Assembly (NCBI GenBank): GCA_905236005.1
Contig: CAJONJ010000039.1
Coordinates: forward strand, 2,612-66,611
Source: an uncultured Alphaproteobacteria bacterium
GTDB lineage: Bacteria; Pseudomonadota; Alphaproteobacteria; Rs-D84
DNA length: 64,000 bases
Direction of reading: 5' to 3'
Part shown: positions 1-64,000 of the stretch, one piece after another
Layout: each line of letters starts with the position of its first letter
How positions within the stretch are numbered: the first letter of the stretch is position 1
Program-made: the position numbers and the translations under genes
The notes under the pieces: model-generated
Told to the model about the DNA's origin: nothing
The model's input: the letters and a program-made list of their open reading frames with translations, nothing else
Databases searched by the model: none

Positions 1-2160
<2,160 letters not shown>

Positions 2161-2348
2161 TTATTATTCCTTTCTTTTTGCTATGTAAAACATAGCAATT
2201 TATGATATAATAAGCAAGGAAAAAGGGTATTTTATCGGCAAAAAAACAAAAAAAATTTGGAGAGAGGTTTTTTATGGTTATATTCTGATAAAGCACACAA
2301 AAAACAGTGTAAAAACAGTATATTACACATAACAAAAAGGCAACAAAC

Positions 2349-2918
2349 ATGAAATTTAAATTATTATATTATGGCGATATTTTAACAAACCCAAAAAAAC
2401 GTGCTCAACACATAGCGGACATACGTATGCAATTTCATCCACAGCTAAAAAAACTGGTTACTTTGAAACCTTGGGATAATCTGAATAAATTTATGATGCC
2501 TGATGCAACCAAAAGCCCTGTGATAACCAGACATGTTGGTGGTATGGATTGGAATCCGATTATTACATCTAATTTAAAAATGATTGCAGAGCTGGACATT
2601 TTGTTAATGCACCCAGAAATTGTTGGTGTTCCACATTCAGATATAGATAATCGTGTAAAAACTATTCTGGACGGATTACGTTGTCCACAAAACGAACATG
2701 AAATCGGACAAAATACACCACGTGATATTGGTCCGATTTACACCTTGTTGGACGACGATCACCTGGTAACAAAATTAAGTGTTAACACCAGCCATTTATT
2801 GGCAAATGATATTTTCCCATGCAACATGCAAACAACACCAGATTCTATATTTATGTTGATTGATGTAAATGTTCGTGTGACCGAAGGCACACTGGAAAAC
2901 CTGCCATTTATGGTATAA
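2349..2918 (+). CDS. hypothetical protein, 189 aa
   Basis: Intact ORF followed by a strong bidirectional terminator. No recognisable motifs. Confidence 0.4.
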   Translation: MKFKLLYYGDILTNPKKRAQHIADIRMQFHPQLKKLVTLKPWDNLNKFMMPDATKSPVITRHVGGMDWNPIITSNLKMIAELDILLMHPEIVGVPHSDIDNRVKTILDGLRCPQNEHEIGQNTPRDIGPIYTLLDDDHLVTKLSVNTSHLLANDIFPCNMQTTPDSIFMLIDVNVRVTEGTLENLPFMV

Positions 2919-2932
2919 AAAAATTAAAAAAA

Positions 2933-2957
2933 GGCCGGCAAATGCCGGTCTTTTTTT
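2933..2957. terminator. bidirectional intrinsic terminator hairpin GGCCGGCAAATGCCGGTC flanked by A-run and T-run
   Basis: Perfect GC-rich stem-loop between convergent genes, with an A7 run upstream and a T7 run downstream. Confidence 0.65.
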
Positions 2958-2968
2958 GATTGTTTATT

Positions 2969-4039
2969 TTACATAATTGCAGATGTGATTTGTTCTTGCA
3001 TTTGAAATGTTCCAAACACAACCCACCCAATTATAACAGCGACTAAAATGATACCAATACTGTTTAACACATTAGCTATACTTTCCATTTTACGAACAGA
3101 TTCTTCCATATAATCACGTGCAATTTGATTTATATTTTTATCAAAATCGTTCATATCAGCATAAATTATTAAATCACCTATGATTTCTTCACTTGGAAAA
3201 TCTTTACCAGTTAACGCTAATGCATTACCTAAATTTTCACCGTTTGCAATATAATGTAACGTTTCTTCTAAAACAGCAGACAAATATCTGTTTGAATTAT
3301 CAGCCAATAAACGCATCGCATCTGGAACACTGACCCCAGCAGACACCATCGCAGCCAAAGACATCAACCAACTGACCGAAGACTGTAATTTATATGTACT
3401 CCATGGTGGCAATTTATCAAAAAACGTTCTGATTCTTCCTGTCCATATTGGCAATGACAACCAAATCAAAGCTATCAAAGCTACAAACACTGCACCAAAA
3501 ACAAACCAATATTTATTTGCAAACTCAGATGTCCAAACCAACGATGCCGCTGTTCCATGCCAAACAACTTCACTGCCCGCAGCCTCTGCCAAAGGTGGCA
3601 CCAAATACACTCCAACCATAACAACTATACCCACAGTCAAAACAAACAAAAACAAAGGATACGCAACAGCATTTAACATAGCACGTTTAATACGCCTGAT
3701 ACCACCAACAACACGACCAACGTTTTCCAAAGAAATCAACAAAGATGAAACATTACCAGACATTAACAACAAAGTTTCTTCATATGGAACCCAACCACGT
3801 GTTGCTTCTGCAAAAGTCATACCACGTTCCAAATTTTTTTGTATTTCACGCATAGCAATCGCAAATGGTTCGTTTGGTTTTTTACCATTTTTTGATTCTA
3901 TCATTTCAATTCTATTTAAGGCATCCATCAAAGTAAAATTGTTACGCAACAATGATGCAACCTTACGCGAAATAGCCATACGCTTGTCAGCATCTAATTT
4001 AAAAACTAATTTTGCATAAAGTATTTCTAACTTGTTCAT
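2969..4039 (-). CDS. GspF/PilC-family inner-membrane platform protein of a type IV filament/T2SS-like system
   Basis: 356 aa with three hydrophobic segments and two cytoplasmic helical domains. Its size resembles type IVb platforms of the BfpE/TcpE/PilR kind. It lies immediately downstream of a GspE-type ATPase. Confidence 0.65.
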   Translation of the reverse strand: MNKLEILYAKLVFKLDADKRMAISRKVASLLRNNFTLMDALNRIEMIESKNGKKPNEPFAIAMREIQKNLERGMTFAEATRGWVPYEETLLLMSGNVSSLLISLENVGRVVGGIRRIKRAMLNAVAYPLFLFVLTVGIVVMVGVYLVPPLAEAAGSEVVWHGTAASLVWTSEFANKYWFVFGAVFVALIALIWLSLPIWTGRIRTFFDKLPPWSTYKLQSSVSWLMSLAAMVSAGVSVPDAMRLLADNSNRYLSAVLEETLHYIANGENLGNALALTGKDFPSEEIIGDLIIYADMNDFDKNINQIARDYMEESVRKMESIANVLNSIGIILVAVIIGWVVFGTFQMQEQITSAIM

Positions 4040-4042
4040 ATT

Positions 4043-5674
4043 TTAATACACCCATGGTCTGTCCAACAATCCAACCCAACGTTCTAATTCATCAACTCCA
4101 ATAACACCACGCAACATCAATTCAGTAGCAGCCTCTTTTAATGTACGTCCGTTCATTTTTTCAAGCCAAAAACGCAATGCTGTTTCTGTTTCACCAGATA
4201 GAACCAAATTTAAAAATTCACTGTTAGTAATAATTATTTCACCAGCTTTGACACGACCAGCTGTTCCTGTTCCTTTGCAGTGTTCGCATCCTTGTCCACG
4301 AACATAAGTTTGTTGTAAACCTAAATCACCCAAAGCTTCCATAACACGATGATATGCAGGATGTGTTGGTTTATCAATCAGCCTTTCCCGACAATATGGA
4401 CAAAGCTTTTTAAACAACCGCATTGAAACCAAACCACGCAACATAGTTTCATCTTTTAATTTAAAAGCCTCTACCCCCATATCTAATAAACGAGTCAACG
4501 CACCCATCGCAGAATTAGCATGCAACGTTGTCCACACATTATGTCCAGACAAAGCACCCTTAACCGTCAATTGTGCTGCAGCCAAAGTTCGTATTTCTCC
4601 AACCATCAAAGTATCTGGGTCACTTCGCAAAGCCGCCGCTAATGCTTCTGTAAATTTTTCTTCACGTTGTTCTTCGTTTAATGCATTTACCACAGGCATC
4701 TGATGTGCACCGAATATTTTTTGTTCAGCTGGGTCTTCCACAGTAATCAAATTTATTTCATATCTGCGTTCTTTTAACATCAATGCCATATTACGAACTA
4801 ATGTTGTTGATTTTCCAGATGATGTTGGTCCAGCAACAACAACTAACCCTGTTGGTGCTGCACGTAAACGCAACAATAATTTTTGTTCATATTCATTAAA
4901 TTCCTGTTCTGTCTTTAATCCTTCACTGGGGTTATCATACAGCAAACGCATAACAACATATTGACTGCCAAAAGAAATCGGATTAAATTGCATTCTGATG
5001 CCTAACACCCCAGCTGGCAAAAATAAATCTTTGGTTCCACGTAACGGTGTCCGACCATCTTTTAACGCAGTTTGATATTCATTTTGTGCATAACTAGAAT
5101 TAGAAATATCAGCTGATGCAAACGCAGCACGTGTAAAAGATTCCCCCCATTGTGAATTATATTCCAACACAGGTTGCATGCTGCCATCTATACGAAAATA
5201 AATTGTTGTTTGATCTGCGACTTCTATATGAATATCAGATACCTTTTGAGCAGCCGCACGTGCAATAATATCTACAAAATCCTTTTGCATCTGATTATCA
5301 TAATCTTGATGCGAATGAATATATGTTCCCAGCCGTTCATCATTTGTTTTATATATATTAGAAATCAAACCTAAATCGGAATAAAATGGGCTTTTAACCA
5401 ATTTGCCATTTTGTTTCAACAAATCCAAAAAAGCCAACACACGTCCATCATACCTGTGTGTTCTAGAAATAATCAATTCCCCACCAGAAAAATATGCCAT
5501 CAAAGCTTGACTGTCTTTCGGCAAAGCTAATTCATCAGCAGATGCTGTTAACAAACGATTATTATTAGCAAACAAATAATCCAAAATATCTTTACTGTTG
5601 GCATTTTCCAACCCAGCCGGCACAGATGGATTTTTAGAATTACTGTTCAAATCTAATTTATCTGTATCAACCAT
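4043..5674 (-). CDS. GspE/PilB-family secretion ATPase
   Basis: Walker A motif GPTSSGKST, Asp box, His box (TLHANSAMG) and the tetracysteine motif CPYC...CEHC that is typical of GspE/PilB. Confidence 0.85.
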   Translation of the reverse strand: MVDTDKLDLNSNSKNPSVPAGLENANSKDILDYLFANNNRLLTASADELALPKDSQALMAYFSGGELIISRTHRYDGRVLAFLDLLKQNGKLVKSPFYSDLGLISNIYKTNDERLGTYIHSHQDYDNQMQKDFVDIIARAAAQKVSDIHIEVADQTTIYFRIDGSMQPVLEYNSQWGESFTRAAFASADISNSSYAQNEYQTALKDGRTPLRGTKDLFLPAGVLGIRMQFNPISFGSQYVVMRLLYDNPSEGLKTEQEFNEYEQKLLLRLRAAPTGLVVVAGPTSSGKSTTLVRNMALMLKERRYEINLITVEDPAEQKIFGAHQMPVVNALNEEQREEKFTEALAAALRSDPDTLMVGEIRTLAAAQLTVKGALSGHNVWTTLHANSAMGALTRLLDMGVEAFKLKDETMLRGLVSMRLFKKLCPYCRERLIDKPTHPAYHRVMEALGDLGLQQTYVRGQGCEHCKGTGTAGRVKAGEIIITNSEFLNLVLSGETETALRFWLEKMNGRTLKEAATELMLRGVIGVDELERWVGLLDRPWVY

Positions 5675-5675
5675 A

Positions 5676-6374
5676 TTATTTCCCGATATTTAAATTTTCA
5701 GAAACACCGTCTTTTTCAAAAATAATTCCTTCGTTTAAAGATATAGATTTCACTCTGTATCCATCTAATTCTTTACCTACTGAAATTCTTTTAGTTTGCC
5801 CAGAAGAAATATTTTCTACGGTTGCCTGCAATTGATTACCAATACCAGCAATATTTATCAATTTATATCTAGATGCTAGATTTCCTGATTCTTGTTTTTG
5901 TTGTCCAGATTTTTTTTCAACAGATTGTTTTTCTATAGAATCTTCTAAACTTTCTTTTTGTCTTTTTAAACTTTCAGCTTGTGCTTCTAATTCTTGCTGT
6001 TGATGTTCTGCACGACCAGACAAAGTATCTAATTCCATTTGTAATTTTAATTTTTCAGCATTTAATCTTTCCAGCTCTAAATCTAATTGTGCACGTTCTT
6101 TTTCCAGTTGCAAAACTACTTTGTCTTGTTCCAACAAAGTTATCTTTTCAAACAAAGAACCAGACATATCATATTCATCCAAAGCAGCTACAGAAACCCT
6201 GTCTGCAAAATCATCATCAGCAACTTCATTTACTGTCGCAATTTCTTGTGTTTGTATAACCTCTGGTTGTGATAATTCTTCTGATTCATCAGCAAACTCA
6301 TATTCATCTGCATTTGCACAAACCCCAGAAATCACCAACATACAACATAAAAATATTTTTAATTTTTTTAACAT
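5676..6374 (-). CDS. periplasmic coiled-coil protein with PilP-like C-terminal beta domain
   Basis: N-terminal signal peptide MLKKLKIFLCCMLVISGVCA, a long heptad-rich E/Q/L coiled coil, and a C-terminal YKLINIAGIG...VGKELDGYRV...IIFEKDG segment that resembles PilP/GspC secretin-interacting domains. Confidence 0.35.
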   Translation of the reverse strand: MLKKLKIFLCCMLVISGVCANADEYEFADESEELSQPEVIQTQEIATVNEVADDDFADRVSVAALDEYDMSGSLFEKITLLEQDKVVLQLEKERAQLDLELERLNAEKLKLQMELDTLSGRAEHQQQELEAQAESLKRQKESLEDSIEKQSVEKKSGQQKQESGNLASRYKLINIAGIGNQLQATVENISSGQTKRISVGKELDGYRVKSISLNEGIIFEKDGVSENLNIGK

Positions 6375-6384
6375 ATTTTCACCT

Positions 6385-7662
6385 TTATTTTGTATAAATA
6401 ATTACTTCGTATTGCCACATACGTGTAACAGCATTCCACGCAACAGATGTCATATACACACCATCAAAATCATTAAATATATGCATAAATTCTGTTGGTA
6501 TTAATTTAGACGCAGCAGAAATTTCAACGATATTCACACTTTCTGTATCTACACCATTTGTCACAGTATCTGTTACAGGATTTATATCTGCACGTATATT
6601 TATCTGTTGAAAATTCGTAGTAATATCACGCACGGCACTGGCTATATCACGTTCATCCAATGATGCATACGTTTTTAATTGTGGTAATCTAACACGAACC
6701 ATAACTTCGTTTTCAGACAATTGCTGAACCATTGCACCAGGCATTAATTCTGCACCATTAAGATAAAATTCATTTATTGTTCCAAAATTACGTGCAAATG
6801 TAACAGACACAAAATCTTCACCACATTTTGCATAGGTTTGATTCCACCCGGGAATTGGCTGCATAACAAACGCAATAGCTTTATAGCATAATTTGGCACG
6901 TTCCATAACATTTGGTAAATAATCGTATGGAAATTCGATTGGTGTAACTTCTTGTTTTGCTATATCTAATTGTTTTGCTAATTCTTGTTTTTTTAATTCA
7001 ATATTACGTTTATATTCTGCAACTAATTCAGGATTAGTCTGCACAGGTGATGATGAAAAAAATACACGTCTTATTTTATCACGAAACAAAACCCCACCAA
7101 CCAACAGAACCAAAACAAAAAATATAATCGTTGGCCAAATAGAATTAAAAACATTTATTGGATGCAGTCTGGCAGAAACAGAAGGACGTATTAATTCAGA
7201 AATAAATTTTTCCTGTGCCTTAGGCATTCCCCACGATGCAGGCGCAAACAAACCACCCCAATCAGGAATATTTGATAATTCTGTATATAATTTACGTGCT
7301 TGTTCTGCTGTTTCAATTAAAACATCACGAATTATTACACCATTACGCACAGCCACCAGATAAAAATAATTATTTACCTGAAAAACTCCTAAAAAAGACA
7401 CAAATTCAGACAAAGAATCAACAATTTCAGCTGCCGCACTTGGTAAACCAACATAAACCCCTGTGTTTTTATCACCCAAACCAACCATGGATTTATAATC
7501 TACAAATAATGTATATTTTTTATCTATATTTTTAGATAATTGCTTTGCATAATTTAACGCAGTATTACCAACACTGACAGGCTGCCAAAACAAGCCCGTT
7601 GCAAATTTTTTACGATGAACTGTTATTATTTGCTTTATCAATTCTCTCTCTGTTATACACAC
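6385..7662 (-). CDS. bitopic inner-membrane protein with GspL/PilO-like topology
   Basis: 425 aa. A cytoplasmic N-domain of about 180 aa is followed by a single TM (IWPTIIFFVLVLLVGGVLF) and a periplasmic C-domain of about 220 aa. Its position upstream of the ATPase and platform matches GspL or R64 PilO. Confidence 0.3.
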   Translation of the reverse strand: MCITERELIKQIITVHRKKFATGLFWQPVSVGNTALNYAKQLSKNIDKKYTLFVDYKSMVGLGDKNTGVYVGLPSAAAEIVDSLSEFVSFLGVFQVNNYFYLVAVRNGVIIRDVLIETAEQARKLYTELSNIPDWGGLFAPASWGMPKAQEKFISELIRPSVSARLHPINVFNSIWPTIIFFVLVLLVGGVLFRDKIRRVFFSSSPVQTNPELVAEYKRNIELKKQELAKQLDIAKQEVTPIEFPYDYLPNVMERAKLCYKAIAFVMQPIPGWNQTYAKCGEDFVSVTFARNFGTINEFYLNGAELMPGAMVQQLSENEVMVRVRLPQLKTYASLDERDIASAVRDITTNFQQINIRADINPVTDTVTNGVDTESVNIVEISAASKLIPTEFMHIFNDFDGVYMTSVAWNAVTRMWQYEVIIYTK

Positions 7663-7733
7663 ATTATAAACAAACGAACCAAAAAAATAAAGCCATATTT
7701 TATAATAAAAAGTCGTTAAAAAACGACTTTTTA

Positions 7734-8045
7734 TTATTTGTTACAATTATAAACTTTAACCTTTAATGTATACGTTTGTTTTGGTCCAAATATTGCACCA
7801 ACATTATCAGCAATTGATTCATTGACTATATAATAAGAATCACCACGTTTTTGTTGATTTAATATTTTTTGTTCCAAATAATTATACACATCTTCTTTGG
7901 TATAGTTTGTTATATCAGATGTCATAGTATATAAATACGTACAATCTTTTGGTTCTTGATATAATCTATTCAAACCTGTTCCTGCAGTTATTGTTTCAGC
8001 ACATGCGACCAATACCCCACATAAACAAATTATGCTTTTTTTCAT
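7734..8045 (-). CDS. small lipoprotein, 103 aa
   Basis: Signal peptide with lipobox LVAC. Its start overlaps the lpxC stop codon (ATGA). Confidence 0.4.
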   Translation of the reverse strand: MKKSIICLCGVLVACAETITAGTGLNRLYQEPKDCTYLYTMTSDITNYTKEDVYNYLEQKILNQQKRGDSYYIVNESIADNVGAIFGPKQTYTLKVKVYNCNK

Positions 8046-8986
8046 TTTTTCTCTCCTTTTGGTTCAACTATTTCATAGTTAGATTTATCACTAAATAATT
8101 TACGTAAAATTAAATTATTCAATGCATGTGAACCCTTATAAGATTGCACCCAACCACACAAAAAACCGCCTGATGTAAACATATCACCCAGTATATCTAT
8201 ACATTTATGACGAACAAATTCATCTGGATAATACAATTTATTCATAGTGGCATCCCATCTTGAATTCACAGCAATAACATTATGCAAATTACAACCTAGA
8301 CCCATACCATGACGTTTACAATATTCCCATTCAGAATATCCACCAAACGATCTAGATTTTGCAATATTATCAATAAAATCTTTTACAGATGCTTTTGAAC
8401 CATCAAAAGTATAAGAATACGACTGGGTTCCAATAATTTTATTATTATAATCTAAAATAGCATCTATTAACATCCCGTTATCATATGGTGCAATCCTAAT
8501 AAAGCCGTCAGTAGTCATTCTGCCACTAAAAATTTTTGCCTTAACACGTTGCCAAAACGGTAATGTTTTAATTAAATCTTTACTTTTTACTTCTACTGTT
8601 TTTTTAACAACTATTTTTTTCATTTTAGTCTTGTCAGAAACATATTTTTCTAATACTTTATATAACTCAAACGCACTTCCGTCCAAAAATGGTACTTCTG
8701 GTCCATCTATTTCAATAATTGCACTGTCTATACCCAACAAAAATAATACAGCCATTAAATGTTCAATTGTTCTGACATTTGCACCATTTTTTTTACCAAT
8801 TTGCGTACTGCGAAGCATTGTATCACATACATTATCAAACGTTGCAGGTATTAAATCAGAACCCTTGATATCTGTTCTTTTAAAGAAAATTCCTGTTTTT
8901 TTTGATGGCATCACAACCATATTCACAGGCAACCCCATATGCATACCAATACCAGATATCTTAACATTTTTTGTCACAGTAGTCAT
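8042..8986 (-). CDS. lpxC: UDP-3-O-acyl-N-acetylglucosamine deacetylase
   Basis: Conserved LpxC blocks including HxxE/GHALNN-like KGSHALNN and the zinc-binding His/Asp positions. 314 aa. Confidence 0.9.
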   Translation of the reverse strand: MTTVTKNVKISGIGMHMGLPVNMVVMPSKKTGIFFKRTDIKGSDLIPATFDNVCDTMLRSTQIGKKNGANVRTIEHLMAVLFLLGIDSAIIEIDGPEVPFLDGSAFELYKVLEKYVSDKTKMKKIVVKKTVEVKSKDLIKTLPFWQRVKAKIFSGRMTTDGFIRIAPYDNGMLIDAILDYNNKIIGTQSYSYTFDGSKASVKDFIDNIAKSRSFGGYSEWEYCKRHGMGLGCNLHNVIAVNSRWDATMNKLYYPDEFVRHKCIDILGDMFTSGGFLCGWVQSYKGSHALNNLILRKLFSDKSNYEIVEPKGEKK

Positions 8987-9891
8987 TTGTTTACTCCTTT
9001 ATATAGCCAATCATAAAAATTATTTTCTATTTCGGTGTTTAATTTTGCAAATCTAATTTCTTGTTTTGCCCAATCAGGTAACCTGACCCAATCTTTTTCC
9101 GTGGTTAATAATTTTGCATTTTTACTTTTTGCAACTGCAATTAAATCTTTAATATCTTTTTCAGTATATTGATAATGGTCTGGATACACACGTGTTTCAA
9201 TCAATTTACATGTAATACTGTTAAAGAATTTTTTTGGATAACCAATACCAGCAAACGCAATAACTGACGTTTTATTATCATATGGCGATACAGTTTGATT
9301 ATGTGCATAAAACACTGGTATATTTGTAGGCAACGCAAAATCAGGTGCAACATCTTTGTTTTTTATCACAATTATTGCATCTGCCCTGTGTATAGCAGAT
9401 TTAGGTTCACGCATTGGGCCAGCAGGTAACAAAAACCCATTTCCAAAACCAATACTTTCATCAAAAACCAACACTGAAATATCTTTTTTAATTGATGAAT
9501 TTTGGAAACCATCATCCATAATAATTGGTGTATTAGACTTTTGTTTATTTAACAAAATCAAATTACTTTTTCTGTCACCAACATGCACTAAAATACCGTC
9601 CCCAGACAACATCTTAGCTTCGTCCCCTATACCCTCAGTTTTTTTAGATTTCTTATACCCACGCATAACCACAGGTGCATCAAAATATTTTGCAACATTT
9701 CTGACTATTGGTGTTTTACCAACACCACCTGCCAGTATATTACCAAAACAAATAACAGGTCTTTTGGATACATATTCATGTTTTTTACGTAAATTAAAAA
9801 CAACACGTGACCCAATCCAATAAAACAAAGACAATGGCCACAAAACACATGCAATTATATTTCTTTTTAAAAACCATTTTGGTGTTTTCAT
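8983..9891 (-). CDS. lpxK: tetraacyldisaccharide 4'-kinase
   Basis: P-loop GNILAGGVGKTP and LpxK length/architecture. Its stop overlaps the lpxC start. Confidence 0.8.
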   Translation of the reverse strand: MKTPKWFLKRNIIACVLWPLSLFYWIGSRVVFNLRKKHEYVSKRPVICFGNILAGGVGKTPIVRNVAKYFDAPVVMRGYKKSKKTEGIGDEAKMLSGDGILVHVGDRKSNLILLNKQKSNTPIIMDDGFQNSSIKKDISVLVFDESIGFGNGFLLPAGPMREPKSAIHRADAIIVIKNKDVAPDFALPTNIPVFYAHNQTVSPYDNKTSVIAFAGIGYPKKFFNSITCKLIETRVYPDHYQYTEKDIKDLIAVAKSKNAKLLTTEKDWVRLPDWAKQEIRFAKLNTEIENNFYDWLYKGVNK

Positions 9892-10646
9892 AGCATTTTC
9901 GCTTTTTCTTTAAAATTATCTGGTGTCAAATCTTGTTCTACTTTAAAATCAGTAAAAATTTTATCCAAATCGTATGCTTGTTGCACCATGATATCTTCCA
10001 GATTTTTTCTTATATATTCAAAATCCGATATTTCTGTTTTTTTATCTATATAAATCGGCTGTCCAACAATTCCTTTGATAATTGAAAAAGGTCTAGTTAA
10101 CAAATATCTATCCCAACGATTTTGAAACCAAGGTCTGCTGCATGACACACAAACTGGAATAATTGGTGCACCTGTCATTTTCGCAAAATACAAAGCCCCA
10201 TCATGAAACCGCATAGATGGTCCATTTGGGCCATCTGGTGACAAAGCCAAACACTTTGTTCCCTGGGATAATACCTTTACCCCTTTTCTAAGAACAGACA
10301 CACCACCACCAAAAGAAGAACCGAACATAGCCTTTAAACCAAATAATCTTTCCAGTTTTGCAATGGCACGACCATCTTTGCGTGGGTCAGCAACAGCATA
10401 ACCACGAACACCAGCCATAGCAATCAAAGGCGACAACATCATAGTCCGTCCATGCCAAAACACAAAAATAGCAGGCTTTTTGCTAAATTTCTTTAAAATA
10501 CTGTAACCCTTTATATCTTTACGTGAAGTAAAATAAACAAACCAGATTAAAATACAGTAAATACAAGCAATTGGCCATTGCACAATTGCCCAACCAGAAA
10601 CATTATTCAAAAAACGTCTAAATCTTTTTTTTAAAGATTTTTGCAT
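9888..10646 (-). CDS. DUF374/lysophospholipid-acyltransferase-like protein commonly encoded beside kdtA/lpxK
   Basis: FWHGR and SPDGPNGP motifs. Overlaps the lpxK start. Confidence 0.5.
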   Translation of the reverse strand: MQKSLKKRFRRFLNNVSGWAIVQWPIACIYCILIWFVYFTSRKDIKGYSILKKFSKKPAIFVFWHGRTMMLSPLIAMAGVRGYAVADPRKDGRAIAKLERLFGLKAMFGSSFGGGVSVLRKGVKVLSQGTKCLALSPDGPNGPSMRFHDGALYFAKMTGAPIIPVCVSCSRPWFQNRWDRYLLTRPFSIIKGIVGQPIYIDKKTEISDFEYIRKNLEDIMVQQAYDLDKIFTDFKVEQDLTPDNFKEKAKML

Positions 10647-10741
10647 AATTTAACCCTGTGTTGAACAAATTCTAGCAACAAAAAATGAACAATGCAAGCC
10701 AAGCAAACACACATAAAAAATAAGAATTAAATACTTTTTAT

Positions 10742-10769
10742 TTGACACAGAGGTTTAAAGCTATATAAT
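10742..10769 (+). promoter_or_regulatory. sigma70-type promoter TTGACA-N16-TATAAT driving tRNA-fMet
   Basis: Consensus -35 TTGACA at 10742-10747 and TATAAT at 10764-10769, with a 16-nt spacer, about 14 nt upstream of the tRNA 5' end. Confidence 0.5.
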
Positions 10770-10783
10770 ACAGATTACTTTAT

Positions 10784-10860
<77 letters not shown>

Positions 10861-10871
10861 GAGCTTCAAAA

Positions 10872-10903
10872 CTTGCCCATCGGGGCAAGTTTTTGTTTGT
10901 TTT
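10872..10903 (+). terminator. intrinsic terminator after tRNA-fMet
   Basis: CTTGCCC-ATCG-GGGCAAG hairpin followed by TTTTTGTTTGTTTT. Confidence 0.65.
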
Positions 10904-10919
10904 CCAATATCTACAAAAA

Positions 10920-10969
10920 GTTCGAAAGTTGTCTTTTTGAAAAAGGCTATTTTTCTACTACTTTTGAAC
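10920..10969. repeat. about 50-nt dispersed repeat with 9-bp imperfect terminal inverted repeats (GTTCGAAAG...CTTTTGAAC), copy 1
   Basis: Aligns with the copies at 11854-11903 and 13222-13270. All three share GTTCGAAAGT, a central TTTnAAAAAnGC block and a terminal CTTTTGAAC. Confidence 0.5.
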
Positions 10970-11683
10970 CATAGAATTTTGTTTTTGTTGTAAAAGTATA
11001 TAATCTTTCATCATTTTTTGCACTGCACCCGGTAAATCTGTTTTAATTGCTTCTGGTGTTATATACTTATCAACAAACGGATTTATAAACTTTTCTTGAA
11101 TATGTATACCAAAAAATTTTATACCAATTAAGTCAACAATCCGTTCTTTGAAATTTTGTGGAACATTATATTTTTCAATTATTGGTTTTTCTATTAAAAT
11201 ATGAATAACTTCATGCAACATAGTATTCAATATCTTTTCTTGATTATCTGGATACCGTGACATACGAAATACAATTTTTGCTTTTTTATCAGATGCAAAA
11301 TACGAAGCACCATTACCATATGCACATAATATTTCTAATTCATTTGGCATTGTCGTGTTCCACGATTTTAACAAAGGAACCAAAAACTTACTTATTCCAC
11401 GTTCCATCATCGGTATAACATAAGATTTCATAATTGAATCGTATTTTGTTAAATCATTAACGTTATAAATTTCTTGTTTGAAAAATTTACTATATTTTGC
11501 TATGTCTTTGTCAGTAAGAGTTTCTTTTTCAAACATTTCTTTGACTATTGGATTCTCGGGATTTGGAACAAAATTATTCATTGTATATCCAAAATGTTTT
11601 AAATTGGTATGAAACTCATGATGCTCTTCTAAAATAAATTGCCACATTTCTTTTTGGGTCATCGGTCTTATTGTTATTTGCAT
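10958..11683 (-). CDS. hypothetical protein with HEXXH motif (putative zinc metallopeptidase-like), 241 aa
   Basis: Intact ORF containing MLHEVIHILIE. Lies inside the tRNA-flanked islet. Confidence 0.4.
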   Translation of the reverse strand: MQITIRPMTQKEMWQFILEEHHEFHTNLKHFGYTMNNFVPNPENPIVKEMFEKETLTDKDIAKYSKFFKQEIYNVNDLTKYDSIMKSYVIPMMERGISKFLVPLLKSWNTTMPNELEILCAYGNGASYFASDKKAKIVFRMSRYPDNQEKILNTMLHEVIHILIEKPIIEKYNVPQNFKERIVDLIGIKFFGIHIQEKFINPFVDKYITPEAIKTDLPGAVQKMMKDYILLQQKQNSMVQK

Positions 11684-11762
11684 ATTAAATCCTTTTTATA
11701 CTGATAATTATATCATAAACTTGTTTTTAAAATCTATTATTTCCTGTCTAACATCCAACAAC

Positions 11763-11828
11763 TCGACTCGAGAACTGCACACACTGCACAACCAGAATTT
11801 ACAAAACCGTCCATAAGGGCGGTTTTTT
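11763..11828 (+). ncRNA. candidate small RNA or repeat unit (TCGACTCGAGAACTGCACAC...) ending in an intrinsic terminator, copy A
   Basis: About 40 nt are conserved with copy B at 13004-13072 (CTCGAGAACTGCACACnnnGCACAACCAgAATTTAACAAAA). Each copy is followed by its own hairpin plus T-run. No ORF. Confidence 0.25.
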
Positions 11829-11853
11829 ATTGGATTCTTAATACCTTCACAGA

Positions 11854-11903
11854 GTTCGAAAGTATAAGTTTCAAAAATGCACGTTTTTGTTCAACTTTTG
11901 AAC
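11854..11903. repeat. GTTCGAAAGT...CTTTTGAAC repeat, copy 2, overlapping the start of the transporter gene
   Basis: See copy 1. The ATG at 11877 lies inside the element. Confidence 0.5.
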
Positions 11904-12845
11904 TTTTTTGCAATTTGTTTCCTTTTATGCTACAATTCCTATGCTATGAATTTACTAGGTGTCTTGGTTTCTTTTATCAGTCCGATGGCATATGCAGTAT
12001 CAAATATCTTTGATGCGTATGTGTCTGGCAGTGTTTTCAAGCGTATTCCAACAACGATATTTTATGTAAACCTGACCAACATTCTGGGGATTCTATGTTT
12101 GCCACTGTTCGGGTCAATTCATTCTTTGTCGCCAGCTGCGTGGTTGTTTGTGTTGTTATCGTCCATCATAAATGTTGGGTACCAGTTTCCGTATTTTGCC
12201 GCATTAAATAAAACAGACACATCGGTGGTGGTGGCTCTGTTTCAATTGAAAAAGGTCTTTATACCATTGTGGGCTTTTTTGATTGTTGGCGAAGTTTTAC
12301 ATCCGGTTCAATATGCCGGGTTTGGTATCATAATCTTGTTTTCATTGCTGCTGAATATAAATCCAAAGGCAAATATAAAAATCAATGCTGGGTTTTGGTT
12401 GATGTGTCTGACGGCTATAATACTGTCGTTTGAGGGTGCTTTCTACAAGGCATTACTGGAACATACAGATTGGGTGTCGGCGGCATTCTGGGTGTCGGTT
12501 ATATCTTTTGTTGTCCAATTCATGATGATATTCTGTCGTCCAGTACGCAAAGATATTGTTAAAAACTTTGGCAAATATCGCAAAAAGTTCGGTATGTTTT
12601 TGTTTGTGGAATTCTTTGATCAATTGGGATCATTCAGTCCTATATTCGCACTGTCGTTGATTCCGGTTCTGGTTGATTCTGGGATTCAATCGGTTCAGCC
12701 GATTTTTGTTGTGCTTTATGGTGTAATCTTGGCACGATTTTTCGGCAAGCGATTCCACGAAGACATTTCTAGCGGCACGATGATTAAAAAGATAGTTTGT
12801 TTCGTTATGATTGGTGCCGGTGTAATGATGACATTGATATCATAA
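11877..12845 (+). CDS. DMT-superfamily (EamA-like) membrane transporter, about 10 TM
   Basis: 322 aa, polytopic, two-repeat hydrophobic architecture. The true start is possibly the downstream Met (MNLLGVL). Confidence 0.5.
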   Translation: MHVFVQLLNFFAICFLLCYNSYAMNLLGVLVSFISPMAYAVSNIFDAYVSGSVFKRIPTTIFYVNLTNILGILCLPLFGSIHSLSPAAWLFVLLSSIINVGYQFPYFAALNKTDTSVVVALFQLKKVFIPLWAFLIVGEVLHPVQYAGFGIIILFSLLLNINPKANIKINAGFWLMCLTAIILSFEGAFYKALLEHTDWVSAAFWVSVISFVVQFMMIFCRPVRKDIVKNFGKYRKKFGMFLFVEFFDQLGSFSPIFALSLIPVLVDSGIQSVQPIFVVLYGVILARFFGKRFHEDISSGTMIKKIVCFVMIGAGVMMTLIS

Positions 12846-13003
12846 ATTTAAACACAACATAAGTATTTTCTTCATATTTTAACCTTTGTTTTACAAGCAT
12901 GATAATACAACAAATCCTACCCTTTTTTCAAACCTATTATTTCAAATCTGCTAACCCTAATTTCTCTTTCAACGCATCAATCTCTTGACCTATTTCTAAT
13001 AAT

Positions 13004-13072
13004 TCGGCTCGAGAACTGCACACCGAGCACAACCAAGATTTAACAAAAAGCATCCATTGTGGATGTTTTTTT
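13004..13072 (+). ncRNA. candidate small RNA or repeat unit, copy B, with terminator CATCCATTGTGGATG plus T7
   Basis: See copy A. Lies downstream of the transporter gene. Confidence 0.25.
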
Positions 13073-13203
13073 GTTAAATATGTGTGTTGTGTTGGGTTTG
13101 AGCCACCAAAAAAGGTGGTTCACTACAAGCGAGAGCCAGACGGAAGTATGGCGGTCAACCTACAAGGTTGACGAGTGCAGTGAGGCAAAAATTTCATTTT
13201 TAC

Positions 13204-13218
13204 CAAATCCATCTCCCG
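13204..13218 (+). repeat. 15-nt direct repeat of the tRNA-fMet 3' end (CAAATCCATCTCCCG); putative distal att site
   Basis: Exact 15-mer match to tRNA positions 10840-10854, 2.36 kb downstream in the same orientation. Confidence 0.4.
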
Positions 13219-13221
13219 TAA

Positions 13222-13270
13222 AGTTGAAAGTTTGATTTTAAAAAATACGATTTTTATAGTGCTTTTGAAC
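13222..13270. repeat. GTTCGAAAGT...CTTTTGAAC repeat, copy 3 (AGTTGAAAGT variant)
   Basis: See copy 1. Immediately follows the att-like repeat and overlaps the 3' end of the 13254 gene. Confidence 0.45.
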
Positions 13271-13847
13271 CGTCTTTTAATATTTTCCCTAAAATAGCCA
13301 TATCTAATTTTTCAAAATCTGGTTTATATAATTCAAATTTATCTTGCTGTTGAATCAATTTATCCCATAAAATATCAGATTGTTTTCTGGACATATTTGC
13401 AAAAACAGTTTTATCTTTTAAAACATATATTTTTATGTTTTTGTCTTTAATTTCCTGCATAATATCAATTGTAATAACATTTTTTATTTTCACATCTGTC
13501 AAAGAATAATATTCATCTTCTATATCATGTTTAAAACCAACAGAATCTAATTCATAAACATATGCTTTTTCTGGAACATTTTGCTTTAAACATTCAACAT
13601 ATAATTCATTATTTTTTACTGGGCTTTTATAACCGGTAGCAACTAATCGCATAATTGCATAAAGACGTGCACGTACAAAATCAGATGTTGCAAAAGCAGC
13701 AATTATTGGTGTTTTCATATTATTGATGTAACCTGGTTTCATACGAATAAAACCATCTGTTATTTTTATTTCAGACCCATGATAAAGAATTTTTGGTAAA
13801 CTGTTATTCATAACGGATATTATATCACAAACCATAAAATAATTCAA
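13254..13847 (-). CDS. hypothetical protein, 197 aa, translationally coupled to the upstream surface-protein gene (ATGA overlap)
   Basis: Intact ORF with no recognisable motifs. Confidence 0.4.
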   Translation of the reverse strand: MNYFMVCDIISVMNNSLPKILYHGSEIKITDGFIRMKPGYINNMKTPIIAAFATSDFVRARLYAIMRLVATGYKSPVKNNELYVECLKQNVPEKAYVYELDSVGFKHDIEDEYYSLTDVKIKNVITIDIMQEIKDKNIKIYVLKDKTVFANMSRKQSDILWDKLIQQQDKFELYKPDFEKLDMAILGKILKDGSKAL

Positions 13848-16833
13848 TTTACACTGACAGTATCGTCATAAATATAATAAACACCACTCGAAACACTTGT
13901 CCCAACTGGAATATTTACTTTCAAACTATTACCGCTTTGTAAATTACTGAAATCTGCATTCATTGGCACAAGTGTTGTTCCCATATTAGCATAAAAATCA
14001 GGAATGCCGTCATTATCAATATCAACATTTAATGACGGTGTCATTTGTTTTGTTCTGCGTAAATACACATATTTATCTCCAATATGTAATATATGACCAC
14101 ATTGTGCAGATTCCCACATACCAGCGGGTGCAAACAAACCACTTTGACAAGGTATTATTCCCTGATTGTTTATTTCATCAAAACTGTAAGTACCACCAGG
14201 ACAATAATTATTTACTGGACATTTCGAGCACACATTGCTGTTAGCTGGCAAATAATATCCATTATTACAAGACAAACTGCTTGCCACAACTTCTAAGCAA
14301 CCATTAACACTTGTGGTCGCACCATTTGCTGTACCGTCTGCTGTATATCCAGAATCGCATGTACATGTACTACGTGTATTCTTAGCTGGTGTGGAGCTGT
14401 TTGCGCCACATGCATAGCAAGATGTACTATCATATTTATAATAATTTGTCGCACACGTTTTACGTGCATAATATGTTGTTATAGCAGGGACTGCTGATGT
14501 AACTGGTGCAATTGTTGTAACGGTATTATCAGTAATATCCTGAGTTATTGCCCAACTTGTTGAAATATCATAATGTCCGTTACCACCTGGTGCAGGCAAA
14601 CTAATCGCTGGTAATGTGCACGCTGTATTGTAGAACAATTTTAATTGTGCATTAGTTGTACCTTCTGCCACACTAGCAACATAACATCCAATTCCAGACA
14701 ACCCCTCTATTACACCAGAATAACCGTTTTTATGTAATGTAATCATATAATAACAATCTGTCTGAACAGTAGAACCCACATCACTAGACCAACCCACACC
14801 TATCTCTGTCGCACAACTATTTATACCTTGATCAGTAGTATCAAAATACAATTGCCCCCCAGGGCACCAATTGCCAGCAGTGCAAGTTGTGCAAGTTTGC
14901 GAGTTTGCAGGTATATATTTACCTGCAGAACAAACTGTAAAACCATCCGCCAAGACGCAATCAGCAGAACTGGTCGATGTTTCTGTCAGTGTGATATCCC
15001 CAGGGGCACATTGGGTTCTTTGGCTGACTGAACCATAAGATGTCATACTAGCAGAAGAATAATAACCTATTCCAACATTTTCACAAGAGGACCCACCAAA
15101 TGTCCCCAAAACACCCCCAGCAACAAAATCGCCAGTTCCACTGTTACCAAAGAATCTACCACTAACCAGATCATACATACCAATTGCGTTATCAGACACA
15201 CGCCTAGCAGGTATAAAATCAAAAATTAACGTACTGTTTTCATACATTTTAAACCAATGTATGCGACCAGTTAACAGCGTGTCGTTACACCCACCAACAC
15301 AACCATTAGAAAACAATCTATATTTGTTATTTGAAATAATTGACCCACTAAAAGTACCAGATGTAGATGCGTTATCCACAGATAAAGATCTATTGTTACC
15401 TGTAAATTCGTATGTAATATGTTTTATCTCCCCAGCATTAAAAATTCCACCGACTGTTATTTTTGAACCTGTGCTCGAACCTTGAGCATTAGCAAATGCA
15501 ACCCATACACCAAATTTGTTTTCCTTAAAATTAGCCGCATGACCATTCAACGCGTCCTGATTTCCACCAAAATGCCCAAGAGTTCCAGAACCTTCTACCG
15601 AAGAACTATATTCAAGTTCCGCTTTAAAAGACGTTGAAGAAATCACATGGCCCGTATCAATATACTGTTTTCCATTTGCTTCTATATACGACAACCTTTC
15701 GTATTCACCTGTCCATTTTCCAGCAGGGCAACTGATTTTACAATCAGAAATAGACGTTTTTCCATCTTGTACATCACCATCATAACCCGATGGACACGGC
15801 AAACAGACACTTCCACTAAGATATTCCGCACCTGTACACGAGGTATGCTGAATTATCGCACAGGCTTTTTTGCTGTCCCAACTGTTTTTATACGCACTAT
15901 AATAAGTATCGGTAACATCATCTGTTCCATTTGGACAGCTTGTTACCATGTTGGATTTTTTAAATGCAGAATTAAATAAATTAGTAGCAGTTTGTCCATG
16001 TAACCCCAGGAAAGTATTACCAGGAATATATTGATTAGTCGTCGTAAAATTAACCTCAAAAAAAACGTATACATAAACATGTTGGCCGCAGCACCATCTA
16101 TATTTGGGAATAAATTATCTGGAAACACAGACAGCTTCTTGCATTGATAGAAAGCACTACGAAACATACTTTCTGCAGACCCATATGCATAACTAAACAA
16201 ACCATCAGGAATACCTGTCAAATTTGTACATTTATCAAAAACGGAACGAAACAAATTTTTCTTCGCGGTTGTTACACCAGAAAATAAATTCCCAGAAATT
16301 GTTTGCAACTCTGTACACCCGTTGCATAAATCAAAAAACGTTGGTTTGTCACTGTCATTAGTACCACCATTCAGCGTCGGAAAAGCCGAACCAATACTGC
16401 CATCTAAAGAAGCAATAAGAGTTGGTGTTCCACCGGTGCGTGTTGATATATTGTTGTTTGAAGCACCAAATCTGATTGCGGCACCAGATGAATCTTTATC
16501 ATTATTATAACTTGTTGTATTATATCCTGTTGCAAGTCCTGCAAATTTTATTATTCTTTGACCAGCCGTCGCATAAGTATGAGAGTATTCTGTCGGGGTA
16601 GTATTGTTATTTCGTGTAATGATTTCCACAGAGCTTCCATCATTCCAATCAACATAGAATATTCCTGATGCCGATAAAACAAATTTAAATACCGCATTTG
16701 CATTCAGGTTTGTCGTAGTTATTGTAAATTTTGTATCAACACAACCGTTTCCTGTATCTATTTCAGATGCCGTACACGCAACAGCCACTGTAATATTCAT
16801 CACGAATATACAAAGTGCACATATAAAACACAA
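13844..16833 (-). pseudogene. frameshifted or phase-variable large secreted surface protein (BspA-like LRR N-region plus Cys-rich CPxG repeat region), about 1000 aa if restored
   Basis: The track gives two ORFs (15943..16833 and 13844..15949) overlapping by 7 nt. The 3' 45 codons of the upstream ORF are low-complexity junk that begins exactly at the A8 tract at 16058-16065. Adding one A fuses the frames in phase (...NMFMYTFFFEVNFTTTNQYIPGNTFLGLHGQTATNLFNSAFKKSNMVTSCPNG...). The protein has an N-terminal signal peptide, LRR-like FxxCxxLTxIPDxLF repeats and many CxxCPxG motifs. Confidence 0.55.
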
Positions 16834-17002
16834 AAAAATATTTTTTAATTTCTTTTCCTTTTTTTTAGTTTTTTTGTGTCATAGCAAAAAAAACATTCCC
16901 TCCATATTAGGAATAATACTAACAAAATTGGATAATTTTATACAAGCATATTTTTGTTAAAAATTGCAGCTGATAACAATAAATAGAAACCATATTTTAT
17001 GG

Positions 17003-20000
17003 TTATATATTTTCATAAACACCGTATAAATCAGGACTTGGTTGTACAGTTTGTCCATCTGTAATTTTTTCTCGCAATCTTTTATTTGCTAATTTTAACG
17101 CATTAACAATACTTAATTTTCCAGGAACCATACTATTTGATTGTTCTAAATTTTTAATTCTGTCTGTTGGAACCAATGTTGGTTTATAATCTTTAACATC
17201 TTCTATGTTTATAATTTTATCTAATATTTTAATTTTTTTATGGTTATGATTGTATTTAACAGACATATTTTTATTTAAAATTTTAGATATCATTTTATAA
17301 AACAAATCATTTTTAATACCCATATCGTCTGTAAAGGTATCATTAACATTTTTATCAATAACACCTGATGTTTTAAGTGCAACAATAATATCAAAAAAAT
17401 CTTTATCGGTTAAACTTTTACCAGGATGGTGTTTACCATCTTCATCTATAAATGGCTTTTTATATTCAATTATATCAGACAAAGCCAACAAGCCACGTCT
17501 GACACATTCAAGATATTCAGAATGTTTTTGTTTTATCAATTCTTTTTCTATGACACTAGTATCTGGCACTTGTATATTTGGCATATTCAGCATCGGTTCA
17601 TATTTGTTTTCGGCAAAAAACATATTACGTAAATCAGATTGATAATATTTATACATAATCTTGGTTATGTATTTTTTTATTGTTTCATCATTATTTTGAA
17701 TATCGTTTATTGCTTTATTTAAAACATCTGATATTGATTTATCTTTTCTAGAATTCTGTATAATTTTATAAATTAACAACCCCAATAATCTTCTATCTAT
17801 ATCACTTGGTAAATTATCTATTTGTGCACCAGTATCAAAAATACCTATATGAACAACACCTTCTTGATCTGTATAAAAATTTTGCTGTCCAGCATGCCTA
17901 TCTGTATCCCATTTTTTACCAGATAACAATATTGCTAGTTCCAAAGCAACATATGCTTTTGCGTTATCATGTTGTTGTTTATCTGTATGTTTTGCACTGG
18001 TCAAAGAATCACCTTTGGCTAATTTCATAATTTTAAAAGCATTTTTATTATTTGGCATTGCACCAAACGCAACCCATTCAGCCACATCCACTTTATATTT
18101 TTGATTATTTAAACTGATTTCAAAAGGCGAATAATTATCAACAGCTTGTTTATATTTTTCATAATCTTTGTCGATATCTATTTCGTTATGACAAGATTTT
18201 TCTGCTTGTTCAAAAATATTTTTTAAAACACCAAATTTCTTTTCATCTCGCCACACCATAGATTTAATAGTTCCAGAAATAAAATCCAAATTTGTCATCA
18301 TTTTGTTTTGAATATTTTCACGCATTAACGCAACAACACAATCTTGGTTATCATATTTTACCTGAACTGTAACATAAATAGAACCAGCACCTAAAACATC
18401 ACCAACATAAGATATTTTACTATATTCTTCTGACGGCAAAGATTGTTTCAACATATCAAAAATTTCTTTACGATCTGGAACACTTGCTTTATCACGCAAA
18501 GTTGCTAGTTCTGTTCGTATTTCTGCTGGCAAAGATGGTAAATACGATAACATTTGTCCAAATTTTATAAATGCATCACCTTTGTATTGGAAAAAACCTT
18601 TTAATCCACGACCAATTTGTTGATTAGAATCTGTATTTTTTACAACATTGTTTGTTTTCACCATTGTTAATAATGTGCACAAATCAAAATTACGTTCCGC
18701 CATGGTTTCATTATTATATACAGATTCGATAACTACACCTATGGCGTTTTTTGTTTCTTCATCTGTTTTCATACTTTTAAATATTCTATTTAAAACAAAT
18801 TGTATTTTTTCGTCTGGATTTTTGCTGTAACCATCTAATAATGGATTCAAAAAATATGCCTGAACCGGTAATGGCGAATGTGAAAAATTATCATGAATTT
18901 GTTCTAAAACTTGTTTATTTCCCCACTCTTCTTTTCCAAAAAAAGGCTTATTTTGAATTGCTGATAAAAATTTATTGCAAGATTCATCTGTAAAATTATT
19001 TGTTAAAAATTCTATACCTTCTTCTGCTAAATTGCTGACACATAAAAAATCCACAACATTTTGTGCAATACGTACAGGCCAATCATATTTCACAGCATCT
19101 TCATTACCTGCTTTGCTTTTATATTTAGCATCAAATAAATTTGCAATTTCAAATTGTGCAGTAATTTTATCTGCTATTTTTTTACTTAAATTTTCAATAC
19201 ATATATTTATACCTTCTTTGTTTATTGTTTTTAAATTATCCAACCATTTTACACAAGAATCCACTTTGTTTAAATAATCCATTTGTCTGGTATCTTTACC
19301 CAAACGCACAGCCCAATAATTTGCGATATAATCTAATAATTTTTCCCTTTCGGTCATTACACCCAAACATCTTTTTTCTTTATATTCACCATATTCTTGC
19401 AATAAAATATTCACAGCTAATCTTAAACGATTGTTTGTTTCCTGTGTATTAAAATTCGTTTCGTTAATTTTATACTTGGTTATATCATTAACCAATATTT
19501 TTAACATATCGTTTTTATGTGTAAAATATGTAGAGAAAAATTTATATTTTAACATATAATCATATATATCAATTTTATCTTGAACTGAATATTTTTTATA
19601 TGATTCTACATTAATACGCTTATCAATAAAATTCTGTTGAGGCAGTTTCAGTCCTATAATAAAATGGTCAAATAATTTATTATCTTTTGAAAATTTTACA
19701 AAATCTATTACATCTAATTCATATTTAGCCATATAATTAAATAATACTAAATTAAAAATAAATTCATCACTATCTTTTAACGTATAACAAATATTATATA
19801 ATTCATCTTTATTTTTTGGTGGTGTTATACCCAGAAAATCTAATATTTTTTGTGTTTTGTTTGCATCATCTATATTAGAACCATTTGCTAATATATGATA
19901 AGCTAATGATATAAATTGTGAATATTTTAATACACCAGAATATTTTTCAATAACATATTTATTATTAATCGCATGTTCCAGAATTATTTCTGAATCTTTT

Positions 20001-21745
20001 ATAAAAAACAATCTGTCATATACTTGTAAAACTTTATCTTTGTTTAATGATTTTTGTGTAGCGAAATCAATAACATTTAATATAACAGGACGTAGTTTTT
20101 CTTGTTTTAAATCTAAATGATGATCTACTGTGCTTTTGTTACCAGAATCATAAATATTACTTTGACAACCAAAATAATTATAAAAATATTCGTTCTGTAT
20201 TCTGTTATATATTTTTTGGTACAATACATCAAATTCGTTTGGTAACATACTATGATTTCCAAATAATTCATCAACATCATGTTTATCTATAAAATCCCAA
20301 CAATCTAAACAAGATTGAACGCTTTTTTCTTTATCATATTTTGCTAATAAATTTAACAATTTGATTTTATTATCATAAAAATCTTCAAACAAATATTCTT
20401 GAACAATACCGTTTTTATTTACAGAATATATTTCTGTTTTAACGGTGTCTTTATAACCATAAGAAATATTATTATAATACAATCGTATTACATCATTAAC
20501 AGATTGATTATCATAAGATTTTAATTGTTCAAATGGTAATAATTTACCAATATTATCTTTGCCAAAACCTGTAAAAATTGAAACATCTTTTTTATCTTTA
20601 TAATCAGCAAAAAAATCTAAATATTTATAAATATTTTTGTCATATTTTAATATTTTTTCTGCATATTTTACAGCATTGTCTTTGTTATACACGTTTTTAC
20701 TGAAATCTGTTAAACAATCATTAAATTCTTTAAAAATACCAAACAATTGTAATTGTAAATCTTTTAAATATATATCAGCATAATCCCATTGATATGTGTT
20801 CATAAATATATCTTGTAAAAATTTTTCTTCTTGTTTTGTCCCTGTTTTTTTAAGCATCTCAATATATAAAACAAGTTTTTTAAAAAAATCATCCTGTCTT
20901 TTTTTATTATTTTTAATTTCTTCCATACCACTCAGTTGTACCAAAAATTGCAAAAGAACCATCTGTCCAAATTTATCACGTATATCATAAAAACTAGTTG
21001 TTCCAAAATTATATTCTAATAATGTATCAATATACGATTCTTGATCTTCTTTTGGTAATAATTGTACTGTTTTTATTTTGAAAAAATTCCAATCAATATC
21101 AGTTTTATCTTTATCAATATCTGTAAAATGTTTACCACGTTGTCTTTCTAAAACAGCAATTGCAGCCATAACATTATTTAATCTAAAAGAATCACTGCCA
21201 TGAACATCAGCTATTCTAGCAATTACATCTGAAAAATTTTTATTTCCATTGATACCTATTTTTTCCCATGCAGACATTGCATAATTTGGATTATAACCAG
21301 CATTCATCATAAATTCAACCGCCAAAGTATCACAAGATTGTTCCTGAAAAATAGTATTTTTATTATTTGGAAATTTTAATTGCCAATAATAATGTCCCAA
21401 CTCATGTGCTAAAACAGCAGCAAATTCATCTTCGTTATCCAGTTGTTTTATCAACCCACCAGAAACAGCTAAAACAGCTTTATATTTTGGATCTTTTATA
21501 TATTGTGAATCAGTAACAGTAAAAGCACCTACTTCATCTGAATTATACCCTGAACAATAAACTTCTTCTGGTTTAAGATTTAATTTATCATTATTTGCAT
21601 TTAAAAGCTTAGTTAAAACATTTTTGATTTTTTCAGATATTAATTTATTTACTTTATCATCAGGATTATACAAACGCAGTTTTTCAAAAATATCTTTGTC
21701 TAATATTTCTTGATTTTCTACTTTTTTTTCTTCTGTATCAGCCAT
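17003..21745 (-). CDS. giant 1580-aa multidomain protein: N-terminal M48-like zinc metallopeptidase domain, long helical middle, C-terminal UbiB/ABC1-like atypical kinase domain
   Basis: The N-terminal region has AVLAHELGHYYW followed by EQSCDTLAVEFMMNAGYNP...EKI, matching the HEXXH...E..AD pattern of M48/HtpX peptidases. The C-terminal region has IKFGQMLSYLPSLPAEIRTELATLRDKASVP, ...GAGSIYVTVQV, ...TDRHAGQQNF and ...IGIFDTGAQ. These align with the UbiB/ADCK signature KFGQxLSxRxDxxP...LxxLQDxVxP, the ASIAQVH loop, HADxHPGN and IDxG. No TM segments. Confidence 0.6.
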   Translation of the reverse strand: MADTEEKKVENQEILDKDIFEKLRLYNPDDKVNKLISEKIKNVLTKLLNANNDKLNLKPEEVYCSGYNSDEVGAFTVTDSQYIKDPKYKAVLAVSGGLIKQLDNEDEFAAVLAHELGHYYWQLKFPNNKNTIFQEQSCDTLAVEFMMNAGYNPNYAMSAWEKIGINGNKNFSDVIARIADVHGSDSFRLNNVMAAIAVLERQRGKHFTDIDKDKTDIDWNFFKIKTVQLLPKEDQESYIDTLLEYNFGTTSFYDIRDKFGQMVLLQFLVQLSGMEEIKNNKKRQDDFFKKLVLYIEMLKKTGTKQEEKFLQDIFMNTYQWDYADIYLKDLQLQLFGIFKEFNDCLTDFSKNVYNKDNAVKYAEKILKYDKNIYKYLDFFADYKDKKDVSIFTGFGKDNIGKLLPFEQLKSYDNQSVNDVIRLYYNNISYGYKDTVKTEIYSVNKNGIVQEYLFEDFYDNKIKLLNLLAKYDKEKSVQSCLDCWDFIDKHDVDELFGNHSMLPNEFDVLYQKIYNRIQNEYFYNYFGCQSNIYDSGNKSTVDHHLDLKQEKLRPVILNVIDFATQKSLNKDKVLQVYDRLFFIKDSEIILEHAINNKYVIEKYSGVLKYSQFISLAYHILANGSNIDDANKTQKILDFLGITPPKNKDELYNICYTLKDSDEFIFNLVLFNYMAKYELDVIDFVKFSKDNKLFDHFIIGLKLPQQNFIDKRINVESYKKYSVQDKIDIYDYMLKYKFFSTYFTHKNDMLKILVNDITKYKINETNFNTQETNNRLRLAVNILLQEYGEYKEKRCLGVMTEREKLLDYIANYWAVRLGKDTRQMDYLNKVDSCVKWLDNLKTINKEGINICIENLSKKIADKITAQFEIANLFDAKYKSKAGNEDAVKYDWPVRIAQNVVDFLCVSNLAEEGIEFLTNNFTDESCNKFLSAIQNKPFFGKEEWGNKQVLEQIHDNFSHSPLPVQAYFLNPLLDGYSKNPDEKIQFVLNRIFKSMKTDEETKNAIGVVIESVYNNETMAERNFDLCTLLTMVKTNNVVKNTDSNQQIGRGLKGFFQYKGDAFIKFGQMLSYLPSLPAEIRTELATLRDKASVPDRKEIFDMLKQSLPSEEYSKISYVGDVLGAGSIYVTVQVKYDNQDCVVALMRENIQNKMMTNLDFISGTIKSMVWRDEKKFGVLKNIFEQAEKSCHNEIDIDKDYEKYKQAVDNYSPFEISLNNQKYKVDVAEWVAFGAMPNNKNAFKIMKLAKGDSLTSAKHTDKQQHDNAKAYVALELAILLSGKKWDTDRHAGQQNFYTDQEGVVHIGIFDTGAQIDNLPSDIDRRLLGLLIYKIIQNSRKDKSISDVLNKAINDIQNNDETIKKYITKIMYKYYQSDLRNMFFAENKYEPMLNMPNIQVPDTSVIEKELIKQKHSEYLECVRRGLLALSDIIEYKKPFIDEDGKHHPGKSLTDKDFFDIIVALKTSGVIDKNVNDTFTDDMGIKNDLFYKMISKILNKNMSVKYNHNHKKIKILDKIINIEDVKDYKPTLVPTDRIKNLEQSNSMVPGKLSIVNALKLANKRLREKITDGQTVQPSPDLYGVYENI

Positions 21746-21855
21746 AATTTTACCTTTATTTTTTTATTTTTCAGCAATAATTATAACAAATTTTACAGTT
21801 AAAAAAAACAGTTTTATGATATCTAGGACAATCTATTAAATTAAATATATTGATG

Positions 21856-22470
21856 TTATATTAAACATTTTTTTAAATTTTCACCTGTATCATTTTGATC
21901 AACATGTTTATTACGAATTTCTTCTTCTGCTTTGATACGTTGTTTTAACAAAATAATATCAGGATGATTTTGTATTTTTTCATTGATTTTATCTATGGCA
22001 GATTCTATATCTTGTTGATTTTTCACAAAAATTGGTGTAATAGAATCAGCAGCAGACATCACAGATTGCTTTAATAAATCTGCATTATCATCTATGATTG
22101 ATAAATATGCACGTATATGTTCATCTTCATGTTGTAAAATTGCGTTATATGAACAACTGTCTGGCTTATGAGAAATATCTATTTGAACCAAAAAATCAGA
22201 ATATCCAATAACAGCATCTACATTTTTCAATGCGACACAAAAACCATCTTCAATAGAAGTTATATCTGTTGTTATTTCATAATTATCAACCATTGTTGCA
22301 ATAACTTCACCATGTAATATATCCATCTGTTGCAAAGGTTGAACCACACTTTTTTCCCAAGATGGATTTTTTATATTTATTTTTGGTGTTAATTTATATC
22401 CTAAACAATCATCTCCAAAAGATATTGTTGGAACAAATAAAATTAATAAAAACAAATAAAATAATCTCAT
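21856..22470 (-). CDS. small secreted protein with HEXXH motif (HEDEH), 204 aa
   Basis: Signal peptide MRLFYLFLLILFVPTISFG. Motif LQHEDEHIRAY. Encoded between virB4 and the giant gene with only a 3-nt gap to virB4. Confidence 0.45.
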   Translation of the reverse strand: MRLFYLFLLILFVPTISFGDDCLGYKLTPKINIKNPSWEKSVVQPLQQMDILHGEVIATMVDNYEITTDITSIEDGFCVALKNVDAVIGYSDFLVQIDISHKPDSCSYNAILQHEDEHIRAYLSIIDDNADLLKQSVMSAADSITPIFVKNQQDIESAIDKINEKIQNHPDIILLKQRIKAEEEIRNKHVDQNDTGENLKKCLI

Positions 22471-22473
22471 GAA

Positions 22474-24888
22474 TTACATTGTTTGCTTTTTTAAATATTC
22501 TGCAACAAAATTATTTCCATAATTTTTATATAATTCTTCTGCCAGTAATACAGATGAACGCCCAGATTCAAATAAACGTAACATATTACCTAAACCACCT
22601 AATTCTGTATTTAAAACCACAGATTCACCATTAACAGGTCTTGATAATAACACAGCACGTTTTAAATTTGGATATGCTTTACCTTGAATAAACGCCATTT
22701 CCAAAGGATTTAAATTCCATTTTTCATAATCACTGATATCAGCGGCTGGATTACGGAAAAACAACACAGTTTGTGCCTGTCCACGAACAACATCACCTAT
22801 TCCCATTTTATCTAGAACATTTGCACGTTGGAAAGAAACCATATAAGCTTGTCTATTTTTACGTCCTTCTTGTAAACCAGCTATGAAATTATCACGAAAC
22901 ATTTTATTTTCTAACATAGGTGCTGTTTCATCAATCATAATTAATGAAGGATTTCCACCGGATACAGTTATTGTGTTTATTCTGTGTAATATATAAGATA
23001 TAACCGCAGGTGCCAAAATTTCATCTTGTAATATATCTGTGAAATCAAAAGTAGTTAACCGAGAATATAAATCCAAAGTATCTTCATTTTCATTAAATAT
23101 ATCACCATATTGTAAATCATCAACCCATTTTTTCAAAGCACTACGCATATTACCATCTGATGAAAAACAACTTTCATATAAATTTTTTAACAACCTGTCT
23201 TTATCTGATAAATAATCAAAATTCACAGACACAGCACGAGCAATTTCATCAGTTGATAAAACATCTGTTTGACCTGTTATTATTGCAAACCATCTACGCA
23301 AGAAAGCTCTGTTTACGGCTGTATCTGGCATTTTTAACGGATTTAAATGTGTTAAAAATGTATTATTTTCTTCATTTTTTTCTTTACCATTCATAGTGAT
23401 ATATTTACCACCAACAGACAAAGTGAAAATTTCAGCACCTTTGTTTCTATCAAAGAAAAATACTTTTAATTTCGGGTGTCTTAAAGATTGAGCAATCAAA
23501 AACGAAAATAAAGTTGTTTTACCACCACCTGTTGGACCAATTGTCAAAGTATGTCCCACAGCAGCTGGTTTATCAGATACATGAAATTGAAATTGATACG
23601 GTGTTCCTTGTGCTGTTGGAAATACAACCAATGGGCCAGGACCCCAATCACTGTTTTTAATACCCTGTGGCATAGAAGACAAAGGTATACTGATTGCAGC
23701 TGTCCTAGATAACATTTTAAAACTACGTGGGAAAACATCAAACCCTGGTATTTTAGCAAAAAATGATACTTTTGCTGCAAAATTTTCAACCACAGGTGAT
23801 ACACCAAAACCAGCACATATTTTTTTAAATTCTGCAATATATTGATTTAATTCATCTAAATTATATCCAAATAAAACAAAAGAAGGATAATAATCAACCA
23901 AAGTTTGATTTCCTGTAATATTTTCATCCATTGAAAATTCTGCTTCCGCTAATTGCTCTGTTGTAGATTCTCTATTTTTATCAGTAATTGTTGATTTATA
24001 TTGCCGTATTAAAAAATCAACATCTTTGTATTGCAATATACGAAAAGCATTCATTGTTATCATTTCACATTGCAAAGTAGATATAGAATCATAAAAATCT
24101 TCATCTAAATAATCAGGTGATATTTTAAAAGATAACATAGCTGAATAATATTTTTTATCACCACTAGTATATTCTACTATACCATTATTTTTAAAATCTA
24201 CATTATCAACTGTCACTACATTGGATATATTATCATCACATTTTTTTATCACAGGTTTTGATACAGGCGACAAAATTCTGCCAAAAAATGTAGCCATATT
24301 ATCAAAATTATCATTTTTTAATAATTCAGGTTTATAAACAGATAAAATAGATTCTATATATCCACAATATTTATCTAGTTTATCTTTATTATTTTGTCCA
24401 GAAACAGAAATAACAAGATAATATGTATTTGTATAAATTTTTAAACCTTGGTTATTCCATTTATTATATATTTTTTGTAACACAGGTTGATCAAATTCAT
24501 AATTTGTTTTTTCATCAGCAAAATCACGTATTGTAAAAAATCTTAAACAAACATCTGAATCTTGTATTTGATTAAATAATTGAGCTCTTAAATCCAGTAA
24601 TTTTTCACGATTTTTACTATCCATCATACTGGTTTGAACACCTTTGATTTTATAAACACGAACCAAAGAACCATCTGTGGTTGACAAAGTATTATCGGTA
24701 TAAACTTTATCAAATGGTAAATATTCAGAATATTTAACATAACCAAACTTTGGTAAAATCTTTTTATTTATCAAAGGAATAAATATTAACAATAAAATAA
24801 ATGCTAAAACTATCAATAAACAAACAACAGTTAGATTTAACATCATTGAATTAGTATTACCAGCAAAATAATCAAATATTTTTTCCAT
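22474..24888 (-). CDS. virB4: type IV secretion system ATPase VirB4
   Basis: 804 aa. Walker A motif IGPTGGGKTT, Walker B motif LIMIDE, CagE/TrbE/VirB4-like length, N-terminal hydrophobic segment. Preceded by virB3. Confidence 0.85.
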   Translation of the reverse strand: MEKIFDYFAGNTNSMMLNLTVVCLLIVLAFILLLIFIPLINKKILPKFGYVKYSEYLPFDKVYTDNTLSTTDGSLVRVYKIKGVQTSMMDSKNREKLLDLRAQLFNQIQDSDVCLRFFTIRDFADEKTNYEFDQPVLQKIYNKWNNQGLKIYTNTYYLVISVSGQNNKDKLDKYCGYIESILSVYKPELLKNDNFDNMATFFGRILSPVSKPVIKKCDDNISNVVTVDNVDFKNNGIVEYTSGDKKYYSAMLSFKISPDYLDEDFYDSISTLQCEMITMNAFRILQYKDVDFLIRQYKSTITDKNRESTTEQLAEAEFSMDENITGNQTLVDYYPSFVLFGYNLDELNQYIAEFKKICAGFGVSPVVENFAAKVSFFAKIPGFDVFPRSFKMLSRTAAISIPLSSMPQGIKNSDWGPGPLVVFPTAQGTPYQFQFHVSDKPAAVGHTLTIGPTGGGKTTLFSFLIAQSLRHPKLKVFFFDRNKGAEIFTLSVGGKYITMNGKEKNEENNTFLTHLNPLKMPDTAVNRAFLRRWFAIITGQTDVLSTDEIARAVSVNFDYLSDKDRLLKNLYESCFSSDGNMRSALKKWVDDLQYGDIFNENEDTLDLYSRLTTFDFTDILQDEILAPAVISYILHRINTITVSGGNPSLIMIDETAPMLENKMFRDNFIAGLQEGRKNRQAYMVSFQRANVLDKMGIGDVVRGQAQTVLFFRNPAADISDYEKWNLNPLEMAFIQGKAYPNLKRAVLLSRPVNGESVVLNTELGGLGNMLRLFESGRSSVLLAEELYKNYGNNFVAEYLKKQTM

Positions 24889-24891
24889 ATC

Positions 24892-25251
24892 TTATACCAC
24901 TAACCTTTTTGGAATTTTATTTCTTAATAATCTTAATTTAGAAAATATTATTTGTGCTATTTGTGGGTCACGTTTAGAATAAATACCTAAAATAGAATGA
25001 GATAATATTAAACAACCTAAAAAACTGAGTGGTAAAGCGAAACTGTTTACACCAAAAACTAAACTAAAAACCAATAACACAATAAATAAAACAAACCAAA
25101 ATATAAAATTTAATATAGCAAGAGAATACGGCACATAAAATATGCGTGGTGGATTTGCCAAAGCTTTTAGAACTTTTTGTTTCAAAACTCCCTCTCCTGA
25201 TATACTAATTATAACAATTTCAACTTTTTTCAACAAGCATAAAAGTAACAA
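24892..25251 (-). CDS. virB3: type IV secretion system protein VirB3
   Basis: About 100-120 aa with two TM segments and an LKALANPPRIFYVPY-like VirB3 N-motif. Lies immediately upstream of virB4. Confidence 0.55.
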   Translation of the reverse strand: MLLLCLLKKVEIVIISISGEGVLKQKVLKALANPPRIFYVPYSLAILNFIFWFVLFIVLLVFSLVFGVNSFALPLSFLGCLILSHSILGIYSKRDPQIAQIIFSKLRLLRNKIPKRLVV

Positions 25252-25405
25252 GTTTTAAAAATGTTGAAAATATTAAAAATACATTATTTTTCAACTGTTT
25301 ATTATTTTACGATTTTTTTCAACAATTTTATAAAAAATCCCTAAAATCTAAGATTTTTTTGTTGAAAACTTGTTTAAAAAAAGTTTATTTTAATTTTCAA
25401 CAAAA
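25216..25405. promoter_or_regulatory. array of six TTTTCAACA / TGTTGAAAA 9-mers upstream of virB3 (operator or iteron-like; alternatively degenerate DnaA-box cluster)
   Basis: Plus-orientation copies at about 25218, 25289, 25315 and 25395. Reverse copies at about 25262 and 25360. All lie in a very AT-rich 250-bp divergent intergenic region between virB3 and rpmJ. Confidence 0.4.
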
Positions 25406-25498
25406 CTAACAGACATAATAAAAACAATAAATAAATATAATAAATATTTGATTTTTTATAAAACTGGTTTATAATTGCCCAGTAAAAAGGATTTTGAT

Positions 25499-25633
25499 AT
25501 GAAATTTTTAAGTTCTTTAAAAGCTTGGAAAAAACGCGGAAATATTAAACAAATTCGTCGTGGAAAACAAGTTATATTAATTGACCCTGCAAATCCAAAA
25601 TTAAAGGCAAAACAGGGCTTTAAACGGAAATAA
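25499..25633 (+). CDS. rpmJ: 50S ribosomal protein bL36 (zinc-independent YkgO/alpha-type)
   Basis: 44 aa, MKFLSSLKAWKKRGNIKQIRRGKQVILIDPANPKLKAKQGFKRK. Close to the E. coli YkgO / Rickettsia L36 pattern MKVxxSLK...RRGKxxVI...NPRFKAxQG. Missed by the ORF track because of its size. Confidence 0.7.
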   Translation: MKFLSSLKAWKKRGNIKQIRRGKQVILIDPANPKLKAKQGFKRK

Positions 25634-25688
25634 TACAGTCCAATTGGATGATATTTTTCATACCCAGGTATTATATTTGGGTATTTTT

Positions 25689-26387
25689 TTATTGTTCTGA
25701 TAAAAATGCCTCTTGCAGCACTTTTTTTACTTCTATTTCACCCATACCAGACATACGTAAATAATTTATTTGTTCATTATTTGGTTTATAGATACTGGCA
25801 CTATGGACAGCATTTTTAGGGACAGATTGTATATATTGGGTTGGTTTTAATGTTATTTTAGCTGTTTCATCTGCCATAACAGAAAAAGAAATATCACTGT
25901 CACAGAATTTTTTATTTTTATTTATAATTGCATAACCATTTAATATAGTTTTTGTATTTTTATGTGCTAATACTTTTGTTTTTATAAAAATACCAGTATT
26001 TTCACATAAATGTTCACCTTTTGAATTTATTTCCAAAGAATCATAATTTTGTGCTATTATTTGTCCGTTAAAAACACTATTTTTACCGGTATTTTTAACA
26101 AAAATATTCAAAAAAGCCGGTTTTTTGTTAATAATTTTACCGGAAAATATAATATCAGTATTTTTAGCAGTTATATCTATATTTATATTGATATTACCGG
26201 TTATTTCACCAACATATATAATATGTATTTGTAATTTAGGTGTTTTTAAAATAGATATAGTATTGTTATCAGAATTATAATTTATATTAGTATAATCTGA
26301 TAAATCTTCACAAAAAACACCATCACGAAAAACTAAAGTTTCCGCAGGAAATGTTTTTATATTGAATTCTTGCCAAAGGTATGACAT
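25689..26387 (-). CDS. SufB/SufD-family protein (short, 232 aa)
   Basis: C-terminal block DSDISFSVMADETAKITLKP...EQINYLRMSGMGE matches the SufBD signature DDVxCxHGATxGxLDEExLFYLxSRG. No sufC or sufS adjacent. Confidence 0.5.
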   Translation of the reverse strand: MSYLWQEFNIKTFPAETLVFRDGVFCEDLSDYTNINYNSDNNTISILKTPKLQIHIIYVGEITGNININIDITAKNTDIIFSGKIINKKPAFLNIFVKNTGKNSVFNGQIIAQNYDSLEINSKGEHLCENTGIFIKTKVLAHKNTKTILNGYAIINKNKKFCDSDISFSVMADETAKITLKPTQYIQSVPKNAVHSASIYKPNNEQINYLRMSGMGEIEVKKVLQEAFLSEQ

Positions 26388-26463
26388 ATTTATATCCAGT
26401 TATTTATATGAATAATATAATAAAAAACAAATAAACAAACAACAAATTAATTGGTGAAAAGAT

Positions 26464-27543
26464 ATGGGATTTAATTGTGGTATAGTTGGATTACCAAACG
26501 TTGGTAAATCTACATTATTTAATGCATTAACACAAAGTGCAGCTGCGGATGCTCAAAATTATCCGTTTTGCACTATTGAACCAAATACAGGTCGTGTAGT
26601 TGTTCCTGATGAAACACTGCATAATCTGGCCAAGGTTGCTGGTGCAGAAAGAATAATACCAACACAGCTTGAAATTGTTGATATTGCTGGACTTGTCAAG
26701 GGTGCATCAAGTGGTGAAGGTCTTGGAAATAAATTTTTATCAAATATTTTATCAACTGACGCAATTATTCATGTGGTTAGATGTTTTGAAAATGATGATA
26801 TTGTTCATGTAAATGGTAAAATTGACCCATTATCTGATATAGAAACAATAGAAACAGAATTAATGTTGGCTGATTTAGAAAGTTTAGATAATCAAATAAA
26901 AAAACTTGAAAAAAAAGTTCATGGCCAAGATAAAAATGCCGCTAAATTACTAGCTGATGCAAATAGTATAAAAACAGGTCTTGAAAAATCTATACCAGCA
27001 CGTGATCAAGAAACAGATTCATCACCTTTTAATTTATTAACCAGTAAACCTGTTGTTTATGTATGTAATGTTGAAGAAGCGGCTGCCAGTAAAGGTAATA
27101 AATATTCTGATATTGTTCGTGAAAAATTTGGTTCAAAGGCACCTGTTTTGATTATATCTTCTAAAATAGAAATGGAAATAGCACAAATTGTTGATGTTGA
27201 TGAAAGAAAAATGTTTTTAAATGAACTAGGTTTAAATCAATCAGGTTTAGATCAAGTTATTCACACAGGTTATGATACTTTAGGATTACAAACTTTTTAT
27301 ACTGTTGGACCAAAAGAAGCACATGCTTGGACTATTACAAAAGGAATGACAGCACCACAAGCAGCCGGAAAAATACACAGTGATTTTGAACGTGGTTTTA
27401 TACGTGCAGAAATTATATCACCATCAGATTATATTGAATATGGTGGTGAAGTGGCTGTCAAAGAAGCTGGTAAAATGAGATTAGTTGGTAAAGAATATAT
27501 AATGCAAGAAGGTGATATATGTCATTTCTTGTTTAATGTATAA
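26464..27543 (+). CDS. ychF: ribosome-binding ATPase YchF
   Basis: MGFNCGIVGLPNVGKSTLFNALT G1 motif, 359 aa, TGS-like C-terminus. Confidence 0.85.
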   Translation: MGFNCGIVGLPNVGKSTLFNALTQSAAADAQNYPFCTIEPNTGRVVVPDETLHNLAKVAGAERIIPTQLEIVDIAGLVKGASSGEGLGNKFLSNILSTDAIIHVVRCFENDDIVHVNGKIDPLSDIETIETELMLADLESLDNQIKKLEKKVHGQDKNAAKLLADANSIKTGLEKSIPARDQETDSSPFNLLTSKPVVYVCNVEEAAASKGNKYSDIVREKFGSKAPVLIISSKIEMEIAQIVDVDERKMFLNELGLNQSGLDQVIHTGYDTLGLQTFYTVGPKEAHAWTITKGMTAPQAAGKIHSDFERGFIRAEIISPSDYIEYGGEVAVKEAGKMRLVGKEYIMQEGDICHFLFNV

Positions 27544-27594
27544 AAATAAAAAGCCGGCTTTTTTGATAAAAATATTCAAAAAGGCCGGTATTTT

Positions 27595-29220
27595 TTATTG
27601 ATTATTCATATCCAGTAATAAATCTAATTTTTCTTGTGCTTCGGTAATTTTTTTATCAATTTCTTTTAAAGAATCACTATTTCCATCAGATTTGTTTAAA
27701 ATATCCGCTAATAATTTTTGTTTTTCTAAATTTAATTTTTGAATATATCTTTGTAATTTAAAAGAAACTATAAATTTTTCGGCTTTTTCTAAATTTAAAT
27801 CTGTTTTTGGAACATCTTCATCAAAAGAAATATTCAAAGATGATAAAAAATCTACATACTTTTCAGACAATTCTGGATATGTTTGGACAACAGATTTTAT
27901 AACATTTAAAGTCATATTATCTGCATCAGGTAATTCTATTTCTGGAATATATTTTTGTTTTTTCCATTTATGCCATTGATTAAATTTACGACTGTTGTAT
28001 TCTTGTTCAATTTCATTTTGAAATATTTTATCTGTTATTTTAGATAAACAATCTTTCAAAAATTTTTCAGCTTGTGTTCGTCCATTTGGTGTGTTTGTTA
28101 AATAATTTTTATTTACACTGTCCCATAAAAAATCAATTAAAGAAATTGAATCATCTATTATTTTACGCATAGCAGATTCACCTTGATTTTTTAATATTTC
28201 ATCTGGGTCTTTACCACCAGAAACAAATGCAAAACGAACATCAGAATTATCACGTAAAAATGGTAAAACCAAGACACAGGCCCGTACAGCAGCTTTTTGT
28301 CCTGCTGTATCACCATCAAAACAAAATGTAATATTACGGTTAGATTTACATAAAATTGCAACATGGTCTTCTGTTAATGCTGTTCCAAGTGGTGCGACAG
28401 TTTCAGGAAACCCATGATTTTGCATTTGTATTGCATCTATTTGACCTTCTACTATAATGCTGCGATTTTGGCGATGAATAGCATCACGTGCAAAATTAAA
28501 TCCGAATATAGTTTGTCTTTTATGAAATAATTCTGTATCAGTTGTATTTATATACTTAGGTTCACTGCCATCCAAAGAACGCCCAGAAAAAGCAACAACT
28601 TGACCATGTGCATTAAATATAGGAAACATCAATTTATCACGAAAAAAATCGTATAAGCCATAGTTTCCAACACGTACAAGACCTGTGGCAAGTAATTTAT
28701 CTTTGTTTATATTCGCAAATTTAGATGAAATAACACTGTTTTTTGGTGCATAACCAATTCTATATTTTTTTATCATTTCATCTGAAAAACCACGTTTTTT
28801 TATATAATCTAATGCGATTTTACCGGCATCTGTAAATAATAATTCTTGATAAATTTTTGTTGCAGATTCTGTAATCTGAATATAATTTTCTTCCGCTTGT
28901 TTTTGTTCAGGTGTTTTTTGTTTTATATCTGGCATTTTTATACCAGCCATATCAGCTAGTTCTGTTATAGCTGTTTTGAAATCTACATTTTCAGATTTCA
29001 TTACAAAAGAAATAATATCACCATGTTCGCCACAACCAAAACAATGATAAAATCCTTTTTCTTCTGATACAGAAAAAGAGGGTGTTTTTTCATTATGAAA
29101 AGGACAACATCCCCAATAATTTTGACCCTTTTTTTTCAGTGGTATACGGCGAGAAATCACGTCTACCAAAGATAATCTTTGTCTTAATTCATCAGTAAAA
29201 GAATTATCAAATTTTGCCAA
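27595..29220 (-). CDS. dnaG: DNA primase
   Basis: Zinc ribbon CCPFHNEKTPSFSV...CFGCG, TOPRIM domain, 541 aa. Confidence 0.9.
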   Translation of the reverse strand: MAKFDNSFTDELRQRLSLVDVISRRIPLKKKGQNYWGCCPFHNEKTPSFSVSEEKGFYHCFGCGEHGDIISFVMKSENVDFKTAITELADMAGIKMPDIKQKTPEQKQAEENYIQITESATKIYQELLFTDAGKIALDYIKKRGFSDEMIKKYRIGYAPKNSVISSKFANINKDKLLATGLVRVGNYGLYDFFRDKLMFPIFNAHGQVVAFSGRSLDGSEPKYINTTDTELFHKRQTIFGFNFARDAIHRQNRSIIVEGQIDAIQMQNHGFPETVAPLGTALTEDHVAILCKSNRNITFCFDGDTAGQKAAVRACVLVLPFLRDNSDVRFAFVSGGKDPDEILKNQGESAMRKIIDDSISLIDFLWDSVNKNYLTNTPNGRTQAEKFLKDCLSKITDKIFQNEIEQEYNSRKFNQWHKWKKQKYIPEIELPDADNMTLNVIKSVVQTYPELSEKYVDFLSSLNISFDEDVPKTDLNLEKAEKFIVSFKLQRYIQKLNLEKQKLLADILNKSDGNSDSLKEIDKKITEAQEKLDLLLDMNNQ

Positions 29221-31467
29221 TTATTTTGCCTTTTTAACAAATGAACGTTTTACAGTTTTTTTGCTGTTTATTAAATCAATAGCCTCTTCTAGACCAGGTT
29301 TTTCTTTTACAGAAACATTTACACGATTAGAAGATAAATACGGACCATATCTGCCATCAGAATAATAATAAATAGGTTTGTCTGTTTCTGGATTTTTTCC
29401 AAGAATAATTGGTTCTACTTTTTTCTTTTCACCATTTAATAATTCTTTGGCTATATCCAAACTAATATTTTCAAAATTATATTTCTTTGCAGAAACATTT
29501 TTTTCACCATTTGTAACATACGGTCCATATTTACCAATACGGAAAAATATATTCTCACCTAATTCTTTTTCAGATTGTGTTTTTTCAGTTGTCTGTTCTT
29601 CAGGTGTTGGTGCATTATCAGTCAATTTCATAGTATAATTACATTTCGGATAATTATTACAACCGATAAATGCACCATATTTAGATAATTTTATACCCAA
29701 TTTTGCACCGCATTTTGGACATACATTGTTATTATCTTTGAATAAATGATTATGCATAAAATCATTTATATTGTTTATAATATCAACAGTTTTTACATCT
29801 TTTGCAGAATTTATCATGTTATTTGTTGGATTCCAGAAAGATTGTAACGAAGATAATTTATCTTTTTTGCCATTTGACACATCATCTAATGTATCTTCTG
29901 TTTTTGCTGTAAAATTAACATCAACTAAATCTTTGAAATAATTCGCCAAATAAGACACTAAAACCCATCCGGCAACAGTTGGATGAAAACGATGTTGTTT
30001 ATCTTGTTCAACATATTTTCTATCTACAATTGTTGACATAATCGTTGCATACGTTGATGGACGGCCAATTCCAAGTTCTTCAAGTTTTTTAACCAATGAT
30101 GCTTCTGTAAAACGTGCAGGTGGTTGTGTAAAATGTTGTTCAGGTTTTAATGATGTAATTTCAATTTTATCATTTATATTTAACACAGGTAATTTTACAT
30201 CACCAGATTCTTTTTCATCATCATTATCTTCTATATAAACTTTCATAAAACCATCAAATATGCGTGTTGTGCCGACACAATGAAAAACTGCATTTTTAAC
30301 ATCTATATCCACAGAAACAGAATCAAATTCAGCATTACTCATTTGACAAGCAACTGTTCTTTTCCATATTAATTCATACAATTTTGCTTCATCACCAGAT
30401 AAATTTACTTTTTGATTCAGAAAATGTGTTGGACGAATTGCTTCGTGTGCTTCTTGTGCATTTTTAGATTTTGTTACATAAATATTTGGTGTTGGTGGTA
30501 AAAATTTATCACCATATTCTTTGGATATATATTCACGAATTTCACCGACTGCTTCCACAGATAAATTAGTAGCATCAGTTCGCATGTATGTTATAAATCC
30601 TTGTTCATATAATTTTTGAGCCGTAGCCATAGTTCTTTTAGAAGAAAAATGCAATTTACGTGCAGCTTCCTGTTGTAACGTAGATGTTGTAAAAGGTGCT
30701 GCTGCATGTCTTTGAACTTTTTTCTTTTCTATATTTGAAACAATACCTGTGGTTGGTGTGTTTATAACAGATATTATATCATCAACCATTTTTTGATTTT
30801 CAATGGTCATTTTTTCTATTTTTTTACCATTGAATTTTACAAGACCAGCAATAAACGTATTTTTATCAACATTGCAATTTGCATCTACAGACCAATATTC
30901 AATAGGTTTAAAAGCTTCTATTTCTTTTTCACGGTCAACTACCAATTTTACAGCCACAGATTGAACACGTCCGGCAGATTTACCAAGATTACGTCTCCAT
31001 AACAAAGGTGAAATACTGAAACCAATTAAATAATCTAAAATTCTGCGGACCAGATAAGCATCAACCAAATTATTATCTATTTCACGTGGTTCTTTTAATG
31101 CTGCTAAAATAGCATTTTTTGTAATCTCGTGAAAAGTTACACGATATACAGGTTTGCTTTTGATAACATCACGGGTATTTAAAATATCATTTATATGCCA
31201 AGCAATGGCTTCACCTTCACGATCCGGATCGGATGCCAGATATATTGCATCTGCTTTTTTAATTTCATCAATTATCAATTTAATTTGTTTTTCTTTACCA
31301 GGCATAATTTGCCATTTAGGTTTAAAATCATGTTCTATATCAACACTGCCGGATTCTGGTACTAAATCACGAACGTGTCCCACAGATGCAATAACACGCC
31401 AACCGTTTCCCAGATATTTTTCAATTGTTTTTGCTTTTGATGGTGATTCAACAATAAGTAGATTCAT
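29221..31467 (-). CDS. topA: DNA topoisomerase I
   Basis: N-terminal MNLLIVESPSKAKTIEKYLG...SVGHVRDL TOPRIM domain, active-site Tyr region, and C-terminal zinc ribbons CPKCGAKL...C. Confidence 0.9.
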   Translation of the reverse strand: MNLLIVESPSKAKTIEKYLGNGWRVIASVGHVRDLVPESGSVDIEHDFKPKWQIMPGKEKQIKLIIDEIKKADAIYLASDPDREGEAIAWHINDILNTRDVIKSKPVYRVTFHEITKNAILAALKEPREIDNNLVDAYLVRRILDYLIGFSISPLLWRRNLGKSAGRVQSVAVKLVVDREKEIEAFKPIEYWSVDANCNVDKNTFIAGLVKFNGKKIEKMTIENQKMVDDIISVINTPTTGIVSNIEKKKVQRHAAAPFTTSTLQQEAARKLHFSSKRTMATAQKLYEQGFITYMRTDATNLSVEAVGEIREYISKEYGDKFLPPTPNIYVTKSKNAQEAHEAIRPTHFLNQKVNLSGDEAKLYELIWKRTVACQMSNAEFDSVSVDIDVKNAVFHCVGTTRIFDGFMKVYIEDNDDEKESGDVKLPVLNINDKIEITSLKPEQHFTQPPARFTEASLVKKLEELGIGRPSTYATIMSTIVDRKYVEQDKQHRFHPTVAGWVLVSYLANYFKDLVDVNFTAKTEDTLDDVSNGKKDKLSSLQSFWNPTNNMINSAKDVKTVDIINNINDFMHNHLFKDNNNVCPKCGAKLGIKLSKYGAFIGCNNYPKCNYTMKLTDNAPTPEEQTTEKTQSEKELGENIFFRIGKYGPYVTNGEKNVSAKKYNFENISLDIAKELLNGEKKKVEPIILGKNPETDKPIYYYSDGRYGPYLSSNRVNVSVKEKPGLEEAIDLINSKKTVKRSFVKKAK

Positions 31468-31470
31468 TTT

Positions 31471-32616
31471 TTAAAACCCTTTAGATGATAATTGTTGGTC
31501 TTTGTGTATTTGTGCGTTTTGACATAAACCAAAACCAAACAGTAACGACATCAGGCTGCTGCCACCAAAAGACATTAACGGCAAAGGAACACCCACAGTC
31601 GGTAATAAACCTAAGACCATAGAGATATTTATAAAATAATAAATGAAAAAGTTCAACATAAAACCAAAACAAATTAACTGCCCAAACCTGTTTCTGCATT
31701 TTTTAGCAGACCAAAACAGTATTACAACAATAAAAGTGTATATCATTAACAACATAAATGCCCCTAAAAACCCAAATTCTTCACCCAACATAGTAAATAT
31801 AAAATCAGTCTGTTTTTCTGGTAAAAATGATTGTTGTGATTGTGTTCCAGACATATATCCTTTGCCCAGCATTCCACCAGACCCAAAGGCAATTTTAGCT
31901 TGGTTTATCTGATAACCTGCCCCACGTGAATCTTGTTCCGGATTTAAAAAAGTAATAATTCTGTCTCGTTGATAATTATGCATTGCACCATACCAGACAG
32001 CTGGTGCAGCCAGCAAACCTAATATAAACGCAATTAAAAACCATTTTTTGTTTGCACCAACTATGTAAAACATACCTATTGTAATCAATGCCAAAGAAAT
32101 TCCTGTGCCTAAATCAGGTTGTAAAAATATGAATATAAATGGAATTATCAACATCAAAACAGGTATTAAATAATTTTTAAATTGTGATAATTCAACAGAA
32201 TTTTTCCAAGCAAAATAGCGTGCCAAAGCTAATACAAGTGCGATTTTTATGAATTCAGATGGTTGAATATTTATAAACCCCAAAGATAACCATCTTTGTG
32301 CACCCATACCAACATTACCAATAAAAGTAACCAAAACTATTAAAACCAAAGCAATTCCATACCAAATGTAAGCTGATTTTATCCAAAATTTAATATTTGA
32401 AAAAGCAACAACAAAAAACACCACCATACAAAAAATTATTTTCAGTAACTGTGATGTTGCAAATGGAAACCATGAACCACCACCAGCACTGAATAAAACC
32501 ACCAAAGATAAAATCAAAACAACACACATTGGTATAAACAAAGACCATGAAAAACGTGACAGTTTTTCACCAAAATTCATCATATTTGCATTAGAGACAC
32601 GTGTTGTTGCTGCCAT
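31471..32616 (-). CDS. mrdB: SEDS-family peptidoglycan glycosyltransferase RodA
   Basis: 10-TM FtsW/RodA architecture. Located immediately downstream of PBP2 and mreCD. Confidence 0.8.
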   Translation of the reverse strand: MAATTRVSNANMMNFGEKLSRFSWSLFIPMCVVLILSLVVLFSAGGGSWFPFATSQLLKIIFCMVVFFVVAFSNIKFWIKSAYIWYGIALVLIVLVTFIGNVGMGAQRWLSLGFINIQPSEFIKIALVLALARYFAWKNSVELSQFKNYLIPVLMLIIPFIFIFLQPDLGTGISLALITIGMFYIVGANKKWFLIAFILGLLAAPAVWYGAMHNYQRDRIITFLNPEQDSRGAGYQINQAKIAFGSGGMLGKGYMSGTQSQQSFLPEKQTDFIFTMLGEEFGFLGAFMLLMIYTFIVVILFWSAKKCRNRFGQLICFGFMLNFFIYYFINISMVLGLLPTVGVPLPLMSFGGSSLMSLLFGFGLCQNAQIHKDQQLSSKGF

Positions 32617-32617
32617 T

Positions 32618-34396
32618 TTATTTTAATAATTCCTTTAATATTGTTGCTGTTGCTTTTGCAGCCGGTGAAGATCCACCAGCATGTTCCATAATTACGCATA
32701 CGGCGTATTTTGGGGCGTTTGTGGGTGCATATCCGACAAATAATCCATGATTACGCAAATTCCATTTTAATTGTTCCGTGGTTAAAACACCATGTTGTCT
32801 TTCTGTTTTAGAAATATTTCTGACTTGTGATGTTCCTGTCTTTCCACCCATTTTTTTACCATCTATATTGATTGCACTGCCGGCAGCTGTGCCACCCTTT
32901 TTTGTTACTTGTTCCAGACCATTTAATACATATTGAATATTCTTTTCTTGAATTCCTAAATTTTTAAACGTTTGTTTTTTATCAGAATATATCAGACGTG
33001 GAATAACAACTTTATTAGATGCTACACGTGCCATCATAACAGCTAACTGTAAACAATTAGTTAAAATAAATCCCTGACCAATTCCAGAAATAATAGTATC
33101 ACCATGTACCCAATAAGAACCTATATTTTTTTCTTTCCATCGTCTGTTCGGCATAATTCCAGGCATTTCATTAACCAGAATATCGTCCATATATTTTTGA
33201 TTTAATCCCAATTTCAAAGCCATTGCTTTAATAGCATCAATACCAATACGCAAAGCAATCTGGTAAAAATATATGTCGCATGAATGTTTCAAAGCACCGA
33301 TTAAATCAACCCAACCATGCCCGTCTTTTTCCCAACAATGGTATTTATGATTACCATATTCCCAAAACCCTGGACAAAATATTTTTTCATTTGGTGTAAT
33401 AGCACCACTTTCCAAAGCTGCCAAAGCAACAACAATTTTAAATGTTGATCCAGGTGGATATAAACCTTCTATTGCTTTGTTCATAAACGGTTTAGCTACA
33501 TCAGTTAACAACGAAGAAATATATTCTTCACCGTCATCAGTTTTAAAATTATTTGGATCAAAACTTGGGGTAGAAGCCATCGCTAAGATATCACCAGTTT
33601 CTATATCCAATACAACGCCGCAACCAGCACGATTCAAAGCTAGTGCATCATATAAAACTTTTTGAACATTTTCTTTGATAGTCAGTTTTATATCAGAACC
33701 ATATTGTGGTTGAATAAATTGTGATTTATCTTCACCTGTGATACGCCCAACAGCATTTGTAATTAATACAGTTTGTCCTGATTTACCAGATAAATCTTTA
33801 TTAAATTTTTTTTCCAGTCCAGTTATACCAGTTGTAAAAAATGGTGCATTAGGTAATGGTTTTTTAGGTACACCAACATATCCGAATATTTGTGCCCCAG
33901 CTGGCCCCATTTTATATATACGTGAAAAACCGGTGCTGATATGAATTCCTGGTATGTTTTTTGCTGCCAATTTTGCCAATGTATCCCAATTAGAGCTTTC
34001 ACTTATAAGAACAGGTTGAAAAGCTTGCTGTTTTTTTATATTTCGCCAAATTCTATCCACAGTTTTTTTACGTAATTTTAAATCTTTTGTAACAATATCA
34101 ATCAACGATTGTATATCATCAGTTTCTTCTGGAATAATATATATTCTGTATACAGAAATATCTTTGGAAATTGGTGAACCAGATTCTGATAAAATACTGC
34201 CACGTTTTGGCATAGTTATTTGAACACGAAAAGAATTGTTTTCACTTTTTCTGGTATATTCTTTGTATTCAAAAACCTGCATTTGCAACATTCGTAATAC
34301 TAATACAGAAGTCAAAATTGCACCACCTGTTAAAAACAAAGCACTGCGTCTGTCAAAAGTACGTGCAACTTCTGTATCTATCATTTTTTTACCCAT
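32618..34396 (-). CDS. mrdA: penicillin-binding protein 2 (elongasome transpeptidase)
   Basis: N-terminal anchor. STFK, SxN and KTGT transpeptidase motifs. 592 aa. Sits in the mreC-mreD-mrdA-rodA gene order. Confidence 0.85.
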   Translation of the reverse strand: MGKKMIDTEVARTFDRRSALFLTGGAILTSVLVLRMLQMQVFEYKEYTRKSENNSFRVQITMPKRGSILSESGSPISKDISVYRIYIIPEETDDIQSLIDIVTKDLKLRKKTVDRIWRNIKKQQAFQPVLISESSNWDTLAKLAAKNIPGIHISTGFSRIYKMGPAGAQIFGYVGVPKKPLPNAPFFTTGITGLEKKFNKDLSGKSGQTVLITNAVGRITGEDKSQFIQPQYGSDIKLTIKENVQKVLYDALALNRAGCGVVLDIETGDILAMASTPSFDPNNFKTDDGEEYISSLLTDVAKPFMNKAIEGLYPPGSTFKIVVALAALESGAITPNEKIFCPGFWEYGNHKYHCWEKDGHGWVDLIGALKHSCDIYFYQIALRIGIDAIKAMALKLGLNQKYMDDILVNEMPGIMPNRRWKEKNIGSYWVHGDTIISGIGQGFILTNCLQLAVMMARVASNKVVIPRLIYSDKKQTFKNLGIQEKNIQYVLNGLEQVTKKGGTAAGSAINIDGKKMGGKTGTSQVRNISKTERQHGVLTTEQLKWNLRNHGLFVGYAPTNAPKYAVCVIMEHAGGSSPAAKATATILKELLK

Positions 34397-34833
34397 TTAT
34401 CTGAGGCTGTTATTGGTGTATATAAGACACTTAACCAAACAAACAACCAAATGTTATTTATAAAACTGATCCATGTCCAACCAGAAAATATTAAAATTAA
34501 AAGTCCCAGCCCGATAAACAGCATAAATAAATACAAAGAATTATTTTCAAAATGTGTTGCATCAATATAATTCTGAAAACCATTTACCGCATAAAATAAA
34601 CAAAATAAACTGGTCCAAAACAAAGGTAAATTACATCTGTAATCTATCAAAAAACAAAATAATAAACCGAACAAAACAAACCAATTTATCGGGCGAACAA
34701 AAGTATAATAAAATACAGGTATCAAAGCCAATATTCCAGCCGGATTCCACCAAGGTATAGATAATCGCCACAAAAATACCGTTATTAGAAACGGAAAAGA
34801 TTTATGAAAAAAACGAACAAAATCGTTAATCAT
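34381..34833 (-). CDS. mreD: rod shape-determining protein MreD
   Basis: 150-aa polytopic membrane protein between mreC and mrdA. Confidence 0.55.
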   Translation of the reverse strand: MINDFVRFFHKSFPFLITVFLWRLSIPWWNPAGILALIPVFYYTFVRPINWFVLFGLLFCFLIDYRCNLPLFWTSLFCLFYAVNGFQNYIDATHFENNSLYLFMLFIGLGLLILIFSGWTWISFINNIWLFVWLSVLYTPITASDKWVKK

Positions 34834-35687
34834 TTATACGAATCCATATTATTGTGTTTTAATACCATAACACGAGATACTTGATTAGGACGTAATACAT
34901 CAACATGTTTATCGTCAATCATATTTCCGATATAAATACCAGCAGGTAAAATTCCACTAATATTACTGGTTATAACTTTTAATCCAGCATGACCAACAAA
35001 CGCAGGATTACTGAAAAAACCAATAAATGATTTATTTTTACCATTTCCTTGTAAAAAACCAGAAATATCAGTTCCTGAAATTCTGACAGCTAAATTTGTA
35101 TCTGCATCTGTCAGGGCACGTACACGGCAAAACACAGAACCACAATCAATAATTGTTCCAATTAACCTGTTATCAAAAGACACAACAACCATACCGTGTT
35201 CTAAATCAGATTTTTTGCCACGATTTATTAAAAATGTTGTGTGATGAAACGCAGAATCATCAAATTGGATGTCTGCGATGACTGTCTTGAACGGAGAAGC
35301 ACGTTTTATATCCATCTCTTGTTCCAGTTTTTTATTTTCATCTATGGCAATTTCACATTGATGTTGGTTAGACAAAGCCATATCTAGACGTGCACGCAAT
35401 TCTTCGTTTTCAGCCCGTAACAAAGATGTTTCACGAATCCATGTAACACTTTGCCCAATAACATGAACAGGCCATGTAATAACATCTCCGACCCAATGTG
35501 CAACAGGTAACACAATATGAGCCAATCCGTTCATAATCGTATAATCAGGCTTTGCAACCATAATATATATTATAAATATAGGTAAAGCCGCCGCCGCTAA
35601 AACGGATTTTAACATTTTTGTCAGTTTATAAGATAACTTATCCTTGGTCATACTAAACACTTTAAACGCAAAAAAACCAATATTCAA
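34830..35687 (-). CDS. mreC: rod shape-determining protein MreC
   Basis: N-terminal TM, coiled coil, and beta-rich C-domain. 285 aa. Confidence 0.7.
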   Translation of the reverse strand: MNIGFFAFKVFSMTKDKLSYKLTKMLKSVLAAAALPIFIIYIMVAKPDYTIMNGLAHIVLPVAHWVGDVITWPVHVIGQSVTWIRETSLLRAENEELRARLDMALSNQHQCEIAIDENKKLEQEMDIKRASPFKTVIADIQFDDSAFHHTTFLINRGKKSDLEHGMVVVSFDNRLIGTIIDCGSVFCRVRALTDADTNLAVRISGTDISGFLQGNGKNKSFIGFFSNPAFVGHAGLKVITSNISGILPAGIYIGNMIDDKHVDVLRPNQVSRVMVLKHNNMDSYK

Positions 35688-35777
35688 TAAAAACTTGATT
35701 TTTCGTTTTTATCTGTCAAAATAAAGGACGACCGACATGGCAAGGCATTGCCACGAGGATAAAAAAAAGGATATAAA

Positions 35778-35981
35778 ATGCCAAAAATGAAAACAAAATC
35801 ATATATGAAAAAACGTGCGTCCATGACTGCAACTGGTAAGATCCGTGTTGCAAGAAATGCCCACAAAAAACGTCTTATGCACCAATCTAAACGTGCAAAT
35901 AAAGCTGGGGCAAAACCACAGTATTTGAACAAGAACATGATGGGTCAGGCAAAAATCTTGGCTCCATATGGATTAGATTAA
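35778..35981 (+). CDS. rpmI: 50S ribosomal protein bL35
   Basis: MPKMKTKSYMKKRASMTATGKIRVARNAHKKRLM... Confidence 0.85.
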   Translation: MPKMKTKSYMKKRASMTATGKIRVARNAHKKRLMHQSKRANKAGAKPQYLNKNMMGQAKILAPYGLD

Positions 35982-35992
35982 GGGGGCATATT

Positions 35993-36361
35993 ATGGCAAG
36001 GGTAAAACGTGGAACAACCGTAAAACAAAAACACAAAAAGATACTTGACAGAGCAAAAGGATATTTGGCTCGTCATCATTCTACTTATCGTGCTGCTCGT
36101 GAAAAAACTGAAAAAGCAGGTCAGTATGCATACCGTGATCGTCGTCAAAAGAAACGTGATTTTCGTTCAATATGGATTGTCCGTATTAATGCTGCTGTTC
36201 GTCCAAACGGTTTAACATACAGCCAGTTCATGAATGGTTTGAAGAAAGCAGGTATTGCTTTGGACCGCAAAGTATTGGCCCAAATGGCATATGATGCTGA
36301 TAAAAACTTCAATACATTGATTGAAACTGCAAAACGATTTATTTCCGCTTCAGCTAAATAA
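35993..36361 (+). CDS. rplT: 50S ribosomal protein bL20
   Basis: MARVKRGTTVKQKHKKILDRAKGY...RDRRQKKRDFRSIWIVRINAA. Confidence 0.9.
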   Translation: MARVKRGTTVKQKHKKILDRAKGYLARHHSTYRAAREKTEKAGQYAYRDRRQKKRDFRSIWIVRINAAVRPNGLTYSQFMNGLKKAGIALDRKVLAQMAYDADKNFNTLIETAKRFISASAK

Positions 36362-36438
36362 CTCTTGGCGGCGGGGTTTTGTTTTGTAATAATAAGGCCG
36401 TAGATATACGGTCTTGTTTTTTTATAACGGGGAATACA

Positions 36439-37380
36439 ATGAAAGATAAAATTAAAAATATTGGTTCATTAGAAGATTTACAGGCATTATATACCGAAAT
36501 ATTTGGTAAAAATGGCACTATGACCCAAAAATTAAAAAATATGGCAAATTTAACAAACGAAGAACGAACAGTTATTAACGCGGAAAACGCAGAATTACGT
36601 CAATTGTTCAAAGACAAACAAAATGAATTAGAATTGGCGGCGTTGAATGCTAAATTGGCGACTGAAAAAATAGATGTTACTTTAGATGTTGAACCCAAAA
36701 ATCGTGGAACAATACATCCGCTGACACAAGCATTAAAAGAAATTTCATCTATTGCACAATCTTTGGGATATACATTGATGACTGGACCAGAAATAGAAGA
36801 TGATTGGCATAATTTTACTGCTTTAAATACGCCAGAATATCATCCCGCTCGTGATATGCAAGATACTTTCTTTTTAGAAAATGGTAATGTAATGCGGACA
36901 CAGACATCTGCAGTTCAGATTCGTGCGATGGAAAAATATGGCACACCAATAAAAATGTTTTTTATTGGGCCAACATATCGCAAAGAAATGAATGCTACTC
37001 ATACCCCAATGTTTCATCAAATAGAAGGTTTATGTGTTGATAAAAACGTTACCATAGCAGATTTACTTGGTACTTTGCGGACAATTTTATCAAAGTTTTT
37101 TGAAAAGGACATAGAAATGCGTGTTCGTCCTTCGTATTTTCCGTTTACAGAACCGTCTGTTGAAATAGATATGAAATGGGGTGACAAATGGCTTGAATTA
37201 CTAGGTGGCGGTATAGTGCACCCAAATGTTTTGCGTAATTGTGGTATTGACCCAGAACAATATCAGGGCTTTGCTTTTGGTCTTGGATGGGACAGATTAG
37301 CAATGTTGAAATATGGCTTGAACGATTTGCGTGCTTTTTATGATGGCGATATCAGATGGCTGAAAAACAGTGGTTTTTAA
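36439..37380 (+). CDS. pheS: phenylalanine--tRNA ligase alpha subunit
   Basis: Class II motifs (FPFTEPS, GLGWDRLAML). The track ORF starts at 36379, but the ATG at 36439 (MKDKIKN) follows a terminator-like hairpin and is preferred. Confidence 0.85.
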   Translation: MKDKIKNIGSLEDLQALYTEIFGKNGTMTQKLKNMANLTNEERTVINAENAELRQLFKDKQNELELAALNAKLATEKIDVTLDVEPKNRGTIHPLTQALKEISSIAQSLGYTLMTGPEIEDDWHNFTALNTPEYHPARDMQDTFFLENGNVMRTQTSAVQIRAMEKYGTPIKMFFIGPTYRKEMNATHTPMFHQIEGLCVDKNVTIADLLGTLRTILSKFFEKDIEMRVRPSYFPFTEPSVEIDMKWGDKWLELLGGGIVHPNVLRNCGIDPEQYQGFAFGLGWDRLAMLKYGLNDLRAFYDGDIRWLKNSGF

Positions 37381-37394
37381 TAAGGGGGTAAAAA

Positions 37395-39716
37395 ATGAAA
37401 TGGTCTTATGAATGGTTAAAACAATATTTGAAAACAGATTTAACCCCACAGCAAATTGCTGATAAATTGACATCTATTGGACTGGAAGTTGAAGATTTGG
37501 AAACACCTGTTTTGCCGATTGCTGCAAAAATTGTTGAATGTGTTGCACACCCAGACAGTGATCATTTACATATATTACAGGTTGATGATGGTTCTGGAAA
37601 ATTACGTCAGATTGTATGTGGTGCACCAAACGCACGTGTTGGATTGGTTTCTGCGTTGGCATTACCTGGTTGCAAAATCGGTGATACAATCATTCAAAAT
37701 GGTAAATTACGTGGTGTTGAATCCAAAGGCATGATGTGCAGTGGTAAAGAACTTGGTATCAATGATGACCACAGTGGTATTATAGAATTAGATGAAAAAC
37801 AAGAAACAATCGGTCAAACAATATCTGCTTTGGCTGATTCTGCATCTGCGATAATAGAAACTTCAATAACACCAAACCGTCCTGATTATTTGGCTGTGCG
37901 TGGAATTGCACTGGATTTAAGTGCGTCCGGCATTGGTGAATATGTTGAAGATAAAATCAAAGAACTTGATTTAGTTCCGGGCAAAAGAAAGGTTAATTTA
38001 TTAGCACCAGAGACATGTCCAACATATAGATTCTGTGAAATACACGGAATTAAAAATGCTCCGTCAAACGGTATAATTCAAAGACGTTTACGTAGTGCCG
38101 GGATAAATCCAAAAAATGCACCGATAGACGCTACTAATTACATTTGTTATGATATGGCACAACCTATGCATTGCTTTGATGCAGATAAAATTGTAGGTGA
38201 TATTACTGTGCGTATGGCAAAAGATGGTGAAAAATTCACAGATTTGTTTGGAACCGAACATACATTAAATGAAAAAGATTTGGTGATTTGTGATGATGCA
38301 GGAATACTTGCTTTGGCTGGTGTTGTTGGTGGCGACAGGGCTTCTACAACAAATGACACGAAAAATATTATTTTGGAATCCGCATATTTTAATCCTGTAT
38401 CAATTCGTAAATCGTCAAAGAAAATTGGTTTGTCCACCGATTCTTCATACAGATATGAACGTGGTATAGATCCGAATTTGTCGGCCAAAGCATTAGCGTA
38501 TGCAGCAAAAATTATAATGGATACATGTAGTGGTAAAATCGTCAATGTTTCTGTTGCTGGTCGTGCATCCTATACACCAGAATCTGTGCGTTATAACCCA
38601 TCGTTGTTTGAACAAAAAACAGGTATCAAGCTTGATGAAGAAACACAAAGAAAGATTTTAACTGATTTACATTATGATATTAAAAATACTAAAAACGGCG
38701 ATTGGATGGTGACACCTATTCCATCACGTGTTGATGTTGTTATCCCAGAAAATATAGTTTCTGATTTAATACGTATGTATGGTTATGATAAAATCGGTTT
38801 GAATTATGTTTCTGAAAATAATACGACAAAAATAAACAATGATATAAACATATCGTTAAAAGAAAAATTAGCAGGACTCGGCTTAAATGAATCTGTTTCA
38901 TTTGGTTTAGGAAACAGTAAAATTGAACAAATTTTGACAGATAAACCTGTTATTAAAATTGCAAATCCTATTGTCATAGATTTGGATACAGCACGTAATA
39001 ATTTATTGGAAAATCTGTTAATTGCTGTTGAAAAAAATGAAAGTCGTGGTTTTATGGACATAAATATATTTGAACAAGGAACTGTTTTTGATGGTGATAA
39101 ACCTGGTGAACAACATACATCTGTTTGTATAATTCGGACAGGTTCTACATCACCAAAACATTGGCAGAAACGTAATCGCCAGGTTGATATATTTGATGTC
39201 AAGGCTGATTTAGTATCATTGCTGGGGGCACAAAAATACACAATTGATACTGCAAATGCACCACGTTGGGCACACCCATACAGATATGGTGCGATTGTTC
39301 AAGGTAAAAAGGTTTTGGCACAATTTGGACAATTACATCCGTCAATTGCTAAACAAATGCGTATTAAAAGTAATGTGTATATTGGCTTGGTTGAAGATAT
39401 TGAAAATCTGCCAAAAAATCCAAAACATAAAAAAATACCAATGACTGATTTTATGCCGATAACACGTGATTTTGCGTTTGTCGTTGATGATAATTTTGAA
39501 TCTCAGAAAATGGTGTCGGTTGCATTAGCTTCTGACCCAAGAATTTCTGATATTGTTATATTTGATTCGTTTGATATGGGTGATGGAAAAAAATCTGTGG
39601 CTTTCACAATCACAATTTATCCAGAACAAAATATGAACGATGAAGAATTATTAAAGATTCAAGATGCGATTATCAAAAATGTTGAATCAAAATGCGGTGC
39701 AAAATTGCGTGCATAA
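37395..39716 (+). CDS. pheT: phenylalanine--tRNA ligase beta subunit
   Basis: 773 aa. N-terminal tRNA-binding domain, B3/B4, B5 and FDX anticodon-binding C-terminus. Confidence 0.9.
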   Translation: MKWSYEWLKQYLKTDLTPQQIADKLTSIGLEVEDLETPVLPIAAKIVECVAHPDSDHLHILQVDDGSGKLRQIVCGAPNARVGLVSALALPGCKIGDTIIQNGKLRGVESKGMMCSGKELGINDDHSGIIELDEKQETIGQTISALADSASAIIETSITPNRPDYLAVRGIALDLSASGIGEYVEDKIKELDLVPGKRKVNLLAPETCPTYRFCEIHGIKNAPSNGIIQRRLRSAGINPKNAPIDATNYICYDMAQPMHCFDADKIVGDITVRMAKDGEKFTDLFGTEHTLNEKDLVICDDAGILALAGVVGGDRASTTNDTKNIILESAYFNPVSIRKSSKKIGLSTDSSYRYERGIDPNLSAKALAYAAKIIMDTCSGKIVNVSVAGRASYTPESVRYNPSLFEQKTGIKLDEETQRKILTDLHYDIKNTKNGDWMVTPIPSRVDVVIPENIVSDLIRMYGYDKIGLNYVSENNTTKINNDINISLKEKLAGLGLNESVSFGLGNSKIEQILTDKPVIKIANPIVIDLDTARNNLLENLLIAVEKNESRGFMDINIFEQGTVFDGDKPGEQHTSVCIIRTGSTSPKHWQKRNRQVDIFDVKADLVSLLGAQKYTIDTANAPRWAHPYRYGAIVQGKKVLAQFGQLHPSIAKQMRIKSNVYIGLVEDIENLPKNPKHKKIPMTDFMPITRDFAFVVDDNFESQKMVSVALASDPRISDIVIFDSFDMGDGKKSVAFTITIYPEQNMNDEELLKIQDAIIKNVESKCGAKLRA

Positions 39717-39729
39717 ATGGTTTGAAAAA

Positions 39730-39754
39730 TGTTAAAAAACACCGGCATTTGCCG
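39730..39754. terminator. bidirectional terminator CACCGGCATTTGCCGGTG plus T-run
   Basis: Lies between convergent pheT and nth. Member of the recurrent CCGGCAAATGCCGG hairpin family. Confidence 0.65.
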
Positions 39755-39761
39755 GTGTTTT

Positions 39762-40436
39762 TTATATGTTTTTATCGGTTGAATTACACCATTTTGCAAC
39801 TGGGCAATTTATACATCTGGGTTTTATTGCTTTGCATGTATAACGTCCATGTAAAACCATAACATGATTTACCATTTCATGATATTTTGCTGGAATATAT
39901 TTTAATAATTTTTCTTCTACTTTTTCTGGTGTGTTATCGTTTTCGTTAACCCAGTTAAAACGATGTGATAATCTAAAAACATGTGTGTCTACGCCGATGT
40001 TTGGTGCGTGCCACAAAACGTTCATAATTACATTTGCGGTCTTTTGACCAACACCAGACAATTTCATCAATTCATCACGGTTATGATATTTGTTCGGAAA
40101 ATGATAATTTATATCGTTACTGTTTTTATCAAGTATTTGTTCTGATAATTTAATAATGTTTTCTGCTTTGTTATTAAAAAAAGAAATAACCCGAATATGT
40201 TTTTTTAAACCATCAGTTCCCAGTTTTAACATTTTATCTGGTGTTGGTGCAATTTTGAAAAGTTCGGGTGTTACTTCGTTTACTTTTTTATCGGTTGCTT
40301 GGGCTGATAAAATCACAGCCACAGCAAAAGTAAATTCATTTATCGCATATAACTCTGACCGAATATCCATATTTAATGTTGGACAAACATTTGTAAAATA
40401 GATATCCGGTGTCAAAGTTATGTTTTTTGTTTTCAT
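39762..40436 (-). CDS. nth: endonuclease III
   Basis: HhH-GPD motif (LSGVGQKTANVIM) and a 4Fe-4S cluster loop CxxxxxxCxxCxxxxxC at the C-terminus. Confidence 0.85.
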   Translation of the reverse strand: MKTKNITLTPDIYFTNVCPTLNMDIRSELYAINEFTFAVAVILSAQATDKKVNEVTPELFKIAPTPDKMLKLGTDGLKKHIRVISFFNNKAENIIKLSEQILDKNSNDINYHFPNKYHNRDELMKLSGVGQKTANVIMNVLWHAPNIGVDTHVFRLSHRFNWVNENDNTPEKVEEKLLKYIPAKYHEMVNHVMVLHGRYTCKAIKPRCINCPVAKWCNSTDKNI

Positions 40437-43400
40437 TATGCTTTTTTAATATTGATTGATAAATTATAGCCTTCTATTTCAGTAGAAAATTGATTAGCTT
40501 CACCAAATTCCATTTCAACAATCAAAGCATCGTGCATAATACGTTTTTTGTGTGTTTCAATCGCATTGTGCATAGCTATTTCTGTATTGTATGTCAGTTT
40601 AATTCTGTCAGATACATCTAAATTTGCTGCTTTTCTTGAATCTTGGATGAAACGCAAAGCATCGTTTACCAGTCCTTCTGCAATAAGTTCTGCATTTGTT
40701 TCTGTATTCAAAACAACAACAGCTGTGTTATCTGGCAAAGCAATACCAGTTACATCATTTTTAACAGTCAAACGGTTTTCAAATTCATCACTGTTCAAAG
40801 TATATTCACCAACAATCAATTCGTCGCCTTTGATTTCATAATCGCCACGTTTAACAGCTGGGATTATATCTTTCAAAGCACCACCAAGGCGTGCCCCAAT
40901 TTTTGGTGTTATTAAATATACAAATGAATCTGCAACGTTATGAATATCTTTTGTAAACTTAACATGTTTTACATTTAATTCATCTTTGATAATATCGGCA
41001 TATTCAGGCATATTAACACCAGCGATTGTGACATCTAGTAACGGCAGACGATTACGCAATTTATATTGTTCACGTAATTGTTTTCCGACAGACACAATCA
41101 TCTGAACACGACGCATATCATTAACGATTTGTTCATCTGTATTTGTTGCCTTTGGCCAATTCTGTAAATGAACAGATTCTTCACCAGTTAAATTCTTGAA
41201 TATATATTCGGAAATAAATGGTGCAAAAGGTGCTAAACAAGTGCAGAATGTTTTCAACACATAATGCAATGTTTCAAACGCACTTTCATCTTCGTCCCAG
41301 AATCTGTCACGATTACGACGAATATACCAATTATTTAACACATCTAAGAACCGAACAAATTCTTTAACAGCAATATCTGATCTATAATCTTCTAATGCGT
41401 TTGTCGTTATTTTTACCAATTCATTTAGTTCAGATAAAATATATTTATCTAATAAATTGTCAGAATTTGGTTCTTTCTTTACGGTGATATTCGCTGCGTT
41501 TGCATATAATGTAAAGAAATGATACGCATTCCAAAGCGGTGTTAAAATAGTTTTTATTGTATCGTTAAATACTTTACCGTCTTTGTCTACACCAACTGGT
41601 TCAGCTTTCATAAAATTGCTGCCTTGGATAAACAAACGTATAGCATCTGCGCCGTATGTTTCCATCTGTTCAGTCGGATCAACGTAATTTTTTAATGATT
41701 TAGAAAATTTACGTTTTTGTTCATCACAGATAATTCCATTACAAGAAACAACTTTGAATGCTGGTTTATCAAACAAAGCAACCGCCATTACCATTAAACC
41801 ATAAAACCAACCACGTGTTTGTTCGTTTGCTTCAAAAACATAATCTGCTGGGAAAACCTTTTCAAATTTATCTTGGTTTTCAAACGGATAATGCAAATGT
41901 GCAAATGGCATAGAACCACTTTCAAACCAACAGTCTAAAACGTCAGGTATTCTGTGCCAACCGTCTTTTGTTAATTTATCAAGTGTTGGACGATGCAAAT
42001 CATCAATTTTGACGCCAAAGAAATCTTCTATTTCTTTGATAGAACCAAACACTTTATATTCGCCATCTTTTTCCCAAATTGGTAATGGAACACCCCAGAA
42101 TCTGTTTCTGGTAATACCCCATTCACGAGCATTTTCAATCCATGCCATAAAACGATTACCGGCAGATGTCCATTTAGTTTGAGTTTTTGTGATTTCGACC
42201 AATCTGTTGCGGATTTTTGGAACATCAACATACCATGCATCAGTAGCACGTTGAATCAGTTTTTCCTTGCTGCGTGGACCATATGGATAACTGTGTTTAT
42301 GTTGTTCTTTTTTAACCAAAATACCATTTTGTTTTAACCAATCTATGACCTTTGGATTAGCGTCAAATATATTTTCGCCAGCCCAATCTTTCACAGTATT
42401 ATCAAAATTACCATAATCGTCCACATTCAAAATCACAGGAAATTTTGAATTTAATGCTTTGGCTGCAAAATAGTCTTCTTCACCAAATGCAGGTGCAATA
42501 TGAACGATACCTGTTCCATCACCATCACTGACATAATCAGCGGATATGATTTGATGTAACAATGGGCTTTGATTTTCATAATAATTAAATATAGGTTTAT
42601 AATGCAATCCAACCAATTCTGAACCCATAATTTCGCCAACTTTTTCAGAACCAGCAAAGATTTTTTCATATTCTTTTAATCTGGTTTCAGCCAAAACATA
42701 AACATGTCCGTCTTCGTGTTTCATGCGTACATATTTCATGTTTGGGTTTACAGCCAAAGCAGAATTCGCAGGTAATGTCCATGGTGTTGTTGTCCATGCG
42801 ATTGCCCTGTCCCCATTTTCTAATTCAAACCAAACAGTTACAGTATCGTCAACAACATCACGATAATCTTCGCTGGCTTCACTGTTTGATAAAACTGTTC
42901 CCAGTTTCCAATCATATGGATTTACTTTGAAATCTTTATAAAGTAAACCTTTGTCATATAATTGTTTTAATCCCCATATAACAGATTCCATATAGGTTTT
43001 ATCCATTGTACGGTAACCGTAACCGTCACCCATATCAACCCAACGACCAATACGTTCAATAAAACGCAACCATTCTGTTGAATATTTCATAACACCGGCT
43101 TGGCACATATCACAAAAAGCACCGATGCCCTGTTCTGCAACAATGTTTTTGGCACTTTTACCAGTTTCGTTTTCAACTGCTATTTCTGCTGGTAATCCAT
43201 GGCAATCCCAACCAAGCTCACGTTCAACATGTCTGCCACACATAGTTTTATAACGTGAAACCATATCTTTGATACTTGATACACCCAAATGTCCCCAATG
43301 AGGTAACCCATTTGCAAACGGTGGGCCGTCATAGAAATTAAATGGTTCACCCATCTTTGTTTTATTCAAAGATTTATGGAACGTATCGTTTTCACGCCAA

Positions 43401-43465
43401 AACTGCAAAACATCATGTTCCAGTTGTGTAAAATTTGCTTTCTGTTCAGTTTTTTTGTATGCCAT
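40436..43465 (-). CDS. ileS: isoleucine--tRNA ligase, type 2 (eukaryote-like)
   Basis: GPPFANGLPHWGH (HIGH-class) and KFSKS motifs, about 1010 aa. The start is taken at the ATG at 43465 (MAYKKTEQ...) because the track start at 43537 reads through a GC-rich terminator hairpin. Confidence 0.9.
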   Translation of the reverse strand: MAYKKTEQKANFTQLEHDVLQFWRENDTFHKSLNKTKMGEPFNFYDGPPFANGLPHWGHLGVSSIKDMVSRYKTMCGRHVERELGWDCHGLPAEIAVENETGKSAKNIVAEQGIGAFCDMCQAGVMKYSTEWLRFIERIGRWVDMGDGYGYRTMDKTYMESVIWGLKQLYDKGLLYKDFKVNPYDWKLGTVLSNSEASEDYRDVVDDTVTVWFELENGDRAIAWTTTPWTLPANSALAVNPNMKYVRMKHEDGHVYVLAETRLKEYEKIFAGSEKVGEIMGSELVGLHYKPIFNYYENQSPLLHQIISADYVSDGDGTGIVHIAPAFGEEDYFAAKALNSKFPVILNVDDYGNFDNTVKDWAGENIFDANPKVIDWLKQNGILVKKEQHKHSYPYGPRSKEKLIQRATDAWYVDVPKIRNRLVEITKTQTKWTSAGNRFMAWIENAREWGITRNRFWGVPLPIWEKDGEYKVFGSIKEIEDFFGVKIDDLHRPTLDKLTKDGWHRIPDVLDCWFESGSMPFAHLHYPFENQDKFEKVFPADYVFEANEQTRGWFYGLMVMAVALFDKPAFKVVSCNGIICDEQKRKFSKSLKNYVDPTEQMETYGADAIRLFIQGSNFMKAEPVGVDKDGKVFNDTIKTILTPLWNAYHFFTLYANAANITVKKEPNSDNLLDKYILSELNELVKITTNALEDYRSDIAVKEFVRFLDVLNNWYIRRNRDRFWDEDESAFETLHYVLKTFCTCLAPFAPFISEYIFKNLTGEESVHLQNWPKATNTDEQIVNDMRRVQMIVSVGKQLREQYKLRNRLPLLDVTIAGVNMPEYADIIKDELNVKHVKFTKDIHNVADSFVYLITPKIGARLGGALKDIIPAVKRGDYEIKGDELIVGEYTLNSDEFENRLTVKNDVTGIALPDNTAVVVLNTETNAELIAEGLVNDALRFIQDSRKAANLDVSDRIKLTYNTEIAMHNAIETHKKRIMHDALIVEMEFGEANQFSTEIEGYNLSINIKKA

Positions 43466-43653
43466 TGTGTAGCCCTTTGTTATATAAAAAATGGCGCCCA
43501 AGCGCCCCAGCCACCGCCAAAGCGCAGTGTCTGTCATTTAATAATAATTATTGTTTTTGTGTTCATACCCATATTTATACAATACTTTTTTGCAAAAAGC
43601 AAGTTATAAAACTTGAAAAATCCCAAAGGTTTGGTTATACTGTCGCATGTCAA

Positions 43654-43729
43654 GCCGGTTTAGCTCAGTTGGTAGAGCATCTCATTCGTAATGAGGGGGT
43701 CGTAGGTTCAAGTCCTATAACCGGCACCA
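43654..43729 (+). tRNA. tRNA-Thr (anticodon CGT)
   Basis: Acceptor GCCGGTT/AACCGGC, D-arm AGCTCAGTTGGTAGAGC, anticodon loop TTCGTAA, T-arm GGTTCAAGTCC, and encoded CCA. Confidence 0.85.
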
Positions 43730-43782
43730 CCATTTACATCTGCAATGCAGTCTGGTTGGCATAAAACACAAAAGGTTTTTTT

Positions 43783-44568
43783 ATGATTATTAAACAAAAA
43801 TTTCCAATACTTGAATATGATGATTCCAAAGATGTTAAAATTTCTGCAAAAGAATTAGAAAAACGTGAAAATATTGGTATCAAATATGGTGTAATTGATT
43901 TTTGTTCAGATAGTCGTGAATTGATGGCGAAAAATTATCCTTCTAAAATTGTTGGTACGTTAAAAGGCTGTGGAATTGCACCAGTGAACATTTATGAAAT
44001 TGATTTTAATGGTACAAAAATACTTTTGCATCAGGGAATAATTGGTTCACCTTTGGCGGCGGCTGTTATGGAAGATTTAATTGCGATGGGCTGTGATACA
44101 ATCGTAGCAGTTGGTGATTGTGGGGTTTTAGATAAAACAATAAAACGGGCAGGAATTATAGTTCCCACAGCTGCTGTGCGTTCAGAAGGAACTTCGTATC
44201 ATTATGTTGCACCCAGCAGAACGATTGATTATTCTTCGGACATAATACAAAAAGCTTGTGATTTTTATACTTCAAAAAATATTCCATTTGTTAAAGGGTT
44301 AACATGGACAACTGATGGTTTTTATCGTGAAACAGAAGATGCTGTAAAATTACGTCAACAAGAAGGTTGTATTTGTGTTGAAATGGAAAATGCTACATTT
44401 GGTGCAGTTGCACAATATTATGGTGTTAAATTTTTTCAATTATTATACGGTGGTGATTGCTTAGATGCTGAAACGTGGGATTCACGTCCATGGTGCAGCC
44501 CCGAAGAAAGATTAAAAACAAAATATGAATTGTTAAAAATAGCAATGGAATTAGTATTAAAAATTTAA
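43783..44568 (+). CDS. PNP/UDP-family nucleoside phosphorylase
   Basis: 261 aa. GIIGSPLAAAV...GDCGVL and VEMENATF blocks typical of purine/uridine phosphorylase family 1. Confidence 0.55.
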   Translation: MIIKQKFPILEYDDSKDVKISAKELEKRENIGIKYGVIDFCSDSRELMAKNYPSKIVGTLKGCGIAPVNIYEIDFNGTKILLHQGIIGSPLAAAVMEDLIAMGCDTIVAVGDCGVLDKTIKRAGIIVPTAAVRSEGTSYHYVAPSRTIDYSSDIIQKACDFYTSKNIPFVKGLTWTTDGFYRETEDAVKLRQQEGCICVEMENATFGAVAQYYGVKFFQLLYGGDCLDAETWDSRPWCSPEERLKTKYELLKIAMELVLKI

Positions 44569-44575
44569 TAAAAAT

Positions 44576-44598
44576 ACCGGCAAATGCCGGTGTTTTTA
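44576..44598. terminator. bidirectional terminator TACCGGCAAATGCCGGTG plus T-run
   Basis: Lies between the convergent phosphorylase gene and mnmG. Confidence 0.65.
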
Positions 44599-44643
44599 TA
44601 ATAAAGAAAGCAAAAAATTTGATATTGGGAACTGTATTAAATT

Positions 44644-46299
44644 TTATGCTTTGTTGCCACATCTTAGTTTGCGAAGCACAACCATTATCCCAGCCGGTGT
44701 CATACCCGGTATTCTTGAAAGTGACGCGATTGTTTCAGGTCTGGTTTTGGTCAATTTTTCAATCAATTCGTTTGTTAAACCAGACAAAGATTTATAATCA
44801 AAATCACGTGGAATTTTTAATTCTGCATCTTTTTTATAATTTGCAATTTCACGTTCGTTTCTTGAAATGTATCCAGCATAAAATTTATCATTTTCAATTG
44901 CGGTATTTTCACGTAATTTTTTAATTTTATCGTACAATTCTTTTTTGATTAAACCCAGTGTTTCTGCCGTATTACCTAGACGCAATATTGCATTATCTGC
45001 ACGTAAATTTAATCTGTATTCAGCACGTGAAGTGAACATACGGTATGGTTCATCAACCCCCAGTGTTGTTATGTCATCTATCAATACACCAATCATAGAA
45101 TTTGTTCTGTCCAGAATCAGCGGTTGTTTGTTTAATGCAAATGCTGCTGCGTTGCTGCCTGCAACCAAGCCTTGTGCGGCGGCTTCTTCATATCCGCTGG
45201 TTCCGTTGATTTGACCTGCGAAAAATAAACCGCTTATGTCTTTTGATTCCAGTGTTGATTTCAAAGCACGTGCATCAATTGCATCATATTCAATTGCATA
45301 TCCATATCGTGCAATTTTTGCGTTCTCTAAACCAGGTATAGTGCGTATCCATTTATCTTGGATATCAGCCCCAAAACTGGTTGATATACCGTTTGGATAA
45401 ATTAAATCGCTGTTAAAACCTTCTGGTTCTAAAAATACATGATGTGTTTTATGTTCCGGAAAACGCATAACTTTGTCTTCCAGTGATGGACAATAACGTG
45501 GTCCCAATCCCACAATATCGCCATTGTACATAGGTGCATTTTTTATGTTTTGACGAATTATTTCATGAGTTGTTTCATTTGTATGTGTTATAAAACATTT
45601 GTCATTATATTTATTGTTATCATCACCTAAGCCAAACCAATCATGTGGAAAATCACCGGGCTGTTCTTCGCATACAGAAAAATCAATACTGTTGCGATAT
45701 ATACGTGCAGGTGTTCCTGTTTTTAATCTTAATAAATCAAAACCAGATTTTTTTAATACGGACGAAATATGTGTATCGTTTTCTTGATATTCACCATTAT
45801 CCATTAAACGACCAGATTGAATTTTTTCATTTCCACGTGTGACCAATCCACCAAGAAAAGTTCCAGTGGTTAATACAATCGCTTGTGCAGAATATTTTTT
45901 ATTTACGATTTTATTTTCAATATCTAAATCAAATACAGATTCAAATACATACGTCAAGTTTTCTGTCGTATTCAAAATATTCATCACAGCATCATGATAA
46001 AAATTTCTATCTATTTGTGCACGCAGTGCCTGGGTTGCAGAACCATGTGTTGCATTTAATGTTCGCCAATGAATACCAGCTTTGTCTGCTGCAAATGGCA
46101 TAACACCACCAAATACAGCCATTTCAGCAACCATTTGTGATTTACCAGGACCACCAATAGATGGATTACAAGACATCGCACCGATATCGCTTTCACGCAT
46201 AGTAATCAAAAGGGTTTTTGCACCACGACGTGCAGATGCAGTTGCTGCTTCAACCCCTGCGTGTCCACCGCCGATAATAATCACATCATAATTTTGCAT
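44644..46299 (-). CDS. mnmG: tRNA uridine 5-carboxymethylaminomethyl modification enzyme MnmG (GidA), short form 551 aa
   Basis: [22 protein letters not shown] motif, [24 protein letters not shown], and C-terminal [11 protein letters not shown]. Confidence 0.85.
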
Positions 46300-46300
46300 T

Positions 46301-46855
46301 TTATTTAGTATTTATTTTTGCATACAAAGCCATATCTTCACGTCTATTCAAAGGTTTGTTAAATTCGTAACTTTTCATGACACCTTCACGTATAAAACCG
46401 CATTTTTCTGCTGTTTTACATGATGGAATATTTTCTATATCTGCTTTTAAAATAATACGTTTGAAACCTATATTGAAAAACTCTTGAACAATTGCTTGGA
46501 CAGCTTCGGACATATAACCTTGTCTTGCAAATTTTGGATTTAACCAATATCCAATTTCACCGGTTTCATGTGACCAATTTATGTCCATCAAACTGCAAAC
46601 ACCAACAAAAGAATTATCTGAACGCAGATACATACCATAATTAGCACTGGTTTGGTTTTTCCACTTCTTTTCGGAGCCACGCAAAAAATCAAATTCTTGT
46701 TCTGGATTTTTTATGTCTGACCATGGCATAAATCTGAAATATTCACGATTTTTATCAATCATATCAAAGATTTCTGTTGCAAAACCAAAAGTTGCAACCA
46801 ATGGTTTCAAATCTAGACGTGTTGTTTGTAAAGGTTTAAATTCTTGTGGTTTCAT
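46301..46855 (-). CDS. GNAT-family N-acetyltransferase (RimJ/RimL-like), paralog 2
   Basis: 184 aa. GNAT motifs A and B (VGVCSL...[17 protein letters not shown]). Confidence 0.6.
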
Positions 46856-46857
46856 GA

Positions 46858-47424
46858 TTAGTCCTTTATTTTTGCATATAAAGCTGCATCATCAACTTTG
46901 TTTACATTTGGATTAAAACACCATTTACGCATAATACCTTCGCGTACAAATCCGCATTTTTCAGCCACCTTGCAAGATGCAATATTTTGTGGACTGGCGG
47001 TTAAAACAAAACGATTAAAACCATAATTAAAAAATTCTTGTGTAACCGCATTAACTGCTTCTGATATAAAACCTTGGCTTGTGTATTTGGGATTTATCCA
47101 ATAAGCTATTTCACCGTTTCCATCACGCCAATTGATGCCACGTAAAGTGCATATACCAATAAACACACCATTATCACGCAGATATAAACCATACGTTGCA
47201 CGTGTTTGTTTTTTCCAACCGTTTTCTTGTTCCCGTAACCAATCAAATTCTTGTTCTGGTACTTCTATTTCAGTCAAAGACGGAACATAAGTAAAATAAT
47301 CAAGATTTGTTGCTTTAATACCTGAAATAATATCAAACAGTTCGTTTGCAAAACCAAAAGTTGCAACCAATGGTTTTAAATCCAGACGTGTTGTTTGTAA
47401 CGGTTTGAATTCTTGTGGTTTCAT
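46858..47424 (-). CDS. GNAT-family N-acetyltransferase (RimJ/RimL-like), paralog 1
   Basis: 188 aa. Roughly 50% identical to the downstream paralog, with an identical first 26 aa. Confidence 0.6.
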   Translation of the reverse strand: MKPQEFKPLQTTRLDLKPLVATFGFANELFDIISGIKATNLDYFTYVPSLTEIEVPEQEFDWLREQENGWKKQTRATYGLYLRDNGVFIGICTLRGINWRDGNGEIAYWINPKYTSQGFISEAVNAVTQEFFNYGFNRFVLTASPQNIASCKVAEKCGFVREGIMRKWCFNPNVNKVDDAALYAKIKD

Positions 47425-47426
47425 GT

Positions 47427-48155
47427 TTAAAATCTCCCCATGCCACCATTCACATGTATTGTTTGTCCGGTGATATATGATGCTTCATCGCTGGCCAAAA
47501 ATACACACAAGTTTGCAACGTCAACTGGTTCTCCAAAGCGACCTGCTGGTATTTGTGATAAATAATTTTTCTTTAAATCATCGCTTAATACATCTGTCAT
47601 AGGTGTTTTGATAAATCCTGGTGCAACGCAGTTTGCAGTTATACCACGTGATGCAACTTCTGCTGCTATGGATTTTGTTAAACCAATAATGCCTGCTTTG
47701 GATGCAGCATAATTTGCCTGACCCGCACCACCAACAACACCAACAATAGAAGACATATTTATAATGCGACCATATTTTTGTTTCATCATCGGCATAATTA
47801 CAGCCCTGCACATCTTAAATGTCGCACGTAAATTAGTATTTATAACATCTTCAAATTGTTCATCACTCATACGCATCAACAAAGTGTCTTTGGTTATACC
47901 TGCGTTGTTGATTAGAATATCCAGATGTCCAGTTTTTCCAATTGTATCAGAAATCAATTTGTCGCATGCACCATCCACAGATAAATCAGATACGATTTTT
48001 ATAAAACTGTCGTCAAAATCTTTATTTAATTTTTCAGAATTGCGACCAGAAACAACAACTGTTGCACCAGCTTTTTTCATTTCTTTTGCAATTTCACCAC
48101 CAATACCGCCTGTGGCACCAGTGATTAAAACAACTTTATCTGTTAAATCAAACAT
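47427..48155 (-). CDS. fabG: 3-oxoacyl-[ACP] reductase
   Basis: SDR family. TGATGGIG, NNAG, YAASK motifs. 242 aa. Confidence 0.85.
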   Translation of the reverse strand: MFDLTDKVVLITGATGGIGGEIAKEMKKAGATVVVSGRNSEKLNKDFDDSFIKIVSDLSVDGACDKLISDTIGKTGHLDILINNAGITKDTLLMRMSDEQFEDVINTNLRATFKMCRAVIMPMMKQKYGRIINMSSIVGVVGGAGQANYAASKAGIIGLTKSIAAEVASRGITANCVAPGFIKTPMTDVLSDDLKKNYLSQIPAGRFGEPVDVANLCVFLASDEASYITGQTIHVNGGMGRF

Positions 48156-48157
48156 TT

Positions 48158-49051
48158 TTATATCTCCAATTTGTGTGTGACAATTTTGTCTGTTATACGT
48201 GAAACTAAACCAATCAAAGCACTTCCTGGTCCGATTTCTGTTAAATCAGTTATACCTAAATCAACCATATTCAATACAGATTCACGCCAGCGAACCCCAT
48301 GTGTGATTTGATAAATCAAAGATTCTTTGATTTCATTAACATCGGTCATAGGTTGACATGTTTTGTTGGATATCAACGGAACACGTGGTGTTTTTATTTC
48401 TATTTCATCCAACGCAATTTTCATTTTTTCTGCAACAGGTGCCATAAGTCTTGAATGTGGTGGAACAGACAATGGTAATTTCATAGCCCGTTTTGCACCA
48501 TTTTCTTTTGCGATTTCCATAGCTTTTTCTATGGCAACAGTTGCACCAGATATAACAATTTGACCATCACAATTATCATTTGCAATATCGCACACAGCAT
48601 TTGTTTCTTGTTCCGCTTTTGCACAAACATTTTGCAATGTGTTTATATCCAGACCTAAAATAACAGCCATTGCACCCTGCCCGTTTGGAACGGCGTTTTG
48701 CATAGCTTCACCACGCAGCCGAACCAGTTTAATAGCATCATTTAAAGACAATGCGTCTGCAATACATAATGCGGTATATTCACCCAAAGAATGTCCTGCA
48801 ACGTAATCTGGTAATGGTATTTGGGCAGCACGAAACATGGCAACAGAGGTTACCAGAATGGCCGGTTGAACATTAGCCGTCAAAGTCAATGTTTCCATTG
48901 GACCATTGAAAATAATATCTGACAGTTTTTCGTTCAATACCAAATCAGCCGTATCAAAAACTTTACGTGCATCATTGTTATTTTTATATAATTCGTATCC
49001 CATACCAACGGTTTGTGAACCTTGCCCTGGGAAAACATATACAGATGACAT
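48158..49051 (-). CDS. fabD: malonyl CoA-ACP transacylase
   Basis: FPGQGSQ and GHSLGEY motifs. Confidence 0.9.
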   Translation of the reverse strand: MSSVYVFPGQGSQTVGMGYELYKNNNDARKVFDTADLVLNEKLSDIIFNGPMETLTLTANVQPAILVTSVAMFRAAQIPLPDYVAGHSLGEYTALCIADALSLNDAIKLVRLRGEAMQNAVPNGQGAMAVILGLDINTLQNVCAKAEQETNAVCDIANDNCDGQIVISGATVAIEKAMEIAKENGAKRAMKLPLSVPPHSRLMAPVAEKMKIALDEIEIKTPRVPLISNKTCQPMTDVNEIKESLIYQITHGVRWRESVLNMVDLGITDLTEIGPGSALIGLVSRITDKIVTHKLEI

Positions 49052-49108
49052 AATCGTCCTTTTGTTTGTATTTAATAAAATTATAGGAAATTAAAAGCAA
49101 AAATCAAT

Positions 49109-49645
49109 TTATTTACGCATAGAAAATTCACAACCACAATAATTTTGCCGATAAAAATCAGATTCATGATTTATTGACTGACGTAATTTTTCATCCCAAT
49201 CAACAGGCAAATATTTTATTTCAGTGCAAGATTGTTGCCCCGCAGCATCAACTTGTGCTTGATTTTTGTGTTTGGATACACCAAATACAGACGCAATCGC
49301 ATTAAATCCATGTTTTTTAGCATAATTGCATGCATAACAAAAACGATATGCAAAACATTTACTGCAACGCGCACCACGTTCTGGTTCGTTTTCAAGACCA
49401 GCGATTTCCGTTTTCCATTTATTGTGGTCATAATCGCCAACGACATATTTTACACCCATTTTTTCACAGAATTTAATTTGTTCATCTAAACGCTTTTGAT
49501 ATTCAGTTTCTGGAAAAATATTTGGGTTGAAAAACATAACAATAAAATCGTCTATGCCGCATATTTCACCGTTTACAAGCTGTTGAATAGCACCACATGA
49601 ACATGGTGCACAACAAGACATTAAAATCAGTTTAATTCCGTCCAT
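49109..49645 (-). CDS. queH: epoxyqueuosine reductase QueH (DUF208)
   Basis: CCAPCS motif plus additional conserved cysteines. 178 aa. Confidence 0.75.
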   Translation of the reverse strand: MDGIKLILMSCCAPCSCGAIQQLVNGEICGIDDFIVMFFNPNIFPETEYQKRLDEQIKFCEKMGVKYVVGDYDHNKWKTEIAGLENEPERGARCSKCFAYRFCYACNYAKKHGFNAIASVFGVSKHKNQAQVDAAGQQSCTEIKYLPVDWDEKLRQSINHESDFYRQNYCGCEFSMRK

Positions 49646-50027
49646 TTCGTTTTGTGTCTATAAATGGTATAATTGGCTTTGGAACACATATATTTAATAT
49701 TTCATCATTAGTATAATCACGTTTTATTTGCTTTAATGTGTCACGTTTATCTTCTTGGTTTTCTGTGTCATCATCATCGATAACATTGTCAATATCAACA
49801 AAAAACTTAGTTGAATCTGTTTCTATCCTGGCACAGAAATTACAATTAGATACAGTGTTGGTTATTTCATAATTTACAGCACAATTTTCACGTTCTTTTG
49901 GTGATTTTGAACATGTGTCCCCATATTCACAGTTCATACAAGAAAGCCCAAATAACAATGATTGACCTGGTTTTCCTGATTTTTCTATATCAAATACTTT
50001 AACTGAATTATAAATTCTTTTTGTCAT
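49632..50027 (-). CDS. hypothetical Cys-rich acidic protein, 131 aa
   Basis: ORF overlaps both the metG stop (ATGA) and the queH start. Cys pattern CxxC...C...C...CxxC. Acidic D/E run. Confidence 0.3.
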   Translation of the reverse strand: MTKRIYNSVKVFDIEKSGKPGQSLLFGLSCMNCEYGDTCSKSPKERENCAVNYEITNTVSNCNFCARIETDSTKFFVDIDNVIDDDDTENQEDKRDTLKQIKRDYTNDEILNICVPKPIIPFIDTKRNGRN

Positions 50028-51997
50028 TTTAATACCTGTCCTGGTTTTTTATCTGCAATTTCATAAATTCCTGTGTCGTCATCTGATAAGTTTAATTCTG
50101 CCCCACTGCAAAGCATACCTTTGGATTCTACACCTGCGACAGAACGTGGTTTAATTGCTTTTCCTGTCTTTGGTAAAATTGCCCCGACAGGTGCAAATGC
50201 TGCCAACATATCTTTATGAACATTTTTTGCACCGCATACGATATCTTGTTTTGTATTACCGTCATCAACAGTGACAATATGTAAATCTTCACGGTTTGGA
50301 TGATTTTTTATATCAACTATTTTGACAACAGTAATCTGAGGTTGTTTATTCACAGTTGAATATTTTTCATTTATATAATTGATTTTTTCATCATCAAATC
50401 TTTCAAATAAATTGTCTGAAATTGAAAATTCTGTTCCATTTTTGATGCGTGCTTGGAGTTGTTCTGGCCATGATAAATCAAGTTTTGTATTGAATATTTT
50501 CTGCATTTTTTCTGCGGTGTCTGGAATAAACGGTGCAGACACACGTGCATAAAAATCAATCAGTTGAAAACAATTATTTAATACTTTTGCAGCTTCATCA
50601 TTTTTGCCGTCTTTAATCAATGCCCATGGTGCATTGGCAGTCATATATTCATTTCCAATTGCCCATAATGAACGCAAAGCAAAAATAGATGCACGAAATT
50701 CACATTTTTCCATTGCGTTTGTTAAATCGTTTAGCTTTTCATCAATTTTAGATTTTAATTCTGTATCAAATTCACTAGCATTTGGAACAATATTACCAAA
50801 ATTTTTATCTGATAATTTGCATACACGTGAAACAAAATTACCTAGCATACCATTTAAATCTTTGTTTACGATATCTGCAAAACGTGAAACGGTAAAATCT
50901 GTGTCATCTGTTTCAGGTGCAGATGCCAGCAAAGCATAACGCCAATAATCAGCTGGTGCAATATTTAATGCTTCGTCCAAGAATATACCATTTCCAGTAG
51001 ATTTGGAAATCTTTGCACCATTAAAATTCAAGAAATTGGATGCTTTTAAAACATCAACTGTCTTCCAGTTATCGTCCATGGCCAATTCTTGTGCAGGAAA
51101 AAATACAGAATGAAAAGATACATTATCTTTGCCCATAAATTCCGTATAATGACAATCAGGATTTTTCCACCAAGATGCCCAATCAGGTGTTGCAATTTGT
51201 GAAATAGAAATATATCCCCATGGTGCATCAAACCATACATAAAACACTTTACCTTCATAACCAGGTTTGTTCACAGGAATTCCCCAGTCTAAATCACGTG
51301 TAATAGGATTATCATGTAAACCTTCGTCTAGCCATTTGTTTGCAATTGCAATAGCTGTCTTTGGCCATCCTTTGCGTGAATTAATCCAATCACGTAATTT
51401 ATTTTGCATTTTGCTTAATTTAAAATATAAATGTTTTGTTTCACGCATTTCAACTGGTGAATCAGGATTAACTGCACTGTGTGGATTAATCAATTCGTCA
51501 GGGTTTAATGATGCACAACATTTATCACATTCGTTTCCATAGGCACGTTCATATCCACATCTTGGGCAAGTTCCAATAACATAACGGTCAGCCAAGAATT
51601 TTTTTTCATTAACAGAATAAGGTTGCAAAGAAACTTTTTCTTCTATCATACCCAATGAATCCAAACGATTAAATAATTCTTGAATCAGTTTTTCGTGTTG
51701 TTTGGTATGTGTACGACCATAAAAATCAAAAGATAAATTAAAATTATTAAGACCAGCAATTTGAATTTCACGATATTTATTAACATAATCTTCGGTTGAA
51801 ATACCTTCTTTTGCAGCACCAATTGCAGATGCGGTTCCGTGTTCATCGGTTCCGCATATATAAAGCACATCATAACCACGTGCACGACAAAATCTGGCAT
51901 ATACATCACTTGGTAACAGGCATCCAATTAAATGCCCAATATGTAATTGATTATTTACGTATGGTAATGCAGATGTTATTAAATATTTTTGTGCCAT
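50024..51997 (-). CDS. metG: methionine--tRNA ligase with C-terminal tRNA-binding domain
   Basis: HIGH motif (HIGHLIG), KISKS motif, and zinc knuckle CPRCGYERAYGNECDKCC. 657 aa. Confidence 0.9.
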   Translation of the reverse strand: MAQKYLITSALPYVNNQLHIGHLIGCLLPSDVYARFCRARGYDVLYICGTDEHGTASAIGAAKEGISTEDYVNKYREIQIAGLNNFNLSFDFYGRTHTKQHEKLIQELFNRLDSLGMIEEKVSLQPYSVNEKKFLADRYVIGTCPRCGYERAYGNECDKCCASLNPDELINPHSAVNPDSPVEMRETKHLYFKLSKMQNKLRDWINSRKGWPKTAIAIANKWLDEGLHDNPITRDLDWGIPVNKPGYEGKVFYVWFDAPWGYISISQIATPDWASWWKNPDCHYTEFMGKDNVSFHSVFFPAQELAMDDNWKTVDVLKASNFLNFNGAKISKSTGNGIFLDEALNIAPADYWRYALLASAPETDDTDFTVSRFADIVNKDLNGMLGNFVSRVCKLSDKNFGNIVPNASEFDTELKSKIDEKLNDLTNAMEKCEFRASIFALRSLWAIGNEYMTANAPWALIKDGKNDEAAKVLNNCFQLIDFYARVSAPFIPDTAEKMQKIFNTKLDLSWPEQLQARIKNGTEFSISDNLFERFDDEKINYINEKYSTVNKQPQITVVKIVDIKNHPNREDLHIVTVDDGNTKQDIVCGAKNVHKDMLAAFAPVGAILPKTGKAIKPRSVAGVESKGMLCSGAELNLSDDDTGIYEIADKKPGQVLK

Positions 51998-52123
51998 GTT
52001 TTAAATTCCTTTTTATAAAAAAAGCCCAAAACGGGCATTGTAATTTCCCGCAAATTTGTTAATAAAGATTATTTATACATTCGCATTTTATATTTTTCTA
52101 AGATTGTCCGCAATAACGAAACT

Positions 52124-52200
52124 TGGTGGGTGGTATTGGGCTCGAACCAACGACCTCCACGATGTCAACGTGACGCTCTAGCCAACTGAGCTAACCACCC
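52124..52200 (-). tRNA. tRNA-Val (anticodon GAC)
   Basis: Reverse complement folds as a cloverleaf. Acceptor GGGTGGT/ACCACCC, anticodon loop TTGACAT, T-loop GGTTCGAGCC, and encoded CCA. Confidence 0.85.
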
Positions 52201-52242
52201 AAGGCAGTCTGAATTATAACAATAAAAATCCATATTGCAATA

Positions 52243-52590
52243 TCATTTTTGAGGGGAGTTTATTTTAAGTAGCTCATCCACCCAAACGTTTGAAACTGAA
52301 ACTTTACCCTTCTTAAAAACTTCTGCAAGTAAATAATCTTGGATTACCATTGTTTGGGCTATTCCGCGTTCTATATAGCACATCTGTCTTATTCCAGTTT
52401 TTGTATGAACAGTGTAGGCAACCACATTTATACCAGTATTGCGAAGCATTGTTGGGATTTTGCATTCGTGTCTATCGCAACAGGACTTTTGTTTACATCC
52501 GTTGCAATTGAAGCTAACACAAGAGAGGTGAAGATCAACAAGTGCGGGCTCTTGATATATTCTTACATCGTTTATTTTTTTTTCTGACAT
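52243..52590 (-). CDS. YkgJ/UPF0153-family putative Fe-S or Zn-binding protein (CxxCxxCC)
   Basis: CNGCKQKSCC motif plus additional Cys/His. 115 aa. Confidence 0.45.
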   Translation of the reverse strand: MSEKKINDVRIYQEPALVDLHLSCVSFNCNGCKQKSCCDRHECKIPTMLRNTGINVVAYTVHTKTGIRQMCYIERGIAQTMVIQDYLLAEVFKKGKVSVSNVWVDELLKINSPQK

Positions 52591-52758
52591 TTTTAATCCT
52601 TTTTGTATCTAATTAGTCTAATAGAGCATTATGTATAGTATTACAAATAATCATTTTGTCAAGAATATTTTGTGTTTGAACCATTTAAAAGAATACCGAC
52701 GTATGCCGGTATCTTGAATTTTTTGATGCGGTCGTGTCTTTGTATCCGCAAAAACGGA

Positions 52759-53841
<1,083 letters not shown>

Positions 53842-53930
53842 TTATAAACCAGTCAATTAAAAAATCAAGTGCCGCAGACAATTTTTGCTTTTTTGTTTGC
53901 AAATCATTATATTTTGGTATTATTAAGGCT

Positions 53931-54290
53931 ATGAAACATAAAACGATATTAAATCACAAAGACTTTCTTGTCTCGTCAAATGACGTGCATGGTTTTGTTG
54001 TGCGGACTGATGATTTTATGGTAAAAACAAAATCTAGCAAAGAATATGGGAACAATAGATATGGTTTGGTTGTTACCAAAAAAAACTTTAAGTTTGCAGT
54101 GCAAAGAAATCGTGCAAAGCGGTTATTGCGTGATTGGATTGCTTTTAATGAAGATCTAATGTTGCCAGATTTAGACTATATTTTGATTGCCAAGACATCT
54201 GTTTTGGAATGTTCTCGTGAAAAAGGTCGCAAAGCAATGCGGGATGCTTTCAAAGAAATTGCAAAATTATATGAACAAAATGTCAAATAG
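53931..54290 (+). CDS. rnpA: ribonuclease P protein component
   Basis: Basic protein of about 119 aa with the RNR-like block [14 protein letters not shown]. The track start at 53811 was rejected in favour of the ATG at 53931. Confidence 0.75.
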
Positions 54291-54516
54291 TGGTAGTTTT
54301 TTTGTTCGTTTTGGCTGTGCATTTGTCAGGTTTTATCAAATATGCATATCACCTGTTGTTGGTGGACGTTGTGCGTGCAGATTTACTCCAACGTGCAGCG
54401 AATATACGCATCAGGCAATTCAAAAATATGGTTTTTGTCATGGCGTGTGGTTGGGGATAAAAAGGATATCACGTTGCAGGCCTGGTGGTGGGTGTGGTTA
54501 TGACCCTGTGCCTTGA
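54280..54516 (+). CDS. yidD: membrane protein insertion efficiency factor YidD
   Basis: [25 protein letters not shown]...GxxRIxRCxPxxxxGxDPVP. Overlaps the rnpA stop. The exact start codon is uncertain. Confidence 0.75.
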
Positions 54517-54575
54517 CATAATAAATCAATGTGATAAAATCTTAAATAACAGGTAAATAAAAAGGATTTAAAAAT

Positions 54576-55007
54576 ATGACATCTTTTCGTGCAACAGTTG
54601 AAAATATGTCCAAATTAATGGATGAAATGGGCATAACAGAACTGGATATAGAACGACAATTATTATTGGGTTTATACCGTAAACATATTCATTTATCAAA
54701 ACAACAAACAGTGGCAGCACCAGTTGGATTTGTTTCTGCCCAGCAAAAATGTGCTGATGAAACTAAAATTTCTGGACATGTATTAAAATCTCCGATGGTT
54801 GGGGTTGTTTATTTGGCTCCGGAACCAGGTGCTAAACGTTTTGTAGAGGTTGGGGATACTGTGAAAGTTGGTGATACAGTAGCACTGGTAGAAGCTATGA
54901 AAACTTTCAACCCTATCAAATCTGACATAGACGGTGTTGTCAAAGAAATATTGGTTTCGGACAGTGCTGCCGTTGAATTTGATTCTCCGATTGTCGTAAT
55001 AGAATAG
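54576..55007 (+). CDS. accB: biotin carboxyl carrier protein of acetyl-CoA carboxylase
   Basis: Biotinyl-lysine motif VEAMKTFN, 143 aa. Followed by accC. Confidence 0.85.
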   Translation: MTSFRATVENMSKLMDEMGITELDIERQLLLGLYRKHIHLSKQQTVAAPVGFVSAQQKCADETKISGHVLKSPMVGVVYLAPEPGAKRFVEVGDTVKVGDTVALVEAMKTFNPIKSDIDGVVKEILVSDSAAVEFDSPIVVIE

Positions 55008-55014
55008 GTTTCAC

Positions 55015-56403
55015 ATGCCACAAATTAAAAAAGTTTTAATTGCAAATCGTGGTGAAATTGCACTGCGTGTTATTCGTGCATGTCGTGATATGGGAATTCG
55101 CACAGTAGCTGTGTATTCTACCGCAGACAAAGATGCGATGCATGTTAAATTGGCTGATGAATCTGTGTGTATTGGACCAGCACCATCGTCTGAATCATAT
55201 TTAAATGAATCTGCAATTTTAACGGCTGCGTTATTAGCAAATGCAGATGCAATTCACCCAGGATATGGTTTTTTGTCTGAACGTGCAGATTTTGTTGAAA
55301 AAGTTGAACAACACGGTTTAATTTGGATTGGACCCAGTGCATCTATGATTCGTCAAATGGGCGACAAAGTAAATGCAAAACAAACTGCTATAAAATGTGG
55401 TTTACCAGTTGTTCCTGGTTCTGATGGGGCCATAAATACAATTGAAGATGCGATTGTATGGGCTGATAAAATTGGTTATCCTGTGATGATAAAGGCTGCT
55501 GCTGGTGGTGGCGGTCGTGGTATGCGTGCTGTGCATAACGAAGAAGAATTACGTGAAGCATTTCCATTAACCAAAGCGGAATCTAAATCTGCATTTGGTG
55601 ATGATACATTGTATATGGAAAAATTATTATTGCATCCACGTCATATTGAATTTCAGGTTTTAGGTGACCAACATGGTAACGTTGTGATTTTTGGTGAACG
55701 TGATTGTTCTTTGCAACGTAAAAATCAAAAAGTTATGGAAGAATGTCCAGCTGCTGTTTTAACACAAAAACAACACGAAGATATGATTGAAATTTGTAAA
55801 ACAGCTGCCAAGAAAATGGGATATTCAAATGCTGGAACGTTTGAATTTATGTTTGAAGATGGTAATTTTTATTTCTTGGAAATGAATACCAGATTACAGG
55901 TTGAACATCCAGTAACAGAAATGGTTTATGGTGTTGATTTGGTTCGTGAACAAATCAGAATTGCTGCGGGCGAAAAATTGGGTTATACACAATCAAATAT
56001 TGTGGCACATGGACATGCAATTGAATTTCGTATAAATGCAGAAGATCCTGAAACGTTTATTCCAAACCCTGGTAAAATAACATTATATGCACCGTCTGGT
56101 GGTTTGGGGGTTCGTGTGGATTCTGCTGTATACAGTGGATATACAATACCGCCAACATACGATTCTATGATTGCAAAATTGATTGTTCATGCACAATCTA
56201 GAACTGCTTGTATTATGCGTGCAGATCGTGCATTGGACGAATTTGTGATTGAGGGTATTAAAACAACGATCCCACTACAAAAGAAATTGTTAAATAATTC
56301 TGATGTCCGCCAATTAAAAACAGACAATCATTGGTTGGAACATTTCTTGGAAGAAGAAAAAAGTAAATCAGAAGAACCAGTAACAGAAAATCACGAAGAA
56401 TAA
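55015..56403 (+). CDS. accC: biotin carboxylase
   Basis: ATP-grasp fold, KVLIANRGEIA start. 462 aa. Confidence 0.9.
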   Translation: MPQIKKVLIANRGEIALRVIRACRDMGIRTVAVYSTADKDAMHVKLADESVCIGPAPSSESYLNESAILTAALLANADAIHPGYGFLSERADFVEKVEQHGLIWIGPSASMIRQMGDKVNAKQTAIKCGLPVVPGSDGAINTIEDAIVWADKIGYPVMIKAAAGGGGRGMRAVHNEEELREAFPLTKAESKSAFGDDTLYMEKLLLHPRHIEFQVLGDQHGNVVIFGERDCSLQRKNQKVMEECPAAVLTQKQHEDMIEICKTAAKKMGYSNAGTFEFMFEDGNFYFLEMNTRLQVEHPVTEMVYGVDLVREQIRIAAGEKLGYTQSNIVAHGHAIEFRINAEDPETFIPNPGKITLYAPSGGLGVRVDSAVYSGYTIPPTYDSMIAKLIVHAQSRTACIMRADRALDEFVIEGIKTTIPLQKKLLNNSDVRQLKTDNHWLEHFLEEEKSKSEEPVTENHEE

Positions 56404-56407
56404 AAAA

Positions 56408-56436
56408 TACCGCCCGAAAGGGTGGTATTTTATAGA
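56408..56436. terminator. intrinsic terminator ATACCGCCC-GAAA-GGGTGGTAT plus T-run
   Basis: Lies between convergent accC and the minus-strand gene at 56430. Confidence 0.6.
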
Positions 56437-57452
56437 GATATTTTTATAATCGGAATTTGGGTTTCTTCATCCGTTATACCTGCATGATGACTTTTGCAAG
56501 TTTGGCAATCATGATTTTCCCATAAATTATAATGCCCAGTTGCCAAGGCAACATAATCACCAACAAAGCGAACAGGTTTATCTGAATGTAAATATTTCTT
56601 TTCAAATTCGTCTTTTGTCACCAATTTGAATTTATCACCAAAATATTTATTAAAAACATCTGGAAATGTTTTTATGTATTCTGGTTTTATAAAACATGAT
56701 ACACAACGTGCTTCTAACGAAGTTGGTACAGCAAAACATTGTGCAACATCTGGATAATCAGACAAAAACAGATTGTCTGTATCTGTATGCCCATGATCAG
56801 CAGTTATTAACACATCTGTTTTATTATGTATTTTTTGAAAAGCTGTCTCTATTTTTTGTTCCATATCACGCAACAAAGTTTTTATTTTTGGATCTTTGGA
56901 ACCTGTTTCATGTAGTGTGCTGTCTGGTTCAGGCCAGTATGCGTATATGTATGCGTCTGTTTCTTTATTACAAGTTTCTACGATTTTATCAATCCATTCA
57001 TCAAAAGTAGCAACACCACCCATAAACCAAGGAACAATTGCACAAGCACGACGACCATTATCATTCATTTCTTCAACAACCGTTTTACATGGCAGTGTAT
57101 TAGAATGCTGTGGCAGTTTAGAATCTGTCCATGTGTAAAAGTTTTTATTAGAAAACATTTCTATAACTTCATCTATTTCAGGAAAATATTGAGACCAACC
57201 AATAAAACCAGTTTCGTATGGCATTTTGCCAGTACGATATGCAGTTGTGGCTGCTACAGTCGTTGCTGGAATAATTGCGTGTTCTATATCAACTAAATGA
57301 TGTTGAAAAAAACCGTTTTTATCCAGTAATTTATTTATTACTGCAACCCCCATACCATCTAACACCATCACTAAACGATTTTTTCCAGTTGCTGTTTGCA
57401 TTTCTTTTAATCGTTCTAATATAGCCATTTTTATATCCTTTTTGTTAATCAC
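56430..57452 (-). CDS. alkaline-phosphatase-superfamily metalloenzyme (phosphopentomutase/iPGM- or nucleotide pyrophosphatase-like)
   Basis: VMVLDGMG and VLITADHGHTD metal-binding blocks. 340 aa. Confidence 0.5.
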   Translation of the reverse strand: MINKKDIKMAILERLKEMQTATGKNRLVMVLDGMGVAVINKLLDKNGFFQHHLVDIEHAIIPATTVAATTAYRTGKMPYETGFIGWSQYFPEIDEVIEMFSNKNFYTWTDSKLPQHSNTLPCKTVVEEMNDNGRRACAIVPWFMGGVATFDEWIDKIVETCNKETDAYIYAYWPEPDSTLHETGSKDPKIKTLLRDMEQKIETAFQKIHNKTDVLITADHGHTDTDNLFLSDYPDVAQCFAVPTSLEARCVSCFIKPEYIKTFPDVFNKYFGDKFKLVTKDEFEKKYLHSDKPVRFVGDYVALATGHYNLWENHDCQTCKSHHAGITDEETQIPIIKISL

Positions 57453-57664
57453 TTTAAATAAAAAAAATTGGCTTTGAACAATACCCCTACGGTGTCAAAG
57501 CCAATCAACCCATAACACCGTAAGGGCTTAATAGGCGAAATACAAAACACATGCACAAAGTTGTGCAAAACCAGAAAAACAACTAAAATTCACAAATAAT
57601 GTTTTCATTTCAGAAAAAATTGTACTGTAAATTTCTTGAAAGTCAAGCATGTGACAGCAGGTGT

Positions 57665-58135
57665 TTATTGATTGCGTTTTTTTCTGAACTCGTCCAAAGA
57701 AACAATTCTTTTGTCATCTGGAACTGTACCAGCTTTTTCGTCTAACGGTAATTCTATATCGTTATCTGGTGCAGCAGTTGTTGTTTGTTTTGGGTGAAAC
57801 GATAACATAAATTCAGTAGATGGATCTTTGAATTCAACCAATGCAGAAAATGGAACCCGTATAAAAAATGGACGACCATCAAAAGTTAATTGCACACCAA
57901 ATTCTTTGTCAGATACATTAAGATTATTATAAGAATATTGTAATACAATTGTCATAATATCTGGATATCTTATACGTAAAAAATCTGGCAATACAACACC
58001 TGGGTCACGTGTTTTAAAAGTGATAAAAAATCCAGCATCATCGCCCAGACCATTAAATTGTGCATACAGTAATGCTTCTTTGACGACTGTCTTCAAAGCA
58101 TTGTCTAGTAATTGTTGATAATCTATTTTATGCAT
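57665..58135 (-). CDS. SspB-like ClpXP adaptor (tentative)
   Basis: 156 aa. N-terminal YQQLLDNALK block and an acidic disordered tail ending in a basic patch, resembling alphaproteobacterial SspB. Its stop overlaps the recF start. Confidence 0.4.
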   Translation of the reverse strand: MHKIDYQQLLDNALKTVVKEALLYAQFNGLGDDAGFFITFKTRDPGVVLPDFLRIRYPDIMTIVLQYSYNNLNVSDKEFGVQLTFDGRPFFIRVPFSALVEFKDPSTEFMLSFHPKQTTTAAPDNDIELPLDEKAGTVPDDKRIVSLDEFRKKRNQ

Positions 58136-58137
58136 GT

Positions 58138-59217
58138 TTATTCTCCGCTGGTTACTATATTACTTATTGTGCCATCTTGGCAAGTAACAAATAAAGCATT
58201 TGGAATGTTTTGAAAAATATTTACATCTAATCCAGTAGCCCAAACCTGTGCATCTGATGCGTTTAATTCTTGGAATAATCTGATGCGTGCTTCGTTATCC
58301 AGATGTGCAGCTGCTTCGTCCAGCAATATTAATGGGTTTTGACCTGTTTTTATATGAATCAATTTTGCGTGTGCTAGAATCAAATCAATCAATATAGATT
58401 TTTGTTGTCCTGTACTGGTTATGTGTGCTGGCAGATTTAATTTTTTATTAAATACCCCAAAATCAGATTTGTGAACACCGTCTATAACCATTTTATCACC
58501 AGTCAATTCACGATTTTGTTGTAAATATTCAAAATAAATATTTTCAGCATTTGTCGTAGTATTTTCAATAATCAATTTTTCAATCATGCCATCTACAGAT
58601 ACGCCACCTGTTTCAAAAAAATAATTTATTTCAGCAGAATATCTAATACGACCGGCACCAATAGCAACTGCTGTTGCAGCAATTTGTTTATCTAAAACAT
58701 TTAACCAATTCGTGTCAGCTGAATTTTTTAAAGCCCCTGCCCGTTCTGATAATAATTTATTTAAACGTGCGATTCTTCCAATATGTGCAGGTTCAAAACT
58801 GGCGGCTAATCTGTCAAAGAAAGCCCGTCTGTCTGATGCTGATTCCATAAAAATTCTGTCTTCTTTTGGGGTCAACCACACAATACGTAAATGTTTAGCT
58901 AAATCAGACAAAGTTGCATTTTCGTTATCTATTTTAGCATGTCTGTTTGTTTCGCCTGGATTTAAAAATACGCAAATATCTGTATCGTTTTGTGTTGTTG
59001 CAAATACGGAAAAACCGCCATTTCCGTTAAATCTGGGCAACATTTGTGTATCTGCACTACGTAAACCACGTTCGCCAGATAACAAAGAAACAGCTTCCAG
59101 CAAAGCTGTTTTGCCAGCACCATTTAATCCTGTGATTATAATATTCTTATAACCATCAGTTCTGATTCTGGAACATTCATGATTTCTGAAATTTGTAACA
59201 GTGATTTGATTTATCAT
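58138..59217 (-). CDS. recF: DNA replication and repair protein RecF
   Basis: N-terminal ITVTNFRNH..., P-loop GLNGAGKTALLEAV, and a C-terminal ABC-like signature/Walker B region. 359 aa. Confidence 0.85.
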   Translation of the reverse strand: MINQITVTNFRNHECSRIRTDGYKNIIITGLNGAGKTALLEAVSLLSGERGLRSADTQMLPRFNGNGGFSVFATTQNDTDICVFLNPGETNRHAKIDNENATLSDLAKHLRIVWLTPKEDRIFMESASDRRAFFDRLAASFEPAHIGRIARLNKLLSERAGALKNSADTNWLNVLDKQIAATAVAIGAGRIRYSAEINYFFETGGVSVDGMIEKLIIENTTTNAENIYFEYLQQNRELTGDKMVIDGVHKSDFGVFNKKLNLPAHITSTGQQKSILIDLILAHAKLIHIKTGQNPLILLDEAAAHLDNEARIRLFQELNASDAQVWATGLDVNIFQNIPNALFVTCQDGTISNIVTSGE

Positions 59218-59228
59218 TTTAAAAAACT

Positions 59229-59302
59229 TGGAGGCCAGGGTCGGAATCGAACCGGCATAGAAGGATTTGCAGTCCTCTGCATAACCACTCTGCCACCTGG
59301 CC
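59229..59302 (-). tRNA. tRNA-Cys (anticodon GCA)
   Basis: Reverse complement is GGCCAGGTGGCAGAGTGGTTATGCAGAGGACTGCAAATCCTTCTATGCCGGTTCGATTCCGACCCTGGCCTCCA. Cloverleaf with one C-A mismatch in the T-stem. Similar to E. coli tRNA-Cys. Confidence 0.75.
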
Positions 59303-59445
59303 TTTTGTGCAAAGCTATATTAGGCAAAAAATAAAACTATTGCAACATAAAAATAAAAAAATAATACAGGGATAATTTCATATAAAAAAGTTATAGCCAA
59401 GGTATGTTTTTATGCTATAATCAATCAAAACGAGAGAGAGTATAT

Positions 59446-60768
59446 ATGAAAAAATTGGCTGTTTTTCTGGTGTTTTTTCCATTGTATGCGATGGCAAAAG
59501 ATGATTGTGCAACAATGCATAATGTTCCAGAAACCCCGATGTCTTTACAGGATGTTTTGAATCTTGGGTTGTGTCGCAATCCACAGACGGCTGCTGCTTA
59601 TGCATCGTTGCAATCGTCAAAATATACCAAAAATGCCAGCTATTCTAATTATTTGCCGTCTATCAGTGCTCATGGTGGTGCAGACCGTTTGCATACTCAA
59701 CATGATGCTTGGGCATATAACGCATCGTTATCTGCTTCATATTTAATATTTGATTTTGGTAAACGTGAATCAGATTTTGCACAAACATTAGCAACATATC
59801 GTGCAGCTGGGTTTGATTATGATGAAACAATTCAAAATTATGTGTATTCAGTAATTGGTGCATATTATTCGCTGTTAAATGCAGATGCAGATGTTAAATC
59901 TGCAACATCCGCTTTGACTGTTGCACAAACAGCAAAAAATACAGCTGATAAAAAATTCAAAGCTGGGGCTGTGGCCAAAGCTGACGTTTACAAGGCTGAT
60001 ACCACATTGGCCAGTTCGCAGTTATCTTTGGAACGTGCAAAAAATAATCGTGAAATTGCCAAGGGTACATTGTTAAACAAATTATCATTTCCAGCAAATC
60101 AGGATATAAAAATTCAAGATATGCCTGCAACATTTGGCTCTGATGCAGAAATGGAAAATTTAGAAGAATTAATATCTGTTGCACAAAAGAAAAGACCGGA
60201 TTTATTGAAAGCAAATGCTAGAACCAGTGCTGCATGGCATAAACGCAATGCTGCTTTTTTGAAAAATTTACCATCTATATCAGTTACTGGGACGGCTGGT
60301 ATAAACGCAGACAGTATGGGCGGTTTGTTTGAACACATGTCTGGTCGTGTAAATGGCAGAATTGGGGTATCTGTATCAATGCCTATATTTGCAGGTTTTG
60401 CAAATATGTATAATGCCCGTTCTGCTGGTGCGGATTATGAAAATGCGAAATATACAGAACAAAGTGTTAAAAATAATGCGATGATGGATGTGTTTACGGC
60501 CTATCAAAATTATAAGACGGCTAAAACTGTTTTAAATCAATCTGAAACTTTGTTGAAATCTGCCACAGAAAGTGAACGTGTAACGTCGGGTATGTATAAG
60601 GTTGGACGTGCAACAATGTTAGATTGGCAGACTGCTCAATCAGAATTAGTTGATGCACAAAAACAAAACAATTCAGCAAAATATGATTTGTTTGTAAAGC
60701 GTGCTGCTGTTGCATTGGCTATTGGTGATATAAAATCTGGGTTAAAGGAAGAATATGATGAAAAATAA
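59446..60768 (+). CDS. TolC-like outer membrane efflux protein (OMF family)
   Basis: Signal peptide MKKLAVFLVFFPLYAMA and two tandem alpha-helical/beta repeats of about 200 aa. The track start at 59404 was rejected. Overlaps the downstream adaptor gene. Confidence 0.65.
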   Translation: MKKLAVFLVFFPLYAMAKDDCATMHNVPETPMSLQDVLNLGLCRNPQTAAAYASLQSSKYTKNASYSNYLPSISAHGGADRLHTQHDAWAYNASLSASYLIFDFGKRESDFAQTLATYRAAGFDYDETIQNYVYSVIGAYYSLLNADADVKSATSALTVAQTAKNTADKKFKAGAVAKADVYKADTTLASSQLSLERAKNNREIAKGTLLNKLSFPANQDIKIQDMPATFGSDAEMENLEELISVAQKKRPDLLKANARTSAAWHKRNAAFLKNLPSISVTGTAGINADSMGGLFEHMSGRVNGRIGVSVSMPIFAGFANMYNARSAGADYENAKYTEQSVKNNAMMDVFTAYQNYKTAKTVLNQSETLLKSATESERVTSGMYKVGRATMLDWQTAQSELVDAQKQNNSAKYDLFVKRAAVALAIGDIKSGLKEEYDEK

Positions 60769-61945
60769 AAACACGGAACAAAGACCATCTTTTATTAAAA
60801 GATTTTTTTCTTGGATATGGCGGAACAAATGGTGGTTGATAATAATATTGTTAATCGCTGGCGGTTTGTGTTGGTGGCTGTGTCCAAAATCAAACAAAAA
60901 GAAAGAATTTGTAACAGTAGATATTGTTCGTGGTGATATTATCCAAACAGTAACAGCTACTGGTGAAATACAACCTGTAAATACTGTCAGCATTGGTTCA
61001 CAAGTGTCTGGCACCATAGAAGATATTTTTGTGGATTATAATTCCAAAGTTAAAAAAGGTGATATTTTATTAACCATAGAACCGTCAGTTTTGCAATCGT
61101 CTGTAGATGAATCAAATGCGTCTTTGAAATCAGCACAATCACAGTTAAAATATGCAAAAAGTGAATATAAACGTAATCAAGCCTTATACAAAGATGGTTT
61201 TATTTCACGTGCTGAGATGGAAAAATCACAAACAACATATGAACAGGCAGAACAAGCAGTTAAAAAGGCTCAGTATTCATACGACAGAGCTGTTACTAAT
61301 TTGGGTTATGCAACCATTACATCGCCTGTGGATGGAACTGTAATTTCAAGAAAAGTAGACAAAGGTCAAACTGTGGCTGCGTCTTTCCAAACCCCAGATT
61401 TATTTGAAATTGCCGAAGATTTATCCAAAATGCAAATAGAAACAGCTGTATCCGAAGCAGATATTGGTATGATAACAGAAGGTTTACCTGTAACGTTTAC
61501 GGTTGATGCGTATTCTGGTCAAACGTTCAAAGGTGATGTTTATCAAATCAGATTATCTCCGACAAATGTGTCAAATGTGGTCGTGTATACTGTTGTGATA
61601 AATGTTGATAATTCGGATTTGCGTTTGATGCCAGGTATGACGGCATTTGTTACAATTGTTGTCGCAGAAGCCAAAGATGCATGGAAAACAAAAAATTCTG
61701 GTTTGTTGATTCGTTCTTATAAAAATTTAGCAGAAAATGTTCCAGAAGATATTACACCTAAAACACATCTTGCAATACAACGTGACGGTAAATTAGAATT
61801 TGTTCCATATACAAAAGGCTTGGTAACACCAACCGAAACACAATTAATATCCGATGCAATCAAAGAAAAAGATAAATTAGTTGTTGGTTTTATTGGTCAG
61901 GTATCTACAAACAAAAGCACTATGCGTGGTGGTCCAAGAATGTAG
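60755..61945 (+). CDS. macA: HlyD/MacA-family periplasmic adaptor (membrane fusion protein)
   Basis: N-terminal TM, coiled-coil hairpin, and lipoyl/beta-barrel segments. 396 aa. Upstream of the MacB-like ABC pair. Confidence 0.7.
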   Translation: MMKNKNTEQRPSFIKRFFSWIWRNKWWLIIILLIAGGLCWWLCPKSNKKKEFVTVDIVRGDIIQTVTATGEIQPVNTVSIGSQVSGTIEDIFVDYNSKVKKGDILLTIEPSVLQSSVDESNASLKSAQSQLKYAKSEYKRNQALYKDGFISRAEMEKSQTTYEQAEQAVKKAQYSYDRAVTNLGYATITSPVDGTVISRKVDKGQTVAASFQTPDLFEIAEDLSKMQIETAVSEADIGMITEGLPVTFTVDAYSGQTFKGDVYQIRLSPTNVSNVVVYTVVINVDNSDLRLMPGMTAFVTIVVAEAKDAWKTKNSGLLIRSYKNLAENVPEDITPKTHLAIQRDGKLEFVPYTKGLVTPTETQLISDAIKEKDKLVVGFIGQVSTNKSTMRGGPRM

Positions 61946-61954
61946 GATAAATGT

Positions 61955-62701
61955 ATGAAAAAACAGATACCGATTATCGCATTACATAAAGTTTGTAAAA
62001 GTTTTCCATTGGCAATCGGTGGTGAACAACAGGTTTTGTTTGATGTCAGTTTTACGGTGAATTCTAGCGAATTTGTTGCGATTATGGGACCATCTGGGTC
62101 TGGTAAATCTACGTGTATGAATATTGTTGGTGCTTTGGATTCTGCAACATCTGGAACATACGAATTATACGGGAAAGATATTACAACTATGACTAATGAT
62201 GAATTAGCAACAGTTCGTAATGAATATATTGGTTTTGTTTTTCAGAATTTTAATTTGTTGGCAAAAAGAAATATTTTAGATAATGTAATGTTACCTTTGA
62301 TGTATCGTGGATGGGTTATGGACGACAGAATTCGCCGTGCACGTGAAATGTTGAAATTGGTTGGGTTGGAAAAATTTGAAACGTATTTACCAACACAATT
62401 ATCTGGTGGTATGAAACAGCGTGTCGCAATTGCACGTGCATTGGCTGGTAATCCGAAATTGATTTTAGCAGATGAACCAACTGGTGCATTGGATTCTAAG
62501 ATGGGTAATGAAATTTTACATTTCTTTAAAAAATTAAATAAAGATATGGGGATAACTATCATAATGATTACGCATGAATTTGAAATTGCAAAATACGCAG
62601 ACAGAATTATTCATGTATATGATGGGCGTATCGTTTTTGATGGTCCTGTCCCAGCTAATGAAAATGTATTATTAAAAGCAGAAAAAGGCCATAAAAAATG
62701 A
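61955..62701 (+). CDS. macB: MacB/LolD-type ABC transporter ATP-binding protein
   Basis: Walker A GPSGSGKST, signature LSGGMKQRVAIARAL, Walker B ILADEPTGALD. Confidence 0.85.
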   Translation: MKKQIPIIALHKVCKSFPLAIGGEQQVLFDVSFTVNSSEFVAIMGPSGSGKSTCMNIVGALDSATSGTYELYGKDITTMTNDELATVRNEYIGFVFQNFNLLAKRNILDNVMLPLMYRGWVMDDRIRRAREMLKLVGLEKFETYLPTQLSGGMKQRVAIARALAGNPKLILADEPTGALDSKMGNEILHFFKKLNKDMGITIIMITHEFEIAKYADRIIHVYDGRIVFDGPVPANENVLLKAEKGHKK

Positions 62702-63915
62702 CACTGCGTGATATATTAAAAGAATCTTGGTTATCTATCAGCGGAAATAAATTACGTTCGTTTCTGACTGTTTTGGGAATTATTATTGGTGTAATGGCGG
62801 TGGTGATTATGGTTGCAGTTGGTGAAACTGTTCAACAATCTATCACAGACCAGTTTTCATCGCTTGGAACAAATACCATTGTTATTCGTGCTGGTGCGGC
62901 ACGTGCTGGTGGGGTCAGGATGGGTAATCGTCAAACACTGACAATCAGTGATGCTGAACAAATCAGAAAATTACCAGATGTGGTTGCTATATCACCTGCA
63001 CAAAATTCTGGTGCCCAGGTAATTTATGGAAACAAGAATTGGGCTACGTCTATGGTTGGGGTTTATCCAGATTATACAACCATTCAGAATATAGAAATGG
63101 AATATGGAACGTTTTTTGATCAATCTGCAATAAAAAATGCTTCAACATATGCGGTTATTGGTCCTGATACAGCCAGGGAATTAAATATGCCAGAAAACCC
63201 TGTGGGTGAAATAATTCGTGTTCAAAATATGCCGTTCGTTATAATTGGTCAAATGAAAGCAAAAGGTGATTCTGCGATGGGATCACAAGATGATATGGTC
63301 ATTATTCCAATCACAACATTAAAGAAAAGGTTACAGGGATCTCGTTTTCCTGATTCTGTTGCTATGATTGCGTTAAAATTGTATCAGGATGCTGATAATG
63401 CTGTGGTCACAGAACAAATAACATCTTTACTTCGTCAAAGACACAGAATCAAAGAAAATGATGAAAACGATTTTCAGGTTACAGATATGAAACAAATTAT
63501 GGAAACAATGAATACTGTGACGGGGTATTTAAAGTTATTATTGGTTGCAATTGCGGCGGTTTCATTATTGGTTGGTTCAATTGGTATTATGAATATGATG
63601 TTGGTATCTGTGGCTGAACGCACACGTGAAATTGGGGTTCGTAAAGCAATTGGTGCACGTGAACGTGTGATTATTATTCAGTTTTTATCAGAATCTGTAT
63701 TGATATCTTTTATTGGTTCTATGTTTGGACTTGTGATGGGGGTTGGATTATCACAAGGTGTTGGCAGGTTCATATTGCATTATAATGTTCCGTTCAGTAT
63801 TTGGCCAGTTATTGTGTCTGTTACAGTTGCGGTGGTTGTGGGATTAGCATCAGGGGTTGCACCTGCGATTAAGGCTGCAAAATTAAATCCAATAGACAGT
63901 TTAAGATACGAATAA
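62698..63915 (+). CDS. FtsX-like ABC transporter permease (MacB permease half)
   Basis: N-terminal TM, large periplasmic MacB_PCD-like domain, and three C-terminal TM segments. 405 aa. Overlaps the ATPase gene stop. Confidence 0.8.
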   Translation: MTLRDILKESWLSISGNKLRSFLTVLGIIIGVMAVVIMVAVGETVQQSITDQFSSLGTNTIVIRAGAARAGGVRMGNRQTLTISDAEQIRKLPDVVAISPAQNSGAQVIYGNKNWATSMVGVYPDYTTIQNIEMEYGTFFDQSAIKNASTYAVIGPDTARELNMPENPVGEIIRVQNMPFVIIGQMKAKGDSAMGSQDDMVIIPITTLKKRLQGSRFPDSVAMIALKLYQDADNAVVTEQITSLLRQRHRIKENDENDFQVTDMKQIMETMNTVTGYLKLLLVAIAAVSLLVGSIGIMNMMLVSVAERTREIGVRKAIGARERVIIIQFLSESVLISFIGSMFGLVMGVGLSQGVGRFILHYNVPFSIWPVIVSVTVAVVVGLASGVAPAIKAAKLNPIDSLRYE

Positions 63916-63927
63916 AGTATAAAAAAA

Positions 63928-63950
63928 CACCGGTATTTACCGGTGTTTTT
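63928..63950. terminator. terminator CACCGGTATTTACCGGTG plus T-run
   Basis: Same hairpin family as the terminators at 2933, 39730 and 44576. Confidence 0.6.
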
Positions 63951-63957
63951 CTTATTA

Positions 63958-64000
63958 TTTACGCAGACCCAATTTTTTAATCAGTGCGTCATATTCAGCA
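63958..64000 (-). CDS. 3' end of an unidentified minus-strand gene (...AEYDALIKKLGLRK*), truncated by window edge
   Basis: Open frame reading into the window edge with a stop codon at 63958-63960. Too short to identify. Confidence 0.2.

Follow-up and report, generated by a model that had tools for sequence, protein, structure and literature searches.

The UbiB/ABC1/ADCK proteins, represented by COQ8A/ADCK3, Escherichia coli UbiB, Rv3197 and MSMEG_1954, combine a protein-kinase-like fold with N-terminal KxGQ helices, a GxGS/AAAS-type loop, an ExD motif containing the αC glutamate, a catalytic aspartate and histidine, and a DxG aspartate. They are ATPases, not protein kinases; COQ8 has ATPase activity and an active site that is closed to proteins, cardiolipin and phenols activate it, and the KxGQ motif has a role in both the activity and membrane binding (bioRxiv 10.1101/149823). 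Soluble M48 peptidases include E. coli BepA/YfgC, in which a helical repeat region follows the peptidase, and Geobacter Q74D82 (PDB 3c37), with HtpX, Ste24/ZMPSTE24 and Oma1 more remote. In the rvh type IV secretion system (T4SS) of Rickettsiales, virB3 and virB4 are followed by polytopic VirB6 paralogues. The T4SS effectors of Legionella compared here comprise the SidE family, the kinase-like LegK and Lpg2603 and the pseudokinase SidJ; in the Legionella pan-kinome survey, the sole entry of UbiB type is lpg2905, classed as housekeeping and not as an effector (PMC9758233).

Here we describe a gene, in a window of 64 kb (the whole stretch of DNA that was analysed), that encodes a soluble protein joining an M48-type zinc protease, a helical scaffold, a divergent UbiB/COQ8-like ATP-binding domain and a basic tail. 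The host is an Rs-D84/Enterousia-like gut alphaproteobacterium (order Rs-D84, Ca. Enterousia relatives; genomes <1 Mb) and falls outside Rickettsiales in the strict sense, the group with which the locus had originally been compared. Rs-D84 bacteria are without a respiratory chain or TCA cycle and have been judged obligate symbionts or parasites (PMC12306168). With no respiratory chain, the canonical quinone role of UbiB is excluded. The gene is organized as follows.

17003..21745, minus strand: whole gene, from the open reading frame list and translation (ATG start, 1580 aa, stop codon at 17003-17005)
21101..21745, minus strand: N-terminal M48-type zinc metallopeptidase domain, soluble form (aa 1-215)
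18746..21100, minus strand: all-α solenoid of ~785 residues (aa 216-1000)
18746-19645, minus strand: conserved module in the last third of the solenoid, which travels with the UbiB-like domain (aa 701-1000)
17246..18745, minus strand: divergent UbiB/ABC1/COQ8-like protein-kinase-like domain (aa 1001-1500)
17006..17245, minus strand: variable basic C-terminal tail, a candidate secretion signal (aa 1501-1580)

As had been claimed from the sequence, the 1580-aa protein has no transmembrane helix (0 windows of 19 residues above 1.6 on the Kyte–Doolittle scale; maximum mean, 1.18); nor does it have a signal peptide, and signal peptides are likewise missing from the Rs-D84 members of its family. GC content is 25.7% in the gene versus 33.2% in the whole window, and an identical protein, P0001, is found on 4-5 metagenome contigs. 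Every motif quoted in the original prediction was located at residue level, and profile and structure searches, put forward there as the means of refutation, recovered both the M48-like and the kinase-like fold. Its dimensions needed revision: the UbiB-like part measures ~500 aa rather than ~350 aa, and the linker ~785 aa rather than ~900 aa. The 80-aa basic tail beyond the UbiB-like domain is an addition to that layout.

The M48 similarity of the N-terminal domain is far beyond chance, with a match to Pfam PF01435 at 31.9 bits (cutoff 20.3; E 1.4e-7) and to PDB 3c37 at E 6e-7 in an alignment that takes in the E...D helix, and the peptidase assignment proved correct. Two motifs define the site.

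21392..21406, minus strand: HELGH, the catalytic motif that binds zinc (aa 114-118)
21329..21343, minus strand: EQSCD helix, with E135 as putative third ligand of the zinc, and with D139 (aa 135-139)

HExxH is kept in 38/38 aligned Rs-D84 members and in 112 of the 114 superfamily representatives that have an M48 domain. EQSCD aligns with ENQAD of 3c37, and E135 and D139 are invariant (39/39 Rs-D84 members). The HExxH-to-Glu-helix spacing is 17 residues here and ~50 in 3c37. Unlike soluble M48 peptidases, the protein lacks a signal peptide as well as transmembrane helices and is fused to a kinase-like domain; the succession of peptidase and helical region recalls BepA, whereas the region itself is not of TPR type and spans ~785 aa.

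The middle region is helical, as predicted, the AF2 model being helix-only after aa 210. Its fold matches are generic (HEAT/ARM-like only), and it is the least conserved part of the protein (16-31% identity to orthologues), with pLDDT of 65-88 at aa 640-980 and <50 at aa 425-625; the MID2 profile matches 113/123 large relatives. The AF2 models are of moderate confidence (pLDDT 72 and 65) and come from shallow alignments of 10-16 sequences.

The similarity of the C-terminal domain to UbiB is likewise far beyond chance. TIGR01982 (UbiB) matches aa 1017-1201 at E 6.3e-10, with a score of 38 bits that is far under the family cutoff of 487, and NF003404 matches at E 2.9e-8. Pfam ABC1 (PF03109) gave no match to the 1580-aa protein at E<=1; a profile of the domain recovers PF03109 proteins at E 1e-5 among 5.8 billion sequences, and hhalign pairs it with a PF03109 protein over 255 columns (96% probability, E 3e-9). 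In the AF2 model (mean pLDDT 72; core 80-94), the top 12 Foldseek matches in the PDB are all UbiB family (E 2e-7 to 2e-5), comprising COQ8A (7udq/5i35/4ped), MSMEG_1954 (7cyr) and Rv3197 (5yk2). TIGR01982, hhalign and Foldseek agree on the UbiB/ABC1-like atypical kinase fold named in the original prediction, and members of this family are the best matches in both sequence and fold. Like them, the protein has the N-terminal KxGQ helices, the GxGS/AAAS-type loop, the ExD motif containing the αC glutamate, the catalytic aspartate and histidine, and the DxG aspartate. Unlike them, it lacks a transmembrane anchor, and its host lacks a quinone pathway.

An exhaustive search returned 294 clusters at E<=1e-30. 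The UbiB-like domain sits at the C terminus of proteins of 1500-2700 aa. Both the M48 and UbiB-like domains are kept in 114/123 large representatives. The protein is therefore a member of a large undescribed family and not a one-off fusion; no description of the peptidase and UbiB-like architecture was found in the literature, which bears out its having been flagged as unrecognised. The gene occurs in every Rs-D84 lineage sampled, with paralogues and tandem duplicates. It is the fastest-evolving gene of its block, at 22-50% identity per module to the closest genome, in which YchF is 94%, VirB4 81% and LpxK 74% identical. Three relatives have the N terminus replaced or extended by SidE_PDE and ankyrin repeats, at least one of them on a Legionella-like contig, whose PurB scores 823 bits against PDB 3bhg, Legionella pneumophila PurB. 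Among the distant relatives, some have a Sec-type signal peptide, which argues that the family acts outside the producer's cytoplasm. With large T4SS effectors the protein shares its size and solubility, two enzymatic modules including an atypical kinase-like domain, a gene beside T4SS genes, fast divergence and relatives fused to SidE_PDE and ankyrin; it differs from those of Legionella in the UbiB type of its kinase-like domain and in its host, a gut alphaproteobacterium that is uncultured, and translocation is only a candidate trait of the family.

The gene lies in a minus-strand cluster with virB3, virB4 and a small secreted HExxH protein, as originally described.

21856..22470, minus strand: p204, small secreted HExxH/4-Cys protein of 204 aa with a signal-peptide-like N terminus
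22474..24888, minus strand: virB4 ATPase gene (TIGR00929, E 3.6e-114; PF03135)
24892..25251, minus strand: virB3 gene (PF05101, 24.7 bits versus a cutoff of 23.9; transmembrane helices present)

A gap of 110 nt precedes the large gene, and no terminator-like site was found within the cluster in the window. VirB4 is 71-85% identical in related genomes; p204 is conserved, always after virB4, with HExxH and four cysteines in 13 orthologues, and has no match in Pfam or the PDB. As in the rvh locus, large genes lie 3′ of virB3-virB4 on the same strand, but here they encode p204 and a soluble protein instead of VirB6. The gene context had been taken as that expected of a T4SS effector: the one-strand order virB3-virB4-p204-gene does recur in eight genomes (the window and L012, L013, L014, L016, L017, L018 and L023), whereas the linkage is broken in L003, L004, L011 and L054, where the VirB block lies in inverted orientation or further off, and the distant paralogues P0036, P0040 and P0008 have no T4SS neighbours. 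Adjacency to virB4 may also be inherited gene order in small syntenic genomes, and DUF374-lpxK-lpxC adjoins the gene equally, both of which count against a T4SS effector.

The tail combines low conservation with low pLDDT. The last 100 aa carry a net charge of +8, and across 39 family members the mean is +7.4 versus ~-1.7 expected, the last 30 aa being positive in 35/39. A basic C terminus is compatible with VirB/D4-type signals. It is a non-specific trait.

Domain architecture, conservation of the catalytic residues and the existence of the family are established; the roles that follow are inferred. The chances seem to us evenly poised that a host-dependent Rs-D84 bacterium exports the protein as an effector, passing it to a VirB-type T4SS for delivery to a partner cell; effector status by this or another route is plausible. 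The proposal draws on the one-strand virB cluster, fast evolution, paralogues and duplicates, and positive C termini, together with the Sec signal peptides and the SidE_PDE and ankyrin fusions of relatives, SidE_PDE and ankyrin repeats being Legionella effector hallmarks. Its gene would probably be co-transcribed with virB3-virB4-p204, and the protein, synthesized in the cytoplasm and lacking a signal peptide, would be handed by its basic C terminus to the secretion system. In the partner cell, the UbiB-like module would make ATP-dependent contact with a membrane or lipid, binding nucleotide without the classical β3 lysine, and the M48 module, as an active zinc endopeptidase, would cut a membrane-proximal protein substrate, with the ~785-residue solenoid as scaffold or target binder. 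By analogy with COQ8/UbiB, the UbiB-like domain may handle small molecules or act as an ATPase activated by lipids or membranes, and not as a protein kinase. Loss of the β3 lysine could, against this mechanism, mean no ATP turnover.

A less probable reading, though one of some weight, has the protein do housekeeping in the cytoplasm of reduced-genome bacteria, as a giant membrane-peripheral machine for quality control or lipid homeostasis in which an HtpX/BepA-like protease and a UbiB-like lipid ATPase target the bacterium's own envelope. The ~47 loci across Rs-D84 MAGs with invariant catalytic residues, the position kept between the virB block and DUF374-lpxK-lpxC-pilO and the missing signal peptide would fit it, and ubiquity in the sampled lineages with invariant residues suits housekeeping as well as an effector. 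The divergence, however, is the fastest in the neighbourhood, copy number is variable (two in some MAGs), open reading frames are split in some MAGs, there is no membrane anchor of the kind found in HtpX or UbiB, and some relatives have Sec signal peptides or the SidE_PDE and ankyrin fusions.

Somewhat further down, we regard as unlikely an effector or toxin exported by a type I-like or T2SS/T4P-related route, vesicles or lysis, the nearness to virB3-virB4 being inherited synteny. Linkage to virB4 is not universal, T2SSE/T2SSF/PilO genes belong to the same block at a distance of ~10 kb, distant relatives with signal peptides must leave by Sec-dependent routes, and virB3 and virB4 are the only T4SS genes in the 64-kb window (no virB6, virB8-11 or virD4). 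Weighing towards the VirB-type T4SS are the Rs-D84 members without signal peptides, the same-strand position directly after virB4-p204 in eight genomes and a basic C terminus that suits VirB/D4-type signals.

Improbable in our view is a degenerate scaffold whose UbiB-like domain is a dead pseudokinase, its β3 lysine lost, with a binding role only. The motifs and features of the UbiB-like domain are these.

18554..18565, minus strand: KFGQ, matching the KxGQ signature that marks UbiB proteins (aa 1061-1064)
aa 1119-1122, minus-strand protein: GAGS, from the motif check
aa 1137-1142, minus-strand protein: VVALMR, from the motif check
18329..18331, minus strand: A1139 at the β3 'VAIK' lysine position (hhalign column 'vvvKllrp' versus 'CVVALMRE')
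17876..17911, minus strand: WDTDRHAGQQNF, counterpart of the UbiB catalytic loop HxDxHxGN (aa 1279-1290; hhalign)
17828..17836, minus strand: DTG, in the place of the metal-binding DFG motif (aa 1304-1306, within IFDTGA, aa 1302-1307)
17531..17677, minus strand: 49-aa C-lobe insertion (aa 1357-1405), found in this protein alone

The suspected substitution of the VAIK lysine is real, with the ABC1 lysine opposite A1139; Rs-D84 members have A15/S13/Q9/G2 there, with no K among them, and the 123 superfamily representatives have S26/A25/K18/Q15/R13/T10/G9. DxDRHxGQ for HxDxHxGN (Asn to Gln), DTG for DFG and the missing Pfam ABC1 match point the same way. Yet none of E135, D139, KxGQ, E1188, DxDRHxGQ and DTG varies among 39 Rs-D84 members, whose overall identity is only 13-50%. 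The 123 representatives show little or no variation at the KxGQ Lys (123/123) and Gln (121/123), at D1280, D1282 and H1284 (123/123 each), at the αC Glu (E1188) and at the DxG Asp (D1304, 120/123), which aligns with 'ldfg' in the ABC1 sequence. Such constancy is unexpected in a dead site; Q1287, replacing Asn, is present in 116/123. With HExxH...E...D also intact, both the M48 site and, despite A1139, the UbiB-like site look functional from their residues; 18 relatives keep the β3 lysine, and the earlier suggestion of a pseudokinase is doubtful.

A divergent VirB6-family channel component, suggested only by the position 3′ of virB3-virB4, is rejected with near certainty, since polytopic transmembrane helices are absent, the hydropathy maximum is 1.18 versus 3.0-3.5 in VirB3/VirB4 and the folds are the peptidase, solenoid and kinase-like ones of a soluble protein. 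In the alignment, the columns of the 49-aa insertion hold residues in <=3 other family members, and its pLDDT is <50.

The gene at 17003-21745 is a single, unbroken ORF on the minus strand, with an ATG start, encoding a protein of 1580 aa. As the original prediction had proposed, the genes for VirB3, VirB4 and a small HExxH protein (p204) all lie upstream of it on the same strand, and two further minus-strand ORFs follow it downstream:

24892-25251, minus strand: VirB3, with a PF05101 score that exceeds the cutoff
22474-24888, minus strand: VirB4, TIGR00929 E 3.6e-114
21856-22470, minus strand: p204, 204 aa, with a signal-peptide-like N terminus and an HEDEH motif
15943-16833, minus strand: downstream 296-aa gene product with a hydrophobic N terminus
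13844-15949, minus strand: downstream 701-aa gene product, an ORF of the window

The gene is separated from its upstream neighbour by 110 nt, AAGG stands 8 nt 5' of its ATG, and no terminator-like hairpin was found on the minus strand from virB3 through the end of the gene. Promoter matches were no better than in shuffled sequence, so in this AT-rich DNA nothing can be said on promoters. No other type IV secretion system (T4SS) genes (VirB6, VirB8-11, VirD4) were found within the 64-kb window or in flanks of up to 10 kb; the remaining window is ordinary chromosome, including topA, dnaG, ftsW, PBP2, mreBC, aminoacyl-tRNA synthetases, lpxC/lpxK and type IV pilus/T2SS genes.

The gene for p204 follows virB4 in every case and is doubled in one locus (L004, 4055-4726 and 3432-4052); four Cys residues and the HExxH motif (HEDEH, HEQKH or HENKH) are kept in 13 orthologues. 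Searches of Pfam and the PDB returned no match to p204, and we therefore dropped the idea that it is a recognisable T4SS subunit; it could instead be a periplasmic metalloprotein that goes with the T4SS and has so far escaped notice. The window VirB4 has a strongly hydrophobic N-terminal helix of its own (aa ~19-40, hydropathy mean 3.5), besides the separate upstream VirB3 gene.

All of the motif strings quoted in the original prediction were located at their claimed places in the 1580-aa protein, encoded on the minus strand:

aa 114-118, minus strand: HELGH
aa 135-139, minus strand: EQSCD
aa 1061-1064, minus strand: KFGQ
aa 1119-1122, minus strand: GAGS
aa 1137-1142, minus strand: VVALMR
aa 1279-1290, minus strand: WDTDRHAGQQNF
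aa 1302-1307, minus strand: IFDTGA

The highest 19-residue Kyte-Doolittle mean in the protein is 1.18, compared with 3.0-3.5 for the transmembrane helices of the adjacent VirB3 and VirB4, and no 19-residue window has a mean above 1.6. A VirB6 identity, which calls for a polytopic protein with at least five transmembrane helices, was rejected because this hydropathy profile holds no transmembrane segment.

The N-terminal module (aa 1-215) is recognized by Pfam Peptidase_M48 (PF01435) at 31.9 bits, above the gathering threshold of 20.3 (E 1.4e-7), in an alignment that covers aa 92-120 only; the protein falls far under the cutoffs of the HtpX and BepA equivalog models. A phmmer search of the PDB recovered the soluble M48 peptidase 3c37 (E 6e-7), pairing the HExxH helices of the two proteins and a downstream helix, EQSCDTLAVEFMMNAGYNP, with ENQADFLGVETMYKAGYNP. 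In this downstream helix, which carries the putative third zinc ligand, EQSCD aligns with ENQAD of 3c37. The same structure is the first-ranked Foldseek match, so that the M48-like HEXXH call is borne out by both routes; the domain has the M48 fold and agrees with a predicted M48 peptidase in every family feature examined. HExxH is kept in 38/38 aligned Rs-D84 members and in 112 of the 114 superfamily representatives that have an M48 module.

The middle region (aa 216-1000) is predicted to be purely helical, with fold matches limited to generic HEAT/ARM-type solenoids. At ~785 aa it is shorter than the ~900 aa first estimated, and the order of peptidase, helical region and kinase-like domain stands.

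For the C-terminal domain, a UbiB-like fold is indicated by several profile and structure comparisons. NCBIfam UbiB models match aa 1010-1201 (E 6.3e-10 and 2.9e-8), a profile of the domain recovers bona fide PF03109 (ABC1) proteins at E ~1e-5 in a database of 5.8 billion sequences, and hhalign pairs it with one PF03109 protein along 255 columns, from KxGQ to DFG, at 96% probability (E 3e-9). An AF2 model of aa 985-1580 has a mean pLDDT of 72, with a core of 80-94, and its 12 best PDB neighbours in Foldseek are all of the UbiB family (E 2e-7 to 2e-5), including COQ8A/ADCK3 (7udq, 5i35, 4ped), MSMEG_1954 (7cyr) and Rv3197 (5yk2); ordinary, eukaryotic-type protein kinases come next. A PDB sequence search with the C-domain profile gave nothing at E<=1, so solved relatives exist at the fold level only. 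In the hhalign columns, A1139, at the beta3 position of the classical VAIK lysine, stands opposite the lysine of ABC1 'vvvKllrp', 'DTDRHAGQ' opposite 'hadphpgn', and 'DTG' opposite 'dfg'; KFGQ sits in a predicted helix. Together, the profile, hhalign and Foldseek results uphold the domain assignments of the original prediction and its suspicion that the VAIK lysine is replaced. The kinase-like domain extends over ~500 aa, including a 49-aa insertion, rather than the ~350 aa proposed, and is followed by an 80-aa tail. The insertion, a K/N/Y-rich addition to the C-lobe (aa 1357-1405; 17531-17677, minus strand), occurs in the window protein only and is predicted to be disordered.

The domain shares the fold of the UbiB/ABC1/ADCK family and departs from it in the beta3 lysine, in the HxDxHxGN/DFG consensus and in its scores against curated cutoffs. 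The first His of the catalytic loop is changed to Asp, the Asn to Gln and DFG to DTG, with E1188, D1282, H1284 and D1304 conserved. TIGR01982 scores 38.2 bits, short of the curated family cutoff of 487.55; PF03109 is unreported at E<=1 for the window protein, and the score of some distant relatives, 21.7 bits, lies just under the 22.9 required. The most apt description of the domain is a divergent UbiB-like sister family.

When the full-length protein or a full-length profile was used in a word-indexed homologue search, the K/N-rich linker filled up the candidate list and no more than 7-8 proteins came back. Run exhaustively with HMMER against 1.84 billion cluster representatives, the C-domain profile matched 1226 proteins at E<=1e-3, 577 at E<=1e-10 and 294 at E<=1e-30. 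Of the top 150 matches, almost all are 1400-2770 aa long, with the UbiB-like domain close to the C terminus. Four module profiles were then built and run against these matches, and 123 proteins of at least 1300 aa were assessed. The M48 and UbiB-like modules occur together in 114/123, 113 of which also have the module of aa 701-1000. K1061, E1188, D1280, D1282 and H1284 are kept in 123/123, Q1064 in 121, D1304 in 120 and Q1287 in 116, while the beta3 residue varies (S26, A25, K18, Q15, R13, T10, G9). In an alignment of 39 full-length Rs-D84 members, with 13-50% identity per module, HExxH, E135, D139, H182, K1061/G1063/Q1064, G1119/G1121/S1122, E1188, W1279-D-x-D-R-H-x-G-Q-Q-N and D1304-T-G are invariant or nearly so; K is absent from the beta3 position, which is filled by A, S, Q or G. 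This conservation and co-occurrence indicate that the architecture is old and strongly maintained and that the beta3 lysine is dispensable in the clade. Both active sites look functional rather than decayed, judging from residue conservation, which speaks against the earlier suggestion of a pseudokinase. A one-off fusion or assembly chimera was discarded, since the identical protein recurs on several independent metagenome assemblies and the architecture is common to 114/123 relatives.

The family amounts to hundreds of clusters. No Pfam or NCBIfam model covers its C-domain or linker, and no description of the family was found in the literature on UbiB/ABC1, M48 effectors, Legionella kinases or Rs-D84 secretion; the Legionella pan-kinome paper enters ABC1/UbiB only as housekeeping (PMC9758233). 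The component domains are individually of known kinds; what is new is the obligatory M48/UbiB-like pairing, the lysine-less conserved active site, the lack of a membrane anchor, and the size and distribution of the family.

Peptide patterns specific to the family were run against a single genome of each GTDB species and picked out ~47 loci with full-length relatives. All are in alphaproteobacterial MAGs from gut or rumen, under names such as Candidatus Enterousia, 'Alphaproteobacteria bacterium' or 'Rickettsiales bacterium', and one is a 716-kb complete chromosome. Ca. Enterousia belongs to the order Rs-D84. According to a recent survey, genomes of this order stay below 1 Mb, lack both the TCA cycle and a respiratory chain and encode an incomplete glycolysis, and its members are judged to be obligate symbionts or parasites of other cells (PMC12306168). 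Given the reported lack of respiratory chains, a role for the UbiB-like domain in isoprenoid quinone biosynthesis or distribution is unlikely in Rs-D84. Tandem copies of 1530 and 1543 aa are present in Ca. Enterousia MAGs (L014, 7784-17054; L016, 7785-17043; L012, 9995-14670); in L012 and L016 two overlapping ORFs stand in place of one of the copies, and frameshift, pseudogene and assembly error are all candidate explanations.

In three relatives, 2615-2771 aa long, the conserved C-terminal modules are preceded by ankyrin repeats and an N-terminal SidE_PDE domain (PF12252); two of them, scanned with Pfam, match PF12252 at E 1e-28 and 1e-24, and the third carries the PF12252 annotation. SidE_PDE with ankyrin repeats is a typical composition of Dot/Icm effectors. 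The contig of one encodes a PurB that scores 823 bits to PDB 3bhg, presumably the Legionella pneumophila adenylosuccinate lyase, and 585 bits to the next entry. The 2701-aa relative P0161 (L083, 217-8322) has SidE_PDE and ankyrin repeats together with a degenerate M48-like stretch (…AITHECALIRSLGHH…) and the conserved solenoid and UbiB-like C terminus. Housekeeping genes on its contig are Legionella-like, and the protein may stand for a so far undescribed family of Legionellales effectors with the shared module. A tblastn search of plasmids with the Legionella-like P0131 gave a lone ankyrin match on a Rickettsia plasmid and was uninformative.

Several observations favour export. The same-strand order virB3-virB4-p204-gene is shared by the window and L012, L013, L014, L016, L017, L018 and L023 (eight genomes), with a gap of 0.7-4 kb after p204 in the recurring loci and tandem duplicates in L014 and L016, and several MAGs hold two paralogues. 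The gene also diverges far more quickly than its neighbours: compared with the closest genome, YchF is 94% identical, T2SSE 88%, VirB4 81% and LpxK 74%, against 36%, 22%, 23% and 50% for the four modules of the window protein. The C-terminal tails are variable yet basic (the final 100 aa have a mean net charge of +7.4, where composition predicts -1.7; a nonspecific feature), and the last 30 aa are positively charged in 35/39 members. The Sec-type signal peptides of some distant relatives and the SidE_PDE-ankyrin composition of three others point the same way. Against export, the VirB block is inverted or as much as 9 kb off in L003, L004, L011 and L054, no T4SS genes were found within 6-10 kb of the distant paralogues P0036, P0040 and P0008, and virB adjacency in small, syntenic genomes may be mere inheritance. 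T4SS effector status is a hypothesis, with the expected gene context partly present and a suggestive basic tail.

What the analysis establishes is a soluble protein with a solenoid, an M48 zinc site predicted to be intact, and a nucleotide-binding fold of the UbiB type whose active site is remodelled yet conserved. M48 enzymes (HtpX, BepA, Oma1, Ste24) cleave membrane-proximal or lipid-modified substrates. UbiB/ABC1 proteins are ancient, disease-linked and biochemically obscure ATPases that are, to our knowledge, always membrane-anchored. In COQ8/UbiB proteins the active site is closed to protein substrates, cardiolipin membranes and phenolic lipid precursors act as activators, and the KxGQ Gln positions a candidate nucleophilic water (bioRxiv 10.1101/149823). 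By analogy, we favour, at about an even chance, an exported effector: the protein would leave the cell, most likely through the neighbouring VirB-type system, ATP-dependent engagement of a partner-cell membrane or lipid would fall to its UbiB-like module, and its M48 module would meanwhile cut a nearby protein. A cytoplasmic machine for envelope or lipid quality control is a clearly less likely competitor; it is hard to reconcile with the clear Sec-type signal peptides at the start of some distant relatives (P0097, P0100, P0102, P0103), at least as a purely cytoplasmic housekeeping role of the family. Somewhat less likely again is export by a non-T4SS route, compatible with the paralogues distant from T4SS genes and set against the recurrent virB order. 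An inactive scaffold, for which the beta3 substitution might be cited, is highly improbable given near-invariant catalytic residues in 123 proteins and functional-looking sites, and a VirB6-like channel is refuted by hydropathy.

A bolder form of the effector model, which we regard as quite improbable, treats both catalytic modules as one machine acting on lipid-anchored proteins of the partner cell. What the UbiB-like ATPase recognizes and lifts would be a lipid anchor, isoprenoid or otherwise, or a patch of membrane rich in cardiolipin. The M48 peptidase, which is related to the CAAX prenyl protease Ste24, would next cleave the protein so anchored, such as a prenylated small GTPase. If true, this would define a new, widespread effector class in Rs-D84, Legionella-like and other bacteria, and for the first time a soluble, transmembrane-free enzyme of the UbiB type would have a substrate that can be identified. 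Should the family be exported, it would supply the first candidate effector for host-dependent gut alphaproteobacteria of <1 Mb (Rs-D84/Enterousia) and point to an unrecognised effector module that they share with Legionella-like bacteria; if not, it would be a new type of machine for envelope or lipid quality control. In either case, a soluble UbiB-like domain that manages without the 'essential' beta3 lysine, keeps the other catalytic residues and is permanently joined to a predicted-intact M48 protease offers a tractable way into UbiB biochemistry and bears on the Rs-D84 lifestyle.

Elsewhere on the minus strand, ~6-15 kb from the gene, a T2SSF-T2SSE-(232 aa)-PilO-like cluster (2969-7662) and a DUF374-lpxK-lpxC cluster (8042-10646) keep synteny with it across Rs-D84 genomes; an mSphere survey reports type IV pili for the UBA9783 lineage and leaves Rs-D84 pili unmentioned. 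The downstream 296-aa and 701-aa genes have a GC content of 36-39%, compared with 26% in the large gene, and encode Cys/Gly/Ser/Thr-rich proteins. Because the two ORFs overlap by 7 nt and the final ~40 aa of the former resemble out-of-frame read-through, the pair may be a single frameshifted gene for a putative surface protein. In L014 and L016, too, the large gene is followed by one for a weak homologue (23-24% identity) of the 701-aa protein. A 197-aa ORF (13254-13847, minus strand) has a weak, sub-threshold match (E 0.079, 14 bits against 31) to ART-PolyVal, an ADP-ribosyltransferase domain of polyvalent proteins.
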